Positions 1 through 64,000 of a DNA stretch of 64,000 bases are shown here, piece after piece. Position numbers and translations under genes: made by a program. Below the pieces are notes generated by a model. It ran no database searches and was not told the DNA's origin. It saw nothing but the letters and a program-made list of their open reading frames with translations. Source of the stretch: Candidatus Woesearchaeota archaeon (GTDB lineage Archaea > Nanobdellota > Nanobdellia > Woesearchaeales > ARS49); NCBI GenBank assembly GCA_038891615.1, contig JAWADY010000002.1, positions 64,994-128,993 on the forward strand, given 5' to 3'. Each line of letters starts with the position of its first letter. Within the stretch, counting starts at the first letter, position 1.

Positions 1-2
1 CA

Positions 3-881
3 ATGTCAAAAAACGTCTTTGCGTTTAAGAAAGCACCGCCAGAATATCCCTACTCCCCATTCCCAAAACCGCCAATATTTCCTTCTGCACCAACATACGG
101 CTATTACGGTGATATAAGTATAGTGACTGAAAAAAGACTTTCTGCGGAGCTGAGCTCATACATAGAATCAAATATCCAAAGCTGCACTGATTGGTCAAGC
201 TTTGCACAGAAAGGGATTGATGTAAAAGTTGGTAAACCATCAGCGGATGTCCTTTTTGGAGACTCTGACACAACAGTCTCGCTTAGGTGGCGAATAGAGG
301 CAAAAAGCGGCCAGGCAGAAGCGGTCATAAACAAATTTGCAGCAAGCATTCCGGTTAGAATGAAGGTTGTACGTAACTATGCTCTCGAGATAGCCTCAAA
401 TGACACCCTTTACTATGACTATGAGCCTAGCAGTGCTCCAGCAGTCCAGGTTTTCAAAAGGGTTGATGGCAAAAGCGACATAATTCAAATCACAGATACG
501 CTTTCAAAAGTTGACACAAAACCGTTTATCTTCAGGTTTGCAAGAAAGAATAGGCCTCCTGTGCTTTTCGATTCTGATATTAAATTGCGATTTAATGAAA
601 TTTTTGCTTGCCCAGGCGATGTTATAAGTTTTGATGGCAAGACATTCAAAATAACTAAACAAAATGGTGACATTCGCTTTTCTTTTGCACCAAATGCAAC
701 AGATTTTGATGAAGATTCTAGTTTATCATTTAATGTTTCTGATAGAGGTGGTGAGCCCTTTCCTTTAAGCACAACTCAGCAAATGGCAAATATTGGTAAA
801 AGAGAACTAAGAATAGAAGTCAGTGATGGTCTTGAAAAAGATTGGTATGATGCAAGCCTGACTTTAAAAACAAAATGTTAA
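3..881 (+). CDS. Hypothetical protein, possibly 5'-truncated at the window edge. Its stop overlaps the start of the giant surface-protein gene (ATGTTAA overlap), so the two are probably co-transcribed.
   Basis: Long ORF beginning at base 3. No recognisable catalytic motifs. The TAA at 879-881 overlaps the ATG at 875 of the next gene. Confidence 0.45.
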   Translation: MSKNVFAFKKAPPEYPYSPFPKPPIFPSAPTYGYYGDISIVTEKRLSAELSSYIESNIQSCTDWSSFAQKGIDVKVGKPSADVLFGDSDTTVSLRWRIEAKSGQAEAVINKFAASIPVRMKVVRNYALEIASNDTLYYDYEPSSAPAVQVFKRVDGKSDIIQITDTLSKVDTKPFIFRFARKNRPPVLFDSDIKLRFNEIFACPGDVISFDGKTFKITKQNGDIRFSFAPNATDFDEDSSLSFNVSDRGGEPFPLSTTQQMANIGKRELRIEVSDGLEKDWYDASLTLKTKC

Positions 882-3800
882 GAAAAGAAGTTATTGGAAT
901 CTTTGTAGTGCTGTTCTTCGTAGTAATTGGAATCGCGGTCATTGCACAGGAAGAAAAAACAGGTTGTTGTTGTGATGAAAATGGAACTGCAATGGATTAC
1001 AGTCCTTTCCATACCCAAAATGAGTGCACTGATCCATTCACCATTCTTGTTCCACTTTCTTCAGAAAACATAAGCAAGTATACTCCTGACAACATCTCAA
1101 AAATATGTATAGACGCTTGTGGTGGTGCAGCCCCTAAGCCTTTACCATTGCCACTTGCTCCAAAAATAACTTTTTTTAAAGCAGAACCGTTGATGGGCCA
1201 AAAGAAATTTTTGCTCACCTGGGAGATAAATCAAACACCAAATGTCATCTATATAGACAGGTGCAAAGGAAATGACTGCACTAATTTTGGCAACATTGCA
1301 ACCTTTGCTGGAACCTCAAGGTCTTATGTCGATGATGATGCAAGCCTTGAGTGGCTAACAAATTACACCTACAGGTTGAGGATTGTCAATACAATTACAA
1401 GCCCACCACAAGAATCAAGCATGACAGCATCCTCAAGCCTTGGCGACATTGAGTGCTGGAATCGATTCGACAAAACTCCTTTCTGCATTTCAGAGTACTA
1501 CTATTGGAATGAGCCTATTCAGAGCTATCTCAAGAATTTTGGCTATTTTGGTTTCAGTTTCACTGATAATTTTGCAAGACAGGTGCGGACTGTTTTTGGA
1601 GTAACAAATCTTGACCACATAGGAAAGCTCGACTCAAGATGTCATGTGGTTGGCATAAACAGACTCAGTCAGTCTTCCTCAAGGTGCAAGAGCAACGAGA
1701 CTTGCCTTGTTGTGGATTCAAACACAATCTGCATAACCCCTTCACCTTGCGATACAAGCTTTAATGCAACCTCTGCTTCTTGTGAAAACACCCCTTCAGG
1801 TACTCCAAGCTATTGTTTCTCTGATAAGAGCCAAAGTGTTATTGAGCGCTGCTACAGTTGTGATAAAAGGATGAGCTGCTATGACTATCGTTCAAAAGAG
1901 GCCTGTGAGAGGGATGCATGCGGAATTGGAGATTGTATATGGAAGCCAACTTATGGAGCAATTGGAGTTGGAGTTTGCATCAATCCTTCTCAAAACAACT
2001 GTCTGCTTTGTGACAAGAAAACAGGAGACCTTCTTTCAGGCTTGGATTCAAAAAAATGGCCTAGTCTTTTGGCTTATAATGAGCTTTTTGACGCCTGCTC
2101 ACAGCTAAAGGCAGAAGCTCTTGGCAAATGCCTTGCCGTGACAGACCCTTCAACAGGAAAAACTTCTCCAAAGACTTGCGAACAAGCAACCTGCAGCGAT
2201 TATAAAACTCAGCAAGAATGTAATGCCGACACTTGTGGGTTGGGAATATGCAAATGGTTTGACTCACCCACCTTCCGCGGCTGTGCAAAGGATGCTGACA
2301 CCCCTCCTCAAGCCCCTGCAACAGATAGTGATGGTGATGGTATTCCTGATTGGTGGGAAATCAAGTATGGTTTGAATCCTAACAATCGTGATGATGCTGG
2401 TAGTGATTCTGATGGTGATGGCTTGAGCAATTTGGATGAATGGTTGCGTGGGACCCTTCCAAACAATCCTGATAGTGATGGTGATGGTGTCTCTGATCTT
2501 AATGATAATTGCCCTGGTACTCCTTCAAACACTTTTCAAGTTGATAGCAATGGGTGCCCTCTTCCTGTTAGTGATACCACTGATTCTGATGATGATGGTA
2601 TTCCTGATTGGTGGGAAAGAAAGTATGGTTTGAATCCTAACAATCCTGCTGATGCTGGTAGTGATTCTGATGGTGATGGCTTGAGCAATTTGGATGAATG
2701 GTTGCGTGGGACTCTTCCTAACAATCCTGATAGTGATGGTGATGGTGTTTCTGATCTTAATGATCAACATCCTGGTACTCCTTCAAACACTCAAGTTGAT
2801 AGCAATGGGCGCCCACCTCAAGGCAATGGCAAGCCGGATTGCATTGATCCAAACACAGGTGAAATAGATCCTGCGTGCGAAGCAGACAAGTGGTCACCTG
2901 AAACAGTCATTATCCCTGTGGGTGACAGAGGGGCTGTAAAATACCTATACATACAAATTACTGACCAGTTCAAAAGCACAGGTGAAAAATTAACTATTGC
3001 GCACTCTGGAACTGGAACAAAGGCAGAGTACTTTCCTAAAGGCTACAGCACTTTTCTTTGCGTTGGTAGCCTTTGCTCACCAAATGTTCGTGTGAACGCA
3101 ACTCCCTTGACTGTTGTAAATGGCTTCTTGACAATAAATGGTAAGCCTCTTGGACTGCAGCTTAAGGATGGTTCCAACATCTTAAGATTCTACTCACAAG
3201 ACCCTGCAAATAATAATGAACAAGTTAAGCAGCTAGAGGTGAATGCCTGCACAGGCTGTCAGGGACCTGCTCTCATTACTCCAATTGATATCGAAGGCGC
3301 AAGAATTGTAAATGGTGAGTATTATACAAAGCTAACACAGCCGCAAATAAAGCTATCCTTTGATGCAAAGGCAGAACTTGTTTTAAAGAGGCTTGTTTTT
3401 GGCAATTCTTTTACTGAGCTTAGCTCAAGCCCACAATCCGGCTTCAGCCAAAACTACACATTACTACCTCCTGAGCTAGCAGAAGCAAAGTATGTTCTGC
3501 AAATAAATGCTCGTGGAGAAAATGGAATCTCGAGCTCTAATACGCCTTACAGCTTCAATTTGACGATAGACAAAACCCCGCCACTCCTTTCATTCAATGT
3601 TGAACAAAACAGCATCTTAGAAAACCCAGACCAGTCTTTTGTGCTTAGCTTTAATGAGCCTGTCTTTGTTACTTCCATTTTTTTCGATGAAGAGCATGTT
3701 GCTCAAAATGGTCGCAAGTATGTTTTTACAAGAAATCTAACCTCTGAACTCAAGCAAGTGAATAGCAGCAAATATAACCTAACTGTTAATGGAATTCCTG

Positions 3801-6355
3801 ATGGGCATGTTGCGCTAAGAGTTACAGCAGAGGATTATGCCGGAAATACAATGGCTTCTGTGCTAAACTTTATTATTGACTCAACAGGCCCGGTCATTTC
3901 TCTGGCACAACCACTATTCGGAATTTCTGACAAGACACCATTTGACATTGTCGTTGAAACAGACCAGCCAGCTATCTGCAGATATTCAACAATTCAAAAT
4001 GTTGACACTGCGAGCATAAGCTATGATGCAATGGCAAAGTTCTACATACCTGAAAAACAAACCGCACAGCACATCATACAAGGCTTTGACGAGCTCACAG
4101 GAAAGCCAGAAAACACGCCCTGGAGGTTCTATGTTGTTTGCAAGGATGGCAAGCAACGCCAGTCTAACGAAACCTTCTGGCTGTCCGTTGATTCTGCTCC
4201 TCCAAAAATAACAGCTGCTTATGCAGAACCAAATCCAATCGTTGAGTACACAGACAGTGAGCTGCTAACAACACTGAAAGTCTCAACAGAACGCAGCTCC
4301 TTCTGCAGTTACAGCACAACAACCACGAGCTTTAGCCCTGAAAATGGTTTTGAAGGGACAGGCATAACTCCAAGGCAAGCGCACAATGCTGTGGTTAAAA
4401 TAACCACTTCTCCGACAACTTATAACATCGCTTGCATTTCACCAACCGATTATGGCAAAGCTGCGCCAAGAACAGCAACAGCAACAATAAAAATCACTGT
4501 TGACGTTGCAGCACCACTAACCATTTCCTGCAGCTATTGCCCTTCATTCTGGAATTCTACCACAAAAAACATATACCTGACCACAAACAAGCGCGCGCAA
4601 TGCTTCTGGACACTTGACAAGACAACCACTTCTTTTGGTACAGTTGGATATGAGCACAGCACCACTCTGAAAGTGCCATCTCTTGGCGAGAAAAAAGTGC
4701 TCTTTAGCTGCAATGCAGGCGCCCAAAGTGCAACCCTTGAGTATTCATTTCTTGTAGACAACAGCCCTCCTGTAATGCTCTATGTTAGTGATAACTCAAG
4801 CCTTAAAGAAGATACAGAGCATAGCTATTTCACAGATAGGTTAAGGGCAGCATGGCTCGGGCAGGATAATGAAAGTGGAATAACACGGTATTATTACTCT
4901 TTAATCGAAAAGGCAAACAACGCTGTTGTGATAAATTGTTCACCTGGCTCTCAACAAAACAATTGCCGATTCTCAACAGTACTTGATGGAAATTTCTTTG
5001 ACATTACGCAGGACCATAATGGAAAGTCGCTCAATTTAACAGACGGCTTTAGTTATTTCTTGAAGGTTTGGCCCCTAAATAGGGTTGGTCTTCTTGGAAA
5101 TCCAATGGACTCGGATGGAGTTGTAATAAACAAAAGCAAAAAGCCAGCTCACTGCAGCGATGGAATAACAAATGAAGGCGAATCAGGGCAGGACTGTGGT
5201 GGAGAGTGCGAGCCTTGTCCTGATGGTCAGCCTTGTAGGTCTGATTCGGACTGTCTCTCAAAAACCTGTATAGAAGGTTCGTGCAAGGCTCCGAGCTGTA
5301 CAGATTTAAGAAAGAATGGTAATGAAAGCTCAATCGATTGTGGTGGGAGCTGTCCAACAAAGTGCGAAGCTGGTAAAAGTTGTAACACTGACAGCGATTG
5401 CAAAACAGGACTAAGCTGTATATCTGGTGCATGCGCAGAACCAACAGCTTGCGAGAATGGTATACTTGATGGGCTTGAAACAGACATTGACTGCGGAAGG
5501 GTTTGTCCAACAAAATGCGCAGCTGGAAAGGGCTGTCTTGATAATAAAGATTGCGCTGATGGGCTATATTGTGTTAGTGGTGTTTGTTCTTCAACAACTC
5601 CAACCGCTGATTCTGATGGTGATGGTGTCACTAATGATCTTGACCAGTGCCCAAACACTCCGAAAGGTGAAAAAGTAGATAAAAACGGTTGTTCAGCAAG
5701 CCAGCGTGACACCGATGGAGATGGCATGAATGATGCTTGGGAGATACGCTATGGCTTTGATCCTGAGAATCCTGCTGATGCTTATACAGATGTCGATGCT
5801 GATGGCCTTAGTAATCTTGAGGAATTCAAGTTAGGAACTGATCCAAGAAACCCAGATACTGATGGTGATGGTTGGAGTGATGGGGCTGAGTTCAAGGCAG
5901 GAACAGACCCTCTAGACCCTGCCTCAAAGCCATCCGCCCCTATTGTGAGAGCTTTGCCATGGCTGTTGCTTGTTGCAATCCTTGCCATAGCCGGTTACGC
6001 AGCTTACAAGTACAGGAAGCAAATTGCTGCAATTTTTGTAAGGAAAAAGGTAATTCCTTTGCCAAAGCCGCCTGTGGTGTGGAGACCGCCACCAAGGCCT
6101 GTCCAAAGAGTTGTGCGTGTTCCAACAAGAGCAGAGTTAATCATTGAACAGCTTAGAAAGATTGCCCGAGCTACAAAGGCTGAAGAAGAGGAATACATTC
6201 CTGTAGAAGAGCTTGCCAGAAGGGCAGCTGCGCTAGAGCCAACAGAAGAAGTACTTAAGCATCTAAAGGCAGCAGTAAGAAAAAGCCCTGAGTTTGCAAG
6301 GGCTGCAGCTGCCCAGCCAAAGCTCAGAGCGATGCTCAAGAAAAAATCAAAATGA
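875..6355 (+). CDS. Giant cell-surface protein of 1826 aa. N-terminal hydrophobic signal/anchor. Central Cys-rich regions and Ig-like-looking stretches. Multiple TSP3 Ca-binding repeats (DxDxDGxxDxxD). Four tandem Cys-rich modules of about 45 aa. C-terminal single TM helix followed by a basic Pro/Lys-rich cytoplasmic tail of about 115 aa.
   Basis: Uninterrupted 5.5 kb ORF. N-terminus MLRKEVIGIFVVLFFVVIGIAVIA. Repeated DSDGDGIPDWWE, DSDGDGLSNLDEW and DSDGDGVSDLND motifs. CGGxCxxC..C..DSDC..G.C..G.C modules. TM segment ALPWLLLVAILAIAGYAAYKY near the C-terminus, then RKKVIPLPKPPVVWRPPPRP. Confidence 0.8.
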   Translation: MLRKEVIGIFVVLFFVVIGIAVIAQEEKTGCCCDENGTAMDYSPFHTQNECTDPFTILVPLSSENISKYTPDNISKICIDACGGAAPKPLPLPLAPKITFFKAEPLMGQKKFLLTWEINQTPNVIYIDRCKGNDCTNFGNIATFAGTSRSYVDDDASLEWLTNYTYRLRIVNTITSPPQESSMTASSSLGDIECWNRFDKTPFCISEYYYWNEPIQSYLKNFGYFGFSFTDNFARQVRTVFGVTNLDHIGKLDSRCHVVGINRLSQSSSRCKSNETCLVVDSNTICITPSPCDTSFNATSASCENTPSGTPSYCFSDKSQSVIERCYSCDKRMSCYDYRSKEACERDACGIGDCIWKPTYGAIGVGVCINPSQNNCLLCDKKTGDLLSGLDSKKWPSLLAYNELFDACSQLKAEALGKCLAVTDPSTGKTSPKTCEQATCSDYKTQQECNADTCGLGICKWFDSPTFRGCAKDADTPPQAPATDSDGDGIPDWWEIKYGLNPNNRDDAGSDSDGDGLSNLDEWLRGTLPNNPDSDGDGVSDLNDNCPGTPSNTFQVDSNGCPLPVSDTTDSDDDGIPDWWERKYGLNPNNPADAGSDSDGDGLSNLDEWLRGTLPNNPDSDGDGVSDLNDQHPGTPSNTQVDSNGRPPQGNGKPDCIDPNTGEIDPACEADKWSPETVIIPVGDRGAVKYLYIQITDQFKSTGEKLTIAHSGTGTKAEYFPKGYSTFLCVGSLCSPNVRVNATPLTVVNGFLTINGKPLGLQLKDGSNILRFYSQDPANNNEQVKQLEVNACTGCQGPALITPIDIEGARIVNGEYYTKLTQPQIKLSFDAKAELVLKRLVFGNSFTELSSSPQSGFSQNYTLLPPELAEAKYVLQINARGENGISSSNTPYSFNLTIDKTPPLLSFNVEQNSILENPDQSFVLSFNEPVFVTSIFFDEEHVAQNGRKYVFTRNLTSELKQVNSSKYNLTVNGIPDGHVALRVTAEDYAGNTMASVLNFIIDSTGPVISLAQPLFGISDKTPFDIVVETDQPAICRYSTIQNVDTASISYDAMAKFYIPEKQTAQHIIQGFDELTGKPENTPWRFYVVCKDGKQRQSNETFWLSVDSAPPKITAAYAEPNPIVEYTDSELLTTLKVSTERSSFCSYSTTTTSFSPENGFEGTGITPRQAHNAVVKITTSPTTYNIACISPTDYGKAAPRTATATIKITVDVAAPLTISCSYCPSFWNSTTKNIYLTTNKRAQCFWTLDKTTTSFGTVGYEHSTTLKVPSLGEKKVLFSCNAGAQSATLEYSFLVDNSPPVMLYVSDNSSLKEDTEHSYFTDRLRAAWLGQDNESGITRYYYSLIEKANNAVVINCSPGSQQNNCRFSTVLDGNFFDITQDHNGKSLNLTDGFSYFLKVWPLNRVGLLGNPMDSDGVVINKSKKPAHCSDGITNEGESGQDCGGECEPCPDGQPCRSDSDCLSKTCIEGSCKAPSCTDLRKNGNESSIDCGGSCPTKCEAGKSCNTDSDCKTGLSCISGACAEPTACENGILDGLETDIDCGRVCPTKCAAGKGCLDNKDCADGLYCVSGVCSSTTPTADSDGDGVTNDLDQCPNTPKGEKVDKNGCSASQRDTDGDGMNDAWEIRYGFDPENPADAYTDVDADGLSNLEEFKLGTDPRNPDTDGDGWSDGAEFKAGTDPLDPASKPSAPIVRALPWLLLVAILAIAGYAAYKYRKQIAAIFVRKKVIPLPKPPVVWRPPPRPVQRVVRVPTRAELIIEQLRKIARATKAEEEEYIPVEELARRAAALEPTEEVLKHLKAAVRKSPEFARAAAAQPKLRAMLKKKSK
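2324..2830 (+). repeat. Near-identical tandem duplication of two copies of about 258 nt inside the giant surface-protein gene. Each copy encodes an 86-aa TSP3-repeat block. A third degenerate copy is near 5608-5940.
   Basis: Copy 1 at 2324-2581 and copy 2 at 2582-~2830 share long identical strings (gattctgatggtgatggcttgagcaatttggatgaatggttgcgtggga...). The protein blocks are DSDGDGIPDWWEIKYGLNPNN...DSDGDGVSDLND and DSDDDGIPDWWERKYGLNPNN...DSDGDGVSDLND. Confidence 0.8.
5146..5590 (+). repeat. Four tandem Cys-rich modules of about 45 aa, encoded by about 135-nt units, in the C-terminal extracellular part of the giant protein.
   Basis: Protein segments CSDGITNEGESGQDCGGECEPCPDGQPCRSDSDCLSKTCIEGSCKAP / CTDLRKNGNESSIDCGGSCPTKCEAGKSCNTDSDCKTGLSCISGACAEP / CENGILDGLETDIDCGRVCPTKCAAGKGCLDNKDCADGLYCVSGVC share the same Cys spacing. 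Confidence 0.6.
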
Positions 6356-6852
6356 GACTTGGCCAAATAGTTGGGCAAATATTTCTTTTCTTGTTGGCAA
6401 CAATTGTTTTTGTTTTTATAGTTGTTTATGGCTATCGCGCAATAGGCAACCTTGTTGCAAAAGGTGAGCAAGCAGACCTAGTGCGATTCAACAGCGAGCT
6501 CAGTTCCGCAGTTAGTGCTATATCCCTTGACTATGGCAGCGTGCGTTGCCTAGAGCTCAGCCTTCCAAAAAGATATAGAACCTTTTGTTTTGTCGGGCAG
6601 GAGCCTGACATAGGCGCACTTTCCTTGGTCAGCCCATTAATTGCAAGTGCTGTCCAGTCAGGGATTAAGCAAAATGTTTTTTTAATCCCCCCTTCACCGC
6701 TTCAACTATATCTAGAAAAGGCAACGACAAAAGCAGAGGGAGGATTTTTTTGCATAAATACAAGCGGACCAACAAATCGCTTGCTACTCAGGCTTGAAGG
6801 TGGCGCAGGAGGAATTGCAGAGCTACAAAAATGGCAAGGAGCAAGCTGTTAA
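6352..6852 (+). CDS. Small pilin-like or membrane protein with a class III-like N-terminus (RLGQIVGQIFLFLLATIVFVFIVV).
   Basis: Start overlaps the stop of the giant gene (ATGA). N-terminal basic residue followed by G-Q and a hydrophobic segment of about 22 aa. Confidence 0.4.
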   Translation: MRLGQIVGQIFLFLLATIVFVFIVVYGYRAIGNLVAKGEQADLVRFNSELSSAVSAISLDYGSVRCLELSLPKRYRTFCFVGQEPDIGALSLVSPLIASAVQSGIKQNVFLIPPSPLQLYLEKATTKAEGGFFCINTSGPTNRLLLRLEGGAGGIAELQKWQGASC

Positions 6853-7820
6853 TTCCAAAGCACAGAAAAGGCCAGATAGAAGCGCCAGTAAGTTGGATAT
6901 TCATACTTATTGCAGGAGCTGTAATCCTTCTTTTTTTCTTTTCAACAACCATTAAGTTGCGTGACATTGCAAAACAAAAGCTTTCAATAACCCTTTTGTC
7001 AAACTTAGATGCACTCATCTCTAGCTCATCCGTTGCAAAAGGTACAAGCCAGCTGCTGCCGATTTATGACCAGCAACTTGTTTTTGAATGTACACAGGCT
7101 TGTCTTTGCGAGCTTTCAGTCCTTGGCGCAAAAAAGCCATTTAAAGACAGGCTGATTTTTGCTCAGCAAAAGGTTTTTGGAAGAAATGCGCTATTTTGGG
7201 CTCTTGACTGGAAGGAGCCATTCAGGATTGCTAATTTTCTTTACATAACAGACAGCTCAAGCAAATATTGGTTGGTTGGGGATTCGAGCAGCGAACCACT
7301 TAAGACAATAAAGTTCCTCCTTCCTAAGAATCTTAGTGCGGAGTTCGTAGACTCCACCCAAAACATCAAGCCAGGAAATTTCAAGAAAAGCAGGATTGTT
7401 CTTTTTGACAAAGCACTGGATGAAAGCCTTGCAGATAGTTTTCCCAAAGCATCTGAGCTAACATTACTTGTTGTCAACACCCAGAACAAAGAGCTTAAGT
7501 GGTACAAGAGAAAAGGTAGCAAGCTGGAAGTGCTGTCAAATGAAGGGGCGGATAACTACAAAAGCATTCCCCATCTTTTGGGAGCAATTTTTAGTGACGA
7601 GCCGCAGCTTTACGCCTGCCAACAAGCAGCTTCTGAGGACAGGAAAGCGGCCATAAAAGAAATCTATGTTGCACGTGTGCAAAAATTGATGCAAATTGTG
7701 CCAGAAGAACGTGGTTGCAGCGCGCTTTACGAAGAGACGTTCAAAAACATTAACGCTCCTGAGGCGCTTGAGGAGATTAATGAGGAATTGCTAAAAAAGA
7801 GTTGTCCAACAATATACTAA
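6831..7820 (+). CDS. Pilin-like protein with a class III signal peptide (RKG|QIEAPVSWIFILIAGAVILLFFF).
   Basis: KGQ motif followed by a hydrophobic helix, as in archaeal type IV pilin precursors. No other recognisable domain. Confidence 0.45.
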   Translation: MARSKLLIPKHRKGQIEAPVSWIFILIAGAVILLFFFSTTIKLRDIAKQKLSITLLSNLDALISSSSVAKGTSQLLPIYDQQLVFECTQACLCELSVLGAKKPFKDRLIFAQQKVFGRNALFWALDWKEPFRIANFLYITDSSSKYWLVGDSSSEPLKTIKFLLPKNLSAEFVDSTQNIKPGNFKKSRIVLFDKALDESLADSFPKASELTLLVVNTQNKELKWYKRKGSKLEVLSNEGADNYKSIPHLLGAIFSDEPQLYACQQAASEDRKAAIKEIYVARVQKLMQIVPEERGCSALYEETFKNINAPEALEEINEELLKKSCPTIY

Positions 7821-7821
7821 A

Positions 7822-8352
7822 ATGGCAAACAATGCATCTCCAAGCAAAAAGGCTCAGATAAAGATGTTTGAGAATATCGCTGTCCTCGTGATATTCTTTT
7901 TTCTTCTGGCTTTTGGTACAAGCTTTTACTTTACACTTCAAAAAAGTTCCCTTCAGCGTGAAATGGAACGCATTGCGCAGCTTGGAAACATTCAGCAGGC
8001 GCTTAGGCTTACATTCTTACCAGAGCTTGACTGCTCATTTGCTGCTGTACAAACTGAAAATTGTTTTGACAGGCTTAAGTTTGATGCTCTTGCAGATCAG
8101 CTTAAACCAGGTAGCCAGCGATGGCTTGAGTACTCTGCAATCCTTGGTTTTACTAGTATAAAACTAAAGACTGTTTATTCCAGCCTCTCTCCCCCGCCTG
8201 AAGAGAAACTTCTGTACGAAAGAAAGCTGAACGCAACTGCAATTCGCACAGAGATTCCTGTCTTGATTTGTGAAAACGGTTGCGACCCGCTAAATCAAAG
8301 CTATTCCTTCGGCATCCTTGAGGTGACAAGCTATGTTAGAAGGGCAACCTGA
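7822..8352 (+). CDS. Pilin-like protein with a class III signal peptide (KKA|QIKMFENIAVLVIFFFLLAF).
   Basis: KAQ motif plus hydrophobic helix. Tightly packed with its neighbours (2-nt spacing). Confidence 0.45.
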   Translation: MANNASPSKKAQIKMFENIAVLVIFFFLLAFGTSFYFTLQKSSLQREMERIAQLGNIQQALRLTFLPELDCSFAAVQTENCFDRLKFDALADQLKPGSQRWLEYSAILGFTSIKLKTVYSSLSPPPEEKLLYERKLNATAIRTEIPVLICENGCDPLNQSYSFGILEVTSYVRRAT

Positions 8353-8854
8353 TGGCATTGCTGTGTTGAAGGGATTAAAGAGAGCAAAAGGCGGGCAAAT
8401 GGAAATAATTGGTCTAACAATCATCATTCTTCTTGTTATAATTGGGGTGCTTTTTGGAATACAGTTTGTGCTCAAGGCAAAGCCGCCCACAATTGGACGA
8501 GAGTTTAGGGAATCGCAGTACGCAGCCAACTTCCTAAGCACTCTTACAGGTACAACAAGCGCATGTAATGGTTTGAGCATCACACAACTTTTACAGAACT
8601 GCGTGACAAGGACAGGGATTGACTGTCCATCAGGAAAGGGTGCTTGTGAGGAGGTTGAGGCTCTTATAGAAACAATCCTTGATAAAACAATTGGCAAGTC
8701 GGGACAAAACAGAGCATACCAACTTATGGTAAAAGGCAGCAACATTGACATTACTAAGTCTAATCGGGGAGGATGTCCGGGCGAAAAAGAGGTTGCAGAA
8801 CACACACTTCCAACAAGAGCTGGAGTAGTTTCTATACGCCTCGAGTTGTGCTAA
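8333..8854 (+). CDS. Pilin-like protein. The true start is probably the in-frame GTG at 8363 or the ATG at 8399, which would give RAKGG|QMEIIGLTIIILLVIIGV.
   Basis: Class III-like motif followed by a hydrophobic helix. The ORF-track start overlaps the previous gene by 20 nt, which argues for a later start. Confidence 0.4.
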   Translation: MLEGQPDGIAVLKGLKRAKGGQMEIIGLTIIILLVIIGVLFGIQFVLKAKPPTIGREFRESQYAANFLSTLTGTTSACNGLSITQLLQNCVTRTGIDCPSGKGACEEVEALIETILDKTIGKSGQNRAYQLMVKGSNIDITKSNRGGCPGEKEVAEHTLPTRAGVVSIRLELC

Positions 8855-8856
8855 AA

Positions 8857-10827
8857 CTATTTGCTAAAAGGATTTCTCATTTGCTTTGCTACCCAGACTG
8901 GGCTAAAATCTTCATAATCATTATCAGTAAGCTGCTCGAGCTTATCCTTTTCAATGTTGTAAACAAAGATTTCGCAATCTCTGTCTTTTTGTTTCTGTCC
9001 AAAACGAAACCAAGGGCAAGCAGAAAAGGCAATGCCTTTTGAGTCTTGCGACCAAGCAATGTTGTCCTCATTTACAAAAAAATTGTTTGGAATGCTAACT
9101 TTTTTGATGCTTAGTTTTGGCCAATCCGCTATATTGACAATGGTTACAATACTGCTCCCCTTATACCTTATTGCAAAATGTTTCAAATCTGGAGAGTTAT
9201 ACATTGCTAATGCCTGGTCTGGAAGTTTTGTCACAAATTTTGGCTTGTCCACACCGTTCTTACAAGATTCTTTTCTTTTTTTCTGGCAAGAGGCTAAGTC
9301 ATAAAGGGTGGCTTTCTCGAGTGCTAGAAAGTAAAGAAGGTTTTGGCTTTCACCTTTTGGATGATAAGGACTGGCTGCGAGGCTAAAGAACAAGCCAGGC
9401 TTTGCAAAAGTCAGTGCAGTAACATAATATCCCTTTTTTTCAAAAATCTTAAGTTTGATTGGGCTTTCTGATCCAAAGATTTTATAAGCATATATCTTGC
9501 CCTTCTTCTCATTGTTGGCATAAACGAGCCAGTTAAAATCAAACCACTCAAAGGCTTCCCACTCTGATTTGTCGTCGTACCCTGTTGATAAATTCTTTAT
9601 TTTGTTCTCTTCCGTCTTTAAAAGGGGAGCGAGCCTGATAGTCTTCCAGGACTTTTCTGCAACGCATCCACATTGTGGTGAGATCTTTATTTTGTGATAA
9701 AAGGATAACCCAGAACTTTCAGCAACATCCCCAAGCTTTGGAAAGAAGTAATGTAGTTTGTTGTCTATCACCACACCAACAGTTTCTCCATCGCTGCTTT
9801 TTATTAGGTTTTTGGCTTCCTTTTTTTTAAACACAACCACATTATGCGTTTCCTTTAATGGTGACCGTGGATAAACAAAGTTTATTCCGAAGTTGTCATC
9901 TAATCGTGAAATAAAGTATATTTTCTCATCAGTGACCAATGAAGAAAGCCAGATGAAGAATGAGGCTGTTGTGACAAACGCCGACCCTAAAAACCATTTC
10001 CTGTTTTTGCGCCACCAAAGATACCTGCACGCCTTTTTAGCGCTCCATCTTTTCTTTAGATTTGTTTGAAGAAAGCCAGAAATAAGTTTGCGAAGTGGAG
10101 CTTTTTTAAGTCGTTCATATTCTCCAGAAATTATTTTTTCTCGCAACCTTTCACGCTCAGCATCCTCAAAAGGAAAGCTACCAGTTATAAGCTTGTACAG
10201 TGCAACGCCTGCCGCCCAACTATCACTTTGTTGCGATGGCATAAAGCCTTTTAGTAGTTCTGGCGCACGATAGAGCAAGCTACCATAGCAAGGGCCGTAG
10301 TGTAGCTCCTTGCTGTTCGATAGTCCGAAGTCAACAATTTTTATCTTTCCTTCAGAAAGAATGAGGTTTTCAAGGCTCAGGTCACCATGTGTAACACCTC
10401 TTGAGTGCAAAAAGTCAAGTCCTTTACAAATCTGTTCCGCGCATTCAATGAGTTGCTTTTCATCGAGTTTGCCTGCAACCTCGCTCAGCTTTCTGCCTTC
10501 CACATACTCTTCAACAATAAATGGCAGGCCAGTCTTTTCGTCTATGTTAACAAAGTAGATTTTAGCAATATGTTCATGGCCTTTGCCGCGCTCCTCACGC
10601 AACTTTGTAAGAATTTTTGCCTCGCGCTCAAATGTGCTTTCAATGCTTACATTCCTATAAGCTGGAAATGAGCGCGAATGTTTCAGAATTTTTAGTGCAA
10701 CTGTTATGCCTTGTTGAGTATCATAAGCCTTCCAAACTTCTTTAAAAGCGCCGCCACCAATCTTTTCAATGAGTCTAAACTTACCGTTATTAAAAAAAGC
10801 ATTATCCTTAAATTCTTCTTCAGCCAT
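8857..10827 (-). CDS. Transmembrane eukaryotic-like Ser/Thr protein kinase. N-terminal cytoplasmic kinase domain, a single TM helix, and a C-terminal extracellular domain with TolB/PD40-like beta-propeller repeats.
   Basis: Kinase motifs IGGGAFKEV (Gly loop), VALKIL, HGDLSLENL (catalytic loop, atypical because it lacks the Lys of HRDLKPxN), DFGLS and YRAPELL. TM helix WFLGSAFVTTASFFIWLSSLV. C-terminal PD40-like segment DNIAWSQDSKGIAFSA...IFVYNIEKDKLEQLTDNDYEDFSPVWV. Confidence 0.75.
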   Translation of the reverse strand: MAEEEFKDNAFFNNGKFRLIEKIGGGAFKEVWKAYDTQQGITVALKILKHSRSFPAYRNVSIESTFEREAKILTKLREERGKGHEHIAKIYFVNIDEKTGLPFIVEEYVEGRKLSEVAGKLDEKQLIECAEQICKGLDFLHSRGVTHGDLSLENLILSEGKIKIVDFGLSNSKELHYGPCYGSLLYRAPELLKGFMPSQQSDSWAAGVALYKLITGSFPFEDAERERLREKIISGEYERLKKAPLRKLISGFLQTNLKKRWSAKKACRYLWWRKNRKWFLGSAFVTTASFFIWLSSLVTDEKIYFISRLDDNFGINFVYPRSPLKETHNVVVFKKKEAKNLIKSSDGETVGVVIDNKLHYFFPKLGDVAESSGLSFYHKIKISPQCGCVAEKSWKTIRLAPLLKTEENKIKNLSTGYDDKSEWEAFEWFDFNWLVYANNEKKGKIYAYKIFGSESPIKLKIFEKKGYYVTALTFAKPGLFFSLAASPYHPKGESQNLLYFLALEKATLYDLASCQKKRKESCKNGVDKPKFVTKLPDQALAMYNSPDLKHFAIRYKGSSIVTIVNIADWPKLSIKKVSIPNNFFVNEDNIAWSQDSKGIAFSACPWFRFGQKQKDRDCEIFVYNIEKDKLEQLTDNDYEDFSPVWVAKQMRNPFSK

Positions 10828-10878
10828 CTCTTTTTTTTAAATTTATGCAAAAATTCTTTAAAAATTTTCCGAACAGCG

Positions 10879-11763
10879 TTATCTTGTTTTCTGGATAACA
10901 GATGGTAAAGCAAGCGCAGGAAGCTGTATGCTCAAGTCGACTATAGAAGCAAGGTGAATGTTTTTCCAGCCGTAACGACGTATTTCCTCAAAAATTCTCG
11001 AAGCTTCGGTTGCCGTTTCCTGTTTTGCATCGAAGACAAATCTGTAGCAAGCGTCAAAAAGCTTGGCAGCCTTTTCATATTGTTTTACAATCTCCTGTTC
11101 AGGAACCGCGCGCTGCTTGACTATCTCTGCAGCAAGATACTTGCACTCGTCACCAATTCTTTCCACACTCCAGACAATGACTGCCTTACGCATAGCCTCT
11201 AGGTGTTCTGATATGACATTTTTTGCAAGATACCTCATGCAGTAATGTGCAAGCCTATTCACATCAATATCGCGCTGCTCTAGATGTTCAAGAGCAGTGT
11301 AATCCCAATTTCGAATAGCTTCTACCGAATCCTCAAGCATTCCTTTTACAAGAAGAAACAACCTCCGATAAAGTGCTGGAAATTCATCTTTTATCTGACC
11401 AGCAACATCACGCAAAATGCAATAGTTGCTCCTTTGTTCAACAGTCTCAAAACCAATTAGCTCAATGAGGGCTTTTTTGACGCGCTGAGGAGTTTCTGCT
11501 TCGAAGTTTGTGATTTTTATTTCATCATAGCCATCCTCATAAAGCCTGACAATAAGCCTTGGCAAGAGGACTCCTGCCTCAGGCGCACTTATTTCTTTGC
11601 TTTTGAAGACCTTTTGAGTGCTTGTTGGAGAAAGCGAAATAAAACCTGGTTGTTCTGACATTTCAATCTCATCTCCTTTCTTTATTCCATACTTTCTTGC
11701 CCATTTCGCAGGAAGACTTACCACAAGCGTTTGCTTGGAAAGCTGAATGACCTTTCTTCTCAT
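10879..11763 (-). CDS. Transcription regulator with an N-terminal SpoVT/AbrB swapped-hairpin domain fused to a PhoU-like domain (archaeal PhoU-type regulator).
   Basis: N-terminus MRRKVIQLSKQTLVVSLPAKWARKYGIKKGDEIEMSE is AbrB-like. The C-terminal helical region contains ERIGDECKYLAAEI, a PhoU-like motif. Confidence 0.6.
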   Translation of the reverse strand: MRRKVIQLSKQTLVVSLPAKWARKYGIKKGDEIEMSEQPGFISLSPTSTQKVFKSKEISAPEAGVLLPRLIVRLYEDGYDEIKITNFEAETPQRVKKALIELIGFETVEQRSNYCILRDVAGQIKDEFPALYRRLFLLVKGMLEDSVEAIRNWDYTALEHLEQRDIDVNRLAHYCMRYLAKNVISEHLEAMRKAVIVWSVERIGDECKYLAAEIVKQRAVPEQEIVKQYEKAAKLFDACYRFVFDAKQETATEASRIFEEIRRYGWKNIHLASIVDLSIQLPALALPSVIQKTR

Positions 11764-11901
11764 AATCCTTTGAAATGGTGCTTTGTATATAAAGTTTTCT
11801 ATAGGTATATAATTAAATTTTTATTATATATTTTAAGATAACTTATATATTTTAAGCATAAAATATATACTTTTGTTAATGCACTCACCTAAAAAAAGGA
11901 G
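11764..11901. promoter_or_regulatory. AT-rich divergent promoter region between the AbrB-PhoU regulator gene (minus strand) and the Lrp/AsnC regulator gene (plus strand). It contains multiple TATA-like boxes and a direct repeat of tatatattttaag.
   Basis: About 138 bp with >80% A+T (ttatatattttaagataacttatatattttaagcataaaatatatac). GGAGGTG lies upstream of the ATG at 11902. Confidence 0.5.
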
Positions 11902-12393
11902 GTGAGAAAGATGTCTGACTTTCAAAAAAAGGATTTGGTAATAATAGCCCATCTCAGGCAGAATGCGCGGATGAAGCTAACAGCAATGTCAAGAAAAACA
12001 GCACTCCCTGTCTCAACAATTTATGACAGGTTACAACTTCATGAAGGAAAGACAATCCTAAAGCATTCGTCTCTCATTGACTTTTCAAGACTTGGCTTTA
12101 GTGCAAGAGTGAATGTTCTCTTCAAACTTGGAAAAACTGATAAACAGGAATTTGTAGCATTCCTATCAAAACATCAGAATGTCAACAGCCTTTACAGGAT
12201 TAATAATGGTTTTGATTTCCTTGCAGAGTGCATTTTTAAGAACATACGAGAACTAGAAGACTTTTTCGAACAACTTGATGCAAGGTTTGACATAAAGCAT
12301 AAAGAGGTTTACCATGTTATTGACGAGCTAAAGCGTGAAGCCTTTTTATCAGACCCTCAATTGATTGAGCTTGCAGGAATTGAAGCAGCCTAA
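11902..12393 (+). CDS. Lrp/AsnC family transcription regulator (HTH plus RAM domain).
   Basis: Typical Lrp layout: N-terminal HTH (DLVIIAHLRQNARMKLTAMSRKTALPVSTIYDRLQLHE) and a C-terminal ligand-binding RAM-like domain. Length 163 aa. Confidence 0.75.
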   Translation: MRKMSDFQKKDLVIIAHLRQNARMKLTAMSRKTALPVSTIYDRLQLHEGKTILKHSSLIDFSRLGFSARVNVLFKLGKTDKQEFVAFLSKHQNVNSLYRINNGFDFLAECIFKNIRELEDFFEQLDARFDIKHKEVYHVIDELKREAFLSDPQLIELAGIEAA

Positions 12394-12479
12394 TCCGCCC
12401 TGAAAGGAAGCAAATGCGTAGTGAATTGCTTGCTCAAACTCAACACACAACAAAGCTTACAAAGCAAACATTTTACGAT

Positions 12480-12543
12480 TTTCAGTAGCAAGCTTTAAAT
12501 ACTCTGTACTTACTTTTCTTGAAAAACAAAACGAGGTGTTGAG
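12480..12543 (+). promoter_or_regulatory. Putative archaeal promoter (BRE/TATA, aagctttaaatac) upstream of the first mini-pilin gene.
   Basis: The tttaaata box lies about 40 nt upstream of the ATG at 12544. GAGGTG is 6 nt upstream of the ATG. Confidence 0.35.
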
Positions 12544-12798
12544 ATGTCAAAAGGTCAAGGCATTTCAATTAATGTTATCATAATAGCTGCGATTGCACTG
12601 CTTGTTCTTGTTGTTCTTTCTGTTATGTTCATAGGCAGGATAGGACTCTTTGGAGTTAAGAGTGTTTCTTGCACAGAACAGGGAGGAACATGTTCTGTTG
12701 ATGTCTGCCCAGCAGGGACAAGGGAGTACACACCTTGGAGGTGCCCTGATACTCCTGAGGGGGCAAAGCAGCGCTGCTGCGTGGCAATAGGGGTGTAA
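12544..12798 (+). CDS. Mini-pilin: class III signal peptide (MSKGQ|GISINVIIIAAIALLVLVV) followed by a small six-Cys secreted head that ends in CC.
   Basis: KGQ prepilin-type motif, a 22-aa hydrophobic helix, an LFG motif, and Cys framework C-x8-C-x4-C-x11-C-x10-CC. Length 84 aa. Confidence 0.6.
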   Translation: MSKGQGISINVIIIAAIALLVLVVLSVMFIGRIGLFGVKSVSCTEQGGTCSVDVCPAGTREYTPWRCPDTPEGAKQRCCVAIGV

Positions 12799-12809
12799 GT
12801 GAATTTTCA

Positions 12810-13079
12810 ATGGCAAAAGCGCAAGGGCTGCCAATAAACACAATCATTATCGTTGCGCTAGCACTTGTTGTTCTTTTAGTCATTGCAGCCATTTTTACTG
12901 GTCGTATACAGCTTTTTGGAAGAGCGCTAAGCAACTGCCCAAAAGGAGAGGGGAAGTGGTGCACAGACAACCCTTCGGATTGCGCAGCTGGCAACGCAGC
13001 AGCAAGTCCGCTAAAAAATTGCAACGAAGATGCTGACCCTGAACCAGAAGGGAGCTATTGTTGCATACCATTGGCATGA
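12810..13079 (+). CDS. Mini-pilin paralog (MAKAQ|GLPINTIIIVALALVVLLVIAAIF) with a six-Cys head ending YCCIPLA.
   Basis: Same architecture and LFG motif as the upstream gene. Length 89 aa. Confidence 0.6.
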   Translation: MAKAQGLPINTIIIVALALVVLLVIAAIFTGRIQLFGRALSNCPKGEGKWCTDNPSDCAAGNAAASPLKNCNEDADPEPEGSYCCIPLA

Positions 13080-13366
13080 GAATGGGCAAAATGAGCGGAA
13101 AAAAGGGTGCTGAAGCCATTTGGTACATAATCGCGCTTGTCATTGGGCTAATAGTTCTTGTTGTGCTGGTAGCATTATTTACAGGAAAGGTAAAGCTGTT
13201 TGGCAAGGCAGGAGAAGAAATCGAAAAAGGTGTTCGTGGAAATCTTTGTTTTGAGCAGGGTTTTTGTGAAGCGGGCACTGCTTGTCCTCCTGGTTCAACA
13301 GCAATCCCGCGCCCTGCTGCTGGCTGGACAGATTGCACAGGGATTTGTTGCAAGCAAGTTGGATAA
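13076..13366 (+). CDS. Mini-pilin paralog (..KKGAEA|IWYIIALVIGLIVLVVLVALF) with a six-Cys head ending ICCKQVG. The start is probably the ATG at 13076, in an ATGA overlap with the previous stop.
   Basis: Same architecture (KLFG motif, six Cys, terminal CC). The ORF track extends it upstream into the previous gene, so it is trimmed here to the internal Met. Confidence 0.55.
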   Translation: MRMGKMSGKKGAEAIWYIIALVIGLIVLVVLVALFTGKVKLFGKAGEEIEKGVRGNLCFEQGFCEAGTACPPGSTAIPRPAAGWTDCTGICCKQVG

Positions 13367-13508
13367 AGTTTTTATACGCAAGAGCCACTTGATTTTTTAT
13401 GCACAAAAGAGGCGTTGAAAAAAGCACTTTGTTATACCTCATCCTAATCCTTATCTTTCTTGCGCTTGCAGCCTATATTCTTGTGAGAATTGCTGGGAGG
13501 ATTTTTGG

Positions 13509-14225
13509 ATGAGCCTGCTCATTGTCAGAAGGAAGGGAATAACAGAAACAGGATTAGTGGCAATAATCCTTGTCCTTGCCTCTGGCATTGTTCTTGGAGC
13601 TCTTGTCTATCAGTTTACTGTTAAGGGGAAGCAGGTTGGCTCTATCGAGCTTTGCAGACAGAATGTGCTAACTGCTAGCAAAGTTGTAGCGCTTGGCAAA
13701 GCAGATATTTGGCCAATCACCAACTGCTTTACAGAAGACCTTGGCAAACTTCCAGAAAAAGAAGAAGAAGCCATTACTCTGATTGCCGAGGGTATTAGGA
13801 AGTGCTGGTACATGTGGGGCGAAGGAAAGCTAACTCCATGGAGCTCTACATGGCTATCAAGAAACATCATGTGTCATGTTTGTACGATGTTTGAGCCAAG
13901 CGCAGAAGTGAGTATTGAAAAGCTTCATGGTTGGATGAGGACTCACAACATTCCTGGCAAAGAATTAACCTACTATGACTTTTTGAAAGAAGGCTACATC
14001 CCTTTCATCTATCCAGCACTTGAAGAAGAAGCCAAAGCCAAAAAAGTTGACCTCACAAAAGGAATGAAATGGGCTGTCTTTTATGCCTATGGAACGCGCG
14101 CGGATTGGCTAAGATTTCCCCTCATTGGTGGACTTGTGCTTGAAGAACCAAAACAAGGCGTTGCCTTCCTGCCGACAAATGAACTCGGAGGCATATGTAC
14201 ATATACTACGATAAAACTCAAATGA
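13509..14225 (+). CDS. Pilin-like protein with a class III-like N-terminus (RRKG|ITETGLVAIILVLASGIVLGALVY) and an extracellular domain of about 200 aa.
   Basis: Basic N-terminus, G at -1, T/E-rich +1 to +5, hydrophobic helix. No catalytic motifs. Confidence 0.45.
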   Translation: MSLLIVRRKGITETGLVAIILVLASGIVLGALVYQFTVKGKQVGSIELCRQNVLTASKVVALGKADIWPITNCFTEDLGKLPEKEEEAITLIAEGIRKCWYMWGEGKLTPWSSTWLSRNIMCHVCTMFEPSAEVSIEKLHGWMRTHNIPGKELTYYDFLKEGYIPFIYPALEEEAKAKKVDLTKGMKWAVFYAYGTRADWLRFPLIGGLVLEEPKQGVAFLPTNELGGICTYTTIKLK

Positions 14226-15145
14226 AAAGGGCGCAAGTAACAACACAGACACTCTTGGTAGTGCTCGTGCTTTTACTCGTAGCAGCTGTCATCTTTATTT
14301 CTTTTCAGACAAGACTCTTTGGCTTAGCAGAAGCCAAAAGTGCAAAGGATGTTTGCAAAACTTCTGTCTATGCCAATGCGCTGCTTGGAAGAAGTGTTGG
14401 AATCTTTTCTTCGGATATAAAATGTCCAACTCAGTATCTTCAGATAGACAATAGTGATGTTGCACATGCAAAGTTTGAGATTGCAAAAGCTCTGTCAGAT
14501 TGTTGGGAACAATTTGGAGAAGGCAGGCTTGAGCTTTTTTCTGGAGAAGGTGTTTTTTGTTCCGTATGTCATTTGATAACTTTTAAGCACAAAGAAAAAG
14601 CAATAAGCGGGCTTTTAGACTATCTTGCAACTAACAAAAAACCCCTTACTGACAAAAGCTATCTTGATTATCTAACAAGCTATCACACTTCAGGAAGCGA
14701 GGTTCTTAAGGCATATGCAGCTGAAAAGCTCCCGCCTGACATTCTTGACCCATCGCGAGGCAACACCTATGCAACAATCTTCTACTATGTCAAGGGTAAA
14801 GACCATGTGAAGGATGTTATTGAAAGAGCCCAAGCAGCAGCACCTGGCATTGGGCTTGAAGCACTTGGTATCGGATTGATAAAGGCAGGCAGTGCAACAG
14901 CTGGCTTGATTTCAGCAACCGGCATTGGTGCGCCTCTAGGTGTAGTTGTTGCAAAGGTCTCAACAATTGTCGGCGGAGTTTTGATTGTTGGCGGAGCAGG
15001 CTATGCCCTCCTCGCTGGTTGGTTCGGCGGAGTCCCTGTAGAATTCCTCTCACAAGTACGCCTCGAGCCTTACAACGAGCAAACGCTTAAAAACCTCGGA
15101 TGCCAAATCCTGCCTGCAGCTGAAAAAGCAGAGGTTGGAAGGTGA
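14222..15145 (+). CDS. Pilin-like protein (MKRA|QVTTQTLLVVLVLLLVAAVIF) with a C-terminal glycine-zipper hydrophobic segment of about 70 aa.
   Basis: The start is taken at the internal ATG that forms an ATGA overlap with the upstream stop. The C-terminal segment is GIGLEALGIGLIKAGSATAGLISATGIGAPLGVVVAKVSTIVGGVLIVGGAGYALLAGWFGG. Confidence 0.45.
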   Translation: MKRAQVTTQTLLVVLVLLLVAAVIFISFQTRLFGLAEAKSAKDVCKTSVYANALLGRSVGIFSSDIKCPTQYLQIDNSDVAHAKFEIAKALSDCWEQFGEGRLELFSGEGVFCSVCHLITFKHKEKAISGLLDYLATNKKPLTDKSYLDYLTSYHTSGSEVLKAYAAEKLPPDILDPSRGNTYATIFYYVKGKDHVKDVIERAQAAAPGIGLEALGIGLIKAGSATAGLISATGIGAPLGVVVAKVSTIVGGVLIVGGAGYALLAGWFGGVPVEFLSQVRLEPYNEQTLKNLGCQILPAAEKAEVGR

Positions 15146-15284
15146 TGAAAAAAGGCATATCCCGCGAGGCATTTGTTTACATACTCTTGGCACTTATTGC
15201 AATCCTCATTGGAGTAATCTTGATAATTTTTTGGGGAGGCGGGGCAGAAAAGGTCCTTAAGTCTCTTGGTTTGGGATAGCTCAA

Positions 15285-15641
15285 ATGGACAAAAAAGCTG
15301 TTGCAATAGAAACAATAGTCATCCTTCTCCTTGCACTTGTTGCTCTCCTTTTCTTTACAGTCCTTGGAGGAAAGCAGCTTCAATTGGGCAAGAAAATAAG
15401 CTTTTTCATGCCGGGCTGCCCAAAGGGTGTTTTAATAACCACAGAATGTCCATGTGATGGCCAAAAGATAAGTTCAGGTTATTGCTGTGATTTTGGACCA
15501 AGCCAAAAGCCTTGCTTTTGCGTAGAGCGAAATGTTAATAAGTGCGAGGATTACAAAAAGCAAGAGGATTGTGTAAGCAATCCTTGCCAAGTTCAAACTG
15601 CTTGCACCTTTGAACAAGGTGTTTGCAAAAGGGCTGGTTAA
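15285..15641 (+). CDS. Small Cys-rich pilin-like protein (MDKK|AVAIETIVILLLALVALLFF) with about 14 Cys in an 80-aa head.
   Basis: Class III-like N-terminus, with Glu at +5 as in type IV pilins. Cys-dense C-terminal region (CPKGVLITTECPCDG...CCDFG...CFC...). Confidence 0.5.
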   Translation: MDKKAVAIETIVILLLALVALLFFTVLGGKQLQLGKKISFFMPGCPKGVLITTECPCDGQKISSGYCCDFGPSQKPCFCVERNVNKCEDYKKQEDCVSNPCQVQTACTFEQGVCKRAG

Positions 15642-15645
15642 ATAA

Positions 15646-16071
15646 ATGGCAAAAAAAGGGGTAAGTGGAATACAGGTCGTCATAGCACTTTTGATTGGCA
15701 TCATAGTGCTCTATGTTGTTGTGGCTTTTATGCAAGCACAGTTCAAGAAGGCTGGAAAGAGTATCGAGGAAATAACTCCTTCCACAATCAGCTTTGCGCT
15801 GCAAGGCTGCAGGCTCCAAGCCGCACGAGGTTTTTCTGATGCAGATAAGGATGGATATCCCGACTTTTGTGATGTCTGCGAAGGCGGTGATGACGGAAAG
15901 CACAGCGATGCTGACTGGGTTCCAGATGATTGTGATGCGCATGAAAAAACAAAAGGGCTTCCTGCAAAGGAATGTGGTTGTGAAAAGCCAGAAATGGATT
16001 CTGAAGGCAGGCTGATAAAGAGCTGTGGGAGGCTTCTTTCAATCGAGCCATTTAAGTGCGCGAAAAAATGA
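15646..16071 (+). CDS. Small pilin-like protein (MAKKG|VSGIQVVIALLIGIIVLYVVVAF) with an Asp-rich TSP3-like Ca-binding motif and a Cys-rich head.
   Basis: Head contains DADKDGYPDFCDVCEGGDDGKHSDADWVPDDCD followed by several Cys. Confidence 0.5.
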   Translation: MAKKGVSGIQVVIALLIGIIVLYVVVAFMQAQFKKAGKSIEEITPSTISFALQGCRLQAARGFSDADKDGYPDFCDVCEGGDDGKHSDADWVPDDCDAHEKTKGLPAKECGCEKPEMDSEGRLIKSCGRLLSIEPFKCAKK

Positions 16072-16088
16072 ATTTGGTAAAATGAAAA

Positions 16089-16949
16089 ATGAGCAAAAGG
16101 AAAGGCCAGGAAGAAGTTGGAAGGATGCTTTGGGAACTTGTTGCGCTGATACTGGCAGTAACTGTTATCATTGGAGGGATATTGTTTTTTGGAAGGGCAT
16201 TTGGATTTATTGGTGAGAGCAAAGAGGAACAGGACACAATCTCAAGCTTTTACAGCCTTGCAACAAAACTAAACGAACTGGCGCTGCTTTCAGAGTCATT
16301 CGTTCATGACAGGCTACCACTTTTTATTGGGGAAGGATTTGTAATTGTTGGCTTTGACAAAGCTGGAGATATTTCTGTCAATGGTTGCAGCGATGAAACA
16401 CATCTTGGAGTTCCAGCTACTGACCTCATCCCAAAGCCAGAGTTCTGTGGCGAGTTTGCTTGCATATGCCTCTATTCTGGCATTAGCGAAGAAGTCGGCG
16501 AGAAGCAGCCAATTTCTTGTGCCAAAATTTTCGCTGACAGATTGATTGGCTTGAGTAGTGCGTATCTTGAAAAAAACTATCCCTCTTTTGAGTCTTTTTG
16601 GAAAAACGCAATGGGCTCTCGTAGGGATAAGCCAGAACTACAAAGGTTCATGGTAACAGGGACAGAGCCTTTTAGCACTCTTCTCGAAAAAGACTATCCT
16701 CTTTTCCCAAGCTTTGAAAGCTACCCCTATACCTATTTTGTTCTTCATGGTGAGTGTGAAAACTGGTGGTTTGATGCCAACTTTGGCACACAAAGCCTCT
16801 ATCTTGAAAAAGTGAGGATAAAAGACAGGAACTATTTATTTATCACCGCAGACATCGAGGACTTTGTAAACAAAAGGGTTGCTGCAATAAAGGATTGGCT
16901 AGAGAAGCAAAAGAGTCAAGAGAAAGCCGAGGGAGGGCTGGTTGGTTGA
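16089..16949 (+). CDS. Pilin-like protein (MSKRKGQ|EEVGRMLWELVALILAVTVIIGGILFF), 286 aa.
   Basis: KGQ motif plus hydrophobic helix. No other domain recognised. Confidence 0.45.
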   Translation: MSKRKGQEEVGRMLWELVALILAVTVIIGGILFFGRAFGFIGESKEEQDTISSFYSLATKLNELALLSESFVHDRLPLFIGEGFVIVGFDKAGDISVNGCSDETHLGVPATDLIPKPEFCGEFACICLYSGISEEVGEKQPISCAKIFADRLIGLSSAYLEKNYPSFESFWKNAMGSRRDKPELQRFMVTGTEPFSTLLEKDYPLFPSFESYPYTYFVLHGECENWWFDANFGTQSLYLEKVRIKDRNYLFITADIEDFVNKRVAAIKDWLEKQKSQEKAEGGLVG

Positions 16950-17784
16950 AATGGTTGTGATTGGCAAGCGAGCCGTTGTTCATCCAGTTGCTCTGACAAT
17001 TGCAGAGCTTATTTTAGCCGCAATTATTGTCCTTGCAATGTACAATTTTGCCTCAAGGGCAAGAGAGCCTGGAAGGCTTGAAAAAGAGTTTGTTGCAAAA
17101 GACCTTGGCTTGCTGCTTGACGCCGTTTCCGTTGGCCAAGGGAGTTACTATTTGGTTTACACATCACCAGCCCTTCATCAAGATTTCAAGATTTCTGCAG
17201 GCGCCCACGAGGTTGTTGTTGATGGCTCAAGGCAGCCCTACGCATCTGGGCGTATAGAAATAAAAGGAGATTCCTTTGGAACAGATAAACTTGTGATCTG
17301 GTCTGAAACTGGAATTCTTGGCACGCCTTCAGCAGTCAAAGGTCACCTGCTACAGCTTCCTTGCGAAAGCCCACTGTCTTTTTCAACTGATAGGCAGCTT
17401 GCGGTAGCTGCTGATGATGGTGCCAAACAACTTGTTGAAAGACTTTTTGTCAAGGACTTAGGGAAAAGGCTGTTGTCAAATGATGAGAAAGGCGCAAGTG
17501 CGCTATTAAAAATTTTCACAGGAACAAAAAATGGGACAGCGAAGGCATATTTTTGGAAGGATGATAAGTCAGCAAGGTCGCTTGCATGCGCCCTTTTGAA
17601 CAGCATTGTCGCTTTTGAAGGAACCAATTCAGCCCTTCTTCTTCCGCTTAATCCTGAGCTTGCACCAAAGCGTTTTGCAGAGCTTGAGAAACAAAAGCCA
17701 GCTGTCTTCCTCGAGCTAGGCCCAGACCTTATTTCAAGCCCTGAACTTGCTCAGGCACTTTATGGTGGTGTTCGAAGTGGCTGA
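16942..17784 (+). CDS. Pilin-like protein (GKRA|VVHPVALTIAELILAAIIVLAMY), 280 aa.
   Basis: Class III-like N-terminus. Overlaps the previous gene by 8 nt (operon-like packing). Confidence 0.4.
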   Translation: MVEMVVIGKRAVVHPVALTIAELILAAIIVLAMYNFASRAREPGRLEKEFVAKDLGLLLDAVSVGQGSYYLVYTSPALHQDFKISAGAHEVVVDGSRQPYASGRIEIKGDSFGTDKLVIWSETGILGTPSAVKGHLLQLPCESPLSFSTDRQLAVAADDGAKQLVERLFVKDLGKRLLSNDEKGASALLKIFTGTKNGTAKAYFWKDDKSARSLACALLNSIVAFEGTNSALLLPLNPELAPKRFAELEKQKPAVFLELGPDLISSPELAQALYGGVRSG

Positions 17785-18325
17785 AAGGCAACAAGCAAAC
17801 ATTTTTAGCAAAAAGGCTCAACTCCTTAGCCATCACACAAAATTTCTTTTCATAAGCCTTCCATTTGTTATTATCTCCGCTCTTGCGTTGTTTCTTCTCG
17901 CAAACAGGTTTCTTGAAATAAGAGTAAATACCTTTCCCCTCGAGGCAAACGCATTTGTTGAAAGCATACTCTACTCATCTGCTGGGCTGGCTTATGTTGA
18001 CAATGTAACCGGGATTACCTATTCTGGAATCATAGACATCACAAAACTTGAAGAAAAGGACATTGGAAAAAGGTTGTCTAAGGCTTTTAACTATGGTGAA
18101 GGGCAAAGTTACCTTGCAGCAAAGCTTCTGATTGGTGATAGGACAATTTTCTATAACAACGAACCAGAAGCACCTTGGTATGACCGCTGGAAACCAAAGG
18201 TTGGGCTCAAGGGTGCTGGCGGAGTGCAATCGGTTACTTTTGTTAAATATGTGCTCATCAAAAATGGAAGTATGTTAGAACCTGCAACCGTTTACATAGA
18301 GTTGCTCAAGCCTGGTGAGGGCTAA
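17747..18325 (+). CDS. Membrane or pilin-like protein, start uncertain. There is a hydrophobic helix FLFISLPFVIISALALFLLA after KKA|Q.
   Basis: ORF packed between pilin-like genes. The predicted N-terminal helix begins about 35 aa in, so the true start may be downstream. Confidence 0.3.
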   Translation: MLRHFMVVFEVAERQQANIFSKKAQLLSHHTKFLFISLPFVIISALALFLLANRFLEIRVNTFPLEANAFVESILYSSAGLAYVDNVTGITYSGIIDITKLEEKDIGKRLSKAFNYGEGQSYLAAKLLIGDRTIFYNNEPEAPWYDRWKPKVGLKGAGGVQSVTFVKYVLIKNGSMLEPATVYIELLKPGEG

Positions 18326-18900
18326 TGGTAATAAATGGAAGAAAAGGCGTTGTTGGGGAGCTATTAGTTGCATTTCTCTCTTTTGCAGGCCTTGCTCTTA
18401 CAATCCTACTCTTCACTTTCATATTCTCTCCAGCAGACTTTCCTGGTCCTCAAACTTTGACCGTGCTTAATGAAGGAGAAACAGATGGCAAACTTAGACT
18501 GCTGACCATTCTTCGCTCACCAGTTGTTTTTGATGGGGAGAAAATAGATTTTGCAGACATGATTGCACTTTGGCAAGGAAAGCAAGAGCCGCTCGAAAGC
18601 ATTCTTCACTCAGAGCTTGAAAAGCTGCTTAATAACAAGCTAAGTTATGAGTTCGAGCATGCTGGTGTCAAATTTGTGCGCACTTATGCTTTTGCCATTT
18701 ATAGCATAAAAGACGATTTAAGTCGTGGCAAAGAACTAATGAAAGTAGAGGCAAGCGGCTATTCAGGAGGTAAAGAAATAGCCTCAACTCATGTTGCATT
18801 AAAGGATGGCAATGTGCTTGAGGTTGTGCTATTTTCAAGCGCGCAAAAAAAGCCATCCAAAACTCCTGTTTCGAGCGCTTCATCCATACCTATAAAATAA
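18325..18900 (+). CDS. Pilin-like protein (GRKG|VVGELLVAFLSFAGLALTILLFTFIF), 191 aa.
   Basis: Class III-like motif. ATGG overlap with the upstream stop. Confidence 0.45.
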   Translation: MVINGRKGVVGELLVAFLSFAGLALTILLFTFIFSPADFPGPQTLTVLNEGETDGKLRLLTILRSPVVFDGEKIDFADMIALWQGKQEPLESILHSELEKLLNNKLSYEFEHAGVKFVRTYAFAIYSIKDDLSRGKELMKVEASGYSGGKEIASTHVALKDGNVLEVVLFSSAQKKPSKTPVSSASSIPIK

Positions 18901-18901
18901 A

Positions 18902-19870
18902 ATGGTCAAATCAAACAAACGCGCAACAATCTTTTTTGAACCACTAATACTTTTGGGGTTAATCGTTGCTCTTAGCATCGCAGCTATTTCTGTTAGCCAA
19001 AAAAGGTCCTCTTTTGGAACAATTGGCAGACCAGCTGCTGACCTTCTTAATTACAATGACTTTGGTGAAGAACTTCTTTTTAAGGTTGAACAAGCAGCGA
19101 GGTTTGCAGTTCGCGATGCGCTTTATGAGTTGGGTGCAAATGGTTGGAGTGCTGAAGGTCCAAACTTAGGTTGTGATAGCCAGCCAATTGGCAAGCCTTT
19201 GCTTATCGAGAGCTTTCCTACACCACAGGAGATTGTTGAAGAACTAACAAAAATTTCTGATAGGAAGCTTAGGGCTTATTCGCTCAGGGCTTCGCAGCTC
19301 CTTGGTCTTGGGAGGTTGGGCTTCCACTTGCCAACAGGTATTGAATATGAGTGGTTTGTTGAGCACTCTGGTGGGCTGTTGAGAGTGAGTGGCATTGCTG
19401 ACAAGCCAGTTACCTTCTCATTTAGCTCATACGAGGTAGGTAAACCAACACTCTACGGCCAGCCGCTGCCACTGCCAACTGCTTCAGTTGTTTTTATTCC
19501 TCTTGAACGTCCAAAACAGCCAGAAGCCCTGCTCTTGCTTTATGGCAATTATTCGATAAGGCCGTCCTTCACAGTCTGGATAGATTACGACCTTTTCGGC
19601 GTCTATGAAAGAATAAAAGAAGGCGTTGAGCAACTCAAAACAATCATTCAGGAAAACAGGGCTCTTGGTTTTGAGGTGACAGACCTGGCGCTCAAAAACA
19701 AAGTCAAGGAGCTGAATTCTGCGCAGGGAGAGCTTGTTTGGCAAGTCCCTAAGAGGACAAGTGAAGATCCGGCTATCTACTCTTTTGTTATTTCTCATAA
19801 GAAGCAGCTTTTAGGATGCAGTCAGCCTATTCAAATAAGGTTTGCGATGAGAATTCCATTAGCTGCTTGA
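18902..19870 (+). CDS. Pilin-like protein (SNKRA|TIFFEPLILLGLIVALSIAAISV), 322 aa. It is the last gene of the array.
   Basis: Class III-like motif with Glu at +5. Begins 1 nt after the previous stop. Confidence 0.45.
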   Translation: MVKSNKRATIFFEPLILLGLIVALSIAAISVSQKRSSFGTIGRPAADLLNYNDFGEELLFKVEQAARFAVRDALYELGANGWSAEGPNLGCDSQPIGKPLLIESFPTPQEIVEELTKISDRKLRAYSLRASQLLGLGRLGFHLPTGIEYEWFVEHSGGLLRVSGIADKPVTFSFSSYEVGKPTLYGQPLPLPTASVVFIPLERPKQPEALLLLYGNYSIRPSFTVWIDYDLFGVYERIKEGVEQLKTIIQENRALGFEVTDLALKNKVKELNSAQGELVWQVPKRTSEDPAIYSFVISHKKQLLGCSQPIQIRFAMRIPLAA

Positions 19871-19947
19871 GGAAGAAGACTATTTGTCATTATTCTGAAT
19901 CACACAAATATTTATAAATTGCTTTCTGCTCGAGCAACTCATAAGGG

Positions 19948-21036
19948 GTGGTTGAACTGATAAGAATTCCTTATGCTGATATTGTTGAAAAGATAAAGTC
20001 AAAGACAGGCATGTCTGAAGAGGAGATAAGACACCTCGTTGAAGAGAAGCAAAGACAGCTTTCTGGCTTGATTTCAAAGGACGGAGCTGCGCACATCGTT
20101 GCAAACGAACTCGGGGTTAAGCTTTTTGAACATGGTAGCAGGTTGAAAATCAAAGAGCTATATCCAGAAATGCGAGCAATCGAGACTGTTGGCAAGGTTC
20201 TACAGGTTTTCCTGCCAAAGCAGTTTGTACGTGCGGATAACACTTTTGGAAACGTTGGAAGCTTTACGTTGGGCGATGAGACAGGCCACATAAGGGTTGT
20301 TTGTTGGGGAAAGAATGCTGAAGCAATGGCAGGGCTGAAGGTTGGGGATGTTGTTAGAATAATTTCTGGATATGTTCGCGAAAACAGAGGCCTAAGAGAG
20401 GTTCATCTTAATGACAATAGCTCACTCATTATTAATCCAGAAGGCATTGACATAACCGAGGTAAAACAACCCGCAGCCGCAATAAAAAAAGCAATTAAGG
20501 AACTTTCTGATGGGGATGAGAATATTGAAATAACAGGTACAGTTATACAGGTTTTTGATTTGAAGTTCTTTGAGTCGTGCCCTGATTGTGGTAAGAGGCT
20601 TAAGCAAGAAGGCTCTGAATGGTTTTGTAGGCTTCACAAGCGCGTGGAACCGACTTACTCTCCTGTTTTAAACTTGATCCTTGATGATGGAACAGATTCG
20701 ATACGCGTTGTTCTCTTCAGAAATCAGGTTGAAAGGCTTCTTGACAAAAGCACGCAAGATGTCCTCGCCTATAAGGGCTCTCCTGAAAGCTTTTCAGACT
20801 TCAAAACAGCTCTGCTTGGAGAAGTACTACGGCTCATCGGTCGGGTAAAACGCAATGAATTTTTTGACAGGCTTGAGTTCACTGCACAACGCGTTTTCAA
20901 AATTCAACCTGGTCAGGAAGAAGTAAAAGCCGAAGTGCAACCTGCTGAGACTGAAAGAACAGAGTTTAAGCCTGAAGAGCTTGAATTTACTAGTGCTGAG
21001 CACTGGTCACTGGACAACTCTGCGCAGAATATATAA
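19948..21036 (+). CDS. Replication protein A-like single-stranded DNA-binding protein (OB folds plus a zinc ribbon).
   Basis: OB-fold signature DETGHIRVVCWGKNAEAMAGLKVGDVVRIISGYVRENRG...EVHLN. Zn-ribbon CPDCGKRL...CRLH. Sits just upstream of radA. Confidence 0.6.
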   Translation: MVELIRIPYADIVEKIKSKTGMSEEEIRHLVEEKQRQLSGLISKDGAAHIVANELGVKLFEHGSRLKIKELYPEMRAIETVGKVLQVFLPKQFVRADNTFGNVGSFTLGDETGHIRVVCWGKNAEAMAGLKVGDVVRIISGYVRENRGLREVHLNDNSSLIINPEGIDITEVKQPAAAIKKAIKELSDGDENIEITGTVIQVFDLKFFESCPDCGKRLKQEGSEWFCRLHKRVEPTYSPVLNLILDDGTDSIRVVLFRNQVERLLDKSTQDVLAYKGSPESFSDFKTALLGEVLRLIGRVKRNEFFDRLEFTAQRVFKIQPGQEEVKAEVQPAETERTEFKPEELEFTSAEHWSLDNSAQNI

Positions 21037-21268
21037 GTTAAGCGATAAGTATTAAAGAATATGAAACAAACACTTGAAAGGTCAGCCCTGCTTTCGAGCA
21101 AGCTTTCGAATGACTCTCACTTAATGCTAAAAGATGTAAAAATGGTTAAAACAGAAGCAGAAAGGATGAAAAAAGCACGCCAATTTAGAAAGTTTTTCAA
21201 CTTTTCGTACAAAAGGCAAATAAAAACCACCTCTTGTAAAAGCAAAAAAGATTTGGAGGCGGTGAAAA

Positions 21269-21517
21269 ATGGAAAAGAAAATGCCTGAAAAGAAATTCAG
21301 GGCAGGCGCGGTTAGCGCAACGATATGGCTAAATGAAGGGTTAAGGGATGGGCAAATAGTCAACTACCCCACCGTGTGCTTTGAAAAGGTATACAAGGAC
21401 AAGTCTGGGCAGTGGAAATCGACAAATTCTTTAAACATGAGTGATATCCCCAAAGCAATAGTTGTGCTCTCAAAAGCTTTTGAGTTCCTTGCGCTCAAGT
21501 CAAAAGAAACTTCCTAA
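21269..21517 (+). CDS. Small conserved hypothetical protein of 82 aa, immediately upstream of radA.
   Basis: Intact ORF with a GGAGG-like sequence upstream (tttggaggcggtg). No recognisable motif. Confidence 0.3.
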   Translation: MEKKMPEKKFRAGAVSATIWLNEGLRDGQIVNYPTVCFEKVYKDKSGQWKSTNSLNMSDIPKAIVVLSKAFEFLALKSKETS

Positions 21518-21538
21518 AAGCGATAAGGTGACCTCATA

Positions 21539-22525
21539 ATGCCTGGAAAGGAAGAAAGTGGAAAAAGAAAGATAACCTCTGTAGCGGACCTTCCAGGCAT
21601 AGGACCAGCAACGCTTGAAAAGCTTGAGGCTGCAGGCTTTAACGACTTGATGTCGGTTGCAGTTGCAACACCTGGCGAGCTTGTTGGAGCTGCAGAGATT
21701 TCAGAAGCAACTGCAAAGAAAATAATCTCAATTGCGCGAGCTAATCTTGAAATGGATTTTGCTTCAGGCGATGAACTTCTAAAGAGACGAGAAAATGTCA
21801 TGAGAATAACAACTGGCAGTAGCGCGCTTGACAAGCTTTTGGGCGGCGGGGTGGAGACTGCAGCCCTGACAGAAGCTTATGGGATGTATGGAAGCGGAAA
21901 AAGCCAGCTAGGCTTTGCGCTCGCAGTTAGATGTCAACTTCCGGTTGAAAAAGGTGGGCTTGGAGGATGTGCTGTTTTTATCGACACAGAAGGGACTTTC
22001 AGGCCAGAAAGGATATCTCAAATAGCCACCGCTCTTGGAATGTCTCCACAAGAAGTTCTAAAGAACATCAAAGTTGCACGAGCAATAAACGCAGACCATC
22101 AAATGCTTCTTGCTGAAAAAATTGAAGACTTGATAAAGAATCAAGGTTTGCCTGTCAAACTTGTTGTAATAGACAGTCTGACTGCTCATTTTAGGGCAGA
22201 ATTCGTTGGGCGAGGCACCCTTGCAGACAGGCAGCAGAAAATAAATAGGCACATGCACAGACTGCTGAGGCTCGCAGAACAGTACAATCTTGCGGTCTAT
22301 GTAACAAACCAGGTCATGTCAAAGCCTGATGTGTTCTTTGGAGACCCAACCGAAGCCATCGGTGGTAACATAGTTTTCCACAACAGCACCTACAGGCTCT
22401 ATCTAAGGAAAGGAAGAAAAGGCACACGTGTTGCAAAGATGGTTGATGCCCCAAACATTCCAGAATCAGAAGCCGTTTTCGTCATTGATGAGAGCGGTGT
22501 CCGTGACGCAAAAGGGCTTGATTGA
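21539..22525 (+). CDS. radA: DNA repair and recombination protein RadA (archaeal RecA/Rad51 homologue).
   Basis: N-terminal HhH segment LPGIGPATLEKLEAAGF. Walker A GMYGSGKSQL. FIDTEGTFRPERI. Length 328 aa. Confidence 0.9.
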   Translation: MPGKEESGKRKITSVADLPGIGPATLEKLEAAGFNDLMSVAVATPGELVGAAEISEATAKKIISIARANLEMDFASGDELLKRRENVMRITTGSSALDKLLGGGVETAALTEAYGMYGSGKSQLGFALAVRCQLPVEKGGLGGCAVFIDTEGTFRPERISQIATALGMSPQEVLKNIKVARAINADHQMLLAEKIEDLIKNQGLPVKLVVIDSLTAHFRAEFVGRGTLADRQQKINRHMHRLLRLAEQYNLAVYVTNQVMSKPDVFFGDPTEAIGGNIVFHNSTYRLYLRKGRKGTRVAKMVDAPNIPESEAVFVIDESGVRDAKGLD

Positions 22526-22754
22526 TTTTTGCTGGATAAAAAGGCATCGCAGCAATGCGACTTTGCGGCGAATTAAGATACAAAATGTTTGAGCTGGAAT
22601 TCAGAACTATGTTGCAAACCTTGAATAGGATTGAACATTTTGTGCACGGCAACGATAGGTTTAAATACGCCTAAGTCAAAGATTTTCAATGTTGTGTGTA
22701 GCTTATTCTACATGCAGCTCAATACAAAAATCGAAGAAAGGGTGAATAGATAAA

Positions 22755-23099
22755 ATGTACGGAAATTTTGGTGGGAGAGATTTCCGACCAAGAGGGGGCA
22801 TTGCTCCCATAAAGGTTGGAGAAGAGCTTGATGTAACCATCGAAGCTGTTGGAGAGAAAGGGGATGGCATAGCCAAAAAAAATGGCTTTGTCATCTTTGT
22901 GCCAAACACAAAGCAAGGCCAAAAAGTCCGCATACGAGTGACAAAAGTCCTTGCAAAGGTCGGTTTTGCAGAGGTCGTTGAAGCAGCCAAGGAAGCCCCT
23001 GCCCCAGCAGCTGAGCCAGCTGTTGAAGAGGTTGCTGAAGAAGCTCCTAGCTCTCCAGAAGACACTGAGACCTTTGGTGAAGAAGAGACAGAGGAATAG
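22755..23099 (+). CDS. TRAM domain-containing small protein with an acidic C-terminal tail.
   Basis: GEELDVTIEAVGEKGDGIAKKNGFVIFVPNTKQGQKVRIRVTKVLAKVGFAEVV matches the archaeal stand-alone TRAM fold pattern. Confidence 0.65.
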   Translation: MYGNFGGRDFRPRGGIAPIKVGEELDVTIEAVGEKGDGIAKKNGFVIFVPNTKQGQKVRIRVTKVLAKVGFAEVVEAAKEAPAPAAEPAVEEVAEEAPSSPEDTETFGEEETEE

Positions 23100-23103
23100 T
23101 TAC

Positions 23104-23150
23104 GTTTTGTTTTTTTTCGCAAATTTTTTATTATTCTTTTTATGCGGTCA
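23104..23150 (+). terminator. Oligo-T-rich stretch downstream of the TRAM gene, a putative archaeal intrinsic terminator.
   Basis: cgttttgttttttttcgcaaattttttattattctttttatgc. Confidence 0.35.
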
Positions 23151-23156
23151 TGACTA

Positions 23157-23705
23157 ATGAGACTTTTTGTAGCAGTTGGTTTGCCGAAGGAGGTAAGTGA
23201 GCACTTGCACGAGCTCGCAGTGGCGCTTGCTTCTGAGCCTTCTGCTAAGGTTGCCCTTGCCGCTGGAAGCCATCTAACATTAAAATTTCTTGGAGAGCAA
23301 CCAGAAGAGAAGCTAGAAGAAATAAAGAGCCTGCTTTCTGAAATTAGTTTTGAGCCATTCGAGGGAGCGCTCAATGGTATTGGATGGTTTCCTGGAGGAA
23401 AAAGGATGCGTGTTATCTGGATTGGGATAAAACCAGAAGAAGCATTTTCTAAACTTCAACAAAAGGTGGAAAGCTCGCTTAAAAGCTTTGGCAAGGCAGA
23501 AGAAAGAGCCTTTTCTCCTCACATCACTTTGGCAAGAGTGAAGGCTATTTTTGACAAGGCTGCCTTTGCAAAAGCTGTTACAGAGCTCGGCAAGAGAGTG
23601 AAACAGCTTCGCTTTGTAGTTACCAGCTTTAGCCTTATGAAATCGACTCTAACCAAAAAAGGGGCTGTTTACGAGGAGTTGGCTAAATTTGTTGCAAAGG
23701 CTTGA
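23157..23705 (+). CDS. thpR: RNA 2',3'-cyclic phosphodiesterase (2'-5' RNA ligase LigT/ThpR family, 2H phosphoesterase).
   Basis: Two H-x-T-x motifs (HLTLKFLG and HITLARV) at the expected spacing in a 182-aa protein. Confidence 0.8.
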   Translation: MRLFVAVGLPKEVSEHLHELAVALASEPSAKVALAAGSHLTLKFLGEQPEEKLEEIKSLLSEISFEPFEGALNGIGWFPGGKRMRVIWIGIKPEEAFSKLQQKVESSLKSFGKAEERAFSPHITLARVKAIFDKAAFAKAVTELGKRVKQLRFVVTSFSLMKSTLTKKGAVYEELAKFVAKA

Positions 23706-23814
23706 CAGAAATCTTTATAAAGGCTATTCAGTCGAATCTTGACAAAATAACCAACGCACAAAGCCTGCTTGGCTTTGCGCATCGGCTGTTGAGGTAGCCA
23801 AATTTGTTTATAAC

Positions 23815-24417
23815 ATGGCAGTCGAATCACAGTTTTTGGTCCCTCAAGAACTCTATCTTAAGTCCGGCATACACATAGGGACAAAGTTTAAGACTAGGTA
23901 TATGGCCCCCTTTATTTACAAGACAAGGCCTGACGGGCTTGCCGTGCTCAACCTGCAAAAAATAGACCAACGAATAGGTATTGCAGCAAACCTTCTCGCA
24001 CAATTTGCTCCAGAAGACATCGTTGTTGTTAGCAGGAGAGAGAATAGTTGGAAGGCTGTCAAGGCTTTTGGCAAGGTTGTTGGCTGCAGGGTGTTCGCTG
24101 GAAGATATCCCCCTGGAATAATTACAAATCCTAGGCTTGAAAGCTACATGGAGGCAAAGATTTTTCTTGTTACTGATGCCTGGCCTGATAGAAATGCAAT
24201 AAATGATGCTCTTTCGCTTGGTATCCCTGTAATTGCGCTCTGCGATACCAATAACACTGCAAACAACATCGACCTAGTCATTCCATGCAACAATAAGGGG
24301 AAGAAAAGTCTAGGTTTGCTTTTTTTCATACTAGCGAGGGAATATCTCCGAAGACGAGGTCTTCTTGGCAAGGACGAGGAGCCTAAATTTACCCTCGAAG
24401 ACTTTGTTGAGGAATAA
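23815..24417 (+). CDS. rps2: 30S ribosomal protein S2 (uS2).
   Basis: LLKSGIHIGTKFKTRYMAPFIY, VVSRRENSWKAVKAF, IALCDTNNTANNIDLVIPCNNKG. These are archaeal uS2 signatures. Confidence 0.85.
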   Translation: MAVESQFLVPQELYLKSGIHIGTKFKTRYMAPFIYKTRPDGLAVLNLQKIDQRIGIAANLLAQFAPEDIVVVSRRENSWKAVKAFGKVVGCRVFAGRYPPGIITNPRLESYMEAKIFLVTDAWPDRNAINDALSLGIPVIALCDTNNTANNIDLVIPCNNKGKKSLGLLFFILAREYLRRRGLLGKDEEPKFTLEDFVEE

Positions 24418-25162
24418 TTTTATCGACGGCAGCTTTTAGCCCTTCCGGCACAATCTCAAAAAGAAGTTCGCGTTCTCCAGCAATACTCCTGTGCTTGCGA
24501 AGGATTGCTTTTCTCAGTCCACCATGACCAATCTGAAGCTCAATAAGACACTTGCTGCCATACTTCAGAATGTCTCCTCCTACCATTGCCATCCTGCGGC
24601 CGCTGGCATGATTGCCATGCCACGCCAAAGGCTGTTCTAGCCTTTCCTCACGCTCAAATGTGCTATAAACCTGGTTTGTAAGAAGGACAGGGATTTTCTT
24701 CTTTCTCGCGATTTCAGTTAAGCCTGCAACCTGTAAGCCAAGCTCTCTATTAAAATTTCCACTACTGTTTCCTATCTTCCTTTCGAGCCTGTAGAGCATG
24801 GATATAGTATCGACAACAATCAATCCTATTTTCTGGTTTACCAGACTTTTCAGCCTTTCAATGCTTCTTTTTTGTTGTTGAAAGGTTGTTGGGTTTAGAA
24901 AAATTATTTTCTCTAAAATTGGCTTGTAGTTTTTGGCAAGCTGTTTCAGTCTTGCTACCGAGAAACCTCCTTCTGTATCAACAAATATTGTTTTTTTCCC
25001 ACGCTCTGCCGTTGCAATAGCAGCCAAAAGAGCGAGTGTTGTCTTTCCTGCCCCTGCAGGTCCATAAATTGTCGTAACAGCATCCTGCTCGTATCCACCT
25101 TCCAAAAAGGCATCAAGCAAAGAAGAGCCTGTCGGAACTCTCTGCTCGGTCAAGGTTACCAT
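24389..25162 (-). CDS. radB: RadB-like RecA-superfamily ATPase (archaeal RadA paralogue; a KaiC-like assignment is not excluded).
   Basis: Walker A GPAGAGKTTLALLAA. FVDTEGGFSVARL. Walker B LIVVDTIS. Length 257 aa. Confidence 0.65.
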   Translation of the reverse strand: MVTLTEQRVPTGSSLLDAFLEGGYEQDAVTTIYGPAGAGKTTLALLAAIATAERGKKTIFVDTEGGFSVARLKQLAKNYKPILEKIIFLNPTTFQQQKRSIERLKSLVNQKIGLIVVDTISMLYRLERKIGNSSGNFNRELGLQVAGLTEIARKKKIPVLLTNQVYSTFEREERLEQPLAWHGNHASGRRMAMVGGDILKYGSKCLIELQIGHGGLRKAILRKHRSIAGERELLFEIVPEGLKAAVDKIIPQQSLRG

Positions 25163-25299
25163 TTTGGATTAATTTTTTTTCAGATTTTATAACCTTTTTG
25201 TCTGTTCTGAGCGCATTCACAAAATTGAAACGAAACCATTGCCAAAGTCAGAGAAAAGTTTTTTAAGCCCTTTTCCGCACGCAACTAAAAAAGAGCACC

Positions 25300-26553
25300 A
25301 TGAACCCTATATTAAGTTTTTTTGTATGGACTGCTATATGTATTTCCCTTTACTTTTCAGTCTTTTGGCTACTTGTATTCATTGAGGGAGATGTTCAAAC
25401 AAGGCAGCGCACTACAAAGCTAAAGCGCTTTCCTTACATCTCCGTTGTAGTTCCTGCATTTAATGAGGAAACTCATATTACCGAAACCCTCCATTCCCTT
25501 CTCAATCTAGATTATCCAAAGAAAAGGCTTGAAATAATTGTAGTGGATGATGGGAGCACTGATCGCACAGCAGAGATGGTCCAAAGCATAGCCAGGAAAT
25601 TCAGCGACAGGAAGATAAAACTTATTCGCAAGGTAAATGGGGGAAAGGGAAGCGCGCTGAATGCAGGGCTCAAAAAGGCCAAAGGGGAGTTATTTGTCTG
25701 CATGGATGCGGATTCTATTGTGCTGCCTGACGCCCTCCGCAAAGCACTCATCCACTTTGAACCTGATGTGGCAGCAGTCCTGCCATTGCTGAAAGTGAAG
25801 AATCCAAAAGCTGTTGTTCAGAAAATGCAATGGTTTGAATACCTTATCAACATGTTTTACAAGAAGCTTCTTTCAAAGCTAAACTGCATTCATGTCGCAC
25901 CAGGCCCCTTCTCCGTCTACAGAACAGCCGTCCTTAAGGAGGTTGGCGGATTTGATGAGCACAATCTTACTGAAGACCTTGAGATGACCCTTCGTTTGCA
26001 ATCAAAGAACTATAGAATCGTTCAGCTTGATAACACCAGCGTGTACACAATCTCACCACATTCTTTTAAAGAGTTTTATAAACAGCGCAACAGATGGTAC
26101 AAAGGAACTCTTCTTAACCTTGCAAAATATAAACATATGATTTTTAACTCAAAGTATGGCGATTTCGGCCTATTTCAGCTTCCTTCTGTCCTGCTTACAG
26201 GGGTTGTTGCACTGATCCTTTTCTCCTCTTTTGTGTGGGACAAGCTAAAGCCTTCTTTCGATTTTCTGTACAGGCTCAAATTCGTTAACTTTGATTTTAT
26301 GACGCTACTCCGTGATTTTCATTTTGAAATAAAATTCTTAGATTTAGACATCCGATGGCTCTTCACTTTTGCGATTGTCATGACTCTCGCAATTTTCATC
26401 CTTATCAAGTCCCATCAGCTGACCAAGGAGCGCATTAAGCCAAAAAGCACCATCCCGCTTTTGATCTATCTTTTTGGTTACTATGCCCTGCTAACCATTG
26501 TTTGGATAACTGTTCTTTTTGAACTCGCAATTGGCAGAAGGCAGAGGTGGTAG
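25300..26553 (+). CDS. Membrane-bound family 2 glycosyltransferase (GT-A fold with C-terminal TM helices).
   Basis: VVVPAFNEE, VVDDGSTDRT, GGKGSALNAG, DADS, QRNRWYKG (Q-x-x-RW). N- and C-terminal TM helices. Confidence 0.8.
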   Translation: MNPILSFFVWTAICISLYFSVFWLLVFIEGDVQTRQRTTKLKRFPYISVVVPAFNEETHITETLHSLLNLDYPKKRLEIIVVDDGSTDRTAEMVQSIARKFSDRKIKLIRKVNGGKGSALNAGLKKAKGELFVCMDADSIVLPDALRKALIHFEPDVAAVLPLLKVKNPKAVVQKMQWFEYLINMFYKKLLSKLNCIHVAPGPFSVYRTAVLKEVGGFDEHNLTEDLEMTLRLQSKNYRIVQLDNTSVYTISPHSFKEFYKQRNRWYKGTLLNLAKYKHMIFNSKYGDFGLFQLPSVLLTGVVALILFSSFVWDKLKPSFDFLYRLKFVNFDFMTLLRDFHFEIKFLDLDIRWLFTFAIVMTLAIFILIKSHQLTKERIKPKSTIPLLIYLFGYYALLTIVWITVLFELAIGRRQRW

Positions 26554-27249
26554 ATGGTTGAACGTACGATAAGCAAATCTAAATACATTCTTGCAGCTCT
26601 AATAACTGGCGTAATCTTTTTGCTTGGAATTGCCCTTGGCTTGGTTATTGAGGGCAAGAGGGTAACTTATGTTCAGGATTTTATGGATTCCCAACGAATT
26701 GAATTTACGAGCTCACAACTCCAATACAGCTATTTGAAGGAGCTAAACAGGAAGGATGATTGTCCTGCAATTTACGAGATATTTTATTCAAACCTGCGAA
26801 ACCTTGAGCGAACAGGAGCCCGCTTGGAAGGATACGCAGTCAACAGCAAAATAAATGACGAGGCTTTTAATCGCTTAAAGAGGGAGTACGTGCTTGAGGA
26901 ATTGCGATACTGGCTTCTTGCAAAACAAGCCAAAGAGTTGTGTGAAGACAAATTTATTACAATGCTGTATTTCTATTCGGATGATGAGCACTGTCCCCGC
27001 TGTGGCGACCAGGAATTCGTGCTGAACTATCTCAAAAAGGCTTTTGAACAGAAGCTACTTATTTTCTCACTTGATGAAAGGCTCAATGAGCCAATGATTT
27101 TGATTCTAAAAAAGCAATACAATCTAACAACTTTTCCAACCCTTATTGTTGAAGAAAAGAAATATGCTGGCTTCACTTCAAAGGATATCCTTCTTAAAGA
27201 GCTCTGCAGCAGACTTGATGCTCCACCTTGTGAGGCTTTAAGAAAGTAA
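26554..27249 (+). CDS. Membrane-anchored thioredoxin-fold protein, a putative extracytoplasmic thiol-disulfide oxidoreductase.
   Basis: N-terminal TM anchor. beta-CxxC-alpha segment MLYFYSDDEHCPRCGDQEFVLNYLKK. cis-Pro loop TTFPTLIV. The start abuts the GT2 stop. Confidence 0.5.
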   Translation: MVERTISKSKYILAALITGVIFLLGIALGLVIEGKRVTYVQDFMDSQRIEFTSSQLQYSYLKELNRKDDCPAIYEIFYSNLRNLERTGARLEGYAVNSKINDEAFNRLKREYVLEELRYWLLAKQAKELCEDKFITMLYFYSDDEHCPRCGDQEFVLNYLKKAFEQKLLIFSLDERLNEPMILILKKQYNLTTFPTLIVEEKKYAGFTSKDILLKELCSRLDAPPCEALRK

Positions 27250-27255
27250 AATTTC

Positions 27256-27645
27256 CTAGCAAGGTTCGCTCATCTCTGTAAGTGGTATCCTTAAGAGCCT
27301 TTCAAGCCTTTTTGCTTCTGCCAGTTCTGGCAAAAGCTCTCCGTTCTCAAACTTGCGAAGCACTGATTCCCTCACAGCAATCCTTGATGCAAACTCCTTT
27401 TGGGTCAAGCCTGTCTTTTCCCTCGTAATCCTCAATTTTTCTCCAAAATCGCTTACAACCCGCTCTATCGCCTTTTTTTCTGCAGGAAAACTTTGAGGTT
27501 TTGCCTGACTCTTTTTGACGGCTTCAGTTGGCAAAACAGTCAAAACTTTTCCAAACCGGCTGCAGCTCTTGCAAAGCCAAAGCTCTGCACCTTCAACTAA
27601 ACACCTTGCAAAGCTTTTTGTCCGATTACATATTTCACAAAGCAT
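27256..27645 (-). CDS. mbf1: Archaeal multiprotein bridging factor 1 (aMBF1): N-terminal zinc ribbon plus C-terminal XRE-type HTH.
   Basis: CEICNRT...CKSC zinc ribbon followed by the HTH ITREKTGLTQKEFASRIAVRESVLRKFENG. Confidence 0.7.
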   Translation of the reverse strand: MLCEICNRTKSFARCLVEGAELWLCKSCSRFGKVLTVLPTEAVKKSQAKPQSFPAEKKAIERVVSDFGEKLRITREKTGLTQKEFASRIAVRESVLRKFENGELLPELAEAKRLERLLRIPLTEMSEPC

Positions 27646-27653
27646 AGGTTTAA

Positions 27654-28064
27654 CTACCCTTTCATCACCTTTACTACAAGCTTTCGCGCTCTTGGGCCAT
27701 CAAATTCACAAAGCCAGATTCTCTGCCATTCTCCAAGTGCAAGCCTTCCATCAAACACTGGTATTGCAAGCGAAGGGCCAATAAGACTTGCCTTTAGATG
27801 GGCCGTGGCGTTGTCATGAACCCTTCCATGTGCCCAACCCCCTTTCACCTTTTCAGGAGCAAACATTGAGAGCACTCTTAGAAAATCCTCCTTTATTCCT
27901 GGGTCTGCGCTTTCGTTTATCGCAAGGCAGGCTGTTGTGTGTTTTAGCCAAAGAAAAGCAACTCCAGAACTTGTGCCCAAGACGGTCTTTTCTATATCTT
28001 CAGTTATATCAACAATTTCTTCCTTTTTTGTTGTTTGAAAGCTTAACTCAATCATTCTCGACAT
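27654..28064 (-). CDS. YjbQ/UPF0047 family protein (secondary thiamine-phosphate synthase-like).
   Basis: TTACLAINESADPGIKEDF...HLKASLIGPSLAIPVFDGRLALGEWQRIWLCEFDGPRAR matches conserved YjbQ blocks. Confidence 0.75.
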   Translation of the reverse strand: MSRMIELSFQTTKKEEIVDITEDIEKTVLGTSSGVAFLWLKHTTACLAINESADPGIKEDFLRVLSMFAPEKVKGGWAHGRVHDNATAHLKASLIGPSLAIPVFDGRLALGEWQRIWLCEFDGPRARKLVVKVMKG

Positions 28065-28133
28065 TTTAACATCTCAGCACTTTAAAAACTTTCTTCAGCA
28101 AGATTTAAAAATGTACCCACCTACTTAAAAAGA

Positions 28134-29213
28134 ATGGTTCAAAAAGAGGAGCTAAAAAAAATTATTTGTTCAGCGCTTTCTTCTGGAATATCTCGTAAGG
28201 AGCTTGAAAATTTTCTTGCAGAGTTCGGTTGGCCACAAGAGATGGTTCATGAATATATCAACATCGACTGCGACAACCTCCCAATAATTTATGTTCGTGG
28301 AGTATCAAAAAGCTTTGGGAAGCATCAGGTTCTGCAAGATGTTACTTTTCATATCAATAAAGGTGAAATACTTGGTATAATCGGCGCAAGTGGCGTCGGA
28401 AAGACAACCCTTCTTAACATCATTGTTGGTTTTGTTCAACCAGATTCTGGAGAGATTGTTTTAAATATTCCACATAAGCCTGGCTGGGGTGGTTCGCGTG
28501 ATGTCAAAAGGATGTTTGGGTTTGCAGCGCAAACCCCTAGCTTTTATCCACACCTAACTGCGCGCGAAAACATTGAACACTTTGCCGCGCTCTACGGCTT
28601 CACAAAAGCTGAGCGCAGGCTAAGGGCAGAATCACTGCTAAAGCTCGTAGGACTTTCAGATTTCGCAGAATTACTTGCTTCACAGTTGTCTGGTGGAATG
28701 CAAAAACGTCTTGATATAGCCTGCGCCCTTGTGCACAACCCTCCCATTCTAATACTAGATGAGCCTGTTGCTGACATTGATTTGCTTCTTAGGCAGCAAA
28801 TGTGGAACTTAATAAAAGCAATAAACAAGCGCGGCACAACGGTCATTATAGCTTCACACTTCCTTCTTGAGCTTGAAAGCTTGTGCACAAGAATTGCGCT
28901 CTTGCACAAAAAAAAGATTACACAAATTGGAAGTCCTCCAGAGCTCAGCTCGGCTCTTCTAAAAAAGCACAGGATGACCTTGGAGCTAGCCTCACGCAAC
29001 TATACCCAACTTTTTTCAGAACTTGCCCGCGACCCAAAGCTTAAGTGTCAGTTTTTTATTCAAGAAGGCAAAGCGGTGTTGTTGACAGAAAGTCCTGAAG
29101 AACTTCTACACGCGCTTGTGCACATACTTGAACGCTCAAAAGACACTCTGCTAGAGTTGAATATTTCAAAGCCAACATTAAAGGAGCTGTTTGAGGTAGT
29201 GGAAAAGGGATAA
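28134..29213 (+). CDS. ABC transporter ATP-binding protein.
   Basis: Walker A GASGVGKTT. Signature LSGGMQKRLDIACAL. Walker B ILILDEP. H-loop. Confidence 0.85.
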   Translation: MVQKEELKKIICSALSSGISRKELENFLAEFGWPQEMVHEYINIDCDNLPIIYVRGVSKSFGKHQVLQDVTFHINKGEILGIIGASGVGKTTLLNIIVGFVQPDSGEIVLNIPHKPGWGGSRDVKRMFGFAAQTPSFYPHLTARENIEHFAALYGFTKAERRLRAESLLKLVGLSDFAELLASQLSGGMQKRLDIACALVHNPPILILDEPVADIDLLLRQQMWNLIKAINKRGTTVIIASHFLLELESLCTRIALLHKKKITQIGSPPELSSALLKKHRMTLELASRNYTQLFSELARDPKLKCQFFIQEGKAVLLTESPEELLHALVHILERSKDTLLELNISKPTLKELFEVVEKG

Positions 29214-29217
29214 TGCG

Positions 29218-30954
29218 ATGAGCGCGCTAATTGAACTAATACGAAAGAATCTCCTTCTTCTTGTTAGGGCTAGGGCTTCAGCATCGATTGTTGTATTTGG
29301 GCCGATGCTAGTGATATTTGTGGCTGGGCTTGCATTCGACAATATCGGTACCTATAACGTGCGAGTCGGGGTCTATTCTGCACACTTTAACGAGCTCTCA
29401 GAGTCCTTTGTGCAAACGCTCTCAAAGAACAGCATGAAGATTTCGCGTTTTGATTCCGAAAACAGCTGTGTTGACGCAGTCAGAGGAGGAGCGCTTCATA
29501 CCTGTATCGTCTTTTCGCCAGATTTCACTCTTGGTAAAGATGCAGCAAATGAGCTTTCCTTTCATATAGATCCCTCTAAAATAAACCTTGTCTGGGTGAT
29601 TCTTGAATCCCTTTCCTCAGCTGTCGCTGAAAGGACAAGGGAGCTTTCACTTAATCTTACCTCTGTTGCAATCAGAGCTATTGAGATAACTGATAATGAA
29701 CTCTCTGGTAAAAAACCCGTTGTTATCCAGCTAGCAACTGAAAACGAAGAGGTTTCGCAAAAGGCATCAGAGATAAGAGAGCGTCTTGGCCGACTTGATC
29801 TCGGCATTAATAAGTCAGCATTTGGAATTGAGGTTATGTCAAAAAGGCAAGAAGACATTCAAAATCATCTAGAAGAACTCAAGGCAATCTCAAATGAACT
29901 CGTGGGCAGCGTCGCTGAAAGGTTGAACAGAGCCAAAGATCTCGTTGAAAGTAGCGAACTGAACTCCACGATAAAAGAGAACATAACCGAAGCTCTGGCA
30001 AGGGCAAGGAACAGCCTTTCTTCTTTTGTCTCAACAATAAATCTAACAATGAATGCAACAACCACAAGCTTTGCTGAAGTTAACGCTTCATTACAGAACC
30101 TTGTTTATCATGTTGAAACAACTGCCAACAAGCTTCAAGCAGTAGAAGAAACAAGAAATAGAGTCTTTGCAACTCTTGAAGCAGCAAAAGCAGAGCTGGA
30201 CAGTTCACTACTCGGAATTGCTTCTATTCAAAACTCCCTCAACAAAATTTCATCCATACTCTCAATGGTTCAAATTCGTGAACCAGAAAAGATTGTCCAA
30301 CCCATCACAACTGTAATAAAGCCAGTTGTTGCACAAAAGACTTATCTGAACTACATTTTCCCAATCCTTGTCATTCTTATTCTCATGTTCACCGCGCTTT
30401 TACTTGCTCCAACTTTGATACTCTTAGAGAAAAAATCAGCAGCCTTTTTTAGAAACTTCATGGCTCCAACTCCAGGTGTTGTACATCTTGGTTCAGTCTT
30501 TATAAGCTCTGGAATTATCCTTATCTTACAGCTTGCAGTACTCTTGGGAATCGCAGCCATAGGTTTCAAAGCTCAAATTACAACAAACATTGTCGCAACA
30601 GCAATAATCCTTTTCATTTTGCTCATCCTTTTTATAACTCTTGGAATGATTTTGGGATACCTTTTTAATTCAGAAGAAACGGCAATGCTAGCGGCTATTG
30701 CACTTGGTTCTGTTTTTCTCTTCCTGTCAGACATAATCATCCCCATAGAGACCATGCCACCGGCTATAGAAGGGATGGCAAAACTGAACCCCCTTATCCT
30801 TGGCGGCCTTGCTCTTCGAAGAGCTATCATTTTCGGTGCGACACTTCAAGAACTATGGAAGGAGGTTGCAATTTTAGGAGGATATATTCTTGTCGCAGGA
30901 CTTTTTGTTTTAGCAGCTTATTTATCAGGCAAGAGCAGGCAAAAAAATATTTAA
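29218..30954 (+). CDS. ABC-2/YhgE-type permease with an N-terminal TM helix, a large extracytoplasmic coiled-coil domain, and a C-terminal TM bundle.
   Basis: Immediately follows the ATPase gene. The hydrophobic topology is typical of ABC-2 permeases. Confidence 0.6.
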   Translation: MSALIELIRKNLLLLVRARASASIVVFGPMLVIFVAGLAFDNIGTYNVRVGVYSAHFNELSESFVQTLSKNSMKISRFDSENSCVDAVRGGALHTCIVFSPDFTLGKDAANELSFHIDPSKINLVWVILESLSSAVAERTRELSLNLTSVAIRAIEITDNELSGKKPVVIQLATENEEVSQKASEIRERLGRLDLGINKSAFGIEVMSKRQEDIQNHLEELKAISNELVGSVAERLNRAKDLVESSELNSTIKENITEALARARNSLSSFVSTINLTMNATTTSFAEVNASLQNLVYHVETTANKLQAVEETRNRVFATLEAAKAELDSSLLGIASIQNSLNKISSILSMVQIREPEKIVQPITTVIKPVVAQKTYLNYIFPILVILILMFTALLLAPTLILLEKKSAAFFRNFMAPTPGVVHLGSVFISSGIILILQLAVLLGIAAIGFKAQITTNIVATAIILFILLILFITLGMILGYLFNSEETAMLAAIALGSVFLFLSDIIIPIETMPPAIEGMAKLNPLILGGLALRRAIIFGATLQELWKEVAILGGYILVAGLFVLAAYLSGKSRQKNI

Positions 30955-30976
30955 ATTGCCGCAATGAAAAAAGAGC

Positions 30977-32398
30977 ATGGTGCTTAAGCTCTATAACACC
31001 CTTTCAAGGCGGAAAGAGATTTTTAAGTCAATAAAACCAGGCAAGGTAGGCTTCTACACCTGTGGTCCAACGGTTTATGATTATCCTCATATTGGAAACT
31101 ATCGCGCCTTCATATTTGCAGATATCTTAAAGCGCTATCTGACCTACAAGGGATATGCAGTAAAGCATGTCATGAACATCACTGATGTTGATGACAAAAC
31201 CATAAGTCGTTCAAGGCAGGAAGGTGTAACACTAAAGCAACTGACAACCAAATACGCCAATGCCTTCTTTGAAGAACTTGCACTACTCAACATAAAGCCA
31301 GCAACTGTTTATCCACGTGCAACAGAGCACATTCCCGAAATGGTTGCAATGATAAAAGCTCTTATGGCAGCCGGACTTGCGTACACCGCATCTGATAACT
31401 GCATTTATTATTCGATATCAAAATTCAAGGACTACGGGAAGCTTGCTGGAATTCGAATGGAAAAACTCCGGCCCGGAGCTTCTGGCAGAGTGGTGAGGGA
31501 TGAGTATGAAAAGGAGCGCGTGGAGGATTTTGCGCTTTGGAAGGCATGGCGTCCTGAGGATGGTGATGTTTTCTGGGAAACTGAATTAGGAAAAGGAAGG
31601 CCTGGTTGGCATATCGAATGTTCGGCCATGTCAACAAAATACCTGGGTTGCCCATTTGACATACACTCTGGAGGCGTGGATCTCATCTTTCCACATCATC
31701 AGAATGAGATAGCACAAAGTGAAGGGGCTGGATGTAAAAAGTTTGTAAACTATTGGCTGCACAACGAATGGTTGCTTGTTGAAGGGAAAAAGATGTCAAA
31801 AAGTCTTGGCAATTTCTACACCCTCAGAGATTTGCTTGCAAAGGGTTATGACCCAAAGGCAATAAGATATATCCTTCTTGCCACACATTACAGACAAAAG
31901 TTAAATTTCACTTTCAAAGGCCTTGAGGCTGCTGAGAGGTCTCTTCAAAGGATATGGGATTTCGTGGCAAGGCTTGACAGCCAGCCTCTTTCTGTGAAGA
32001 AACCAGCAGCCATAGATGGCATTATTTCCAGGACAAAGGCAGCCTTTGAGGCAGCGATGGATGATGACCTCGATATATCAAAAGCACTGGCAGCAATCTA
32101 TGCTCTTATAACAAAGACAAACAAGCTCATCGATGACCAGAGGCTTGCAAGAGAGGACTGCCAAAAAATAAAAAAATTTTTGATAACAATTGACAGCATT
32201 CTTGGGATTCTTATACCGCCGCCACAGGACGAGCTTGCGCCAGAACTTAAAGCTCTCATTGAAAAGCGTGAGGCAGCAAGGGCGGCTGGAGACTGGGCAA
32301 AGGCTGATGCGATACGCCAGGAGCTAGCTCAAAAAGGAATTCTTCTAGAAGACACTCCACAAGGAGTGCGCTGGAAAAAGGTCAAAGCACTATCCTGA
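30977..32398 (+). CDS. cysS: Cysteinyl-tRNA synthetase.
   Basis: YTCGPTVYDYPHIGNYR (HIGH), WHIECSAM, KMSKSLGNF. Length 473 aa. Confidence 0.9.
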   Translation: MVLKLYNTLSRRKEIFKSIKPGKVGFYTCGPTVYDYPHIGNYRAFIFADILKRYLTYKGYAVKHVMNITDVDDKTISRSRQEGVTLKQLTTKYANAFFEELALLNIKPATVYPRATEHIPEMVAMIKALMAAGLAYTASDNCIYYSISKFKDYGKLAGIRMEKLRPGASGRVVRDEYEKERVEDFALWKAWRPEDGDVFWETELGKGRPGWHIECSAMSTKYLGCPFDIHSGGVDLIFPHHQNEIAQSEGAGCKKFVNYWLHNEWLLVEGKKMSKSLGNFYTLRDLLAKGYDPKAIRYILLATHYRQKLNFTFKGLEAAERSLQRIWDFVARLDSQPLSVKKPAAIDGIISRTKAAFEAAMDDDLDISKALAAIYALITKTNKLIDDQRLAREDCQKIKKFLITIDSILGILIPPPQDELAPELKALIEKREAARAAGDWAKADAIRQELAQKGILLEDTPQGVRWKKVKALS

Positions 32399-34793
32399 GC
32401 TCTTTCCCAAACCTTATTTCTGTAATGTTGTGCGTCTGCTGGAGCTCTTTTTCAGCAGGAGCGAGGCTTTCCGGAAACACAGCCAATTTTACAGAACTTT
32501 TGAGACTTAAGCCTTTTTCCTTTTTTGCCTTCCATATCGCGCTGTTTACAGAAAGAAGATCTTTGGTCGCTAAAGCAGGTTTTGCAAGAATTTTGGCTTT
32601 TGGAAATTTTTCTGTATGTATCTCTTTTCCTGTCAGTCTCTCATAGATTGTGCTTGTTATCATTGGAATGACTGGTGCGAGGAGCTTGAGAAGCGTTTCA
32701 AGGCAGTGATTTAGTGTTTGGATTGCTCCTGCCTGCTCAGCAATGCTCCAGCTTTGATTACTATTATATGCACGACCTTTTACAAGCTCAAGGTAATTCG
32801 ACGCAAAAGTTTCCCATATGAAATGTCTGATGGCAATTACAGGTTGATGGAAATCGTAGTTTTGATAGCGCTCGTTTGCAAGCTTCACTAGCTCGTTAAG
32901 TTCAAACAAAATCCATTTATCTAACTCCCGCAACTTTGGTTTTTCTCTTTTGCTCTTAAGCTCTGGAAGCTCAAACATTGAAATAAATCTGGCAATATTC
33001 CAAAGTTTTGTCAGTGTTTTTCCAGCCGCTTCAATACGCTCAAAGTTACACCTGAAATCACCCTTTTCCAAGTTTCCTTCAACAGCAGCCCATAGTCTAA
33101 ATGGCTCTGCACCAAAACGGTCAAGTACCTCTTTAGGCTCTATGACATTTCCTGCAGACTTCGACATCTTCTTGCCGGACTCATCAACTACATGATAATT
33201 TATCCAGACATCTCTGAATATTGGTTTCCCAGTCAAGAGATAGCACTTTAGCAAAGTGTAATAAAGCCATGTGCGTACTATCTCTTTGCCTTGGGGCCTT
33301 AGTGAGCATGGTGCTGCTTTTTCAAAAAAATCTTGAGCTCTTGACCACTTTAGAATGTACAATGGGCTGTTTGAGCTGTCAAACCATGTATCTAAAACCC
33401 TTTCCTCTCCTTTGAAACTCTTGCCTTTGCACTTTGGGCAAGCGTCGATTGGTGGCCCCTCCTTCCATGGTTGATAATACCTTGGTCTTTTTTCAATCGG
33501 TGGAACAACTCTGTAACCACAGCCAGTGCATTGCCAAAGTGGAATTTCTGTTGCATAATATCTTCGACGTGATATCGGCCAATCAAGCGATACAGACTTA
33601 ATCCAATCTAAAAGAAGCTGTCTTGACTCTGGAGAAAAAAATCTCAGCGCATGAGCTATCTTTTCCATCCTCGATTTATACTCGACCTGTTTTAGGTAAA
33701 ACTCTTCCATTTCTATGAACTCAATAGGATCTTTCGAGCGCTCACAAACAGGGCTCCTGTGAAGGATCTTTCGTTGTTTCACAAGAAGCCCCTCACCTTT
33801 CAAACGCTCAATCATGGCCTTTCTCGCAACATCAACAGGGAGCCCAGCCAAAAACTGAGCGTGCTCATTCATCGTGCCATCCTTGTTTATTGCAATGACT
33901 GGCTTCAATCCCATCTCTCTAAAGAACCTGATGTCACTCAAATCTCCTGCTGAGCACATCATGACAAGGCCAGTCCCTTTTGTTGGGTCGGCAAGTGGAT
34001 GAGCCTTTATCGGAACCTCTTTATTAAAAATTGGAGTTATTGCTGTCTTGCCCTCAAGGTGGCTGTACCTCTTGTCTTCAGGATTATATATGACCATCGC
34101 ACAAGTGCATATTAATTCTGGCCTGGTTGTTCCAACAATAATTTTTTCTCCACTCTCCTTTACTGTAAAAACTATGTCGTTAAAATCAGTTTCTTTGAGC
34201 TCGTACTCTATTTCAGCATCTGCAAGAGTTGTTTGACAACCAGGACACCAGTTGCTTATCCTTTTGTCCTCATAAATAAGCCCTTTGTTCCACAGCCTAA
34301 TGAATGTCTCCTGTGTCAAAGCCCTATAGTCTGGACTGTCGGTTGAATATGCATCACCAATCTTGTCGCCTTCATTCCAGGAATTAAAGCTTATACCGCA
34401 TCTCAAAAAATAGTTGATGGATGCCGTTGATGCCTTTTCAAGAATTTTTTTGCAAAGCTCGAGTGCTTTTCCCCTTGGAATTGAGTTGAGTTTCACCTTG
34501 AATTCCTTTTCAGCAGCCATTTCAATAGGCAAACCATTCTTGTCAAGGCCAAGCGGGAAAAGTACGGCATCCCCTACCATTCTATGGTAGCGTGCGAACA
34601 TATCCATCAAGACATAAGTAGTTAGTTGGCCGATATGAATAGGGGTATTAACATATGGAGGTGGAGTGTCTATGCTGAAAACCTTTTGTCCCCTTTTTTT
34701 CTTGAAAGCATAAATTCCAGAATCCTTCCACTTATTGTACCTATCAGCTTCAAGTGCCTTGCTCCAAGCTGTTTCTTTTAGCTTAGTCGCCAT
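32382..34793 (-). CDS. valS: Valyl-tRNA synthetase (archaeal type). The HIGH motif is degenerate (HIGQ).
   Basis: IDTPPPYVNTPIHIGQ, DKNGLPIE, CPGCQTTLADAEIEY, KMSKSAGN. Length 803 aa. Confidence 0.7.
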   Translation of the reverse strand: MATKLKETAWSKALEADRYNKWKDSGIYAFKKKRGQKVFSIDTPPPYVNTPIHIGQLTTYVLMDMFARYHRMVGDAVLFPLGLDKNGLPIEMAAEKEFKVKLNSIPRGKALELCKKILEKASTASINYFLRCGISFNSWNEGDKIGDAYSTDSPDYRALTQETFIRLWNKGLIYEDKRISNWCPGCQTTLADAEIEYELKETDFNDIVFTVKESGEKIIVGTTRPELICTCAMVIYNPEDKRYSHLEGKTAITPIFNKEVPIKAHPLADPTKGTGLVMMCSAGDLSDIRFFREMGLKPVIAINKDGTMNEHAQFLAGLPVDVARKAMIERLKGEGLLVKQRKILHRSPVCERSKDPIEFIEMEEFYLKQVEYKSRMEKIAHALRFFSPESRQLLLDWIKSVSLDWPISRRRYYATEIPLWQCTGCGYRVVPPIEKRPRYYQPWKEGPPIDACPKCKGKSFKGEERVLDTWFDSSNSPLYILKWSRAQDFFEKAAPCSLRPQGKEIVRTWLYYTLLKCYLLTGKPIFRDVWINYHVVDESGKKMSKSAGNVIEPKEVLDRFGAEPFRLWAAVEGNLEKGDFRCNFERIEAAGKTLTKLWNIARFISMFELPELKSKREKPKLRELDKWILFELNELVKLANERYQNYDFHQPVIAIRHFIWETFASNYLELVKGRAYNSNQSWSIAEQAGAIQTLNHCLETLLKLLAPVIPMITSTIYERLTGKEIHTEKFPKAKILAKPALATKDLLSVNSAIWKAKKEKGLSLKSSVKLAVFPESLAPAEKELQQTHNITEIRFGKELRIVL

Positions 34794-35192
34794 TCAAAAC
34801 ACCAAAGACATTCCTTTTATACTCTTTTCAATTTCATAATAGCTAAGGCGCCCAAGCTTTGCACTCCTTGCCCTCTCACAAATGCTGGAAAAGAACCGCG
34901 TCATCTTTTCTTCAAGTTCCTCAATGTCGTTGCTTGTTCGTACGACAACAGTCCCTGCAAGAGGGCCTTCATCTTCCACAAAGCTAATTCCAGAATCAGC
35001 CTTTTTAGCCTTATTTCTTATTTCCGAAATGACCTCTTTTGTTAGGATGGCAGGCTCGATGATTTTACATCTTTTGACAAATGCCTTTTCCTTGCCTGCC
35101 GAATTGACGATGACCCTGAAACTTACCTCTTCAGTCCTTGGATCAAACTGCTCAACCTCAATTTTTTTGTAGCTTATATCGACGAACTGCAT
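34794..35192 (-). CDS. Hypothetical protein of 132 aa, co-oriented with and abutting valS.
   Basis: Intact ORF starting 1 nt after the valS start region. No recognisable motif. Confidence 0.3.
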   Translation of the reverse strand: MQFVDISYKKIEVEQFDPRTEEVSFRVIVNSAGKEKAFVKRCKIIEPAILTKEVISEIRNKAKKADSGISFVEDEGPLAGTVVVRTSNDIEELEEKMTRFFSSICERARSAKLGRLSYYEIEKSIKGMSLVF

Positions 35193-35398
35193 GAGATGGC
35201 ATTTTGGATTTTATTTTATAAGTCTTTCGCAAAAGGTTGTCATGAAGCAGGCTCAGCTTTGGACTTCAAAAGCTATTTTTCATTTACTTTAAGCCCCTTT
35301 TTGCATTTTCTCTGACAAAAATATCTGTATGATTGCGCTTAAGTTTTCAAAATTTGAATTCCGCGAGCGTTAGTTTAATAAATTCACAGCCCTAGAAT

Positions 35399-36628
35399 GT
35401 GCAAATGGCATTATTGATTGAGAGATACGCTCCTCAAAGCCTTGCACAGATACCGCAGCCAGGGATTTCAGTTTTGCGCAACTGTGTAAAAAAACAGCTT
35501 GAAGGCAAGCTCAGTGGCAAGGCAGTTTTTATTTACGGGCCAACCGGTTGTGGAAAAACAACTGCTGTCAAATGTCTTGCAAGAGAGCTTGGACTTGAGC
35601 TTTTTGAACTAAATGCCTCTGATTTCAGGTCTTCAAAAGACCTAGAAGTGACGCTGATGCCAGCAGTTAGTCAATCGAGTCTTTGGGCTGCCAGCCGGTT
35701 GATACTTCTTGATGAGCTTGATGGCCTTGACCCCTCAGAAGATGGAGGCGCGGTTGGCACAATTTTAGCAGCGATAAAGCTTTCAAAACATCCAATTGTG
35801 CTTGTTGCAAACGAGCCGTGGACAGCTCAGCTGGCTCCGCTCCGCGAAAAGGCAATTCTCATCGAGTTTCAAAAAATACCAATTAAAATTATTTTCAACA
35901 CCCTCAAGAACATTTGTCAGAAAGAAGGAACGGCTTATGATATGCAGGCACTTGCATTGCTTGCCCAAAAGTCATCGGGGGATCTTAGGTCAGCACTCGT
36001 GGATCTTGAGCTTTTGTTGCCTAGAGGCGTGGCGCTAAAAGATGTTCAAGAGCTTGCATCAAGAGATGCATCCAAACAAATGAGCGAAGCCCTTTTTACA
36101 ATCTTTAAGCAGACAGACCCAAATGCGGTTGTTGGTGCTTTTGACAAGACAGGCGAGGAACTAACTACTTCAATGCTTTGGCTGGATGAAAATCTTCCTC
36201 GAGAGTACCTTAATCCAGCAGACCTTGCGCGGGCTTATGAAGCCCTAAGCAGAGCAGATGTTCATCTTGGAAGGATAAGACGCTCCCAACATTGGAGGCT
36301 GCTTAACTATGCAGGCATCATGATGACCTCAGGCGTTGCTGTTGCCAAGTCAAGTGTCAATGCTTACGCGAACAGATACACAAAAACAAAAAGGCTTTTC
36401 AGGCATTGGCAACTCAACAGGCAAAATAGTATTGCAAAATCAATAGCCAGCAAGTTTTCTGCTTTAAGCCATCTGTCAACAAGAAGAGCATTTCAGACAT
36501 TGCCTTTTTTGAAAAGGCTGCTTTCTAGTGCTTTTGGGGATGCTGTCGCAAAAGATGTTGGTTTAACAGATGAAGAGGTTGGCTGGCTTTTAGGAAAGGC
36601 AAAGGCAAACGGGCTGTACTTACAGTAG
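35399..36628 (+). CDS. rfcL: Replication factor C large subunit-like AAA+ clamp-loader protein.
   Basis: ERYAPQSLAQI...KAVFIYGPTGCGKTTAVKCLARELGLELFELNASDFRS follows the archaeal RFC large-subunit pattern, including the ELNASD motif. Confidence 0.6.
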   Translation: MQMALLIERYAPQSLAQIPQPGISVLRNCVKKQLEGKLSGKAVFIYGPTGCGKTTAVKCLARELGLELFELNASDFRSSKDLEVTLMPAVSQSSLWAASRLILLDELDGLDPSEDGGAVGTILAAIKLSKHPIVLVANEPWTAQLAPLREKAILIEFQKIPIKIIFNTLKNICQKEGTAYDMQALALLAQKSSGDLRSALVDLELLLPRGVALKDVQELASRDASKQMSEALFTIFKQTDPNAVVGAFDKTGEELTTSMLWLDENLPREYLNPADLARAYEALSRADVHLGRIRRSQHWRLLNYAGIMMTSGVAVAKSSVNAYANRYTKTKRLFRHWQLNRQNSIAKSIASKFSALSHLSTRRAFQTLPFLKRLLSSAFGDAVAKDVGLTDEEVGWLLGKAKANGLYLQ

Positions 36629-36667
36629 CGTTAGTTATTTAAAGCACACCAAGCTTTTGCACATAAA

Positions 36668-38152
36668 ATGAAATACGAGGATGTCATCAATCTTGCACTT
36701 AGAAGGGGAATCTTTTTCCTCTCTTCAGAGATTTATGCAAACGCACCAGCAGGCTTTTATGATTATGGTCCTTATGGTGCTGCAATAAAGCGAAAAATCA
36801 TTGAGCTCTGGCGTAAGCAATTCGTTCAGAAAGAAGAGATGCTCGAGATTGATGGTTCTGTGCTAATGCCCGAAGAAGTTTTTATCTCTTCGGGCCATCT
36901 AAGAAGTTTTGCAGACCCTATAACAAAATGCACTAAGTGCAGTTCAACTTTCAGAGCGGATACTCTTTTAGAAGAAGAGGGCAAGCTAAAGCTAAAAGAA
37001 GGGGCAAGCGTTGAAGAGCTGACAGCCGCGCTAAAAAAGCTTGGTCTTCTCTGTAAGAAGTGTAAAGGTCAGTTGTCAGATGTCTTTCGTTCAAGTCTCA
37101 TGGTCAAGGCAGAAGTTGGAATAGCAAAAAAGTCTCCACTTTATCTTCGGCCAGAAACATGTCAAAGCATTTTTTGCGACTGGGCCAGGCTGCTAAAAAC
37201 AATGAGGATTTCACTTCCAAAAGGGATTGCACAAACAGGCAGAGCTTTCAGAAACGAGATTTCACCAAGGCAGACTCTTCTTAGACAGGTAGAATTTTCT
37301 CAGATGGAAGCAGAGATTTTCTTTGACCCAGAAAAGATAAACGAATTTGGACGTTTTGAGGAGCTTGAAAACTACGAGTTGCGTCTCTTACGCATTGGCA
37401 AGAAGACTGTTGAGAATGTCTCTTGTCGAGATGCTGTTAACAAGGGGCTTGTTTCAGGAAAGCTCATAGCATATTTCCTTGCAAGGCTTCAACAGCTGTA
37501 TACAAGCTTTGGCTTGCCACTCCATTCAATGCGCTTTCGTGAGATTGACAAAGATGAAAGACCTTTTTATTCTAAAGAGACTTGGGATTTTGAGGTTGAA
37601 ACTTCTCTTGGGTGGCTCGAGCTCGTTGCGAACAATTACCGAACGGACTACGACCTCAAAGGTCATGCAGCCGGTTCTGGTAAAGATCTCAGCTTTGTTG
37701 ACGAGAAAGGAAGAAAGTTCATTCCGCATATTTGGGAGGTTTCAGCAGGGCTTGACAGAACCTTTTATGCAATACTTGAACACGCGTACAAAAAAGAAGG
37801 CGAAAGGACACTTCTCACTCTAGCTCCAAAGATTGCTCCGCTTCACGCAGCAGTCTTTCCTCTTCTCTCAAACAAGCCAGAGCTAATAACAAAGGCTCAA
37901 ACGGTTTATAGGAAACTTCTTGAAAGCGGCTTTGAGGTTGTTTACGATGAGACAGGAAGCATAGGCAAAAGGTACGCAAGGATGGATGAAATCGGCTGTC
38001 CCGTCTGCATAACGATTGACTTTGAAAGCCTTACAGCAGAAGATGTGACAATTCGCGATCGCGATACTACAAAGCAAAAACGCATAAAGATTGCCAATCT
38101 TCCAAATGCGCTCGCGAGCATTACCTCAGGAACACCATTTGAAAAGATTTAA
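36668..38152 (+). CDS. glyS: Glycyl-tRNA synthetase (archaeal/eukaryotic alpha2 type).
   Basis: RRGIFFLSSEIYANAPAGFYDYGPYGAAIKRKII is a diagnostic GlyRS N-terminus. Class II motifs. Confidence 0.85.
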   Translation: MKYEDVINLALRRGIFFLSSEIYANAPAGFYDYGPYGAAIKRKIIELWRKQFVQKEEMLEIDGSVLMPEEVFISSGHLRSFADPITKCTKCSSTFRADTLLEEEGKLKLKEGASVEELTAALKKLGLLCKKCKGQLSDVFRSSLMVKAEVGIAKKSPLYLRPETCQSIFCDWARLLKTMRISLPKGIAQTGRAFRNEISPRQTLLRQVEFSQMEAEIFFDPEKINEFGRFEELENYELRLLRIGKKTVENVSCRDAVNKGLVSGKLIAYFLARLQQLYTSFGLPLHSMRFREIDKDERPFYSKETWDFEVETSLGWLELVANNYRTDYDLKGHAAGSGKDLSFVDEKGRKFIPHIWEVSAGLDRTFYAILEHAYKKEGERTLLTLAPKIAPLHAAVFPLLSNKPELITKAQTVYRKLLESGFEVVYDETGSIGKRYARMDEIGCPVCITIDFESLTAEDVTIRDRDTTKQKRIKIANLPNALASITSGTPFEKI

Positions 38153-38190
38153 AAGGTCAGCGCTCTCGACTTTTTTTCGCCGGGGTTAAA

Positions 38191-38264
38191 GGGGCAGTAA
38201 CTCAGCCCGGGAGAGTGCACGGCTGAAGACCGTGGTGTCGCCGGTTCAAATCCGGCCTGCCCCA
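38191..38264 (+). tRNA. tRNA-Phe (anticodon GAA), no encoded CCA.
   Basis: Cloverleaf with acceptor GGGGCAG/CTGCCCC, D-arm ACTC-AGCCCGGGA-GAGT, anticodon arm CACGG-CTGAAGA-CCGTG, and T-arm GCCGG-TTCAAAT-CCGGC. Confidence 0.85.
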
Positions 38265-40454
38265 TTAGCCAAATCTAAGGGTTGCTGCCATTATTCTTAG
38301 GGCAATAAAGTTGAAAAGCAGAATCACAAATAGTGCAACGATGGTGTAAAGTGCTGTGCTTCTTATAAGATTCCTTCCAAGCACATAACGCTCGCCAAGC
38401 TTGTCAGCGCCGTTTTCTATGCCGTTTGCAAGGATAGTGAGTATTGCAATAATTTCAACAACATAGATGCCAACAACGAGCTGGAAATAATAAGTCGGTA
38501 TACCATCGCCAAGCAAGCTTGCAATTGAACTAAGCTTTTCTCCAACATCAGGAGTCTGGAGCTTTGAGAATTGGTGTGACAATGCGCCAATGATTGTTGT
38601 TATCATTGATGTTATCCCAATAACTATCCCTGCGATGGTGGGTGCAAGGAAGTTTATTTGTGATTTCATGTCTGCAATTATGTCAGCCATAAGGTCCTTT
38701 AGACGCTCATTAACCCTGTGTATCTCTTTTATGTACCTAGAGACATTCATGAGTGCTTGAGCAGCTATCTTTGGACCTTTCTTTATGCTTTCAACAAGCA
38801 CCTTCATTGAACTTTCCACTACTGCGCTCGGGAAGTATGTTAGTGCACCAATCCGTGGATGAAATATTGCGTCTCTCAATCCAAGTCCAAGCTTTCTTAT
38901 GTTCGTGGAGATGACGGCAAAGAAATTTCCTGAAACAGTTTCTCCCATAACCTCCGCAACGTTACCAACTGCCATTTCGGCAGGAATTCCATCACCAAGT
39001 CTATTTCCAAGTTGGAAAAGGGCAGATGCAAACTCTTCTTCAAGCCTTTTTGTTCGTTCTCTTATTTTTATCACATTGCTGCTTCTCATCCTAAAGTATA
39101 TGCCAAACCCTAACCCAAGCGCAAGTGGGAAAAGAAGAGATATGACAGAAGCACCAAGCCCATAAGGTCCGAGCTTTTTACCTACCAACCTTATCGAATC
39201 CCTGTATTCGAGAAGGCAGATAAGTCTTTTACATGTTGTTGTTTCTGTTTCAGCACCAAAACCCATATCAAATTCTGGTGAAAAGGCGTGAATAAGTAGC
39301 GGTGACATTGCGCCGATGAAGAGAACGCCTGCTATAACTACTGCTACAATTGCGGGATTAATTGTAAGTTCTGTTCTTCCAATCTTCAAAATAATGTTTT
39401 TGTACCTTTTCAGCTCTGGATTTATTTCTGAGATGTCGACATCTCCATATCCAGTTGGCCTTGTTGAAAGAATGTTTGTGCCCAGATGATAAACTCCAAG
39501 TGGCAGCAGTATGTTGTACAGAATGGCAACGTGATACCACTTTACTCCTTCGATAAAGCTTACAAGGAGAGGGAGTATAACAAGTCCAAGAACTGGAAGG
39601 ATTATTCCTAACATATGAAGGGTTGTTATTGGGCTCTTAAGATTATGGGCATAGTGCAGCATCTTTTCATAAGTCTCCTCAAGAATAACATCGAGGCTTT
39701 TGTCAAGGAGAGCCAGTCTTGCCTCTTCAGTAGGCTCGTAAAGCGAACCTTCAATAAGATGGAATGCTTCTACAAACTCTCTGTTCCAGTTTTTCCAGCC
39801 TTCAAGATAAACATCAAGGCTTTCCTTTACTGTATCATAAATTCCTGATTCTACATTCCACAAGACTTTCTTAAGGTCTAGAGAAAGAGGAGGCGCAAGG
39901 TGTTCTGAAGCAAATTGCAATGCAAGCTCGAGGTTCGAGGTATGCCGCATGTAGGTAACAACATAGAAAATGCATAGCACCATCTGATTTGATGCACGCA
40001 TTCTCCAGGTATTCGCAATTGTATATGGAAGATTTCCGAGAAGTGGAAAAAGCAGTATGCCAACAATAGTGCTCAGCATCGCGAAGAAGAACGAACCAAG
40101 AAGTATTGATATTAAAATTCCAAAAAGCATAACTGCAAGCGGTGCAACCGTTGAAAAGGCAACAGCCTCTTCAGGCCTTATTTCAAGGTGTGCAGTCTCG
40201 ATAGCCTCTTTTAGCTTCTCAAGCCTTTCTGTTTTGAGCCTAAGTCTTATCAGCTTTCCAGAGAACCTGCAGAGCTTTTCATAAAATGTCAGAGGTCTGG
40301 GAAACATTTCCTCCTTAAATTCCCTATACTCTCTTGTGATTATCCTTCTTGGAATTTGAGGAGGGCTCTGACCTAACTCCTGCTCAAGTCTTTCTTTGTA
40401 TTTTTGAACGAGAGACTTAACTTCTTCTTTTGCTCCTGGAGAGAGGTTGTTCAC
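38265..40454 (-). CDS. Polytopic membrane protein of the FlaJ/TadC/PilC (T2SS-F) family, a type IV pilus/archaellum assembly platform.
   Basis: 729 aa with about 8-9 TM helices. Lies immediately downstream of, and is co-directional with, the FlaI/PilB-like ATPase gene. Confidence 0.55.
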   Translation of the reverse strand: MNNLSPGAKEEVKSLVQKYKERLEQELGQSPPQIPRRIITREYREFKEEMFPRPLTFYEKLCRFSGKLIRLRLKTERLEKLKEAIETAHLEIRPEEAVAFSTVAPLAVMLFGILISILLGSFFFAMLSTIVGILLFPLLGNLPYTIANTWRMRASNQMVLCIFYVVTYMRHTSNLELALQFASEHLAPPLSLDLKKVLWNVESGIYDTVKESLDVYLEGWKNWNREFVEAFHLIEGSLYEPTEEARLALLDKSLDVILEETYEKMLHYAHNLKSPITTLHMLGIILPVLGLVILPLLVSFIEGVKWYHVAILYNILLPLGVYHLGTNILSTRPTGYGDVDISEINPELKRYKNIILKIGRTELTINPAIVAVVIAGVLFIGAMSPLLIHAFSPEFDMGFGAETETTTCKRLICLLEYRDSIRLVGKKLGPYGLGASVISLLFPLALGLGFGIYFRMRSSNVIKIRERTKRLEEEFASALFQLGNRLGDGIPAEMAVGNVAEVMGETVSGNFFAVISTNIRKLGLGLRDAIFHPRIGALTYFPSAVVESSMKVLVESIKKGPKIAAQALMNVSRYIKEIHRVNERLKDLMADIIADMKSQINFLAPTIAGIVIGITSMITTIIGALSHQFSKLQTPDVGEKLSSIASLLGDGIPTYYFQLVVGIYVVEIIAILTILANGIENGADKLGERYVLGRNLIRSTALYTIVALFVILLFNFIALRIMAATLRFG

Positions 40455-40482
40455 TAGTCCACCTCTTTTTGCAATTTAGCCC

Positions 40483-42780
40483 TTATCCAATCGCGAATTC
40501 CTTTTTAATACTCCTCTTGAGCCACTCATTCCATTCGAAAAATATTCTTTCTGTATCAAGCCTTCCAACTTCCTCAAGTATCTTATCCGAGATGTTGTGG
40601 AAGGCATCATTTGCAGTTATAACAAACTTTGCCTCAAGAATGTCTGGTCTTTTGAGAGCTCTGGCTGTCTCAACCAGCGTTTCTTTGATTCTTGCTCTTA
40701 AGTTTATGTTCTCCCACACTGCATCCCAGTTGCCAGCCCATTCTTTTACATTTGAAGCAATTGCCTTTAGCACATCGCTGTCGCCAGCAAGAAGGTCTTG
40801 TGTTGGCTGCAGCGTGTCTGTGCGCACATCGTATCTCATCAAATCAACGAAACCTTTCTCTGCAAGAGGGTCTTCTTCCCAAAACTTTCTTACTTCTGTG
40901 ATTTGGGTTATCCTTCTCCACCTATGCAGGCCATCTGGACTTCTTATCGGATTTGCCACAACAATGAGATCTGTCGCCTTAAAGGATGTTCTTGGAACAC
41001 CAAGGTCATTAACAACTCTATCAAAGACACCGTACGGGCTGTCGCCGTGAATCGTTCCAGCAACGACATTTGCGAGGGCACCAACTCTCATTGCTTCGTA
41101 GAGCGCGCGAGCCTCAACAGACCTTACTTCTCCTATGATAAGGCTGCTGTCTCCCAGCCTAAGTGTTGTACGCAAGCCTTCTTCTGCAGGCACTTCTGTT
41201 GTTCCACGGGTCAATGCGCTGGCTACCTTCATAGATTGAATGTTGTAGCCAAGCTCGCGCAGAGAGCTAACTGGTAACTCAAGTGTATCTTCTATGGTCA
41301 ATACTCTTATCCTGCGCATTATCTCTGTCATAAGCGATGCCAGAAAAGATGTTTTTCCTGCAGATCTTGTACCTGCGATTAGCATTGTTCGCGCGCCATC
41401 GATGCAAAAGCTCAGAATGCCTGCGCCAAGAGGGCTAATCATTCTGTTTTCTATGAAAAGTGGAAGAGTCCATGGCTTGTCGCGATGCCTCCTGAAGCTA
41501 TACGCAATACCTGTTGGGTTCAATGGAGCTGTTATTGCCGCAATCCTTGCACGCGCTCTTGGTATAATAAGTTCTGTATCAAGAATTGGATTTGCCTCAT
41601 CAAAAGGCCTATTCGAGAGAAGTCTCAGCTTTGAGGCCCAGCTTTCAGCCTCGCTTGCTGTTGGCACAATGTTTGTCATGCAGTCAGCATAATCAGCCTG
41701 TACAACAAATATTGGAATCCTGCCCATGGGACTGTTAACCGAGATATCCTGTATTTTTTCATCCTGAAGAAGAACTTCAACAAGTCCAAAGCCAACTGTG
41801 TACCTCACTAGGATGTTTGCAAGCTCCTGCAGTTCTTTTTCTCGAAGTTTCAGGCCGCGATACTCCGCAAGTTCCTCAAGAAGGTCAGAACCAATCCGCT
41901 CAAAAACCTGCCTCATACGCTCCGGGTCTACGAACTCTGAGCGTTTTGGCTTGTGTTCTACGATAATATTTCTCGCAGAATCAAGGAGCTCATACTTCTC
42001 CTCACTAAGCTTGAATTCTGGAGGAATAATATGATAAAGGTATTGTACCGTGTTCGGTAGGGAAAAGATGTTGACTTCTGTTCCATTTACAATGTAGCTC
42101 TCAAGCAGCTCTGCATCCGGCGGAAAGCTTGACATTAGTTTGGTAAACATAAAGTCTGGCTTTATTGTCGGCGAAAATATTCTTCTATAAATGTCCCTCT
42201 CGCCAACCTTGTATCCTGCTAATTGCTCTTTTGCAAGCTTGATGAGTGTTGTTTGTTGGAGTAAGCCAAGTGCGTCCTCCACTGCCTTAAGATAGCGCTG
42301 CAGGCACCTCTGGCCTTCGGGAGAGGCATGCTTAAGATATTCTCTTTCTCGTCTTGCAATGCGCTCCAGCTCAACATAAGCTCCCACAGGATCGCTTTTT
42401 AGCATTGTATGTAGGATTGACTGCAGCTCTGTGTATCTCCTTGTTAACCATTTCAAGCACGTCATATCAGATAAGAAGCCATACGCCAATCTTCTGCGTA
42501 GCAGCTCCTTGTACGCAATTGCTATCTCATTAAGTATTGCTGTTTGAGTGCCATCATATTCATAATCGCGCTTTTGCACAAAAACAATTCTTGTAACTGT
42601 GCCAACCTCTGCAAGAATGTCAATTGTCATTGACATTGTTTTTGGAGAATCTTCAATTGAGGGAAAAAATGTGCAGGCCTCTGCATCTATTCTAAGAATT
42701 ATCTCCTCACCTTCTCTTATAATCTCGTAGCTGAAACAACCTCTATCAGGCATGTGAAGTCCTCCCACCTCTTTGAGCAA
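40483..42780 (-). CDS. Type II/IV secretion-system ATPase of the FlaI/PilB/GspE/VirB11 family, 765 aa with an N-terminal extension.
   Basis: Walker A LIAGTRSAGKTSFLASL. Asp-box VLTIEDTLELP. His-box region. C-terminal hexameric ATPase domain. Confidence 0.8.
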   Translation of the reverse strand: MLKEVGGLHMPDRGCFSYEIIREGEEIILRIDAEACTFFPSIEDSPKTMSMTIDILAEVGTVTRIVFVQKRDYEYDGTQTAILNEIAIAYKELLRRRLAYGFLSDMTCLKWLTRRYTELQSILHTMLKSDPVGAYVELERIARREREYLKHASPEGQRCLQRYLKAVEDALGLLQQTTLIKLAKEQLAGYKVGERDIYRRIFSPTIKPDFMFTKLMSSFPPDAELLESYIVNGTEVNIFSLPNTVQYLYHIIPPEFKLSEEKYELLDSARNIIVEHKPKRSEFVDPERMRQVFERIGSDLLEELAEYRGLKLREKELQELANILVRYTVGFGLVEVLLQDEKIQDISVNSPMGRIPIFVVQADYADCMTNIVPTASEAESWASKLRLLSNRPFDEANPILDTELIIPRARARIAAITAPLNPTGIAYSFRRHRDKPWTLPLFIENRMISPLGAGILSFCIDGARTMLIAGTRSAGKTSFLASLMTEIMRRIRVLTIEDTLELPVSSLRELGYNIQSMKVASALTRGTTEVPAEEGLRTTLRLGDSSLIIGEVRSVEARALYEAMRVGALANVVAGTIHGDSPYGVFDRVVNDLGVPRTSFKATDLIVVANPIRSPDGLHRWRRITQITEVRKFWEEDPLAEKGFVDLMRYDVRTDTLQPTQDLLAGDSDVLKAIASNVKEWAGNWDAVWENINLRARIKETLVETARALKRPDILEAKFVITANDAFHNISDKILEEVGRLDTERIFFEWNEWLKRSIKKEFAIG

Positions 42781-42867
42781 AGGTTTTTAGCACTTTGACA
42801 TGGTTACACAATTTATTATCCTGCTAAGCAAAACCTTATTAAAGCAAATTTATAAGCTTTTGCAAAA

Positions 42868-43368
42868 ATGCCTGAAGAACTGCTGCCGCCGATAGGAACT
42901 AATATCGCGCCTGAACCCGCAAGCCAAGCTACAGAGCCATCCCAACAGCCAAAGCGCCTTTTCAAGTCAAAAATGCCAGAAACGACAGAGCTTTCATCGC
43001 TGCGTGAGGAACTTCTATCACTCAGCACCCGTCTAAGAGTGTCCGAAGAGCGCTATGTTGACTTTCGAAGAAAGCTTCAACTTCTAGAGCAAAACCTTCT
43101 TTCAAACCACAAACGGGTAATGGAAGAAATAAAGCTCCTGCTCTCAGAAACAACAGAGCTAAAAAAGAAGATTGATGAGATTGAAAACAAACTCCTTCTT
43201 ATTGTAAAGGAATTACAACTCACAGCAAAAAGAGAAGATGTGGAAGTAATGAAAAAGTATTTTGAACTTTGGAGCCCAGTTAGTTTTGCAACAATTTCTC
43301 AGGTTGAGAAAATGATTGCAGAAGCGCTACAGGAACGGCAAGGAGATGCCGAAGAAGAAAAGACATGA
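42868..43368 (+). CDS. Coiled-coil protein of 166 aa, divergently oriented from the pilus ATPase gene.
   Basis: Heptad-rich helical sequence (LSLSTRLRVSEERYVDFRRKLQLLEQNLL...). Confidence 0.4.
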   Translation: MPEELLPPIGTNIAPEPASQATEPSQQPKRLFKSKMPETTELSSLREELLSLSTRLRVSEERYVDFRRKLQLLEQNLLSNHKRVMEEIKLLLSETTELKKKIDEIENKLLLIVKELQLTAKREDVEVMKKYFELWSPVSFATISQVEKMIAEALQERQGDAEEEKT

Positions 43369-43470
43369 TGACTTGCCCTAGAGCAGCTTCTCACTCCAAT
43401 CTTCAAACCAGAAACCTTTATAAAAGCCACATTCCAAATTCGTTCAAGAGCAAGCTTAAAAGAGGAAAAG

Positions 43471-44184
43471 ATGCCTTTGTTCGGCCTTTTTGGTAAAAAA
43501 AAGGAAACCCCTCCTTCGCCTTTTGAAGGGCTTAAGCAAGAGCTTGCACCTCCCCTTGTTCAACGAGTCATTTCGCTTCAGCAACAAGGCCTTTCAAACA
43601 GCCAAATCATCGAGGCTCTCCAAAGAGAGGGCTTTGCTCTTGACAAAATTGTGGAAGCATTGAATCAAGCCGCTGCACCTCCGCCTGCTGGGCCCATTCC
43701 TACGGAGATGCCACAAGCCCCTCCACCAACTCCACCGTCAGAGCTTCCTCAAGCTCCTCAACCAGTGCCTGCACCGCCTGCAATGTATCCTGCTGAATAT
43801 CCTGAATATACCTATCCAGCTTACCCAGCCTATCCTGCTGAAGAAATACTTTCCCGAGAGAATGTTGAGGCAATTGCTGAGTCGATAGTTGAGGAGCGTT
43901 GGAAGGAGGCTACAAAAGAGCTTACAAAGTTGAGTGAATGGAAGGAAGCTTCAACAAGAAGACTTGACAAGCTTGAGCAGTCTCTTACGGACCTTAAAGC
44001 TGACATTGATAACCTTCACAAAGCACTCGTTGCAAAAATAAGCGAATACGACAAGAGTCTCATTGATGTTGGCGTAGAACTTAAGGCGATGGAAAAGGTT
44101 TTTCAGAAAGTGCTTCCAAGCCTAACAGAATCTGTTTCAGAACTATCACGAATTACGCAGCGGGTAAAAAAGGCAAAGAAGTAA
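43471..44184 (+). CDS. Protein of 237 aa with an N-terminal small helical domain, a Pro/Tyr-rich linker (YPAEYPEYTYPAYPAYPAEE) and a C-terminal coiled coil. It is possibly a paralogue of the preceding gene.
   Basis: The C-terminal heptad pattern is similar to the upstream ORF. Low-complexity PAPP linker. Confidence 0.4.
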   Translation: MPLFGLFGKKKETPPSPFEGLKQELAPPLVQRVISLQQQGLSNSQIIEALQREGFALDKIVEALNQAAAPPPAGPIPTEMPQAPPPTPPSELPQAPQPVPAPPAMYPAEYPEYTYPAYPAYPAEEILSRENVEAIAESIVEERWKEATKELTKLSEWKEASTRRLDKLEQSLTDLKADIDNLHKALVAKISEYDKSLIDVGVELKAMEKVFQKVLPSLTESVSELSRITQRVKKAKK

Positions 44185-44312
44185 CTTCATAGTGCATTTC
44201 GTTGGGCACTTTTGCGCCCAAATCATTGCAGCTTATCTAAATTTTTATGAGATTTTAATTTTTAAAGGCGAGAACAGTTATATTTTTAAACAGCCTCCAT
44301 CTCTTTTGTTGA

Positions 44313-45506
44313 ATGCTAATTGGTCTTGTTGGTAAGCCTTCTGCTGGCAAAAGCACTTTCTTTAAGGCACTAACTCTCGCGGAAGTTGCCATTGCACCGT
44401 ATCCTTTCACCACGATAAAACCAAATGAGGGCGTTGGTTTTGTTCGAGTTGATTGTGTTGAAAAGGAATTTGGGGTTGCCTGCAATCCTCGCGAGGGTTA
44501 TTGTAGCAATGGCATTCGTTTTGTTCCAATCAAATTGATGGATGTTGCCGGGCTTGTGCCAGGCGCGCATCTTGGGAAAGGACTTGGGCTTCAATTTCTT
44601 GACGACCTTAGGCAGGCAGAATGCCTTATACATATTGTTGATGCTTCTGGAAGCACGAATGAAAAAGGCGAGGTTGTTGCTCCAGGGAGCTACGACCCTT
44701 CATATGACATAAAATTTCTTGAGCATGAGCTTGACATGTGGTTTCTTGAAATCATAAAGCGTGGTTGGGAAAAGGTTGCCAAGCTATCTCAACAGACAAA
44801 AAAAGAAGTTTCTACAATTCTTGCAAGACAACTCTCTGGTTTGAATGTGAGTGAAGAGCTTGTCAGGGAACTTATATCAAAACTTGGTCTAGACCCTCTT
44901 TCTCCCATGTCCTGGAGCGAAGAAGTTCTTCACAGCCTTGCTATTGATCTTCGTAAAAGGACAAAACCCCTACTCATCGCAGCAAACAAGGCAGACATTC
45001 CTGAATCTGAAAAGAATATAAAGAGGATGGTTGAGCTCTTTCCAGATAAGGAAGTGGTTCCATGCTCTGCAGAAGCAGAGCTCGCGCTCAAAGAAGCAGC
45101 AAAGGCAGGTTTAATAAAATACTTGCCAGGCAGCAGTGATTTTGAAGTTGTTGGAAAGCTTAACGATAAACAGGCCGCTGCACTTGAATTTATTAGACAG
45201 AATGTGCTTAAAAAGTACGGAAGTACGGGTGTACAACAAACTCTTGATGATGCTGTATTCAAACTTCTTGGTTACATTGCAGTATTTCCTGGTGGTGTAA
45301 ACAAACTTGCAGACCAATTTGGGCGTGTTCTTCCGGATTGTTTTCTCATGCCAAAAAACAGCACAGCACTTGACTTTGCATTCAGAATTCATACAGATCT
45401 TGGAAAGGCGTTTGTAAGAGCAGTTGATGTGCGCTCGAAAAAAACAATTGGTAAAGACTATTTGCTAAAGCACAGGGATGTCATTGAGATTGTTGCAAAG
45501 GCATAG
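44313..45506 (+). CDS. Obg-like GTPase/ATPase of the YchF/Ygr210 family with a C-terminal TGS domain.
   Basis: G1 LVGKPSAGKSTFFKALT. YPFTTIKPNEGV. NKAD-like AANKAD. TGS-like C-terminus. Confidence 0.7.
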   Translation: MLIGLVGKPSAGKSTFFKALTLAEVAIAPYPFTTIKPNEGVGFVRVDCVEKEFGVACNPREGYCSNGIRFVPIKLMDVAGLVPGAHLGKGLGLQFLDDLRQAECLIHIVDASGSTNEKGEVVAPGSYDPSYDIKFLEHELDMWFLEIIKRGWEKVAKLSQQTKKEVSTILARQLSGLNVSEELVRELISKLGLDPLSPMSWSEEVLHSLAIDLRKRTKPLLIAANKADIPESEKNIKRMVELFPDKEVVPCSAEAELALKEAAKAGLIKYLPGSSDFEVVGKLNDKQAAALEFIRQNVLKKYGSTGVQQTLDDAVFKLLGYIAVFPGGVNKLADQFGRVLPDCFLMPKNSTALDFAFRIHTDLGKAFVRAVDVRSKKTIGKDYLLKHRDVIEIVAKA

Positions 45507-45550
45507 TTGCAAAACTTTCAGCCCCTTCAAAACGCATTTGTCAGACCCAT

Positions 45551-46705
45551 CTAAACTTTGAAAAGCCTTTCATGCAGCTTGCTAAAAGCTTTTAATCGCT
45601 CAAGAAATCGGTGCCATGCGCGCCTAGGAATACGCGCTCCCGCTGCCGGGATGTGGCCTCCAGCTGCTGCTTGAGCAATCCCTCGCACAGCCCGGTCAAG
45701 GAGTGCATTAACCTTTACTTTTTTGTCACTCCTTCTTCCGCTGACATCCCACCAGCCATCAGCACGCCGATAAACGATGAGCGTACGGTGAGGGTGCCTA
45801 AAGGCTGCTATTGTGCTAAGCGTAGAAGAGATTTTGAGTGGTGAACTTGCATCATAAAAAACTATTTCTCCAGGAGGAGTATTTCTCACAGCAATGTCAA
45901 ACCTTTTTAAGTGGCCCTTCAACTCATCATTCATTTTCTTTGTAATGAGTTTGAATGCGTTTATAATCTCCAAAGGGCTCTTTGCATCATAGACAACCTT
46001 CCAACATTTTTTTACACCATCTTTGCTGTACTTTATTGCTGATTGGATTGCATTGGCCGCCTTTCCAAAAGCACTCCTCCACACATCCTTTCCAATCCTA
46101 AGTCTTTTTTTGGCCGCAGCCTTTTGAACAAAGCCCTTCCAACAATTATAACCTGCATCCGCAACAATTCCTATTGCTGCAATCCAATCAAACGAAGAAA
46201 TGTCAGCAACGGTCATTCCAAAATCGTATGCAAGTTTTGAGCTGCAATAGCTCGCAGCCTCTTTTGTTGAGAAAAGCTGCGGTTTTATCAAAAGACCATT
46301 TTTAATTGTTTTTGAGTACAAAGGGTGATGGTCAAGGATAAGAAGCCTTGCAAAACTTGAGATGCTTTTTACGATATTCTTTAGTTGATCAAGCGCAAGG
46401 TCTGTTGTTATAACCATGCTAATCCTTGCTCTTTTTAGTTTTGAAATTGTTGCTTTGTTTGGTCTTCGTTCAGGTTCTGAAATAACAAGTTCTGGTGACC
46501 TTCCCCTCACCGCTTCAATGAGTTTCGAAATGATTACTGCAGAGCACAGCCCATCAGGGTCTGCATCATGAATTATTGCAACCCTTCTTCCTCGTGTTGA
46601 AGCAAGGAATCTTACAAAGCTACTCTCCAGCCTTTCACGAACCTTTTCAAGCGATTTATGCTTTCTTGTCATATCCTCTCTTGCGTTTGAACGCAAATAT
46701 GCCAA
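45551..46705 (-). CDS. DHH/DHHA1 family phosphoesterase (NrnA/RecJ-like nuclease).
   Basis: IIHDADPDGLCSA (DHH motif I), ILDHHP (DHH), GGGH-like AAGGHIPAAG (DHHA1). Confidence 0.7.
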   Translation of the reverse strand: MAYLRSNAREDMTRKHKSLEKVRERLESSFVRFLASTRGRRVAIIHDADPDGLCSAVIISKLIEAVRGRSPELVISEPERRPNKATISKLKRARISMVITTDLALDQLKNIVKSISSFARLLILDHHPLYSKTIKNGLLIKPQLFSTKEAASYCSSKLAYDFGMTVADISSFDWIAAIGIVADAGYNCWKGFVQKAAAKKRLRIGKDVWRSAFGKAANAIQSAIKYSKDGVKKCWKVVYDAKSPLEIINAFKLITKKMNDELKGHLKRFDIAVRNTPPGEIVFYDASSPLKISSTLSTIAAFRHPHRTLIVYRRADGWWDVSGRRSDKKVKVNALLDRAVRGIAQAAAGGHIPAAGARIPRRAWHRFLERLKAFSKLHERLFKV

Positions 46706-46736
46706 AATGACAGCTTGTCAACTCTTGGCAGTGCTT

Positions 46737-47123
46737 TCAAGAATCACTGCCTTTTTTTCTCATACGCTCAAAAGTCGCAGCGATATCAATTATGTACTTC
46801 CCATCAGCAACTTTAAATATCAATGGCTCATTTTTAAAAAGCCTTACGAGGTCTAGTTCGTACTTTCCTGGCTTCAGAACATTAATGCTCTCCAAGTCAA
46901 GCACAACTGGTTTTTCTGGCTCTTCAAGTCCTATAATTTTGAAGATGTCAGATTCGATTTCTTTCTTTTCCTTTTCTGAAAGAGGGCTCGCTGGCCCTTC
47001 TGGTTGCTTCAGCTTTTCTTTCTTTATGAAAAAGAAAAGCTTCCCACCACAGGAACAACCCTTTAGTATCGCAGAAGAGCCATCATCGTAGAACGTATTG
47101 CACCGTACGCATTGGTGTGGCAT
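46737..47123 (-). CDS. Zn-ribbon-containing small protein.
   Basis: N-terminal CVRCN...CSCGGK. Same strand as, and tightly linked to, the next two genes. Confidence 0.35.
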   Translation of the reverse strand: MPHQCVRCNTFYDDGSSAILKGCSCGGKLFFFIKKEKLKQPEGPASPLSEKEKKEIESDIFKIIGLEEPEKPVVLDLESINVLKPGKYELDLVRLFKNEPLIFKVADGKYIIDIAATFERMRKKGSDS

Positions 47124-47126
47124 TTG

Positions 47127-47507
47127 CTATCTTTTTTTCCTCTTTTCTTGTGTAAAAAGTTCAATTTTGTGAGGGTCTTTCTTTATCTTCTTGACTATGC
47201 TGGCTGGCCCGATTATGGTCATTCCCTGCCTGTTTCCCAAAAGAAAGCTAAGGACGTTTTCGCGGAATTTCTTAATTCCTGAGAAGTTGCCTTGTTGAGG
47301 ATTTATAACTGCAAGCTCTATCCCTTTGAAATCCTTATTTATCTCTTCCATTGTTGCTTTTATAAGTTCAGCCTCTTCGTCCTTCGATAATCTCCCCTGA
47401 AAAAGAACTATCTTGTCTTCTTTTGCGACATTTAACAACTTTCTTATTCTTCCAACAGAGCTAAGCTGTTCAAGCTCACTATATGGAATGAATTGCAGGG
47501 TCACCAT
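47127..47507 (-). CDS. Conserved hypothetical protein in an operon with a small GTPase (resembles the DUF2073-type partner in archaeal Zn-ribbon/GTPase gene triplets).
   Basis: Its start codon is 2 nt from the GTPase stop. No catalytic motif. Confidence 0.3.
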   Translation of the reverse strand: MVTLQFIPYSELEQLSSVGRIRKLLNVAKEDKIVLFQGRLSKDEEAELIKATMEEINKDFKGIELAVINPQQGNFSGIKKFRENVLSFLLGNRQGMTIIGPASIVKKIKKDPHKIELFTQEKRKKR

Positions 47508-47508
47508 C

Positions 47509-48147
47509 TTATTTTCTCAGAAGCTCGTATAATTTTTCATAAAACTCGTTAATGTTCTTGCCATATTTTGCAGATATGCCAATAACATCGTATTGAGGAA
47601 AGGCTGTCTGAACCCTTTTCAGCTTGGCACGCTTGAGGTCTATCTTGTTTGCAGCGATTAGCACAGGTATTTTTCGAGCAGCAAGGTTCCCAACTATTGT
47701 TATGTTAACTTGTGAATAAGGGTCCTGAGTTGCATCTAATACGAGTACAACCCCGTCAACATCATCCAGCCACTTTATTGCTTCTATCACTCCTTTTGTT
47801 GCTTCGCGCGCCCTGCGCTTCGCTTTTGATTCAGGCAGCCCACTTTTGATGAAATCCTCATAATCTATTCTTGTTGCAATCCCTGGCGTATCAACAAGAC
47901 TAAATTGCAGTTCCTTGCCCTTCTTTAGTTTTATTACAATTCGCTCTTTTACATTGACCTCTCTTGTTTCGTGCGGAACTGGACTGACCTTTCCCATTTC
48001 TTTGCCAATCCAGTCCAAGCATATCTTGTTCGCAAGAGTTGTTTTCCCTGAATTTGGAGGACCATAAAGGCCAAGTTTAAGGGACTGTCTTCTTTTGAAA
48101 AGCTCGCCAAAAAGACCTCCGAAAACGCTCTTCAACAGCTTTAACAT
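47509..48147 (-). CDS. Small Ras-like GTP-binding protein.
   Basis: G1 GPPNSGKTT, G3 VDTPGI, G4 ANKID. Length 212 aa. Confidence 0.7.
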   Translation of the reverse strand: MLKLLKSVFGGLFGELFKRRQSLKLGLYGPPNSGKTTLANKICLDWIGKEMGKVSPVPHETREVNVKERIVIKLKKGKELQFSLVDTPGIATRIDYEDFIKSGLPESKAKRRAREATKGVIEAIKWLDDVDGVVLVLDATQDPYSQVNITIVGNLAARKIPVLIAANKIDLKRAKLKRVQTAFPQYDVIGISAKYGKNINEFYEKLYELLRK

Positions 48148-48243
48148 CTCTGCACCGCTTTTGCAATAAACAAAATAGGTTTTTATTTAAAACTTTCTAA
48201 AGAGAAAAATAAAAACTCAAGGCAAGAGAAGAAGTCAAATGCT

Positions 48244-48477
48244 TTAGCGACCCCGCGCCATCTTTGCCCTTGAGATATCTCCCTTTTTGTCAATGAAATA
48301 AAGATAACCTGGCTCTTTTTTGACTCCAACTTTCGCGACAAGCTCAGGCTTTCCTCCACGCCCCTTCCTGCCCCGTGCCATCTTGACCCTACTGACATTT
48401 CCCTTTTTGTCAACAAAATAAAGATATCCTTCTGCTTTTTTGACACCAACTTTTGCAACCTTTTCAGCCATTTTCAA
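48244..48477 (-). CDS. Small basic protein of 77 aa composed of two tandem 35-aa repeats.
   Basis: VAKVGVKKAEGYLYFVDKKGNVSRVKMARGRKGRGGKPEL is followed by VAKVGVKKEPGYLYFIDKKGDISRAKMARGR. The underlying DNA is a tandem repeat of about 105 nt, and the alternative-frame ORF 48183-48458 is its shadow. Confidence 0.45.
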   Translation of the reverse strand: MKMAEKVAKVGVKKAEGYLYFVDKKGNVSRVKMARGRKGRGGKPELVAKVGVKKEPGYLYFIDKKGDISRAKMARGR

Positions 48478-48562
48478 CCCCCTTTAATTTTCTTTTCAAA
48501 TCGACGATAAAAGCGTCTTTGAAGCAAGAAACAGTTCTAGTTTATAAAGTTTGCGTCTTTCT

Positions 48563-48787
48563 TCATCCCTTACTTTTGCGTGCTTTCATTCGTGGTTTTA
48601 GGTGGGCTATTTTGTGCCTCTCTTTTCCAAGGTACCATACAGGTCTCAAAAGCTTCTGAAGTTTTGCAGCAGTTTCGAGAGATTCTGTATACTCTCTAAA
48701 TATTTTCTTTCTACTATGTGGTATAAGTGGTTCTATCTTTTTTGCTTCTGCAAGTGCCAACTCAACGATAGACCTCTTTTTTGCCAT
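48563..48787 (-). CDS. Small basic protein of 74 aa, possibly a nucleic-acid-binding or ribosomal-like protein.
   Basis: Lys/Arg-rich (MAKKRSIVELALAEAKK...KPRMKARKSKG). Intact ORF with a T-rich upstream region. Confidence 0.3.
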   Translation of the reverse strand: MAKKRSIVELALAEAKKIEPLIPHSRKKIFREYTESLETAAKLQKLLRPVWYLGKERHKIAHLKPRMKARKSKG

Positions 48788-48866
48788 TTCCTCAAATCTT
48801 AGCCTTGTATCTTTTGTATAAAAATGCTTCGGCGAAAGGCATTTATATCCTCCAGCCGTTCTTGAG

Positions 48867-50066
48867 GTGGGGAAAATGAAATTTGCACATCTTGCAGACT
48901 GTCATATCGGTGGATGGCGTGAGCCTGTTCTCCGTGAACTGAACAACAGAGCATTTTCAGAAGCTGTTGCGCGATGCCTTGCAGAAAAGGTCGACTTTGT
49001 ACTCATAGCAGGAGACCTTTTTAACACCTCACTGCCTGCACTTGATAGTCTTAGGAGCGCTGTTGCTGGCCTTCGCGAACTGAAGGAAGCTGGAATTCCA
49101 GTTTATGCAGTTCCTGGTAGCCATGACTATAGCCCAAGTGGCAGGACGATTGTTGATGTGCTTGAGAGTGCAGGGTTGCTTGTCAATGTTGTAAACGAAG
49201 AAGCAAATTTTGTCGTAGATAAAAAGACTGGAGCAAAGCTCATAGGACTTCCTGGTTGGAAGGGTGGGCTTGACCAATCACTCTTCTCTTCAATTGACAA
49301 AAGTGCACTTGAGGCTGAAAAAGGTTTCAAGATCTTCCTATTCCACACGACGGTGAAGGAGCTGATAACAAAAGATTTTGAAATGATTCCATCTGTGCCA
49401 GCTTCAGCTTTTCCAGAAGGGTTTGACTATTATGCAGGTGGTCACATTCACATTGTCAGCAGGCACAGGTTTGGGAAGGGGTTTATGGTCTATCCAGGGC
49501 CGCTCTTTCCGAACAACTTTTCAGAGCTTGAGAAGCTGGGAGCGGGAGGATTTTTCGTATATGAAGATGGCAAGCTTGAGCATGTAAGACTCGAGCTCTG
49601 TCCTGTTCGGCCTTTAGTCTTGGATTGCAATCACAAACGGCCAGCTGAGATTTGCCAGGAGATTGCACACAGGATAGACCAGCTTGAGCTTAAAGGGGCC
49701 TTGCTGCTTGTCAGGCTTTATGGAAGCCTGGCTGGGAAATCTACAGAGATTCCTTTTAACGAGTTGTTTGCACGCGCATACGAGAAGGGTGCACTCTTTG
49801 TTCTCAAGAATTCTCATCAGCTCATAAACGAAGAACTTGCAAAGACCGAAACTGTTTCGGGAACTGTTGAGGAAATAGAACAGAGTGTGATTGAAAGCTT
49901 TTCAGGAAAAGGCCCTTTTACAAAGGAAAAAGAACGCCAGCTTCTTGCCGCCATTATGCAGGTGCTTTCTGCTGAAAAAGCCGAGGGTGAAACTACTGTT
50001 GATTTTGAGACAAGACTGAAAAAAGCCGTTGCAGGGGTCTTAGGCATAACACAGGAGGCACACTAA
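48867..50066 (+). CDS. mre11: Mre11/SbcD-like calcineurin-fold DNA repair nuclease.
   Basis: Metallophosphoesterase motifs HLADCHIG, GDLFN, GSHDY, GGHIH. No rad50 gene is adjacent. Confidence 0.6.
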   Translation: MGKMKFAHLADCHIGGWREPVLRELNNRAFSEAVARCLAEKVDFVLIAGDLFNTSLPALDSLRSAVAGLRELKEAGIPVYAVPGSHDYSPSGRTIVDVLESAGLLVNVVNEEANFVVDKKTGAKLIGLPGWKGGLDQSLFSSIDKSALEAEKGFKIFLFHTTVKELITKDFEMIPSVPASAFPEGFDYYAGGHIHIVSRHRFGKGFMVYPGPLFPNNFSELEKLGAGGFFVYEDGKLEHVRLELCPVRPLVLDCNHKRPAEICQEIAHRIDQLELKGALLLVRLYGSLAGKSTEIPFNELFARAYEKGALFVLKNSHQLINEELAKTETVSGTVEEIEQSVIESFSGKGPFTKEKERQLLAAIMQVLSAEKAEGETTVDFETRLKKAVAGVLGITQEAH

Positions 50067-50074
50067 GAAAATTT

Positions 50075-51385
50075 CTATGGGCTTTTTCTAAGCATTGTTC
50101 GTGGAAAGGGTATTGCATCTTTTATGTTGTCAAGTCCACAAATCCACGATATGACGCGCTCGATGCCCATCCCAAATCCAGAATGTGGAACAGAGCCATA
50201 GCGTCTTGTGTCAAAATACCATTCGTAATGTTCTGGATGTTCGCCGCTCTTTTTTAGCGCTTCTTTCATTGCATTGATGTCAAGGTCTCGTTGCGAGCCT
50301 CCAATTATCTCGCCGTACCCTTCAGGCGCGAGCATGTCAAAACAGAGTGCCGTCTTAGGATCTCTTGGGTCTGCTGGCTTATAAAATGCCATTATCTCCT
50401 TTGGATAGTTCGTTACGATGAGAGGCCTGTCAAAATGCTTCATTATTTTGTTCTCTTCAATTGTCCTCAAGTCCTTGCCCCACTGCACTACCAATCCTTC
50501 TTTTTTCTTCAAAAGCTCAAGGACTTGTGTATATGTAAGCCTAGGAAAAGGTGTTTTTACCTTTTTGAGCTTCGACAGTTCTTGCCCAAGCTGTGTTAGT
50601 TCTGAGCTGTTTTCCTTTAACACAGCCTTTACAACGTGCTCAACGAGCTCTTCGGCTTGTTTAATAGCTCCGTCCAAGTCCTGCCACGCTGTTTCGACCT
50701 CTGCCATCCAGAACTCTGCAAGGTGTCTCGAGGTTTTGCTCCGTTCTGCTCTAAAGCATGGACTAATTGTGAATATCTTTTCAAGTCCAAAAATTCCTGC
50801 CTCTGCATAAAGCTGCCAACTTTGAGTAAGGTATGCAATGTCGTCAAAGTATTTTAGCTGGAAAAGGGTTGCTCCCCCTTCGCAAGCAACTGGGGTTATT
50901 ATAGGTGGAGACCATTCGTAGTAGCCTCGCTCATAGAAATAATCTCGTACCGCCTTGAGGATGGTTGAGCGAATCTTAAGGATGTTTGTTAGCTTTCTAC
51001 TTCTTAACCAAAGATGCCTCACATCGAGGAGAAACTCCTGACTAAGATCCTTTGCTATTGGGAATCTCTCTGCAATATGAACAATTTTCAGGTCTGAAAC
51101 TTTTAGCTCGTATCCTGTTGGAGCCCTTTCATCTTTTACAAGCTCGCCCTCAACAATAAGCGAGCTTTCCATTGTTACCTTTTCCGCATTACTGAATAAC
51201 TCCTTTGGCACATTTTCTTTCTTGACAACACATTGTATGATGTTGGAGCTATCTCTTAAAACAATAAACACTTTGTCCGCAAACTTCCTTTCGCGATAGC
51301 ACCAGCCTCTAAGCCTAACCTTTCCTTTACCTTTTTCAAGTGCTTCTTGTATCGAAATAATGCCGTCTTTTTCAGCTACTGCCAT
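50075..51385 (-). CDS. asnS: Asparaginyl-tRNA synthetase (class IIb).
   Basis: SPCFRAERSKTSRHLAEFWMAEVETAW, GGSQRD, YGSVPHSGFGMGIERV are AsnRS-type motif 2/3 variants. Length 436 aa. Confidence 0.75.
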   Translation of the reverse strand: MAVAEKDGIISIQEALEKGKGKVRLRGWCYRERKFADKVFIVLRDSSNIIQCVVKKENVPKELFSNAEKVTMESSLIVEGELVKDERAPTGYELKVSDLKIVHIAERFPIAKDLSQEFLLDVRHLWLRSRKLTNILKIRSTILKAVRDYFYERGYYEWSPPIITPVACEGGATLFQLKYFDDIAYLTQSWQLYAEAGIFGLEKIFTISPCFRAERSKTSRHLAEFWMAEVETAWQDLDGAIKQAEELVEHVVKAVLKENSSELTQLGQELSKLKKVKTPFPRLTYTQVLELLKKKEGLVVQWGKDLRTIEENKIMKHFDRPLIVTNYPKEIMAFYKPADPRDPKTALCFDMLAPEGYGEIIGGSQRDLDINAMKEALKKSGEHPEHYEWYFDTRRYGSVPHSGFGMGIERVISWICGLDNIKDAIPFPRTMLRKSP

Positions 51386-51431
51386 TTTTCCTTTAAATTA
51401 AAGAACTCTTTTAAAGTTTTCCAGTCGTTCG

Positions 51432-52739
51432 TCAGGGCACAACTCGTTCTGGGTCCCTTGGAAATAGCACTCCTTCTCGGATGTTTCCAAGCCCAAGTAT
51501 GTTTTTTACAAGTCTGTCAATGCCAAGCCCGAAACCGCCATGTGGAGGCATGCCATAGCGGAATGCTTCTAGATAAAATGCAAAATCCTTCGGGTCTAGC
51601 CCTTTACCTTTCATCTGCTCAACAAGCTGGATGTAGCGATGTTCGCGTTGCCCTCCTGAAGCAAGCTCCTCTCCACCATACTCGAAGTCAAAGCTCCGTG
51701 ACAGTCCATTCTCTGCCATTATGTAGAAAGGTTTTATCTTGAATGGAAACTTTGTGATAAAGTACGCCTTTGTGCCGTACCTTTTTTTCACAAGTTCTCC
51801 CAAAAGCTTTTCGTCTTCTGCCCCTATGTCCTCGTCTTCTTTTATCTTTGAGCCAGCTTCCTTGAGCATGTCCAAGGCTTCGCTGTACCTTATCCTTGGA
51901 AATGGAAGCTGAGGAGGCTCCAAGTGAATATCAAAAAGGCCCAGCTCACGCGCGAATTCAGATTTTATTTTTCCAATAACAAAAACAAACAACCTTTCAA
52001 GAAGTCTTAGCACATCCTCTTCATCTTTTATGAATGCCATTTCGAGGTCAAAATGCGTGAACTCTGTGAGATGTCTCGTTGTATGCGATTTTTCTGCCCT
52101 AAAGCTTGGCCCTATCTCAAAGACCTTGTCAAAGCCCGAAGCAAGCACAGCCTGTTTGTACAGCTGCTGGCTTTGACTCAGAAAAACTTTTTTGCCATAG
52201 TAATTTACTTGGAAAAGGGTTGCTCCTCCCTCTGCCCCTGCACTTATGAGTTTTGGCGTTTGTATTTCAATAAAACCCTCTGAGTTAAGGAAAGCGCGGA
52301 TTGCAGCATTTAGTCCTGAACGTATTTTAAAAATTGCCAGGTTTTTTCGGTTTCTTAGATCAAGTAGTCTGTTGTCAAGCCTTTTGTCAAGGCCAGTAGG
52401 AATCTTCCCGGAGAAGTCGATTGGAAGCACTGGTTCGCTTTTACTTATTACCTCAAACTTTTCAAGAACAAGCTCTTTTTCTCCAGATTTGAGCTTTGAC
52501 TCAGCCATTTTCCCCTCTGCAACGATTACAGATTCCTTTGGGATCTTTTCAAGCTCAGACATTTTTTCAAAATCTGGAAGAGCTGTTAGCTGAATCTCCC
52601 CTTCCCTATCACGGAGCCTGACAAAAGCAATCTTTCCAATGCGTTTTATGTCAGCCGCCCACCCTGCTACTACAACTCGTGTTCCAGCAGCCTTTTTCAG
52701 CGCCTCGCTTGAATAAATCCTTCTTGCTAGATCTATCAT
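51432..52739 (-). CDS. aspS: Aspartyl-tRNA synthetase (archaeal-type class IIb).
   Basis: SQSQQLYKQ, GPSFRAEKSHTTRHLTEFTHFDLEMAFI, GGQREHRY, PPHGGFGLGIDRL. Length 435 aa. Confidence 0.8.
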   Translation of the reverse strand: MIDLARRIYSSEALKKAAGTRVVVAGWAADIKRIGKIAFVRLRDREGEIQLTALPDFEKMSELEKIPKESVIVAEGKMAESKLKSGEKELVLEKFEVISKSEPVLPIDFSGKIPTGLDKRLDNRLLDLRNRKNLAIFKIRSGLNAAIRAFLNSEGFIEIQTPKLISAGAEGGATLFQVNYYGKKVFLSQSQQLYKQAVLASGFDKVFEIGPSFRAEKSHTTRHLTEFTHFDLEMAFIKDEEDVLRLLERLFVFVIGKIKSEFARELGLFDIHLEPPQLPFPRIRYSEALDMLKEAGSKIKEDEDIGAEDEKLLGELVKKRYGTKAYFITKFPFKIKPFYIMAENGLSRSFDFEYGGEELASGGQREHRYIQLVEQMKGKGLDPKDFAFYLEAFRYGMPPHGGFGLGIDRLVKNILGLGNIREGVLFPRDPERVVP

Positions 52740-53374
52740 TTTTTCCGTCCTCTGCTTCTGCCTTTGAGCCTGAGCTTCAATGCAAGGTCTTCAAGTTTTT
52801 CCAGCCCATATTTCAGGCTATCAAACTTTTTTCTTAAAGGTTGGTTTCTAAAATCAAATAGGGTCAGTTGTTCATGAATCCCTTCAACAAATGCCTTTAT
52901 CTCAAGCGCAGACCTTTCATTGCCTTTTATCACAGAATTTATGGCTTTTCGCACAAGCTCGCCCACCATATCACAAAGTCCTAGAAGATATATATCTATG
53001 TCAACGCCAAGTTCTTTGGGAGAGAAAAGTCGCTTCTCACTCGCCCAGCCATAGTAGCAGGAAGCCTCAACATACTCTTCCAGAGCCTCTGCATAAGCAC
53101 CAATCATTGCAAGATGTTTGTCACCCTTTACAAGGCTTTCTGCCTCTTTTATTCTGCTTTTTGCAACCCTTAGTGCAGCTGCTGCCGAAGCGAGGTCTTC
53201 TCTATGAAGTGCATAAATTGCCTTTTTGCTTTCCTTTAGAATATCTCTTGATTTCTTTATAAGCTCTTCGCGGGCATAATCAAAAGCCTCTAGCTTCTGC
53301 CTCATGAGCTCAAAAGTCTTTTTGTCAATCATTACTGTAGTTTGTGAGCGCAGCCCTTTTAAATCTATTGCCAC
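52736..53374 (-). CDS. Translin-family protein (all-alpha nucleic-acid-binding/RNase-like).
   Basis: AYAEALEEYVEA and DIYLLGLCDMVGELVRKA resemble the conserved translin/TRAX EE and YL-GL-D--GEL-R blocks. Overlaps the aspS start by 4 nt. Confidence 0.5.
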   Translation of the reverse strand: MAIDLKGLRSQTTVMIDKKTFELMRQKLEAFDYAREELIKKSRDILKESKKAIYALHREDLASAAAALRVAKSRIKEAESLVKGDKHLAMIGAYAEALEEYVEASCYYGWASEKRLFSPKELGVDIDIYLLGLCDMVGELVRKAINSVIKGNERSALEIKAFVEGIHEQLTLFDFRNQPLRKKFDSLKYGLEKLEDLALKLRLKGRSRGRKK

Positions 53375-53451
53375 GCACTGCTCTGAAACAAAGAAAAGGT
53401 TTATATACTCTCATTCTTCAAAAAAGCAAAAAAGAGAGGTTAAAAAACCTG

Positions 53452-54003
53452 ATGGCCGCGACTGTTCTTGGAAATGTCATTGAGTTTTTTAATAGAATAG
53501 GAATTTACGATGTCGTGCTACCCTTTCTTCTCGTTTTCACAATTGTTTTTGCAATCTTTGAGAGAACAAAGGTTCTTGGAACAGAAAAGATTGATGGGGA
53601 AGTTGTTACAAAAAAGAACCTTAATGCAATGGCTGCCTTTGTAATTGCATTTTTTGTAGTAGCTTCAGGCCAGGTTGTGGAGACAATCACAAAGGTTTCT
53701 GCAAACATGGTTGTTCTTCTCTTTCTTGTGATATTCTTCCTAATGCTTGTTGGCACACTTTACAAAGAAGGAGAATTTGTTGAAAAGGGACTTGAAGGCT
53801 GGCCAAGAAATGTCTTTATTATAGTTCTTACCCTTGGAATCATTCTTGTTTTCCTAGACGGAATAAAAGCAGCTGACGGTCGGAGTTGGTTACAGGTTGC
53901 AACAGATTACCTTCAGCTGAACTGGTCCTCACCTGCTGTTGCCTCAGTAGTGCTCATCCTTCTCGTCATATTCATAATAAACTGGCTAACAAAGGGTAAG
54001 TAG
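53452..54003 (+). CDS. Integral membrane protein, paralogue 1 of 3 (start trimmed to the internal Met that follows a GAGG site).
   Basis: IGIYDVVLPFLLVFTIVFAIFERTKVLG N-terminal helix and about 4 TM segments. Paralogous to the next two genes. Confidence 0.5.
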   Translation: MAATVLGNVIEFFNRIGIYDVVLPFLLVFTIVFAIFERTKVLGTEKIDGEVVTKKNLNAMAAFVIAFFVVASGQVVETITKVSANMVVLLFLVIFFLMLVGTLYKEGEFVEKGLEGWPRNVFIIVLTLGIILVFLDGIKAADGRSWLQVATDYLQLNWSSPAVASVVLILLVIFIINWLTKGK

Positions 54004-54579
54004 GTGATGCAAATGATTTTTCGGCTTCAATTTGGGCCTTATGGCATAGGTTTTAGGGACCTTTTTTATAGACTGCAGGTTTTGGGCGTGTTTGATGTTC
54101 TGATACCTTTTGTTCTAATCTTCACCATTCTTTATGCAGTCCTTCAGAAAGTAGGAGTGTTCAAAGAGAAGAAGTTCAATATTCTCATCTCGCTTGCAAT
54201 AGCTCTTCTCGTAGTTGTCCCTCATGTTGTTGGAGGCTATCCTGCTGGCTTTGATGTAGTTGAAATCATAAACCGCTCGCTCCCGCAAATAGCCTTCCTC
54301 CTCATAGCTTTTGTTCTTTTTCTCATAATGGTTGGGCTTGTCTGGAAGCCACAGAAGGGAACGGAACTTGTGTTTCAAGGGGCTCTTGTTCCAATCATTG
54401 TTGCGCTTATTCTCTTTTTCATCTTTAGCAGTGCGATTTATCAGCAAGCCATTCCGAACTGGCTTTGGTGGATTCTTGATCCAACCTTGCAGATGTTCGT
54501 TGTGATTTTGCTGATATTCGGGCTTGTTGTGTGGTTTGTGACAAGCGGAGCAAAGGAAGAAAAAGAGGGAAAAGATTAA
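54004..54579 (+). CDS. Integral membrane protein, paralogue 2 of 3.
   Basis: LGVFDVLIPFVLIFTILYAVLQKVGVFKEKK. Same topology and length (191 aa). Starts 1 nt after the previous stop. Confidence 0.5.
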   Translation: MMQMIFRLQFGPYGIGFRDLFYRLQVLGVFDVLIPFVLIFTILYAVLQKVGVFKEKKFNILISLAIALLVVVPHVVGGYPAGFDVVEIINRSLPQIAFLLIAFVLFLIMVGLVWKPQKGTELVFQGALVPIIVALILFFIFSSAIYQQAIPNWLWWILDPTLQMFVVILLIFGLVVWFVTSGAKEEKEGKD

Positions 54580-54594
54580 AAGAGCTAGTGAAAT

Positions 54595-55158
54595 ATGGCA
54601 ACCCTGCTTGACCTAGGCCTTGTGAGAACTTTTGACGCCCTGTTTCCTTTCCTTTTTGTCTTTGTTGTTGTTTATGGCGTCCTAAGCTACACAAAACTTC
54701 TTGGCGAGAACAAAAGTGTACATGCAATAATTGCATTTATACTTGCCATAGCCGCCCTATTCTCCCGCATTGCTCTAAAGACAATAACCCTCATGGCCCC
54801 ATGGTTCGTTATTCTTTTTGTTTTCGCGATATTTGCAATAATGACTTATCAGCTCTTTGGTGTTAAAGAGGAAGAGATATCTGGACTTTGGAAAAAGTGG
54901 ACAGCTGGTGGTAGCACCATCTTCTATTGGTTATTGGCACTCATACTTATGATAGGACTTGGCTCGTTGTTCACTGTCCTGCGCGAAGAAAGGGCACCAC
55001 CTTTTTTCATCCAAAATGCCACTGTTACTCCAGGCATTCCAGAAGCCCGGATTAGCTTTTGGTCAACAGTATTCCATCCAAAAGTTCTTGGAGCCGCACT
55101 TCTTTTCTTGATAGCATTGTTCGCCATAAAGAGCCTCACAGAGCTTCCAAAGAAATAA
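54595..55158 (+). CDS. Integral membrane protein, paralogue 3 of 3.
   Basis: VRTFDALFPFLFVFVVVYGVLSYTKLLGENK. Length 187 aa. Confidence 0.5.
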   Translation: MATLLDLGLVRTFDALFPFLFVFVVVYGVLSYTKLLGENKSVHAIIAFILAIAALFSRIALKTITLMAPWFVILFVFAIFAIMTYQLFGVKEEEISGLWKKWTAGGSTIFYWLLALILMIGLGSLFTVLREERAPPFFIQNATVTPGIPEARISFWSTVFHPKVLGAALLFLIALFAIKSLTELPKK

Positions 55159-55167
55159 CCTTAAATT

Positions 55168-55779
55168 GTGAAAATGGTAGAAATAATAGATCGGTATTCT
55201 CGTTTTGGCAAAAATCTCTTAAAAATCACAAGTTTTGTATTGGGCTACAAGGATGTTTTTTCTTTAGAAAAACTAATCACTCTTATTCACGAGTGGCTCG
55301 TTGAGGAAGGCTATGCAACACGGGATGATGAGAAGTTTGGTGAGGTGTTTTATTTGCAAAAGGACAACCCTGTTGCAGGCAATGAGTACTGGATTCGTTG
55401 GAGGCTTGAGAAAACCCCCTTTCAAACAAAGCTTTGGAAATATCTTCTTGATATCGATATACACGTTCTTGGATTAAAAAAAGTTGAGCTTGTTGCCGGA
55501 GGGAAAAAGCTTGAAGCAGATAAGGGAAAGGTTGAGATTGCTGCAGACTTTGGCTTACTTCTTGACCCACAAAATTTGCTTGAGGCTCCGGTTATTAAAC
55601 CATTTAAAATGCTTGTGCTAAAGGGCTTTCTTAAGGCGCAGTTTTCAAAGCACAAAGAAGCAGTCTTCACTGATGCTCAAAGGCTTCAAGATATGTTAAA
55701 ATCCTATCTCCGTCTTGAGACCTACTTGACTGAAAAAGGGCTTCCGGAATTCCTTGGCAAAAGGCCGGAGGCAAGATAA
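55168..55779 (+). CDS. Soluble hypothetical protein, paralogue A of 3.
   Basis: Shares the blocks HEWLVEEGY...EKFGE and VELVAGGKKLEADKGKVEIAADFGLLLD with the next two ORFs. Confidence 0.45.
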   Translation: MKMVEIIDRYSRFGKNLLKITSFVLGYKDVFSLEKLITLIHEWLVEEGYATRDDEKFGEVFYLQKDNPVAGNEYWIRWRLEKTPFQTKLWKYLLDIDIHVLGLKKVELVAGGKKLEADKGKVEIAADFGLLLDPQNLLEAPVIKPFKMLVLKGFLKAQFSKHKEAVFTDAQRLQDMLKSYLRLETYLTEKGLPEFLGKRPEAR

Positions 55780-56280
55780 ATGGTAGTGAAGATAGACATA
55801 CCAGTTTCAATTATACGCTATGCTGGGCTTTTTCAAAAGGAAAAACTGCTTAGAACAGTTCGTGGCTGGCTTCTTTCAGAGCGCTATCTCTTTAGTGAGC
55901 CAAAGCATAAGTACAGCAGCTCTCCAACTGGTGCAACATTAGAGGTGCGGTTTGAAGGCGATAGAAAGGTAACAAGCTATGTGCGCTTCAAAATTGTTGT
56001 AGATATTCTGATTAATGAAATGAAGGATGTACAAGTTGTCAAGGATGGCATTCAAACAGTCCTTCAAGAAGGAAAAATACTTATCGAAACAAAGGGCACT
56101 TTGGAATTGGATTGGCAAAATCGTTTTGGAGGTTCAAAATTTCTTCAGGGCTTACACGACTTTTATCTAAAGTACATAATAAAGAAAAAAATTGATGAAG
56201 TATGGTGGGGAGCTCTTTATTCCAAAATATTTAAATTGAACTCAGTCATTAGAGAAGCAATAGGCTTTGAAACAGTCTGA
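55780..56280 (+). CDS. Soluble hypothetical protein, paralogue B of 3.
   Basis: RGWLLSERY...KHKY and VVKDGIQTVLQEGKILIETKGTLELDWQNRF. Starts 1 nt after the previous stop. Confidence 0.45.
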   Translation: MVVKIDIPVSIIRYAGLFQKEKLLRTVRGWLLSERYLFSEPKHKYSSSPTGATLEVRFEGDRKVTSYVRFKIVVDILINEMKDVQVVKDGIQTVLQEGKILIETKGTLELDWQNRFGGSKFLQGLHDFYLKYIIKKKIDEVWWGALYSKIFKLNSVIREAIGFETV

Positions 56281-56806
56281 GGTCGCTCTGATGCCAGAAC
56301 GCGAGACAATTGTTGACAAAGAACGGTTAGAGTATGAAGGACCATTTGAGCTTTCTGCTTTTTATCAGCTTCTCCAGAGCACAATTGCTGAGCTTGGTTA
56401 TGGCGTAAGGGAAAGAAAGCATTCCGAAGCGGTTTCGAAGGAAGGAAAGCTAATCTATCTTGAGCTAGAGTGTAGAAAGGTGCTATCAGAGGACTATGCT
56501 AGAGCTCTTATTCTGCTAAATGTTCAGCTTATAAATGTCAAAGACATCGTTGTTGAGGGCAAAAAATATCAGACAGGAAAGATTAGCATTGTTCTTGATG
56601 GCATCCTTGAAACAGACTATGAAGGAAGATGGGAGGAAAAGCCGCTTCTTCTCTTTCTCAGGACTCTTTATGACAAATTTATTTTTAAAACAATAACTGG
56701 TGGATACGATAGAATAATCCGAGAAGATGCAAATAGGCTGAAAGACATTGTCAGTGCATTCTTTAACATTTCTGCCTTTAGGGTGCCTCAACGTGCCTCT
56801 GCCTAA
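56267..56806 (+). CDS. Soluble hypothetical protein, paralogue C of 3. The true start may be the ATG at 56291.
   Basis: IAELGYGVRERKHSE and VVEGKKYQTGKISIVLDGILETDYEGRWE. Confidence 0.45.
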   Translation: MKQSEVALMPERETIVDKERLEYEGPFELSAFYQLLQSTIAELGYGVRERKHSEAVSKEGKLIYLELECRKVLSEDYARALILLNVQLINVKDIVVEGKKYQTGKISIVLDGILETDYEGRWEEKPLLLFLRTLYDKFIFKTITGGYDRIIREDANRLKDIVSAFFNISAFRVPQRASA

Positions 56807-56875
56807 ACTCTTGGAAATGTTTTTAAACAGTTGTTTTAGAAAGCTATTCTGAGATAGAGCTGCCTAAAAGCTGAC

Positions 56876-56959
56876 GCCTCCGTAGCTCAGTAGTGGAGCG
56901 ACTGCCTTGTATCTGTGCAAGAAAGCAGTAGGTCAGGGGTGCGAATCCCCTCGGAGGCT
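56876..56959 (+). tRNA. tRNA-Thr (anticodon TGT) with a 12-nt intron at the canonical 37/38 position.
   Basis: Acceptor GCCTCCG/CGGAGGC, D-arm GCTC-AGTAGTG-GAGC, and anticodon stem ACTGC/GCAGT enclosing 19 nt (loop CTTGTA + intron tctgtgcaagaa + A). Intron CAAG pairs with exon CTTG to give a bulge-helix-bulge-like structure. T-arm AGGGG-TGCGAAT-CCCCT. Confidence 0.7.
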
Positions 56960-57058
56960 TCATTCTTATTTAACCAGCCGCAGGAAAACTTCATATTCTC
57001 TTTAAGCTTTGCTAAGCTTTCAAAATGTTTATATAACAAAAGAGGTGCTCAATATTTT

Positions 57059-57712
57059 ATGGAAACAAGCAAATGCGGCAGGTTTATTGTTCTTGATGGC
57101 ATTGATGGTTCTGGAAAGAGCATGCAAGCAAAGGCACTCGCTTGTTACCTTTTTGACAAATCAAAAGAGTACAATGTCCTTCTCACGCGCGAGCCTTTTA
57201 ATTCAGACTATTGTGCTGAAATTCGTAGGCTACTCAAGGAAGGAAAAACTCCTTATGAAAACGCCGAGAAGCTCACAGAACTTTTTGTTGCTGACAGAAA
57301 ACTTCATGCTGGCCTGATAGCAAAGTGCCTTTCTGCAGGCGTTCATGTTGTGTCGGACAGGTATAAGTATTCAACCTTTGCGTACCAACAAGCGCAAGGC
57401 TTAAACCTAGACCGCCTGATTGAAATGCACGCTTCTTTGCTTGTTCCTGACATTGCAATAATTATTGATATTCCTGCCAAAGTTGCACTCGAGCGCATCA
57501 AGGACAGCCCTAAAAGGTCATATTACGAGGTTTTTGAAGCTCTTTCCTTTCAAGAGGTCCTACGGCAGAACTTTCTATCACTTCGCAAGAGCTTACCAAA
57601 TGAGCGGATTGTGATTATTGATGGAAACAAGCCTGCAGTTGAGGTCTTTGAATCGATAAGGAAGGAAGTGGACAAGCTGTATGGCTCTTGTGGTCAAAAG
57701 AAACTTTTATAA
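57059..57712 (+). CDS. tmk: Thymidylate kinase.
   Basis: GRFIVLDGIDGSGKSMQ P-loop. LLTREPF. DRY-like DRYKYS. The start is set at the ATG at 57059, because the ORF-track start at 56915 would overlap the tRNA-Thr gene. A TATA-like tttatata lies about 25 nt upstream. Confidence 0.75.
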   Translation: METSKCGRFIVLDGIDGSGKSMQAKALACYLFDKSKEYNVLLTREPFNSDYCAEIRRLLKEGKTPYENAEKLTELFVADRKLHAGLIAKCLSAGVHVVSDRYKYSTFAYQQAQGLNLDRLIEMHASLLVPDIAIIIDIPAKVALERIKDSPKRSYYEVFEALSFQEVLRQNFLSLRKSLPNERIVIIDGNKPAVEVFESIRKEVDKLYGSCGQKKLL

Positions 57713-57791
57713 AAAAGCTATTGCTTCGTTGCTTAAAAGAGGAAAATACTTTTGTTTGTCAAAAAGAACTACTGATGCGAACAGTGTCTGA

Positions 57792-58286
57792 TTGGTTGAG
57801 GTGATTGTGATGGAAATAAAAGAAGCCTATGAACGCTTGCGAAAACGTTATCCTGAACTCCCTCCATTCCAACAGCTTGATTTTGAATTTGAGCTTTCAA
57901 CGATTGAAAAGGAGAGATTTGAAGAGCCTTTCATTCTTAGGCTTATCTGCAGTAGGATAAGCGAAAAAGTAAGCCCGCTGAAGGATTTTTTTGATCAGCT
58001 CCTTCAGCCAGAAGCTACATCCTTTAGCAGCATCTACGAATCACGCTGTTTCACAGAAGCTGAGAAACATGAAATTCTCGATGTCTACAAAAAATATATG
58101 CTTTTTGTCAGAGCACTTGATGAAGCCCTTCTTATGCTCGATGATAAAAAATATGTGGAAGTCGTTAAACTCTCCTTGTCAGAGTGGCCTGATGTGAGAA
58201 AAGCAGTCCTACCTTTTCTGAAGAAGCTTCGTGAATGCTGGAAGACGCCGTTTGAAAAGAAAAGAATTCTTGAATATCTTGGTTAA
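57792..58286 (+). CDS. Hypothetical protein, 164 aa.
   Basis: Intact ORF between tmk and adk. No recognisable motif. Confidence 0.3.
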   Translation: MVEVIVMEIKEAYERLRKRYPELPPFQQLDFEFELSTIEKERFEEPFILRLICSRISEKVSPLKDFFDQLLQPEATSFSSIYESRCFTEAEKHEILDVYKKYMLFVRALDEALLMLDDKKYVEVVKLSLSEWPDVRKAVLPFLKKLRECWKTPFEKKRILEYLG

Positions 58287-58288
58287 AC

Positions 58289-58930
58289 TTGCGCATGAAA
58301 ATAATCTTGTTCGGTCCACAAGGCTCTGGAAAAGGAACGCAGGGCAGACTCCTTAGTCAAGCTTTTGGTATTCCACATATTGATGTTGGAGAGCTTTTGC
58401 GCAAGGAACTTGAAAAGGGAACAGAGCTTGGCATGCGGGCAAAGAAAGTTCTTGAGCATGGAGGCTTTGTAGAGGATGGTGAGATTTTCAAACTTGTGAA
58501 GTCAAAGCTGTTAAGCAGCGAGTCCGAAAAAGGGTGGATTCTTGATGGTTTTCCAAGGACGCTAGAACAGGCAGACTTTCTTGAACAGGTTGCAAAACCT
58601 GATATTGCTATACTTTTGAAGATTCCTGACCGTATTGCAATCAAAAGACTTTCCAGCAGAAGACAATGCCCAAAGTGCGGAAGGGTATACGGCTTAGATA
58701 TTCCCCCAAAAAAGCGAGGGAGGTGTGATGAGTGCGGGGAAAGACTTCTTAGGCGCAAGGATGACAGTCCTGCAGCAATAAGAAAGCGGCTTAGACTTTA
58801 TCACAAAGTTACAGAACCAATACTTAGGCGTTACAAGAAGCAAAGGCTTGTTTACGAAGTTGATGCCTCAGGGGCTATTGAAGAAGTTTTTAAGGAGCTT
58901 TGTTCTGTTGTTAGAGAGTTCTCTGAGTAA
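58289..58930 (+). CDS. adk: Adenylate kinase (long bacterial-type with a Zn-binding LID).
   Basis: ILFGPQGSGKGTQ. ILDGFPRTLEQADFL. LID CPKCGRVY...CDECG. Confidence 0.9.
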   Translation: MRMKIILFGPQGSGKGTQGRLLSQAFGIPHIDVGELLRKELEKGTELGMRAKKVLEHGGFVEDGEIFKLVKSKLLSSESEKGWILDGFPRTLEQADFLEQVAKPDIAILLKIPDRIAIKRLSSRRQCPKCGRVYGLDIPPKKRGRCDECGERLLRRKDDSPAAIRKRLRLYHKVTEPILRRYKKQRLVYEVDASGAIEEVFKELCSVVREFSE

Positions 58931-59895
58931 CGATAAAATTTATTATTAAAGAGTTGCCTAATAAACTCTGTTGCGTAGCTTCCTTTTGGAAGGTCAAAAT
59001 TTAGCTGTAACTTCTTTTTGCCAGGATTAAGCTCGTCTGGTTTTGGCCCTTGAACCACAAGCCCCTGCGCTTCTATCCAAACTTTCCGTGTGCTTCCTTC
59101 ACAGCTTAGCTCTGGGAATTGCTTGATTATAAAATCCTTTGTTGTCAGACTCTCCCTTTTCAAAATGTTCTTTACAAGTGGCTCTTCTGAAGTATCAAAG
59201 CCAATTATTGGAAGTACGGCTTCAGGTTCAATGTCTTGTGCCTGCCTTAAATATTCTTTTGCCATCTCATTCCACAGCCAGCTTTGGTAGCTTGCCACAA
59301 AAAACTTTAACAGCTTTAGATGCACTTGCTTGAGAGCACCAATTGGATCAGAAGGAACTTCTTTTAACCGCTGCTTAACAGCAGGGTATTTTTTAGCAGC
59401 AAGTTCAGCAGCCTTTGCCCATTCTTGATGTAGAATTGCCCTACCTATTTCGAGTCCGTCGCCCCTAAACCTTTGCTCCCCGAAAAAGTTCACAAAGTAC
59501 TTTTTTATCTCCGGCATAGAATCAATGCCGCGCACAACAATTTCAAACCGATTTCCAACATTGCTTCCAAGCGAGATTGGTTTTTTTCCCCGACCAAGAA
59601 AGGTTAGCTCGATGCCCTGGCCTAATAATCTGGCTCCAACTTTTTCCAATCTTTCTTTTCCTATTCCTTTAACAGAACAAATCTGCTCTGTGATTGCTCT
59701 TTTATCTTTATTTCCAGCCCATCCAAACATGCGAAGCCGAAGCCCTAGCTTTTCAGCAATCACCTGCAACGCCTTGAGGGTTGTCCAATTCCTCTTTTTC
59801 AACACAAAGTATGCAAATTTACCATCCTTTTTTGGCTTAAGGTTCATAAGTTCTTTTACTACAAAGTCCTCTGGAATTTGCTTTAATTTGAACAT
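58852..59895 (-). CDS. truD: tRNA pseudouridine(13) synthase TruD/Pus7 family.
   Basis: N-terminal PEDFVVKEL and catalytic FGWAGNKDKRAITEQ (GxKD motif). Its C-terminal end overlaps the adk 3' end by 79 nt in convergent orientation. Confidence 0.75.
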   Translation of the reverse strand: MFKLKQIPEDFVVKELMNLKPKKDGKFAYFVLKKRNWTTLKALQVIAEKLGLRLRMFGWAGNKDKRAITEQICSVKGIGKERLEKVGARLLGQGIELTFLGRGKKPISLGSNVGNRFEIVVRGIDSMPEIKKYFVNFFGEQRFRGDGLEIGRAILHQEWAKAAELAAKKYPAVKQRLKEVPSDPIGALKQVHLKLLKFFVASYQSWLWNEMAKEYLRQAQDIEPEAVLPIIGFDTSEEPLVKNILKRESLTTKDFIIKQFPELSCEGSTRKVWIEAQGLVVQGPKPDELNPGKKKLQLNFDLPKGSYATEFIRQLFNNKFYRYSENSLTTEQSSLKTSSIAPEASTS

Positions 59896-59927
59896 GATGC
59901 TCCCTCTCGAATGTAATTAAAGGCAAA

Positions 59928-60032
59928 CGCGCCCGGGAGGATTTGAACCCCCGATCTCCAGGTTAGGAACCTGTCGCTCTATTTGTCCGAGCAGAAAAGT
60001 GCTTTCTGCCCACCAGACTGAGCTACGGGCGC
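59928..60032 (-). tRNA. tRNA-Arg (anticodon CCT) carrying a putative non-canonical intron of about 30 nt in the D-loop.
   Basis: Reverse complement reads GCGCCCG-TA-GCTC-AGTCTGGT[gggcagaaagcacttttctgctcggacaaat]A-GAGC-G-ACAGG-TTCCTAA-CCTGG-AGATC-GGGGG-TTCAAAT-CCTCC-CGGGCGC-G. Acceptor, T-arm and anticodon arm are canonical. The D-stem closes only if 30-31 nt are removed. Confidence 0.55.
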
Positions 60033-60112
60033 ATTGAAAGGAAAGCTCTTTTAGTGTTTTTAAATATTCTCACCAGCTGTCAGTGCCTTCTTAGCCCTTG
60101 CCAAATAGCTGC

Positions 60113-61969
60113 TCAAGATGAGCTGCCAAGCATTCTTTTCAAAAGCTCTGCAATCTTTTGGCCAGGTGCCTTTCCTCGAAGCTTTGACATAGCAATGCCC
60201 ATTACAGCATTGAAACCAAGTCCTGCCTTTTCAGCAACAAGCGCCTTTAGTTCCTTTTCCAATTCCTTTTCAGAAAGCTGCCTAAACTGGCCAAGCACTT
60301 CTTTAACAGGCTTTGCGGTTGCAAGGATTGGCAAAATGGCTTCTTTTGAAATCTCGCCCTTCTCAAGCGCAGAGAAAATGCTTTCAAAATCCTCTTCGCT
60401 AAGCCAAATCTCAAGATTGAACTCTGCTTTAACCTTCTTTTCAACCGTCATGAGCAGCTCAGCTATGTATGCTGGCTTGAGGGTTTTGAACTTATTAACA
60501 AACCTTTCAAAAATGTCTATACGGTCACTTTTTGCAACTAACTCAGCAAGGTCTTTTGAAAGTCCGAGCTTTCTATACCTTGCAATCTTTTGTTCAATGA
60601 GCTCCGGAAGGGCTATGCCGGAAAGCATCTCTTTTGTAATTGTGATAGGAGGAATGTCTGTTTCTGGATACATTCGCGCAGCCCCTGGCATAGGTCTAAG
60701 GTAGCTTGTGCTTCCATCAGCATTTGCTTTTCTAACTTCTTTCGGAACCCCTTCAAAAGCCTCAAGCGCACGTTGTCTTACAGCCTCCAGCGCAGAGAAC
60801 GCCTGTTGCCTATGACCTGCTACGACAATCACAAAGCCATCTCCTTTCCCGCATCCAAGAGCTTTTGCAACCTTTGCCTTTTCCTCACTGCTTATACCAT
60901 ATCCAGGCAATTCGTCCGAATGCAGTATTCCTCCAACCCCTGCTGCAACAGCAGCCCTTTCTGAAAGTTCTGTTCCAAAACGCCTGCCAGGTTGAAGCTC
61001 CTTGCCAAAAATTCCTTCAAACAATGGCAACTTAAGTGCAAAAGCGCTTCCATTGCTTTGAATTGTTGACTGAATGAGCTTTGATTTTGTGCCTTCCAAC
61101 AATGCTCTGACATCGACAGGTACGACCTTTTTGATTGCCTCTGCCTTTGCGCCCCTTAACTTAAGTTCATCCTTAATAGCAAGCAGACCAAGTTGGCGTC
61201 TTACTTCGTTCTCAACAAGCACAGGTATCATCCCAAGTTCCTGGCATCCTTTTATCTCTATTCTCTCACCACCAGTTATGGAAACATTTACATCCTGCCT
61301 TATTGTCCCAATCCCGCGCTTTACACTTCCTGTGCTCCTAAGTAGCAGCCCTAGTTTCTCAGCAGCCTCTTTTGCCTGTTCTGGACTTTTTATGTCAGCT
61401 GCGGTTCCTATCTCAATCAAAGGGATGCCGAGCCTGTCAAGCCTATAAATGATATGCTTGTGACCTCTTTCCTCTTTTATTATCCTCGCAGAATCCTCTT
61501 CTAAGCAAATTGTTTTTATTCCAATCCTTCCTTGGCTTGTTTCAATCTCGCCATCGAGTCCAACAAGAGCTGTTCTTTGGAAGCCTGTCGTGTTTGAGCC
61601 GTCAATAACAATCTTTCTCATCACCCTAACTTGGTCAACAGGTCTTGCCTTTAAAAGAAGGCTTACTTGCAGTGCAGTTCTAAGAGCAGTTTCATTAAAG
61701 CTTTCCGGAGGGCTCTCATCAAGTTCAACCAGGCAACTGACATCTCTATGCACTTCGTAGATAAAGCTTAACCCTTTCATTTGCTCAGCAAGTGCCGCGA
61801 GGTCAACTTCTCCAACCTCTCCTGGCAGGGCCCTAAGCTTTCGCAAAATTGTGAAGTCAGGGCTGCTTTCTTTAATTATTGTAGGGCATTTACAAAACAG
61901 TTTTTTGCCTTCGAGCTGTTGATGGACCTCAAGCCCTACCCTAAGACCAAGCTTTGAATAGTCTGCCAT
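60113..61969 (-). CDS. gatE: Glutamyl-tRNA(Gln) amidotransferase subunit E.
   Basis: N-terminus MADYSKLGLRVGLEVHQQLEGKKLFCKC is characteristic of GatE. Length 618 aa. Confidence 0.85.
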   Translation of the reverse strand: MADYSKLGLRVGLEVHQQLEGKKLFCKCPTIIKESSPDFTILRKLRALPGEVGEVDLAALAEQMKGLSFIYEVHRDVSCLVELDESPPESFNETALRTALQVSLLLKARPVDQVRVMRKIVIDGSNTTGFQRTALVGLDGEIETSQGRIGIKTICLEEDSARIIKEERGHKHIIYRLDRLGIPLIEIGTAADIKSPEQAKEAAEKLGLLLRSTGSVKRGIGTIRQDVNVSITGGERIEIKGCQELGMIPVLVENEVRRQLGLLAIKDELKLRGAKAEAIKKVVPVDVRALLEGTKSKLIQSTIQSNGSAFALKLPLFEGIFGKELQPGRRFGTELSERAAVAAGVGGILHSDELPGYGISSEEKAKVAKALGCGKGDGFVIVVAGHRQQAFSALEAVRQRALEAFEGVPKEVRKANADGSTSYLRPMPGAARMYPETDIPPITITKEMLSGIALPELIEQKIARYRKLGLSKDLAELVAKSDRIDIFERFVNKFKTLKPAYIAELLMTVEKKVKAEFNLEIWLSEEDFESIFSALEKGEISKEAILPILATAKPVKEVLGQFRQLSEKELEKELKALVAEKAGLGFNAVMGIAMSKLRGKAPGQKIAELLKRMLGSSS

Positions 61970-62085
61970 ATTAGCTAACCTTCAAACAGGGCGCTCATTC
62001 ACTTCTTGAAATTCCTTGGCTATAAAAAGCTGATGCCGCAAGCTTTTTAAGCACAGCATTTTTAGCTATTAAAAAGAGGGAAATA

Positions 62086-62475
62086 ATGGTTTTTATTTCG
62101 TCGTTTGGTGTGGCAGAGGCGCTTTGGCTAGCGTTTATGGCTCTTATTGGAACTCTGCTTCTTATGCTGACTGCAAAGGTGTTTAAGCTCAACGCGAGCT
62201 TTGAGCAGGCACTCCCTGTTTCTATTCTCTCATTTGCTATTGTTTGGGTTGCAGCACTTCTTTTTTCACAACTTGACTTACTTGGTGTTGTGCTAAGCTG
62301 GTTTACAAGTGTAGTAAGTAGCATATTACTGGTCAAGTGGAGATACAAGCTTGGCTTAGGCTGGTCTGCCGCAGTATGGCTTGTTTGGGCAATGCTAAGT
62401 TTTGTTGTTGGATTTGCGCTCGGACTTATAGCACCAATTTTCTTTCCAAAATCTTTCTTAGTGCAGCCACTTTAA
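62086..62475 (+). CDS. Small integral membrane protein (3-4 TM helices).
   Basis: Hydrophobic segments LWLAFMALIGTLLLML, ILSFAIVWVAALLF, AAVWLVWAMLSFVVGFALGLIAPIFF. Confidence 0.4.
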   Translation: MVFISSFGVAEALWLAFMALIGTLLLMLTAKVFKLNASFEQALPVSILSFAIVWVAALLFSQLDLLGVVLSWFTSVVSSILLVKWRYKLGLGWSAAVWLVWAMLSFVVGFALGLIAPIFFPKSFLVQPL

Positions 62476-62822
62476 TCCTTATTCCTGCTGATAAGAGCGA
62501 TGAGTGAAGCAACAATCGTTAGCCCCAGAATCGATTCAAGAAAAGTTTTCACAACTTCTGTACTGCCATATTTGCTGTACAATATATAAGCCGCTCCAAA
62601 CCCAACAAAAAGGGGTATTGGGAGGTATTTACGAGTCAGCTTCTCAAAATATCCTCTCTTCAATCTCGCCTTGTATTGCTGAAGCTTGATTTTCTCAGCA
62701 AGCTTTGGATTCTTTTCAAGAGCTTTTTTTATTGCTGCTTCCCACTCTTGACTCATTTCGTTTTTGGAAAAAAGCAACAAATATAAAATTTTTGTGGATG
62801 TTTTTTGTCTCAACGCTTCCAA
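62472..62822 (-). CDS. Hypothetical protein with C-terminal membrane segments, 116 aa.
   Basis: Intact ORF. C-terminal segments LFVGFGAAYILY and ILGLTIVASLIALI. Confidence 0.3.
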   Translation of the reverse strand: MEALRQKTSTKILYLLLFSKNEMSQEWEAAIKKALEKNPKLAEKIKLQQYKARLKRGYFEKLTRKYLPIPLFVGFGAAYILYSKYGSTEVVKTFLESILGLTIVASLIALISRNKD

Positions 62823-63043
62823 ACAACAGCTCCCCTTTTATGGACCTCCTTCACCCTGTGCAAAGGTATTTCAGCTTCTTTGCCTTCACGCTCAATCACA
62901 ACAAAATTTCCCTCAATGCGCTTGATTGAAGTATATGGAAGCTCAACAAGCCTGCCAAGGTCGATGAAGCAAAAAGAGTACTCCTCAGGCCTTTCCTTTG
63001 GGTCCCACTTGATTTTATTAAAAAGTTCTTTTATTGTTTTCAT
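62810..63043 (-). CDS. Small conserved hypothetical protein of 77 aa (resembles the DUF504-like small proteins of archaea).
   Basis: MKTIKELFNKIKWDPKERPEEYSFCFIDLG...IPLHRVKEV. Confidence 0.35.
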   Translation of the reverse strand: MKTIKELFNKIKWDPKERPEEYSFCFIDLGRLVELPYTSIKRIEGNFVVIEREGKEAEIPLHRVKEVHKRGAVVWKR

Positions 63044-63083
63044 GAGTGCTTATCTTAGCAAAATCACATAGGTGCAACGCTTT

Positions 63084-64000
63084 CTAATCTATTTTTTCAA
63101 GCCTTTCTGAGACTTCCCCAACAATGCTTTTTTGAAAAAGCTCTTCTATCATATCCTTTGGATAGTTTGAGAGCAACCATGCAAGCTTAACAAAAGCAGT
63201 CTCTGGGCTCATATCTGTGTGATTACCAATAACCCCGAGCTTCTGGAGTCTTCGTCCTGTTGAATAGACATCAAGGTCTATTCTACCATAAATTGTTTGA
63301 GAAGCCATTGCCACAACAGTACCAGAGCTCACAAGCCTTGAAATTGCCTCTGCAATCTTTGAGTGTTCTTTCGTTGCAACATCGCTCTCATTTATTGGTG
63401 CATGGCCAAGACCCGTGCCTTCAATGACAAGTCCATCATAGCCCTTGAAGGCAAGAAACTCCTCAGCAGACATGTTTGGATGAACTTTCAGCAGCCCAAC
63501 TTTTACAGCCTCGTTTATATATGTTAGCTTTGGTTCACGCTTTGACCTTCTCTCATAGTCTTCTCTCAAAAATTCAATTTTTCGTGATGAAAAATCTACC
63601 TTTGCCCACGGAATTGTTCCAATTGCCTTAAAGGCATCCCTTCTGCTTGAGTGCATCTTTCTACATTTAGTTGCTGGAAGCACAATACAACTTTTGTCTT
63701 CAATGCTTTCGTGCATGCAGACAACCACGCCTGCGAAATCCGCTCTTGCAGCAAAAAGGCAGGCAGAGAGAAGGTTTAGTGCTGCATCAGTAGATGGTCT
63801 ATCAGAGCTTCTTTGGCTGCCAACTAGAACAACAGGAATTGGTAAGTTCTGAAGCATGAATGAAAGCGCTGCAGAAGTGTAGTGCAGTGTGTCAGTGCCA
63901 TGGGTTATCACTATTCCCCGTGCACCAGCCTTTATTTCTTTTACAATTTCCTGAGCAAGAATGTTCCAGTGATGAAAACGCATGTCCTCTGAAAAGATGT
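63084..64000 (-). CDS. gatD: Glutamyl-tRNA(Gln) amidotransferase subunit D (asparaginase-like domain). It is 5'-partial because it runs off the window end.
   Basis: Asparaginase motifs ITHGTDTL and VLVGSQRSSDRPSTDAALNL. The reading frame is open upstream of the first in-window Met through base 64000. GatE is encoded 1.1 kb away. Confidence 0.7.
   Translation of the reverse strand, partial: IFSEDMRFHHWNILAQEIVKEIKAGARGIVITHGTDTLHYTSAALSFMLQNLPIPVVLVGSQRSSDRPSTDAALNLLSACLFAARADFAGVVVCMHESIEDKSCIVLPATKCRKMHSSRRDAFKAIGTIPWAKVDFSSRKIEFLREDYERRSKREPKLTYINEAVKVGLLKVHPNMSAEEFLAFKGYDGLVIEGTGLGHAPINESDVATKEHSKIAEAISRLVSSGTVVAMASQTIYGRIDLDVYSTGRRLQKLGVIGNHTDMSPETAFVKLAWLLSNYPKDMIEELFQKSIVGEVSERLEKID

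Follow-up and report, generated by a model that had tools for sequence, protein, structure and literature searches.

A membrane-protein triplet and a soluble-protein triplet adjoin in a Woesearchaeota genome, probably through a local inversion

Introduction

Archaeal type IV filament systems combine a Tad/FlaI-type ATPase with a TadC/FlaJ platform; coiled-coil accessory proteins have been described for some of them, and nanoarchaeal ATPases without identifiable cognate pilins have been noted (Makarova et al. 2016, PMC4858521). The locus described here, from the MAG of a tiny Woesearchaeota (DPANN) archaeon with a symbiotic way of life, resembles these systems in that the usual genomic partner of its first three genes (g1-g3) is an ATPase matching afGspE, CpaF and FlaI, together with a large polytopic protein. 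It differs in that g1-g3 encode neither pilins, nor T2SSF/FlaJ platforms, nor A24 peptidases; moreover, the ‘platform’ has no detectable T2SSF domain and, in the window (the whole stretch of 64,000 nucleotides that was analysed), the trio lies ∼9 kb from the ATPase cluster. We know of no described T4P system with a triplet of 5-TM paralogues, and of no pilins or accessory membrane parts for this Tad/FlaI-like ATPase cluster. Woesearchaeota are DPANN archaea that are abundant and have small genomes; to our knowledge, their attachment to hosts and uptake of host material are essentially unknown.

The explanation that we favour, with moderate confidence, is that g1-g3 and the three soluble-protein genes behind them (g4-g6) are two evolutionarily unrelated paralogous triplets joined by a local inversion; as a best guess, held with low confidence, the membrane trio would be an accessory of the ATPase machine and the soluble trio a non-enzymatic hetero-oligomer.

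Results

Six co-directional genes make up two paralogous triplets

The array consists of six ORFs, all on the + strand and all annotated as hypothetical by NCBI (Table 1); its base composition and GC are the same as those of the flanks. An alternative g6 start (TTG at 56267) would overlap g5 by 14 nt. An earlier note on this DNA had described three membrane and three soluble paralogues in tight succession. The ORFs, BLAST and hhalign bear out the two sets of three, and the gaps are indeed only 0-15 nt; of the lengths given there, 187-191 aa holds for g2 and g3, but g1 (183 aa) and g5 (166 aa) are shorter than stated. Pairwise BLAST scores were 27-46 bits among g1, g2 and g3 and 30-39 bits among g4, g5 and g6. 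With ortholog alignments, hhalign gave 99.8% for g1-g2 (E 1e-29), 98.7% for g1-g3, 98.2% for g2-g3, 99.4% for both g4-g5 and g4-g6 and 99.7% for g5-g6, compared to 0.1% for the negative control g1-g4. Paralogy inside each triplet is thus well beyond chance, and there is none between the two triplets.

Table 1. Features of the array and its surroundings, in window coordinates
Feature	Position	Strand	Description
‘Platform’ polytopic membrane protein	38265-40454	-	729 aa; always paired with the ATPase
Tad/FlaI-like secretion ATPase	40483-42780	-	765 aa; T2SSE domain at residues 373-609
cc1	42868-43368	+	Coiled-coil protein, usual partner of cc2
cc2	43471-44184	+	Coiled-coil protein with small N-terminal helical domain; usual immediate neighbour of g3 elsewhere
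YchF/OLA1-like (YGR210-type) GTPase	44313-45506	+	Usual divergent neighbour of g4 elsewhere
Inferred inverted segment, YchF to g3	44313-55158		∼10.8 kb; ends are the junctions cc2/YchF and g3/g4
Archaeal TATA-like box TTTATATA	53400-53407	+	Precedes the g1 ATG by ∼45 nt; read from sequence
g1	53452-54003	+	183 aa; 5-TM protein, member of membrane triplet
g2	54004 (GTG) or 54013 to 54579	+	191 or 188 aa; NCBI call is 54013, 188 aa
g3	54595-55158	+	187 aa; 5-TM paralogue, third in membrane triplet
g4	55168 (GTG) or 55174 (ATG) to 55779	+	203 or 201 aa; soluble paralogue
g5	55780-56280	+	166 aa; soluble paralogue
g6	56291-56806	+	171 aa; soluble paralogue, ATG start is the NCBI call
tRNA gene	56876-56959	+	Rfam tRNA match, 57.7 bits; starts 70 nt past the g6 stop

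Both families are large. For the membrane family there are >1563 cluster matches, and GTDB species genomes contain 542 stretches that match it; the soluble family comprises 1931 representative clusters. Labelled records of both come mostly from Woesearchaeota, Nanoarchaeia or Nanoarchaeota MAGs and, evident mislabels aside, both triplets appear to be confined to Woesearchaeota/Nanoarchaeia-labelled and similar DPANN-type MAGs. Searches of Pfam, NCBIfam, PADLOC and PDB sequence profiles and with Foldseek (PDB, BFVD) returned no convincing match for either family. The earlier statement that neither family has an annotated counterpart therefore holds, and the array defines two large families, the membrane and the soluble triplet, outside Pfam, NCBIfam and the PDB.

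The membrane triplet and its usual neighbours

Hydropathy and an AF2 model both place five TM helices in g1-g3, not the four of the earlier note, with TM2 and TM3 nearly contiguous. The FDV/A-L/F-PF motif reported there is real and reads (Y/F)D(V/A)x(L/I/F)PF; D20, P24, F25 and F29 are invariant in 50 family members, and TM1 of g1 bears the invariant D20-x3-P24-F25. The most conserved member is g1, with orthologues 47-64% identical across 80 GTDB loci. Ten of 73 related loci contain a second copy of the g2 subfamily, and hence four membrane paralogues, and g3 has 1:1 orthologues in nearly all. The three genes g1-g2-g3 are an old operon, independently conserved with 1:1:1 orthologues. The strict orthology, the tight spacing and a poorly packed AF2 model of the g1 monomer (pTM only 0.48) together suggest that the three proteins form a hetero-oligomeric membrane complex. 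Three divergent paralogues kept 1:1:1, as expected of an obligate hetero-oligomer, are also seen in crenarchaeal PCNA1-3; these differ in size and topology, so that the likeness is one of analogy and not homology, and the only NCBIfam PCNA match in the array was negligible (E 0.07).

Three known components of type IV systems were considered for g1-g3 and rejected. In type IV pilins and archaellins, one hydrophobic helix comes after a class III signal peptide at the N-terminus; g1-g3 have five hydrophobic helices over their whole length and no signal-peptide-like N-terminus. A24 prepilin peptidases of the 5-TM PibD/FlaK type carry two catalytic Asp, the second in GxGD; in g1-g3 the sole invariant Asp is D20, and neither GxGD nor a Peptidase_A24 match was found. 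Finally, a T2SSF/FlaJ/TadC platform is not supported, as no T2SSF (PF00482) match appeared at E up to 5 with the proteins, 50 family members or consensus sequences. Nor were g1-g3 related by hhalign to the neighbouring 729-aa membrane protein (probability ≤0.5%), which we presume to be the platform of the ATPase cluster although no T2SSF/FlaJ domain is detectable in it. The ATPase itself matched Pfam T2SSE (E 1.5e-12) and, below cut-off in both cases, the NCBIfam TadA and FlaI models (E 1e-31), and its best PDB matches were afGspE (2oap), CpaF and FlaI.

We compared the surroundings of g1 in 80 GTDB loci; as these all hold the nearest relatives of g1, they do not count as independent of one another. 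The usual order elsewhere is g1-g2-g3, two coiled-coil proteins and then usually the ATPase with the large polytopic protein. Of the 58 loci with at least 2.5 kb of sequence past g3, 55 have cc2 at a distance of up to 2.5 kb from g3, and in 32 of 41 loci the ATPase is no more than 8 kb away. On account of these persistent neighbours, we infer, with low confidence, that the membrane trio would act as a hetero-oligomeric accessory module of a type-IV-filament-like surface machine. Against this, g1-g3 and cc2/cc1 are mostly convergent and hence separate transcripts, and the ‘platform’ lacks a detectable T2SSF/FlaJ domain. If the trio does belong to the ATPase machine, it would add a class of component that is new to archaeal type IV filament systems, and would offer a handle on the DPANN cell surface.

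Synteny throughout the region also takes in housekeeping genes of no related function (Mre11, AsnRS, AspRS, Translin), so that the link between g1-g3 and the ATPase could reflect inherited gene order rather than function. The trio would then be a stand-alone transporter or channel for small molecules or ions. The conserved acidic residue inside TM1, the housekeeping flanks conserved by descent, the convergent orientation relative to cc2/cc1 and weak, inconsistent matches to EamA, DctQ/DctM and MFS are all compatible with this; however, those matches are far below cut-off and look like matches of hydrophobic composition. Furthermore, the g3-cc2 adjacency (95%) clearly outlasts that of Translin, found upstream of g1 in 40 of 59 loci (68%), and cc2 stays beside g3 even where its strand is reversed, as in L007, L010, L013, L014, L022 and L028. 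We therefore regard a transporter unrelated to the ATPase cluster as rather unlikely.

The soluble triplet has a confident model without a close match

The G-K...G-x-L-E-x-D-Y/W...R-W/F motif noticed earlier in g4-g6 proved to be real, with D111 invariant in 61 sequences; of a second reported motif, E-GY...KH, the ‘KH’ is absent from g4. Conserved residues in the 61 sequences are mostly Gly, aromatic or acidic; no His, Cys or Ser is conserved, g4 and g5 contain no Cys at all, and no catalytic-type conserved residues were seen. The AF2 model of g5 (pLDDT 89, pTM 0.82) has the order beta-beta-alpha-beta4-alpha-alpha with two strands of ∼20 residues; this model is confident but has no close PDB match. 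Tentatively, g4-g6 would be cytoplasmic alpha/beta proteins that assemble into a hetero-oligomer without enzymatic activity and serve in binding or as a scaffold.

Like g1-g3, g4-g5-g6 make up an old operon that is conserved on its own, its 1:1:1 orthologues keeping a constant order. In other genomes x164-Adk-TruD lie downstream, and YchF is divergent from g4, 77-146 nt upstream in six of 12 loci and 725 nt upstream in two more; this divergent arrangement is kept in the distant L115. All three soluble genes are present in L115, only g5- and g6-like ones in L114, and in neither locus do the 10 kb to each side contain a gene of the membrane family.

By E-value, the best Foldseek PDB matches of the g5 model were START/PYL/Bet v1-type proteins (E 3e-4, probability up to 0.96), and other matches (SciW, Cyt toxins, volvatoxin) bind TM helices or lipids; volvatoxin A2 was the best geometric match (TM 0.42, probability 1.0). 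The helix-grip fold of the START/Bet v1/PYR-PYL (SRPBCC) proteins is a beta-alpha-alpha-beta6-alpha fold wrapped round a hydrophobic cavity. These proteins are similar to g4-g6 in size (∼160-190 aa) and in the succession of strand(s), helix, antiparallel sheet and long C-terminal helix. One could therefore imagine lipid handling in a lipid-auxotrophic DPANN cell, with g4-g6 as helix-grip carriers of hydrophobic ligands and g1-g3 as a scramblase or importer; g1 has a weak MprF-like NCBIfam match (E 7e-4, far below cut-off), and a single JGI annotation is likewise MprF-like. However, TM-scores to START proteins were only 0.20-0.29 with an rmsd of 14-18 A, and the strand count differs, as the g4-g6 models consist of six strands, including two very long ones, and the helix-grip fold has a wrapped seven-strand sheet. 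No START, polyketide-cyclase or Bet v1 profile of Pfam or NCBIfam matched g4-g6, 61 family members or consensus sequences, the PDB profile search was empty, and the two trios are usually unlinked. We consider lipid handling very improbable.

Tandem paralogue arrays are typical of toxin/immunity, polymorphic-effector and anti-phage defence loci, and the earlier note had proposed toxin/immunity or secretion-chaperone sets. SciW, an Eag chaperone, was indeed among the weak Foldseek matches (probability 0.9, TM 0.27-0.30). Eag chaperones have the DUF1795 fold and adjoin a prePAAR or TM-bearing T6SS effector; no DUF1795 Pfam match was obtained for g4-g6, whose neighbours are YchF, Adk, TruD or g1-g3 and no effector, and we therefore rejected this assignment. 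The g5 model has an alpha/beta sandwich architecture in common with volvatoxin A2, Cyt toxins and SciW, but the TM-scores are below the same-fold level, there is no sequence similarity, and a toxin or T6SS context is missing here. PADLOC gave no match except a 2TM effector model (E 0.13), and effector-like or mobile-element genes are absent near the array. These results, the flank-like GC and the stable 1:1:1 orthologues, mostly in single copy per subfamily and locus, in a fixed housekeeping context across hundreds of genomes all speak against a toxin or defence cassette with secretion chaperones, and we give it almost no weight.

An inversion can account for the 3+3 order

The window reads platform(-), ATPase(-), cc1(+), cc2(+) / YchF(+), DHH(-), ..., Translin(-), g1(+), g2(+), g3(+) / g4(+), g5(+), g6(+). 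Both common junctions, g3/cc2 and YchF/g4, are missing, and the reciprocal pair, g3/g4 and cc2/YchF, is found instead (marked by the slashes) and is peculiar to this lineage. These swapped junctions point to one ∼10.8-kb inversion. The predicted uninverted order is present in L046, with YchF(+), DHH(-), ..., Translin(-), g1(+), g2(+), g3(+) / cc2(-), cc1(-), ATPase(+), platform(+), seen directly only as far as YchF, since the g4-g6 side lies beyond the locus. Thus the trios would adjoin here through a local inversion in the window lineage and not as matched working pairs. A striking 3+3 pattern can arise from a single inversion, and comparative synteny is needed before such an array is read as modular.

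The modular, cognate membrane-soluble pairs proposed in the earlier note were not supported by this comparison. In none of the 58 loci does g4 follow g3, any soluble-family gene is present in only one of the 80 g1-anchored loci, and the soluble genes of L114 and L115 stand without membrane genes. Soluble paralogues never exceed three per locus, and the four membrane paralogues in 10 of 73 loci argue against a fixed 1:1 pairing. Complete separation of the families outside the window, which the note had named as grounds against its own reading, was nevertheless not what we observed, as L006, L090 and a divergent contig, L067, also have the 3+3 order, though no others do. In L067 the upstream genes are different, the g3-g4 gap is 150 nt, and grouping with the window clade has 15% bootstrap; the juxtaposition may be older or recurrent, which would hint at a functional link.

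Such a link would be expected if g1-g6 formed one six-subunit membrane-associated complex, in which the three alpha/beta proteins, as peripheral subunits, dock on the three 5-TM proteins, possibly as cognate pairs, and gene-order drift hides the connection elsewhere. Copy number is equal (3+3), the labelled records bear the same taxon labels, two divergent backgrounds show the order (L067 and the clade of the window, L006 and L090), YchF lies only ∼10 kb from g1 in L046, and the very tight spacing here suggests co-translation. On the other hand, the trios are apart in 55 of the 58 g1-anchored loci and, where upstream sequence is available, in 11 of 12 soluble-anchored ones (L090 alone has g3 before g4), no fusion proteins occur among the best 150 representatives, and the unequal paralogue numbers and the L114/L115 loci again count against it. 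We judge this complex unlikely. A still broader proposal takes the six-gene operon as the clue to one Woesearchaeales-specific apparatus, in which a hetero-trimeric 5-TM core (g1-g3) and a hetero-trimeric, helix-grip-like cytoplasmic carrier (g4-g6) would act with the Tad/FlaI-like ATPase and the coiled-coil proteins to move hydrophobic cargo, e.g. lipids from the host, through the membrane of a symbiont unable to make its own lipids; we regard this as highly speculative and improbable.

Returning to the inversion, the rearrangement of YchF...g3 would have put g4-g6 directly behind g3 and taken away g4's own promoter region, the short divergent intergenic region with YchF. The remaining g3-g4 gap of 9-15 nt has no AT-rich spacer comparable to that before g1, and the cc2-YchF spacer is 128 nt long, AT-rich and promoter-like. 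With the g4 promoter region removed, the six genes are now probably one transcript driven by the g1 promoter, and the TATA-like box before g1 is the likely promoter of this unit in the window lineage. The 3' end of the six-gene unit is marked by the tRNA gene, which ARAGORN missed and which we read as a putative tRNA-Thr (UGU) whose position 37 is followed by an intron-like insert of 12 nt.

Two sets of paralogous genes in one array

The six genes of the 3+3 array, the membrane triplet g1–g3 followed by the soluble triplet g4–g6, are all co-directional, with intergenic gaps of 0–15 nt. By Kyte-Doolittle hydropathy each protein of g1–g3 has five hydrophobic helices and those of g4–g6 have none; the AF2 model of g1 also shows five, one more than the four TM helices counted in an earlier note on this DNA. 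The division into two sets of three paralogues, made in the same note, held up well. BLAST pairs scored 27–46 bits inside the membrane set and 30–39 bits inside the soluble set, and hhalign comparisons of ortholog alignments gave 98.2–99.8% for membrane pairs and 99.4–99.7% for soluble pairs, compared to 0.1% for a g1–g4 control. The membrane family carries a (Y/F)D-x-x-x-P-F motif in TM1, in which D20, P24, F25 and also F29 are invariant (50 sequences), and D111 is invariant in the soluble family (61 sequences).

Positions of the 3+3 array and of the ATPase cluster in the window
Feature	Position	Strand	Remark
platform	38265-40454	-	
ATPase	40483-42780	-	
cc1	42868-43368	+	
cc2	43471-44184	+	
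g1	53452-54003	+	ORF
g2	54004 or 54013-54579	+	ORF
g3	54595-55158	+	ORF
g4	55168 or 55174-55779	+	ORF
g5	55780-56280	+	ORF
g6	56291-56806	+	ORF; TTG at 56267 = alternative start

Identical proteins in NCBI are named 'hypothetical protein' and come from Candidatus Woesearchaeota MAGs, on contigs of up to 349 kb. Pfam and NCBIfam searches with the six proteins gave matches at noise level throughout. With 61 + 50 family members and the HMM consensus sequences, Pfam gave scattered weak matches alone (Gtr1_RagA in 5/61, best E 1.5e-4; also DUF7269, EamA and Acyl_transf_3), which we judged to be noise or composition effects. PDB sequence-profile searches were empty for both families, neither family was found described in the literature, and hhalign detected no relationship of either to the alignments of the ATPase, platform, cc1, cc2 or x164 (a small protein discussed below). 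The array thus has no annotated counterpart, as had been proposed; PADLOC returned no match for it. A toxin/immunity cassette, which had also been suggested, or a defence cassette is very unlikely. Both families are nevertheless large: the membrane family comprises >1563 clusters and matches 542 stretches of GTDB species-representative genomes, and the soluble family comprises 1931 representative clusters (E of 1e-3 or better). Labelled records of both are mostly Woesearchaeota, Nanoarchaeia or Nanoarchaeota MAGs. Many other titles occur on contigs with these gene clusters, among them Methanosarcinales (the commonest), Binatia and Gammaproteobacteria; loci L014, L015, L018, L010, L084 and others bear the title 'uncultured Methanosarcinales archaeon', 'Candidatus Binatia bacterium' or 'Gammaproteobacteria bacterium'. 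Such titles probably reflect contigs that were given a wrong taxonomic label or bin when MAGs were submitted to public databases.

The membrane trio accompanies an ATPase cluster

We annotated 80 loci anchored on g1 relatives in GTDB species genomes, using window proteins and family HMMs; these loci are the nearest relatives of the window genes and are phylogenetically non-independent. The recurrent order was Mre11 (+), AsnRS, AspRS and Translin (all -), then g1, g2, in some loci g2', and g3 (all +), then cc2 and cc1 (coiled-coil proteins), then the ATPase and a polytopic membrane protein (both +). Nearly every locus had a clear orthologue of each of g1, g2 and g3. An extra g2-type copy was present in 10/73 loci, and tandem g2-type duplication gives four membrane paralogues in L023, L028, L050, L051, L054, L055, L061, L062, L070 and L072, so the number of genes in the membrane triplet is not fixed. 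Among the loci with at least 2.5 kb past g3, cc2 came after g3 in 55/58, while Translin was upstream of g1 in just 40/59, which makes g3–cc2 the most persistent junction; it is kept even where cc2 is flipped to the + strand (L007, L010, L013, L014, L022 and L028). The ATPase lay within 8 kb in 32/41 loci. In most relatives, the Asp/Asn-type synthetase pair, Translin and Mre11 make up a conserved stretch ahead of g1, and the window carries two tandem class II aminoacyl-tRNA synthetases of this type (436 and 435 aa) at 50075-52739 (-).

The window keeps the whole platform-ATPase-cc1-cc2 module, ∼9 kb upstream of g1–g3. The ATPase (765 aa) is Tad/FlaI-like (NCBIfam E 1e-31; best PDB matches afGspE 2oap, CpaF and FlaI), and its 709–729 aa partner, the platform, has no detectable T2SSF/FlaJ domain. 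Makarova et al. (PMC4858521) surveyed the type IV filament family of archaea, which is the nearest known framework; they noted ATPases of nanoarchaea for which no cognate pilins could be identified and, in some systems, coiled-coil accessory proteins. At the level of the system, the most defensible reading is that of putative new accessory components on a known kind of machine. That g1–g3 in particular are an accessory membrane module of a Tad/FlaI-like, type-IV-filament-like machine is a tentative proposal, drawn only from their very persistent adjacency to the ATPase cluster, and in small DPANN genomes gene order can be conserved through descent rather than function. From the conserved buried Asp, a role in transport or an ion-coupled one could be proposed equally well.

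The AF2 model of g1 places TM helices at ∼18–39, 55–71, 73–103, 117–137 and 161–181 and a beta-hairpin loop at 44–53. This monomer model is mediocre (pLDDT 77, pTM 0.48), as would be expected if the helices pack against partner subunits, and Foldseek found no match for it in the PDB. The TM1 Asp prompted a comparison with prepilin peptidases, which are 5-TM aspartyl proteases; there was no GxGD motif and no profile match. The g1–g3 proteins did not pass as pilins, T2SSF platforms or A24 peptidases.

Several features of this conserved Woesearchaeota cluster were noted in addition. The ATPase has an N-terminal extension of ∼370 aa of no recognised type, and in cc2 a pair of G-L/Y-S-x-x-Q-I-x-x-A-L helical repeats makes up a small N-terminal domain, after which comes an acidic linker. 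In L008 (10756-10920) and L009 (9764-9913), the ATPase is preceded by a small gene of the RHH type; no such gene of at least 30 aa was found in the window. Away from the ATPase, L001 encodes tandem ∼148-aa proteins (766-1212 and 1357-1806) with a pilin-type, class III signal-peptide-like N-terminal hydrophobic helix, possible candidates for the pilins of the ATPase system.

The soluble trio accompanies a YchF-like GTPase

Loci of the soluble family were anchored on g5 relatives (g5 orthologues only), with two long contigs, L114 and L115, in addition. Most loci with all three genes have them in the order g4, g5, g6; in L004, g4 is inverted and lies downstream of g6. The YchF/OLA1-like GTPase gene (YchF) is typically divergent from g4, with a spacer of 77–146 nt in 6/12 loci and 725 nt in 2 more, and the divergent arrangement is also present in the distant L115. 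No membrane-family gene occurs within 10 kb on either side of the soluble genes in L114 and L115.

Often x164, Adk and TruD lie downstream of g4–g6. The x164 protein (57792-58286, +; ∼155–164 aa) is all-helical and has no family match, and the order g6-x164-Adk-TruD is repeated in L093, L100, L105, L108 and L113. In other genomes x164 may be part of the soluble-trio operon; a tRNA gene and Tmk lie between it and g6 in the window. Several Woesearchaeota contigs encode proteins with a GGDEF domain, a rarity in archaea, beside a YchF-like GTPase and a phosphoesterase of the DHH/DHHA1 type: L001 (1885-2892), L004 (7528-8511) and L115 (5656-6978). Of these, the DHH protein is present in the window (45551-46705), but the GGDEF gene is absent at that position.

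The g5 model, built on the 61-sequence alignment, is confident (pLDDT 89, pTM 0.82). Its elements are beta(3-6), beta(10-18), alpha(20-33), beta(42-48), beta(51-63), beta(68-88), beta(91-110), alpha(120-133) and alpha(135-161), a predicted fold that can be described no further than as a loosely helix-grip-like alpha/beta sandwich whose beta-hairpin is unusually long. In Foldseek searches of the PDB, the best E-values (3e-4) belonged to START/PYL/Bet v1-type proteins, with TM-scores of merely 0.20–0.29; the best geometric match was volvatoxin A2 (TM 0.42, probability 1.0), and SciW/Eag chaperones reached TM ∼0.3. In BFVD no match had an E of 1e-3 or better. We assigned g4–g6 to none of START/Bet v1, Eag chaperones and Cyt toxins, and longin/roadblock and PCNA-like folds were absent from the top 50 Foldseek matches. 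As g1–g3 failed their own tests, neither family is filed under a known one. Conserved positions of the soluble family are mainly Gly, aromatic and Glu/Asp residues and one Arg, with no conserved His, Cys or Ser, a pattern that would argue against an enzyme and in favour of a protein that binds or acts as a scaffold. While g4 and g5 are basic (pI ∼9), g6 is not. With low confidence, we propose that g4–g6 make up a hetero-oligomer which is cytoplasmic and non-enzymatic and is coupled in its expression to YchF.

A probable rearrangement joins the two trios

Both common junctions, g3/cc2 and YchF/g4, are missing from the window, which has the reciprocal pair instead: cc2/YchF at 44184/44313 and g3/g4 at 55158/55168. 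Such a pair is the signature of one YchF...g3 inversion (44313-55158, ∼10.8 kb), and this event in the window lineage would place g4–g6 directly behind g3. Locus L046 (WJJS01000033.1) reads YchF (+), DHH (-), ..., Mre11 (+), AsnRS (-), Translin (-), g1, g2 and g3 (all +), then cc2 and cc1 (both -), ATPase and platform (both +), and so shows the predicted uninverted state, as far as YchF, where the locus ends. The window's cc2–YchF spacer is 128 nt long, AT-rich and promoter-like. A good match to an archaeal TATA box, TTTATATA (53400-53407), stands ahead of g1, the start of g4 lies 9–15 nt past the g3 stop with no space for a promoter, and a tRNA gene lies downstream of g6; co-transcription of all six genes, from a derived fusion of operons, is therefore probable.

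The fused order persists in a clade: L090 (Ga0315289_10000002), the only g5-anchored locus with g3 before g4, and L006, identical in arrangement, have orthologues 51–64% identical to those of the window. The order is also found in L067, a far more divergent contig (28% identity for g5 and g6) with different upstream genes and a 150-nt g3–g4 gap; in an NJ bootstrap on concatenated g1+g2+g3 it grouped with the window clade in 15% and with the L007 clade in 6%. L067 was the one locus among the 80 g1-anchored ones with soluble-family genes. The two families co-occur as 3+3 in these three loci; g4 follows g3 in 0/58 of the g1-anchored loci with at least 2.5 kb past g3. The recurrence of the 3+3 order and the matching copy numbers would fit cognate membrane-soluble pairs, the idea of the earlier note; as the trios are separate in >95% of loci and four membrane paralogues can face three soluble ones, we regard such pairing as improbable. 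In the reading that we favour as fairly likely, the triplets are independent of each other, each would probably form a hetero-oligomer, and a rearrangement set them side by side.

Neighbouring features of the window

The tRNA gene just past g6 (56876-56959, +) scored 57.7 bits with Rfam and was missed by ARAGORN. Its anticodon arm has 19 nt versus the 7 expected, and we read it as a putative tRNA-Thr (UGU) in which a 12-nt intron follows position 37. A mechanical 265-aa ORF (56915-57712) overlaps this gene, so the thymidylate kinase probably starts at ATG 57060; a TATA-like box is found at ∼57029. At 46737-48147 (-), the origin-associated proteins OapC (PF09845) and OapB (PF09846) adjoin a small GTPase of 212 aa, and there may be a chromosomal replication origin nearby; no ORB-type inverted repeats were found in 48100-48900. 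Finally, a 91-aa ORF (48183-48458, -) consists of two ∼40-aa tandem repeats, whose 102-nt DNA copies, 120 nt apart, are 76% identical and which each contain a K-K-x-x-G-Y-L-Y-F-x-D-K-K-G motif.
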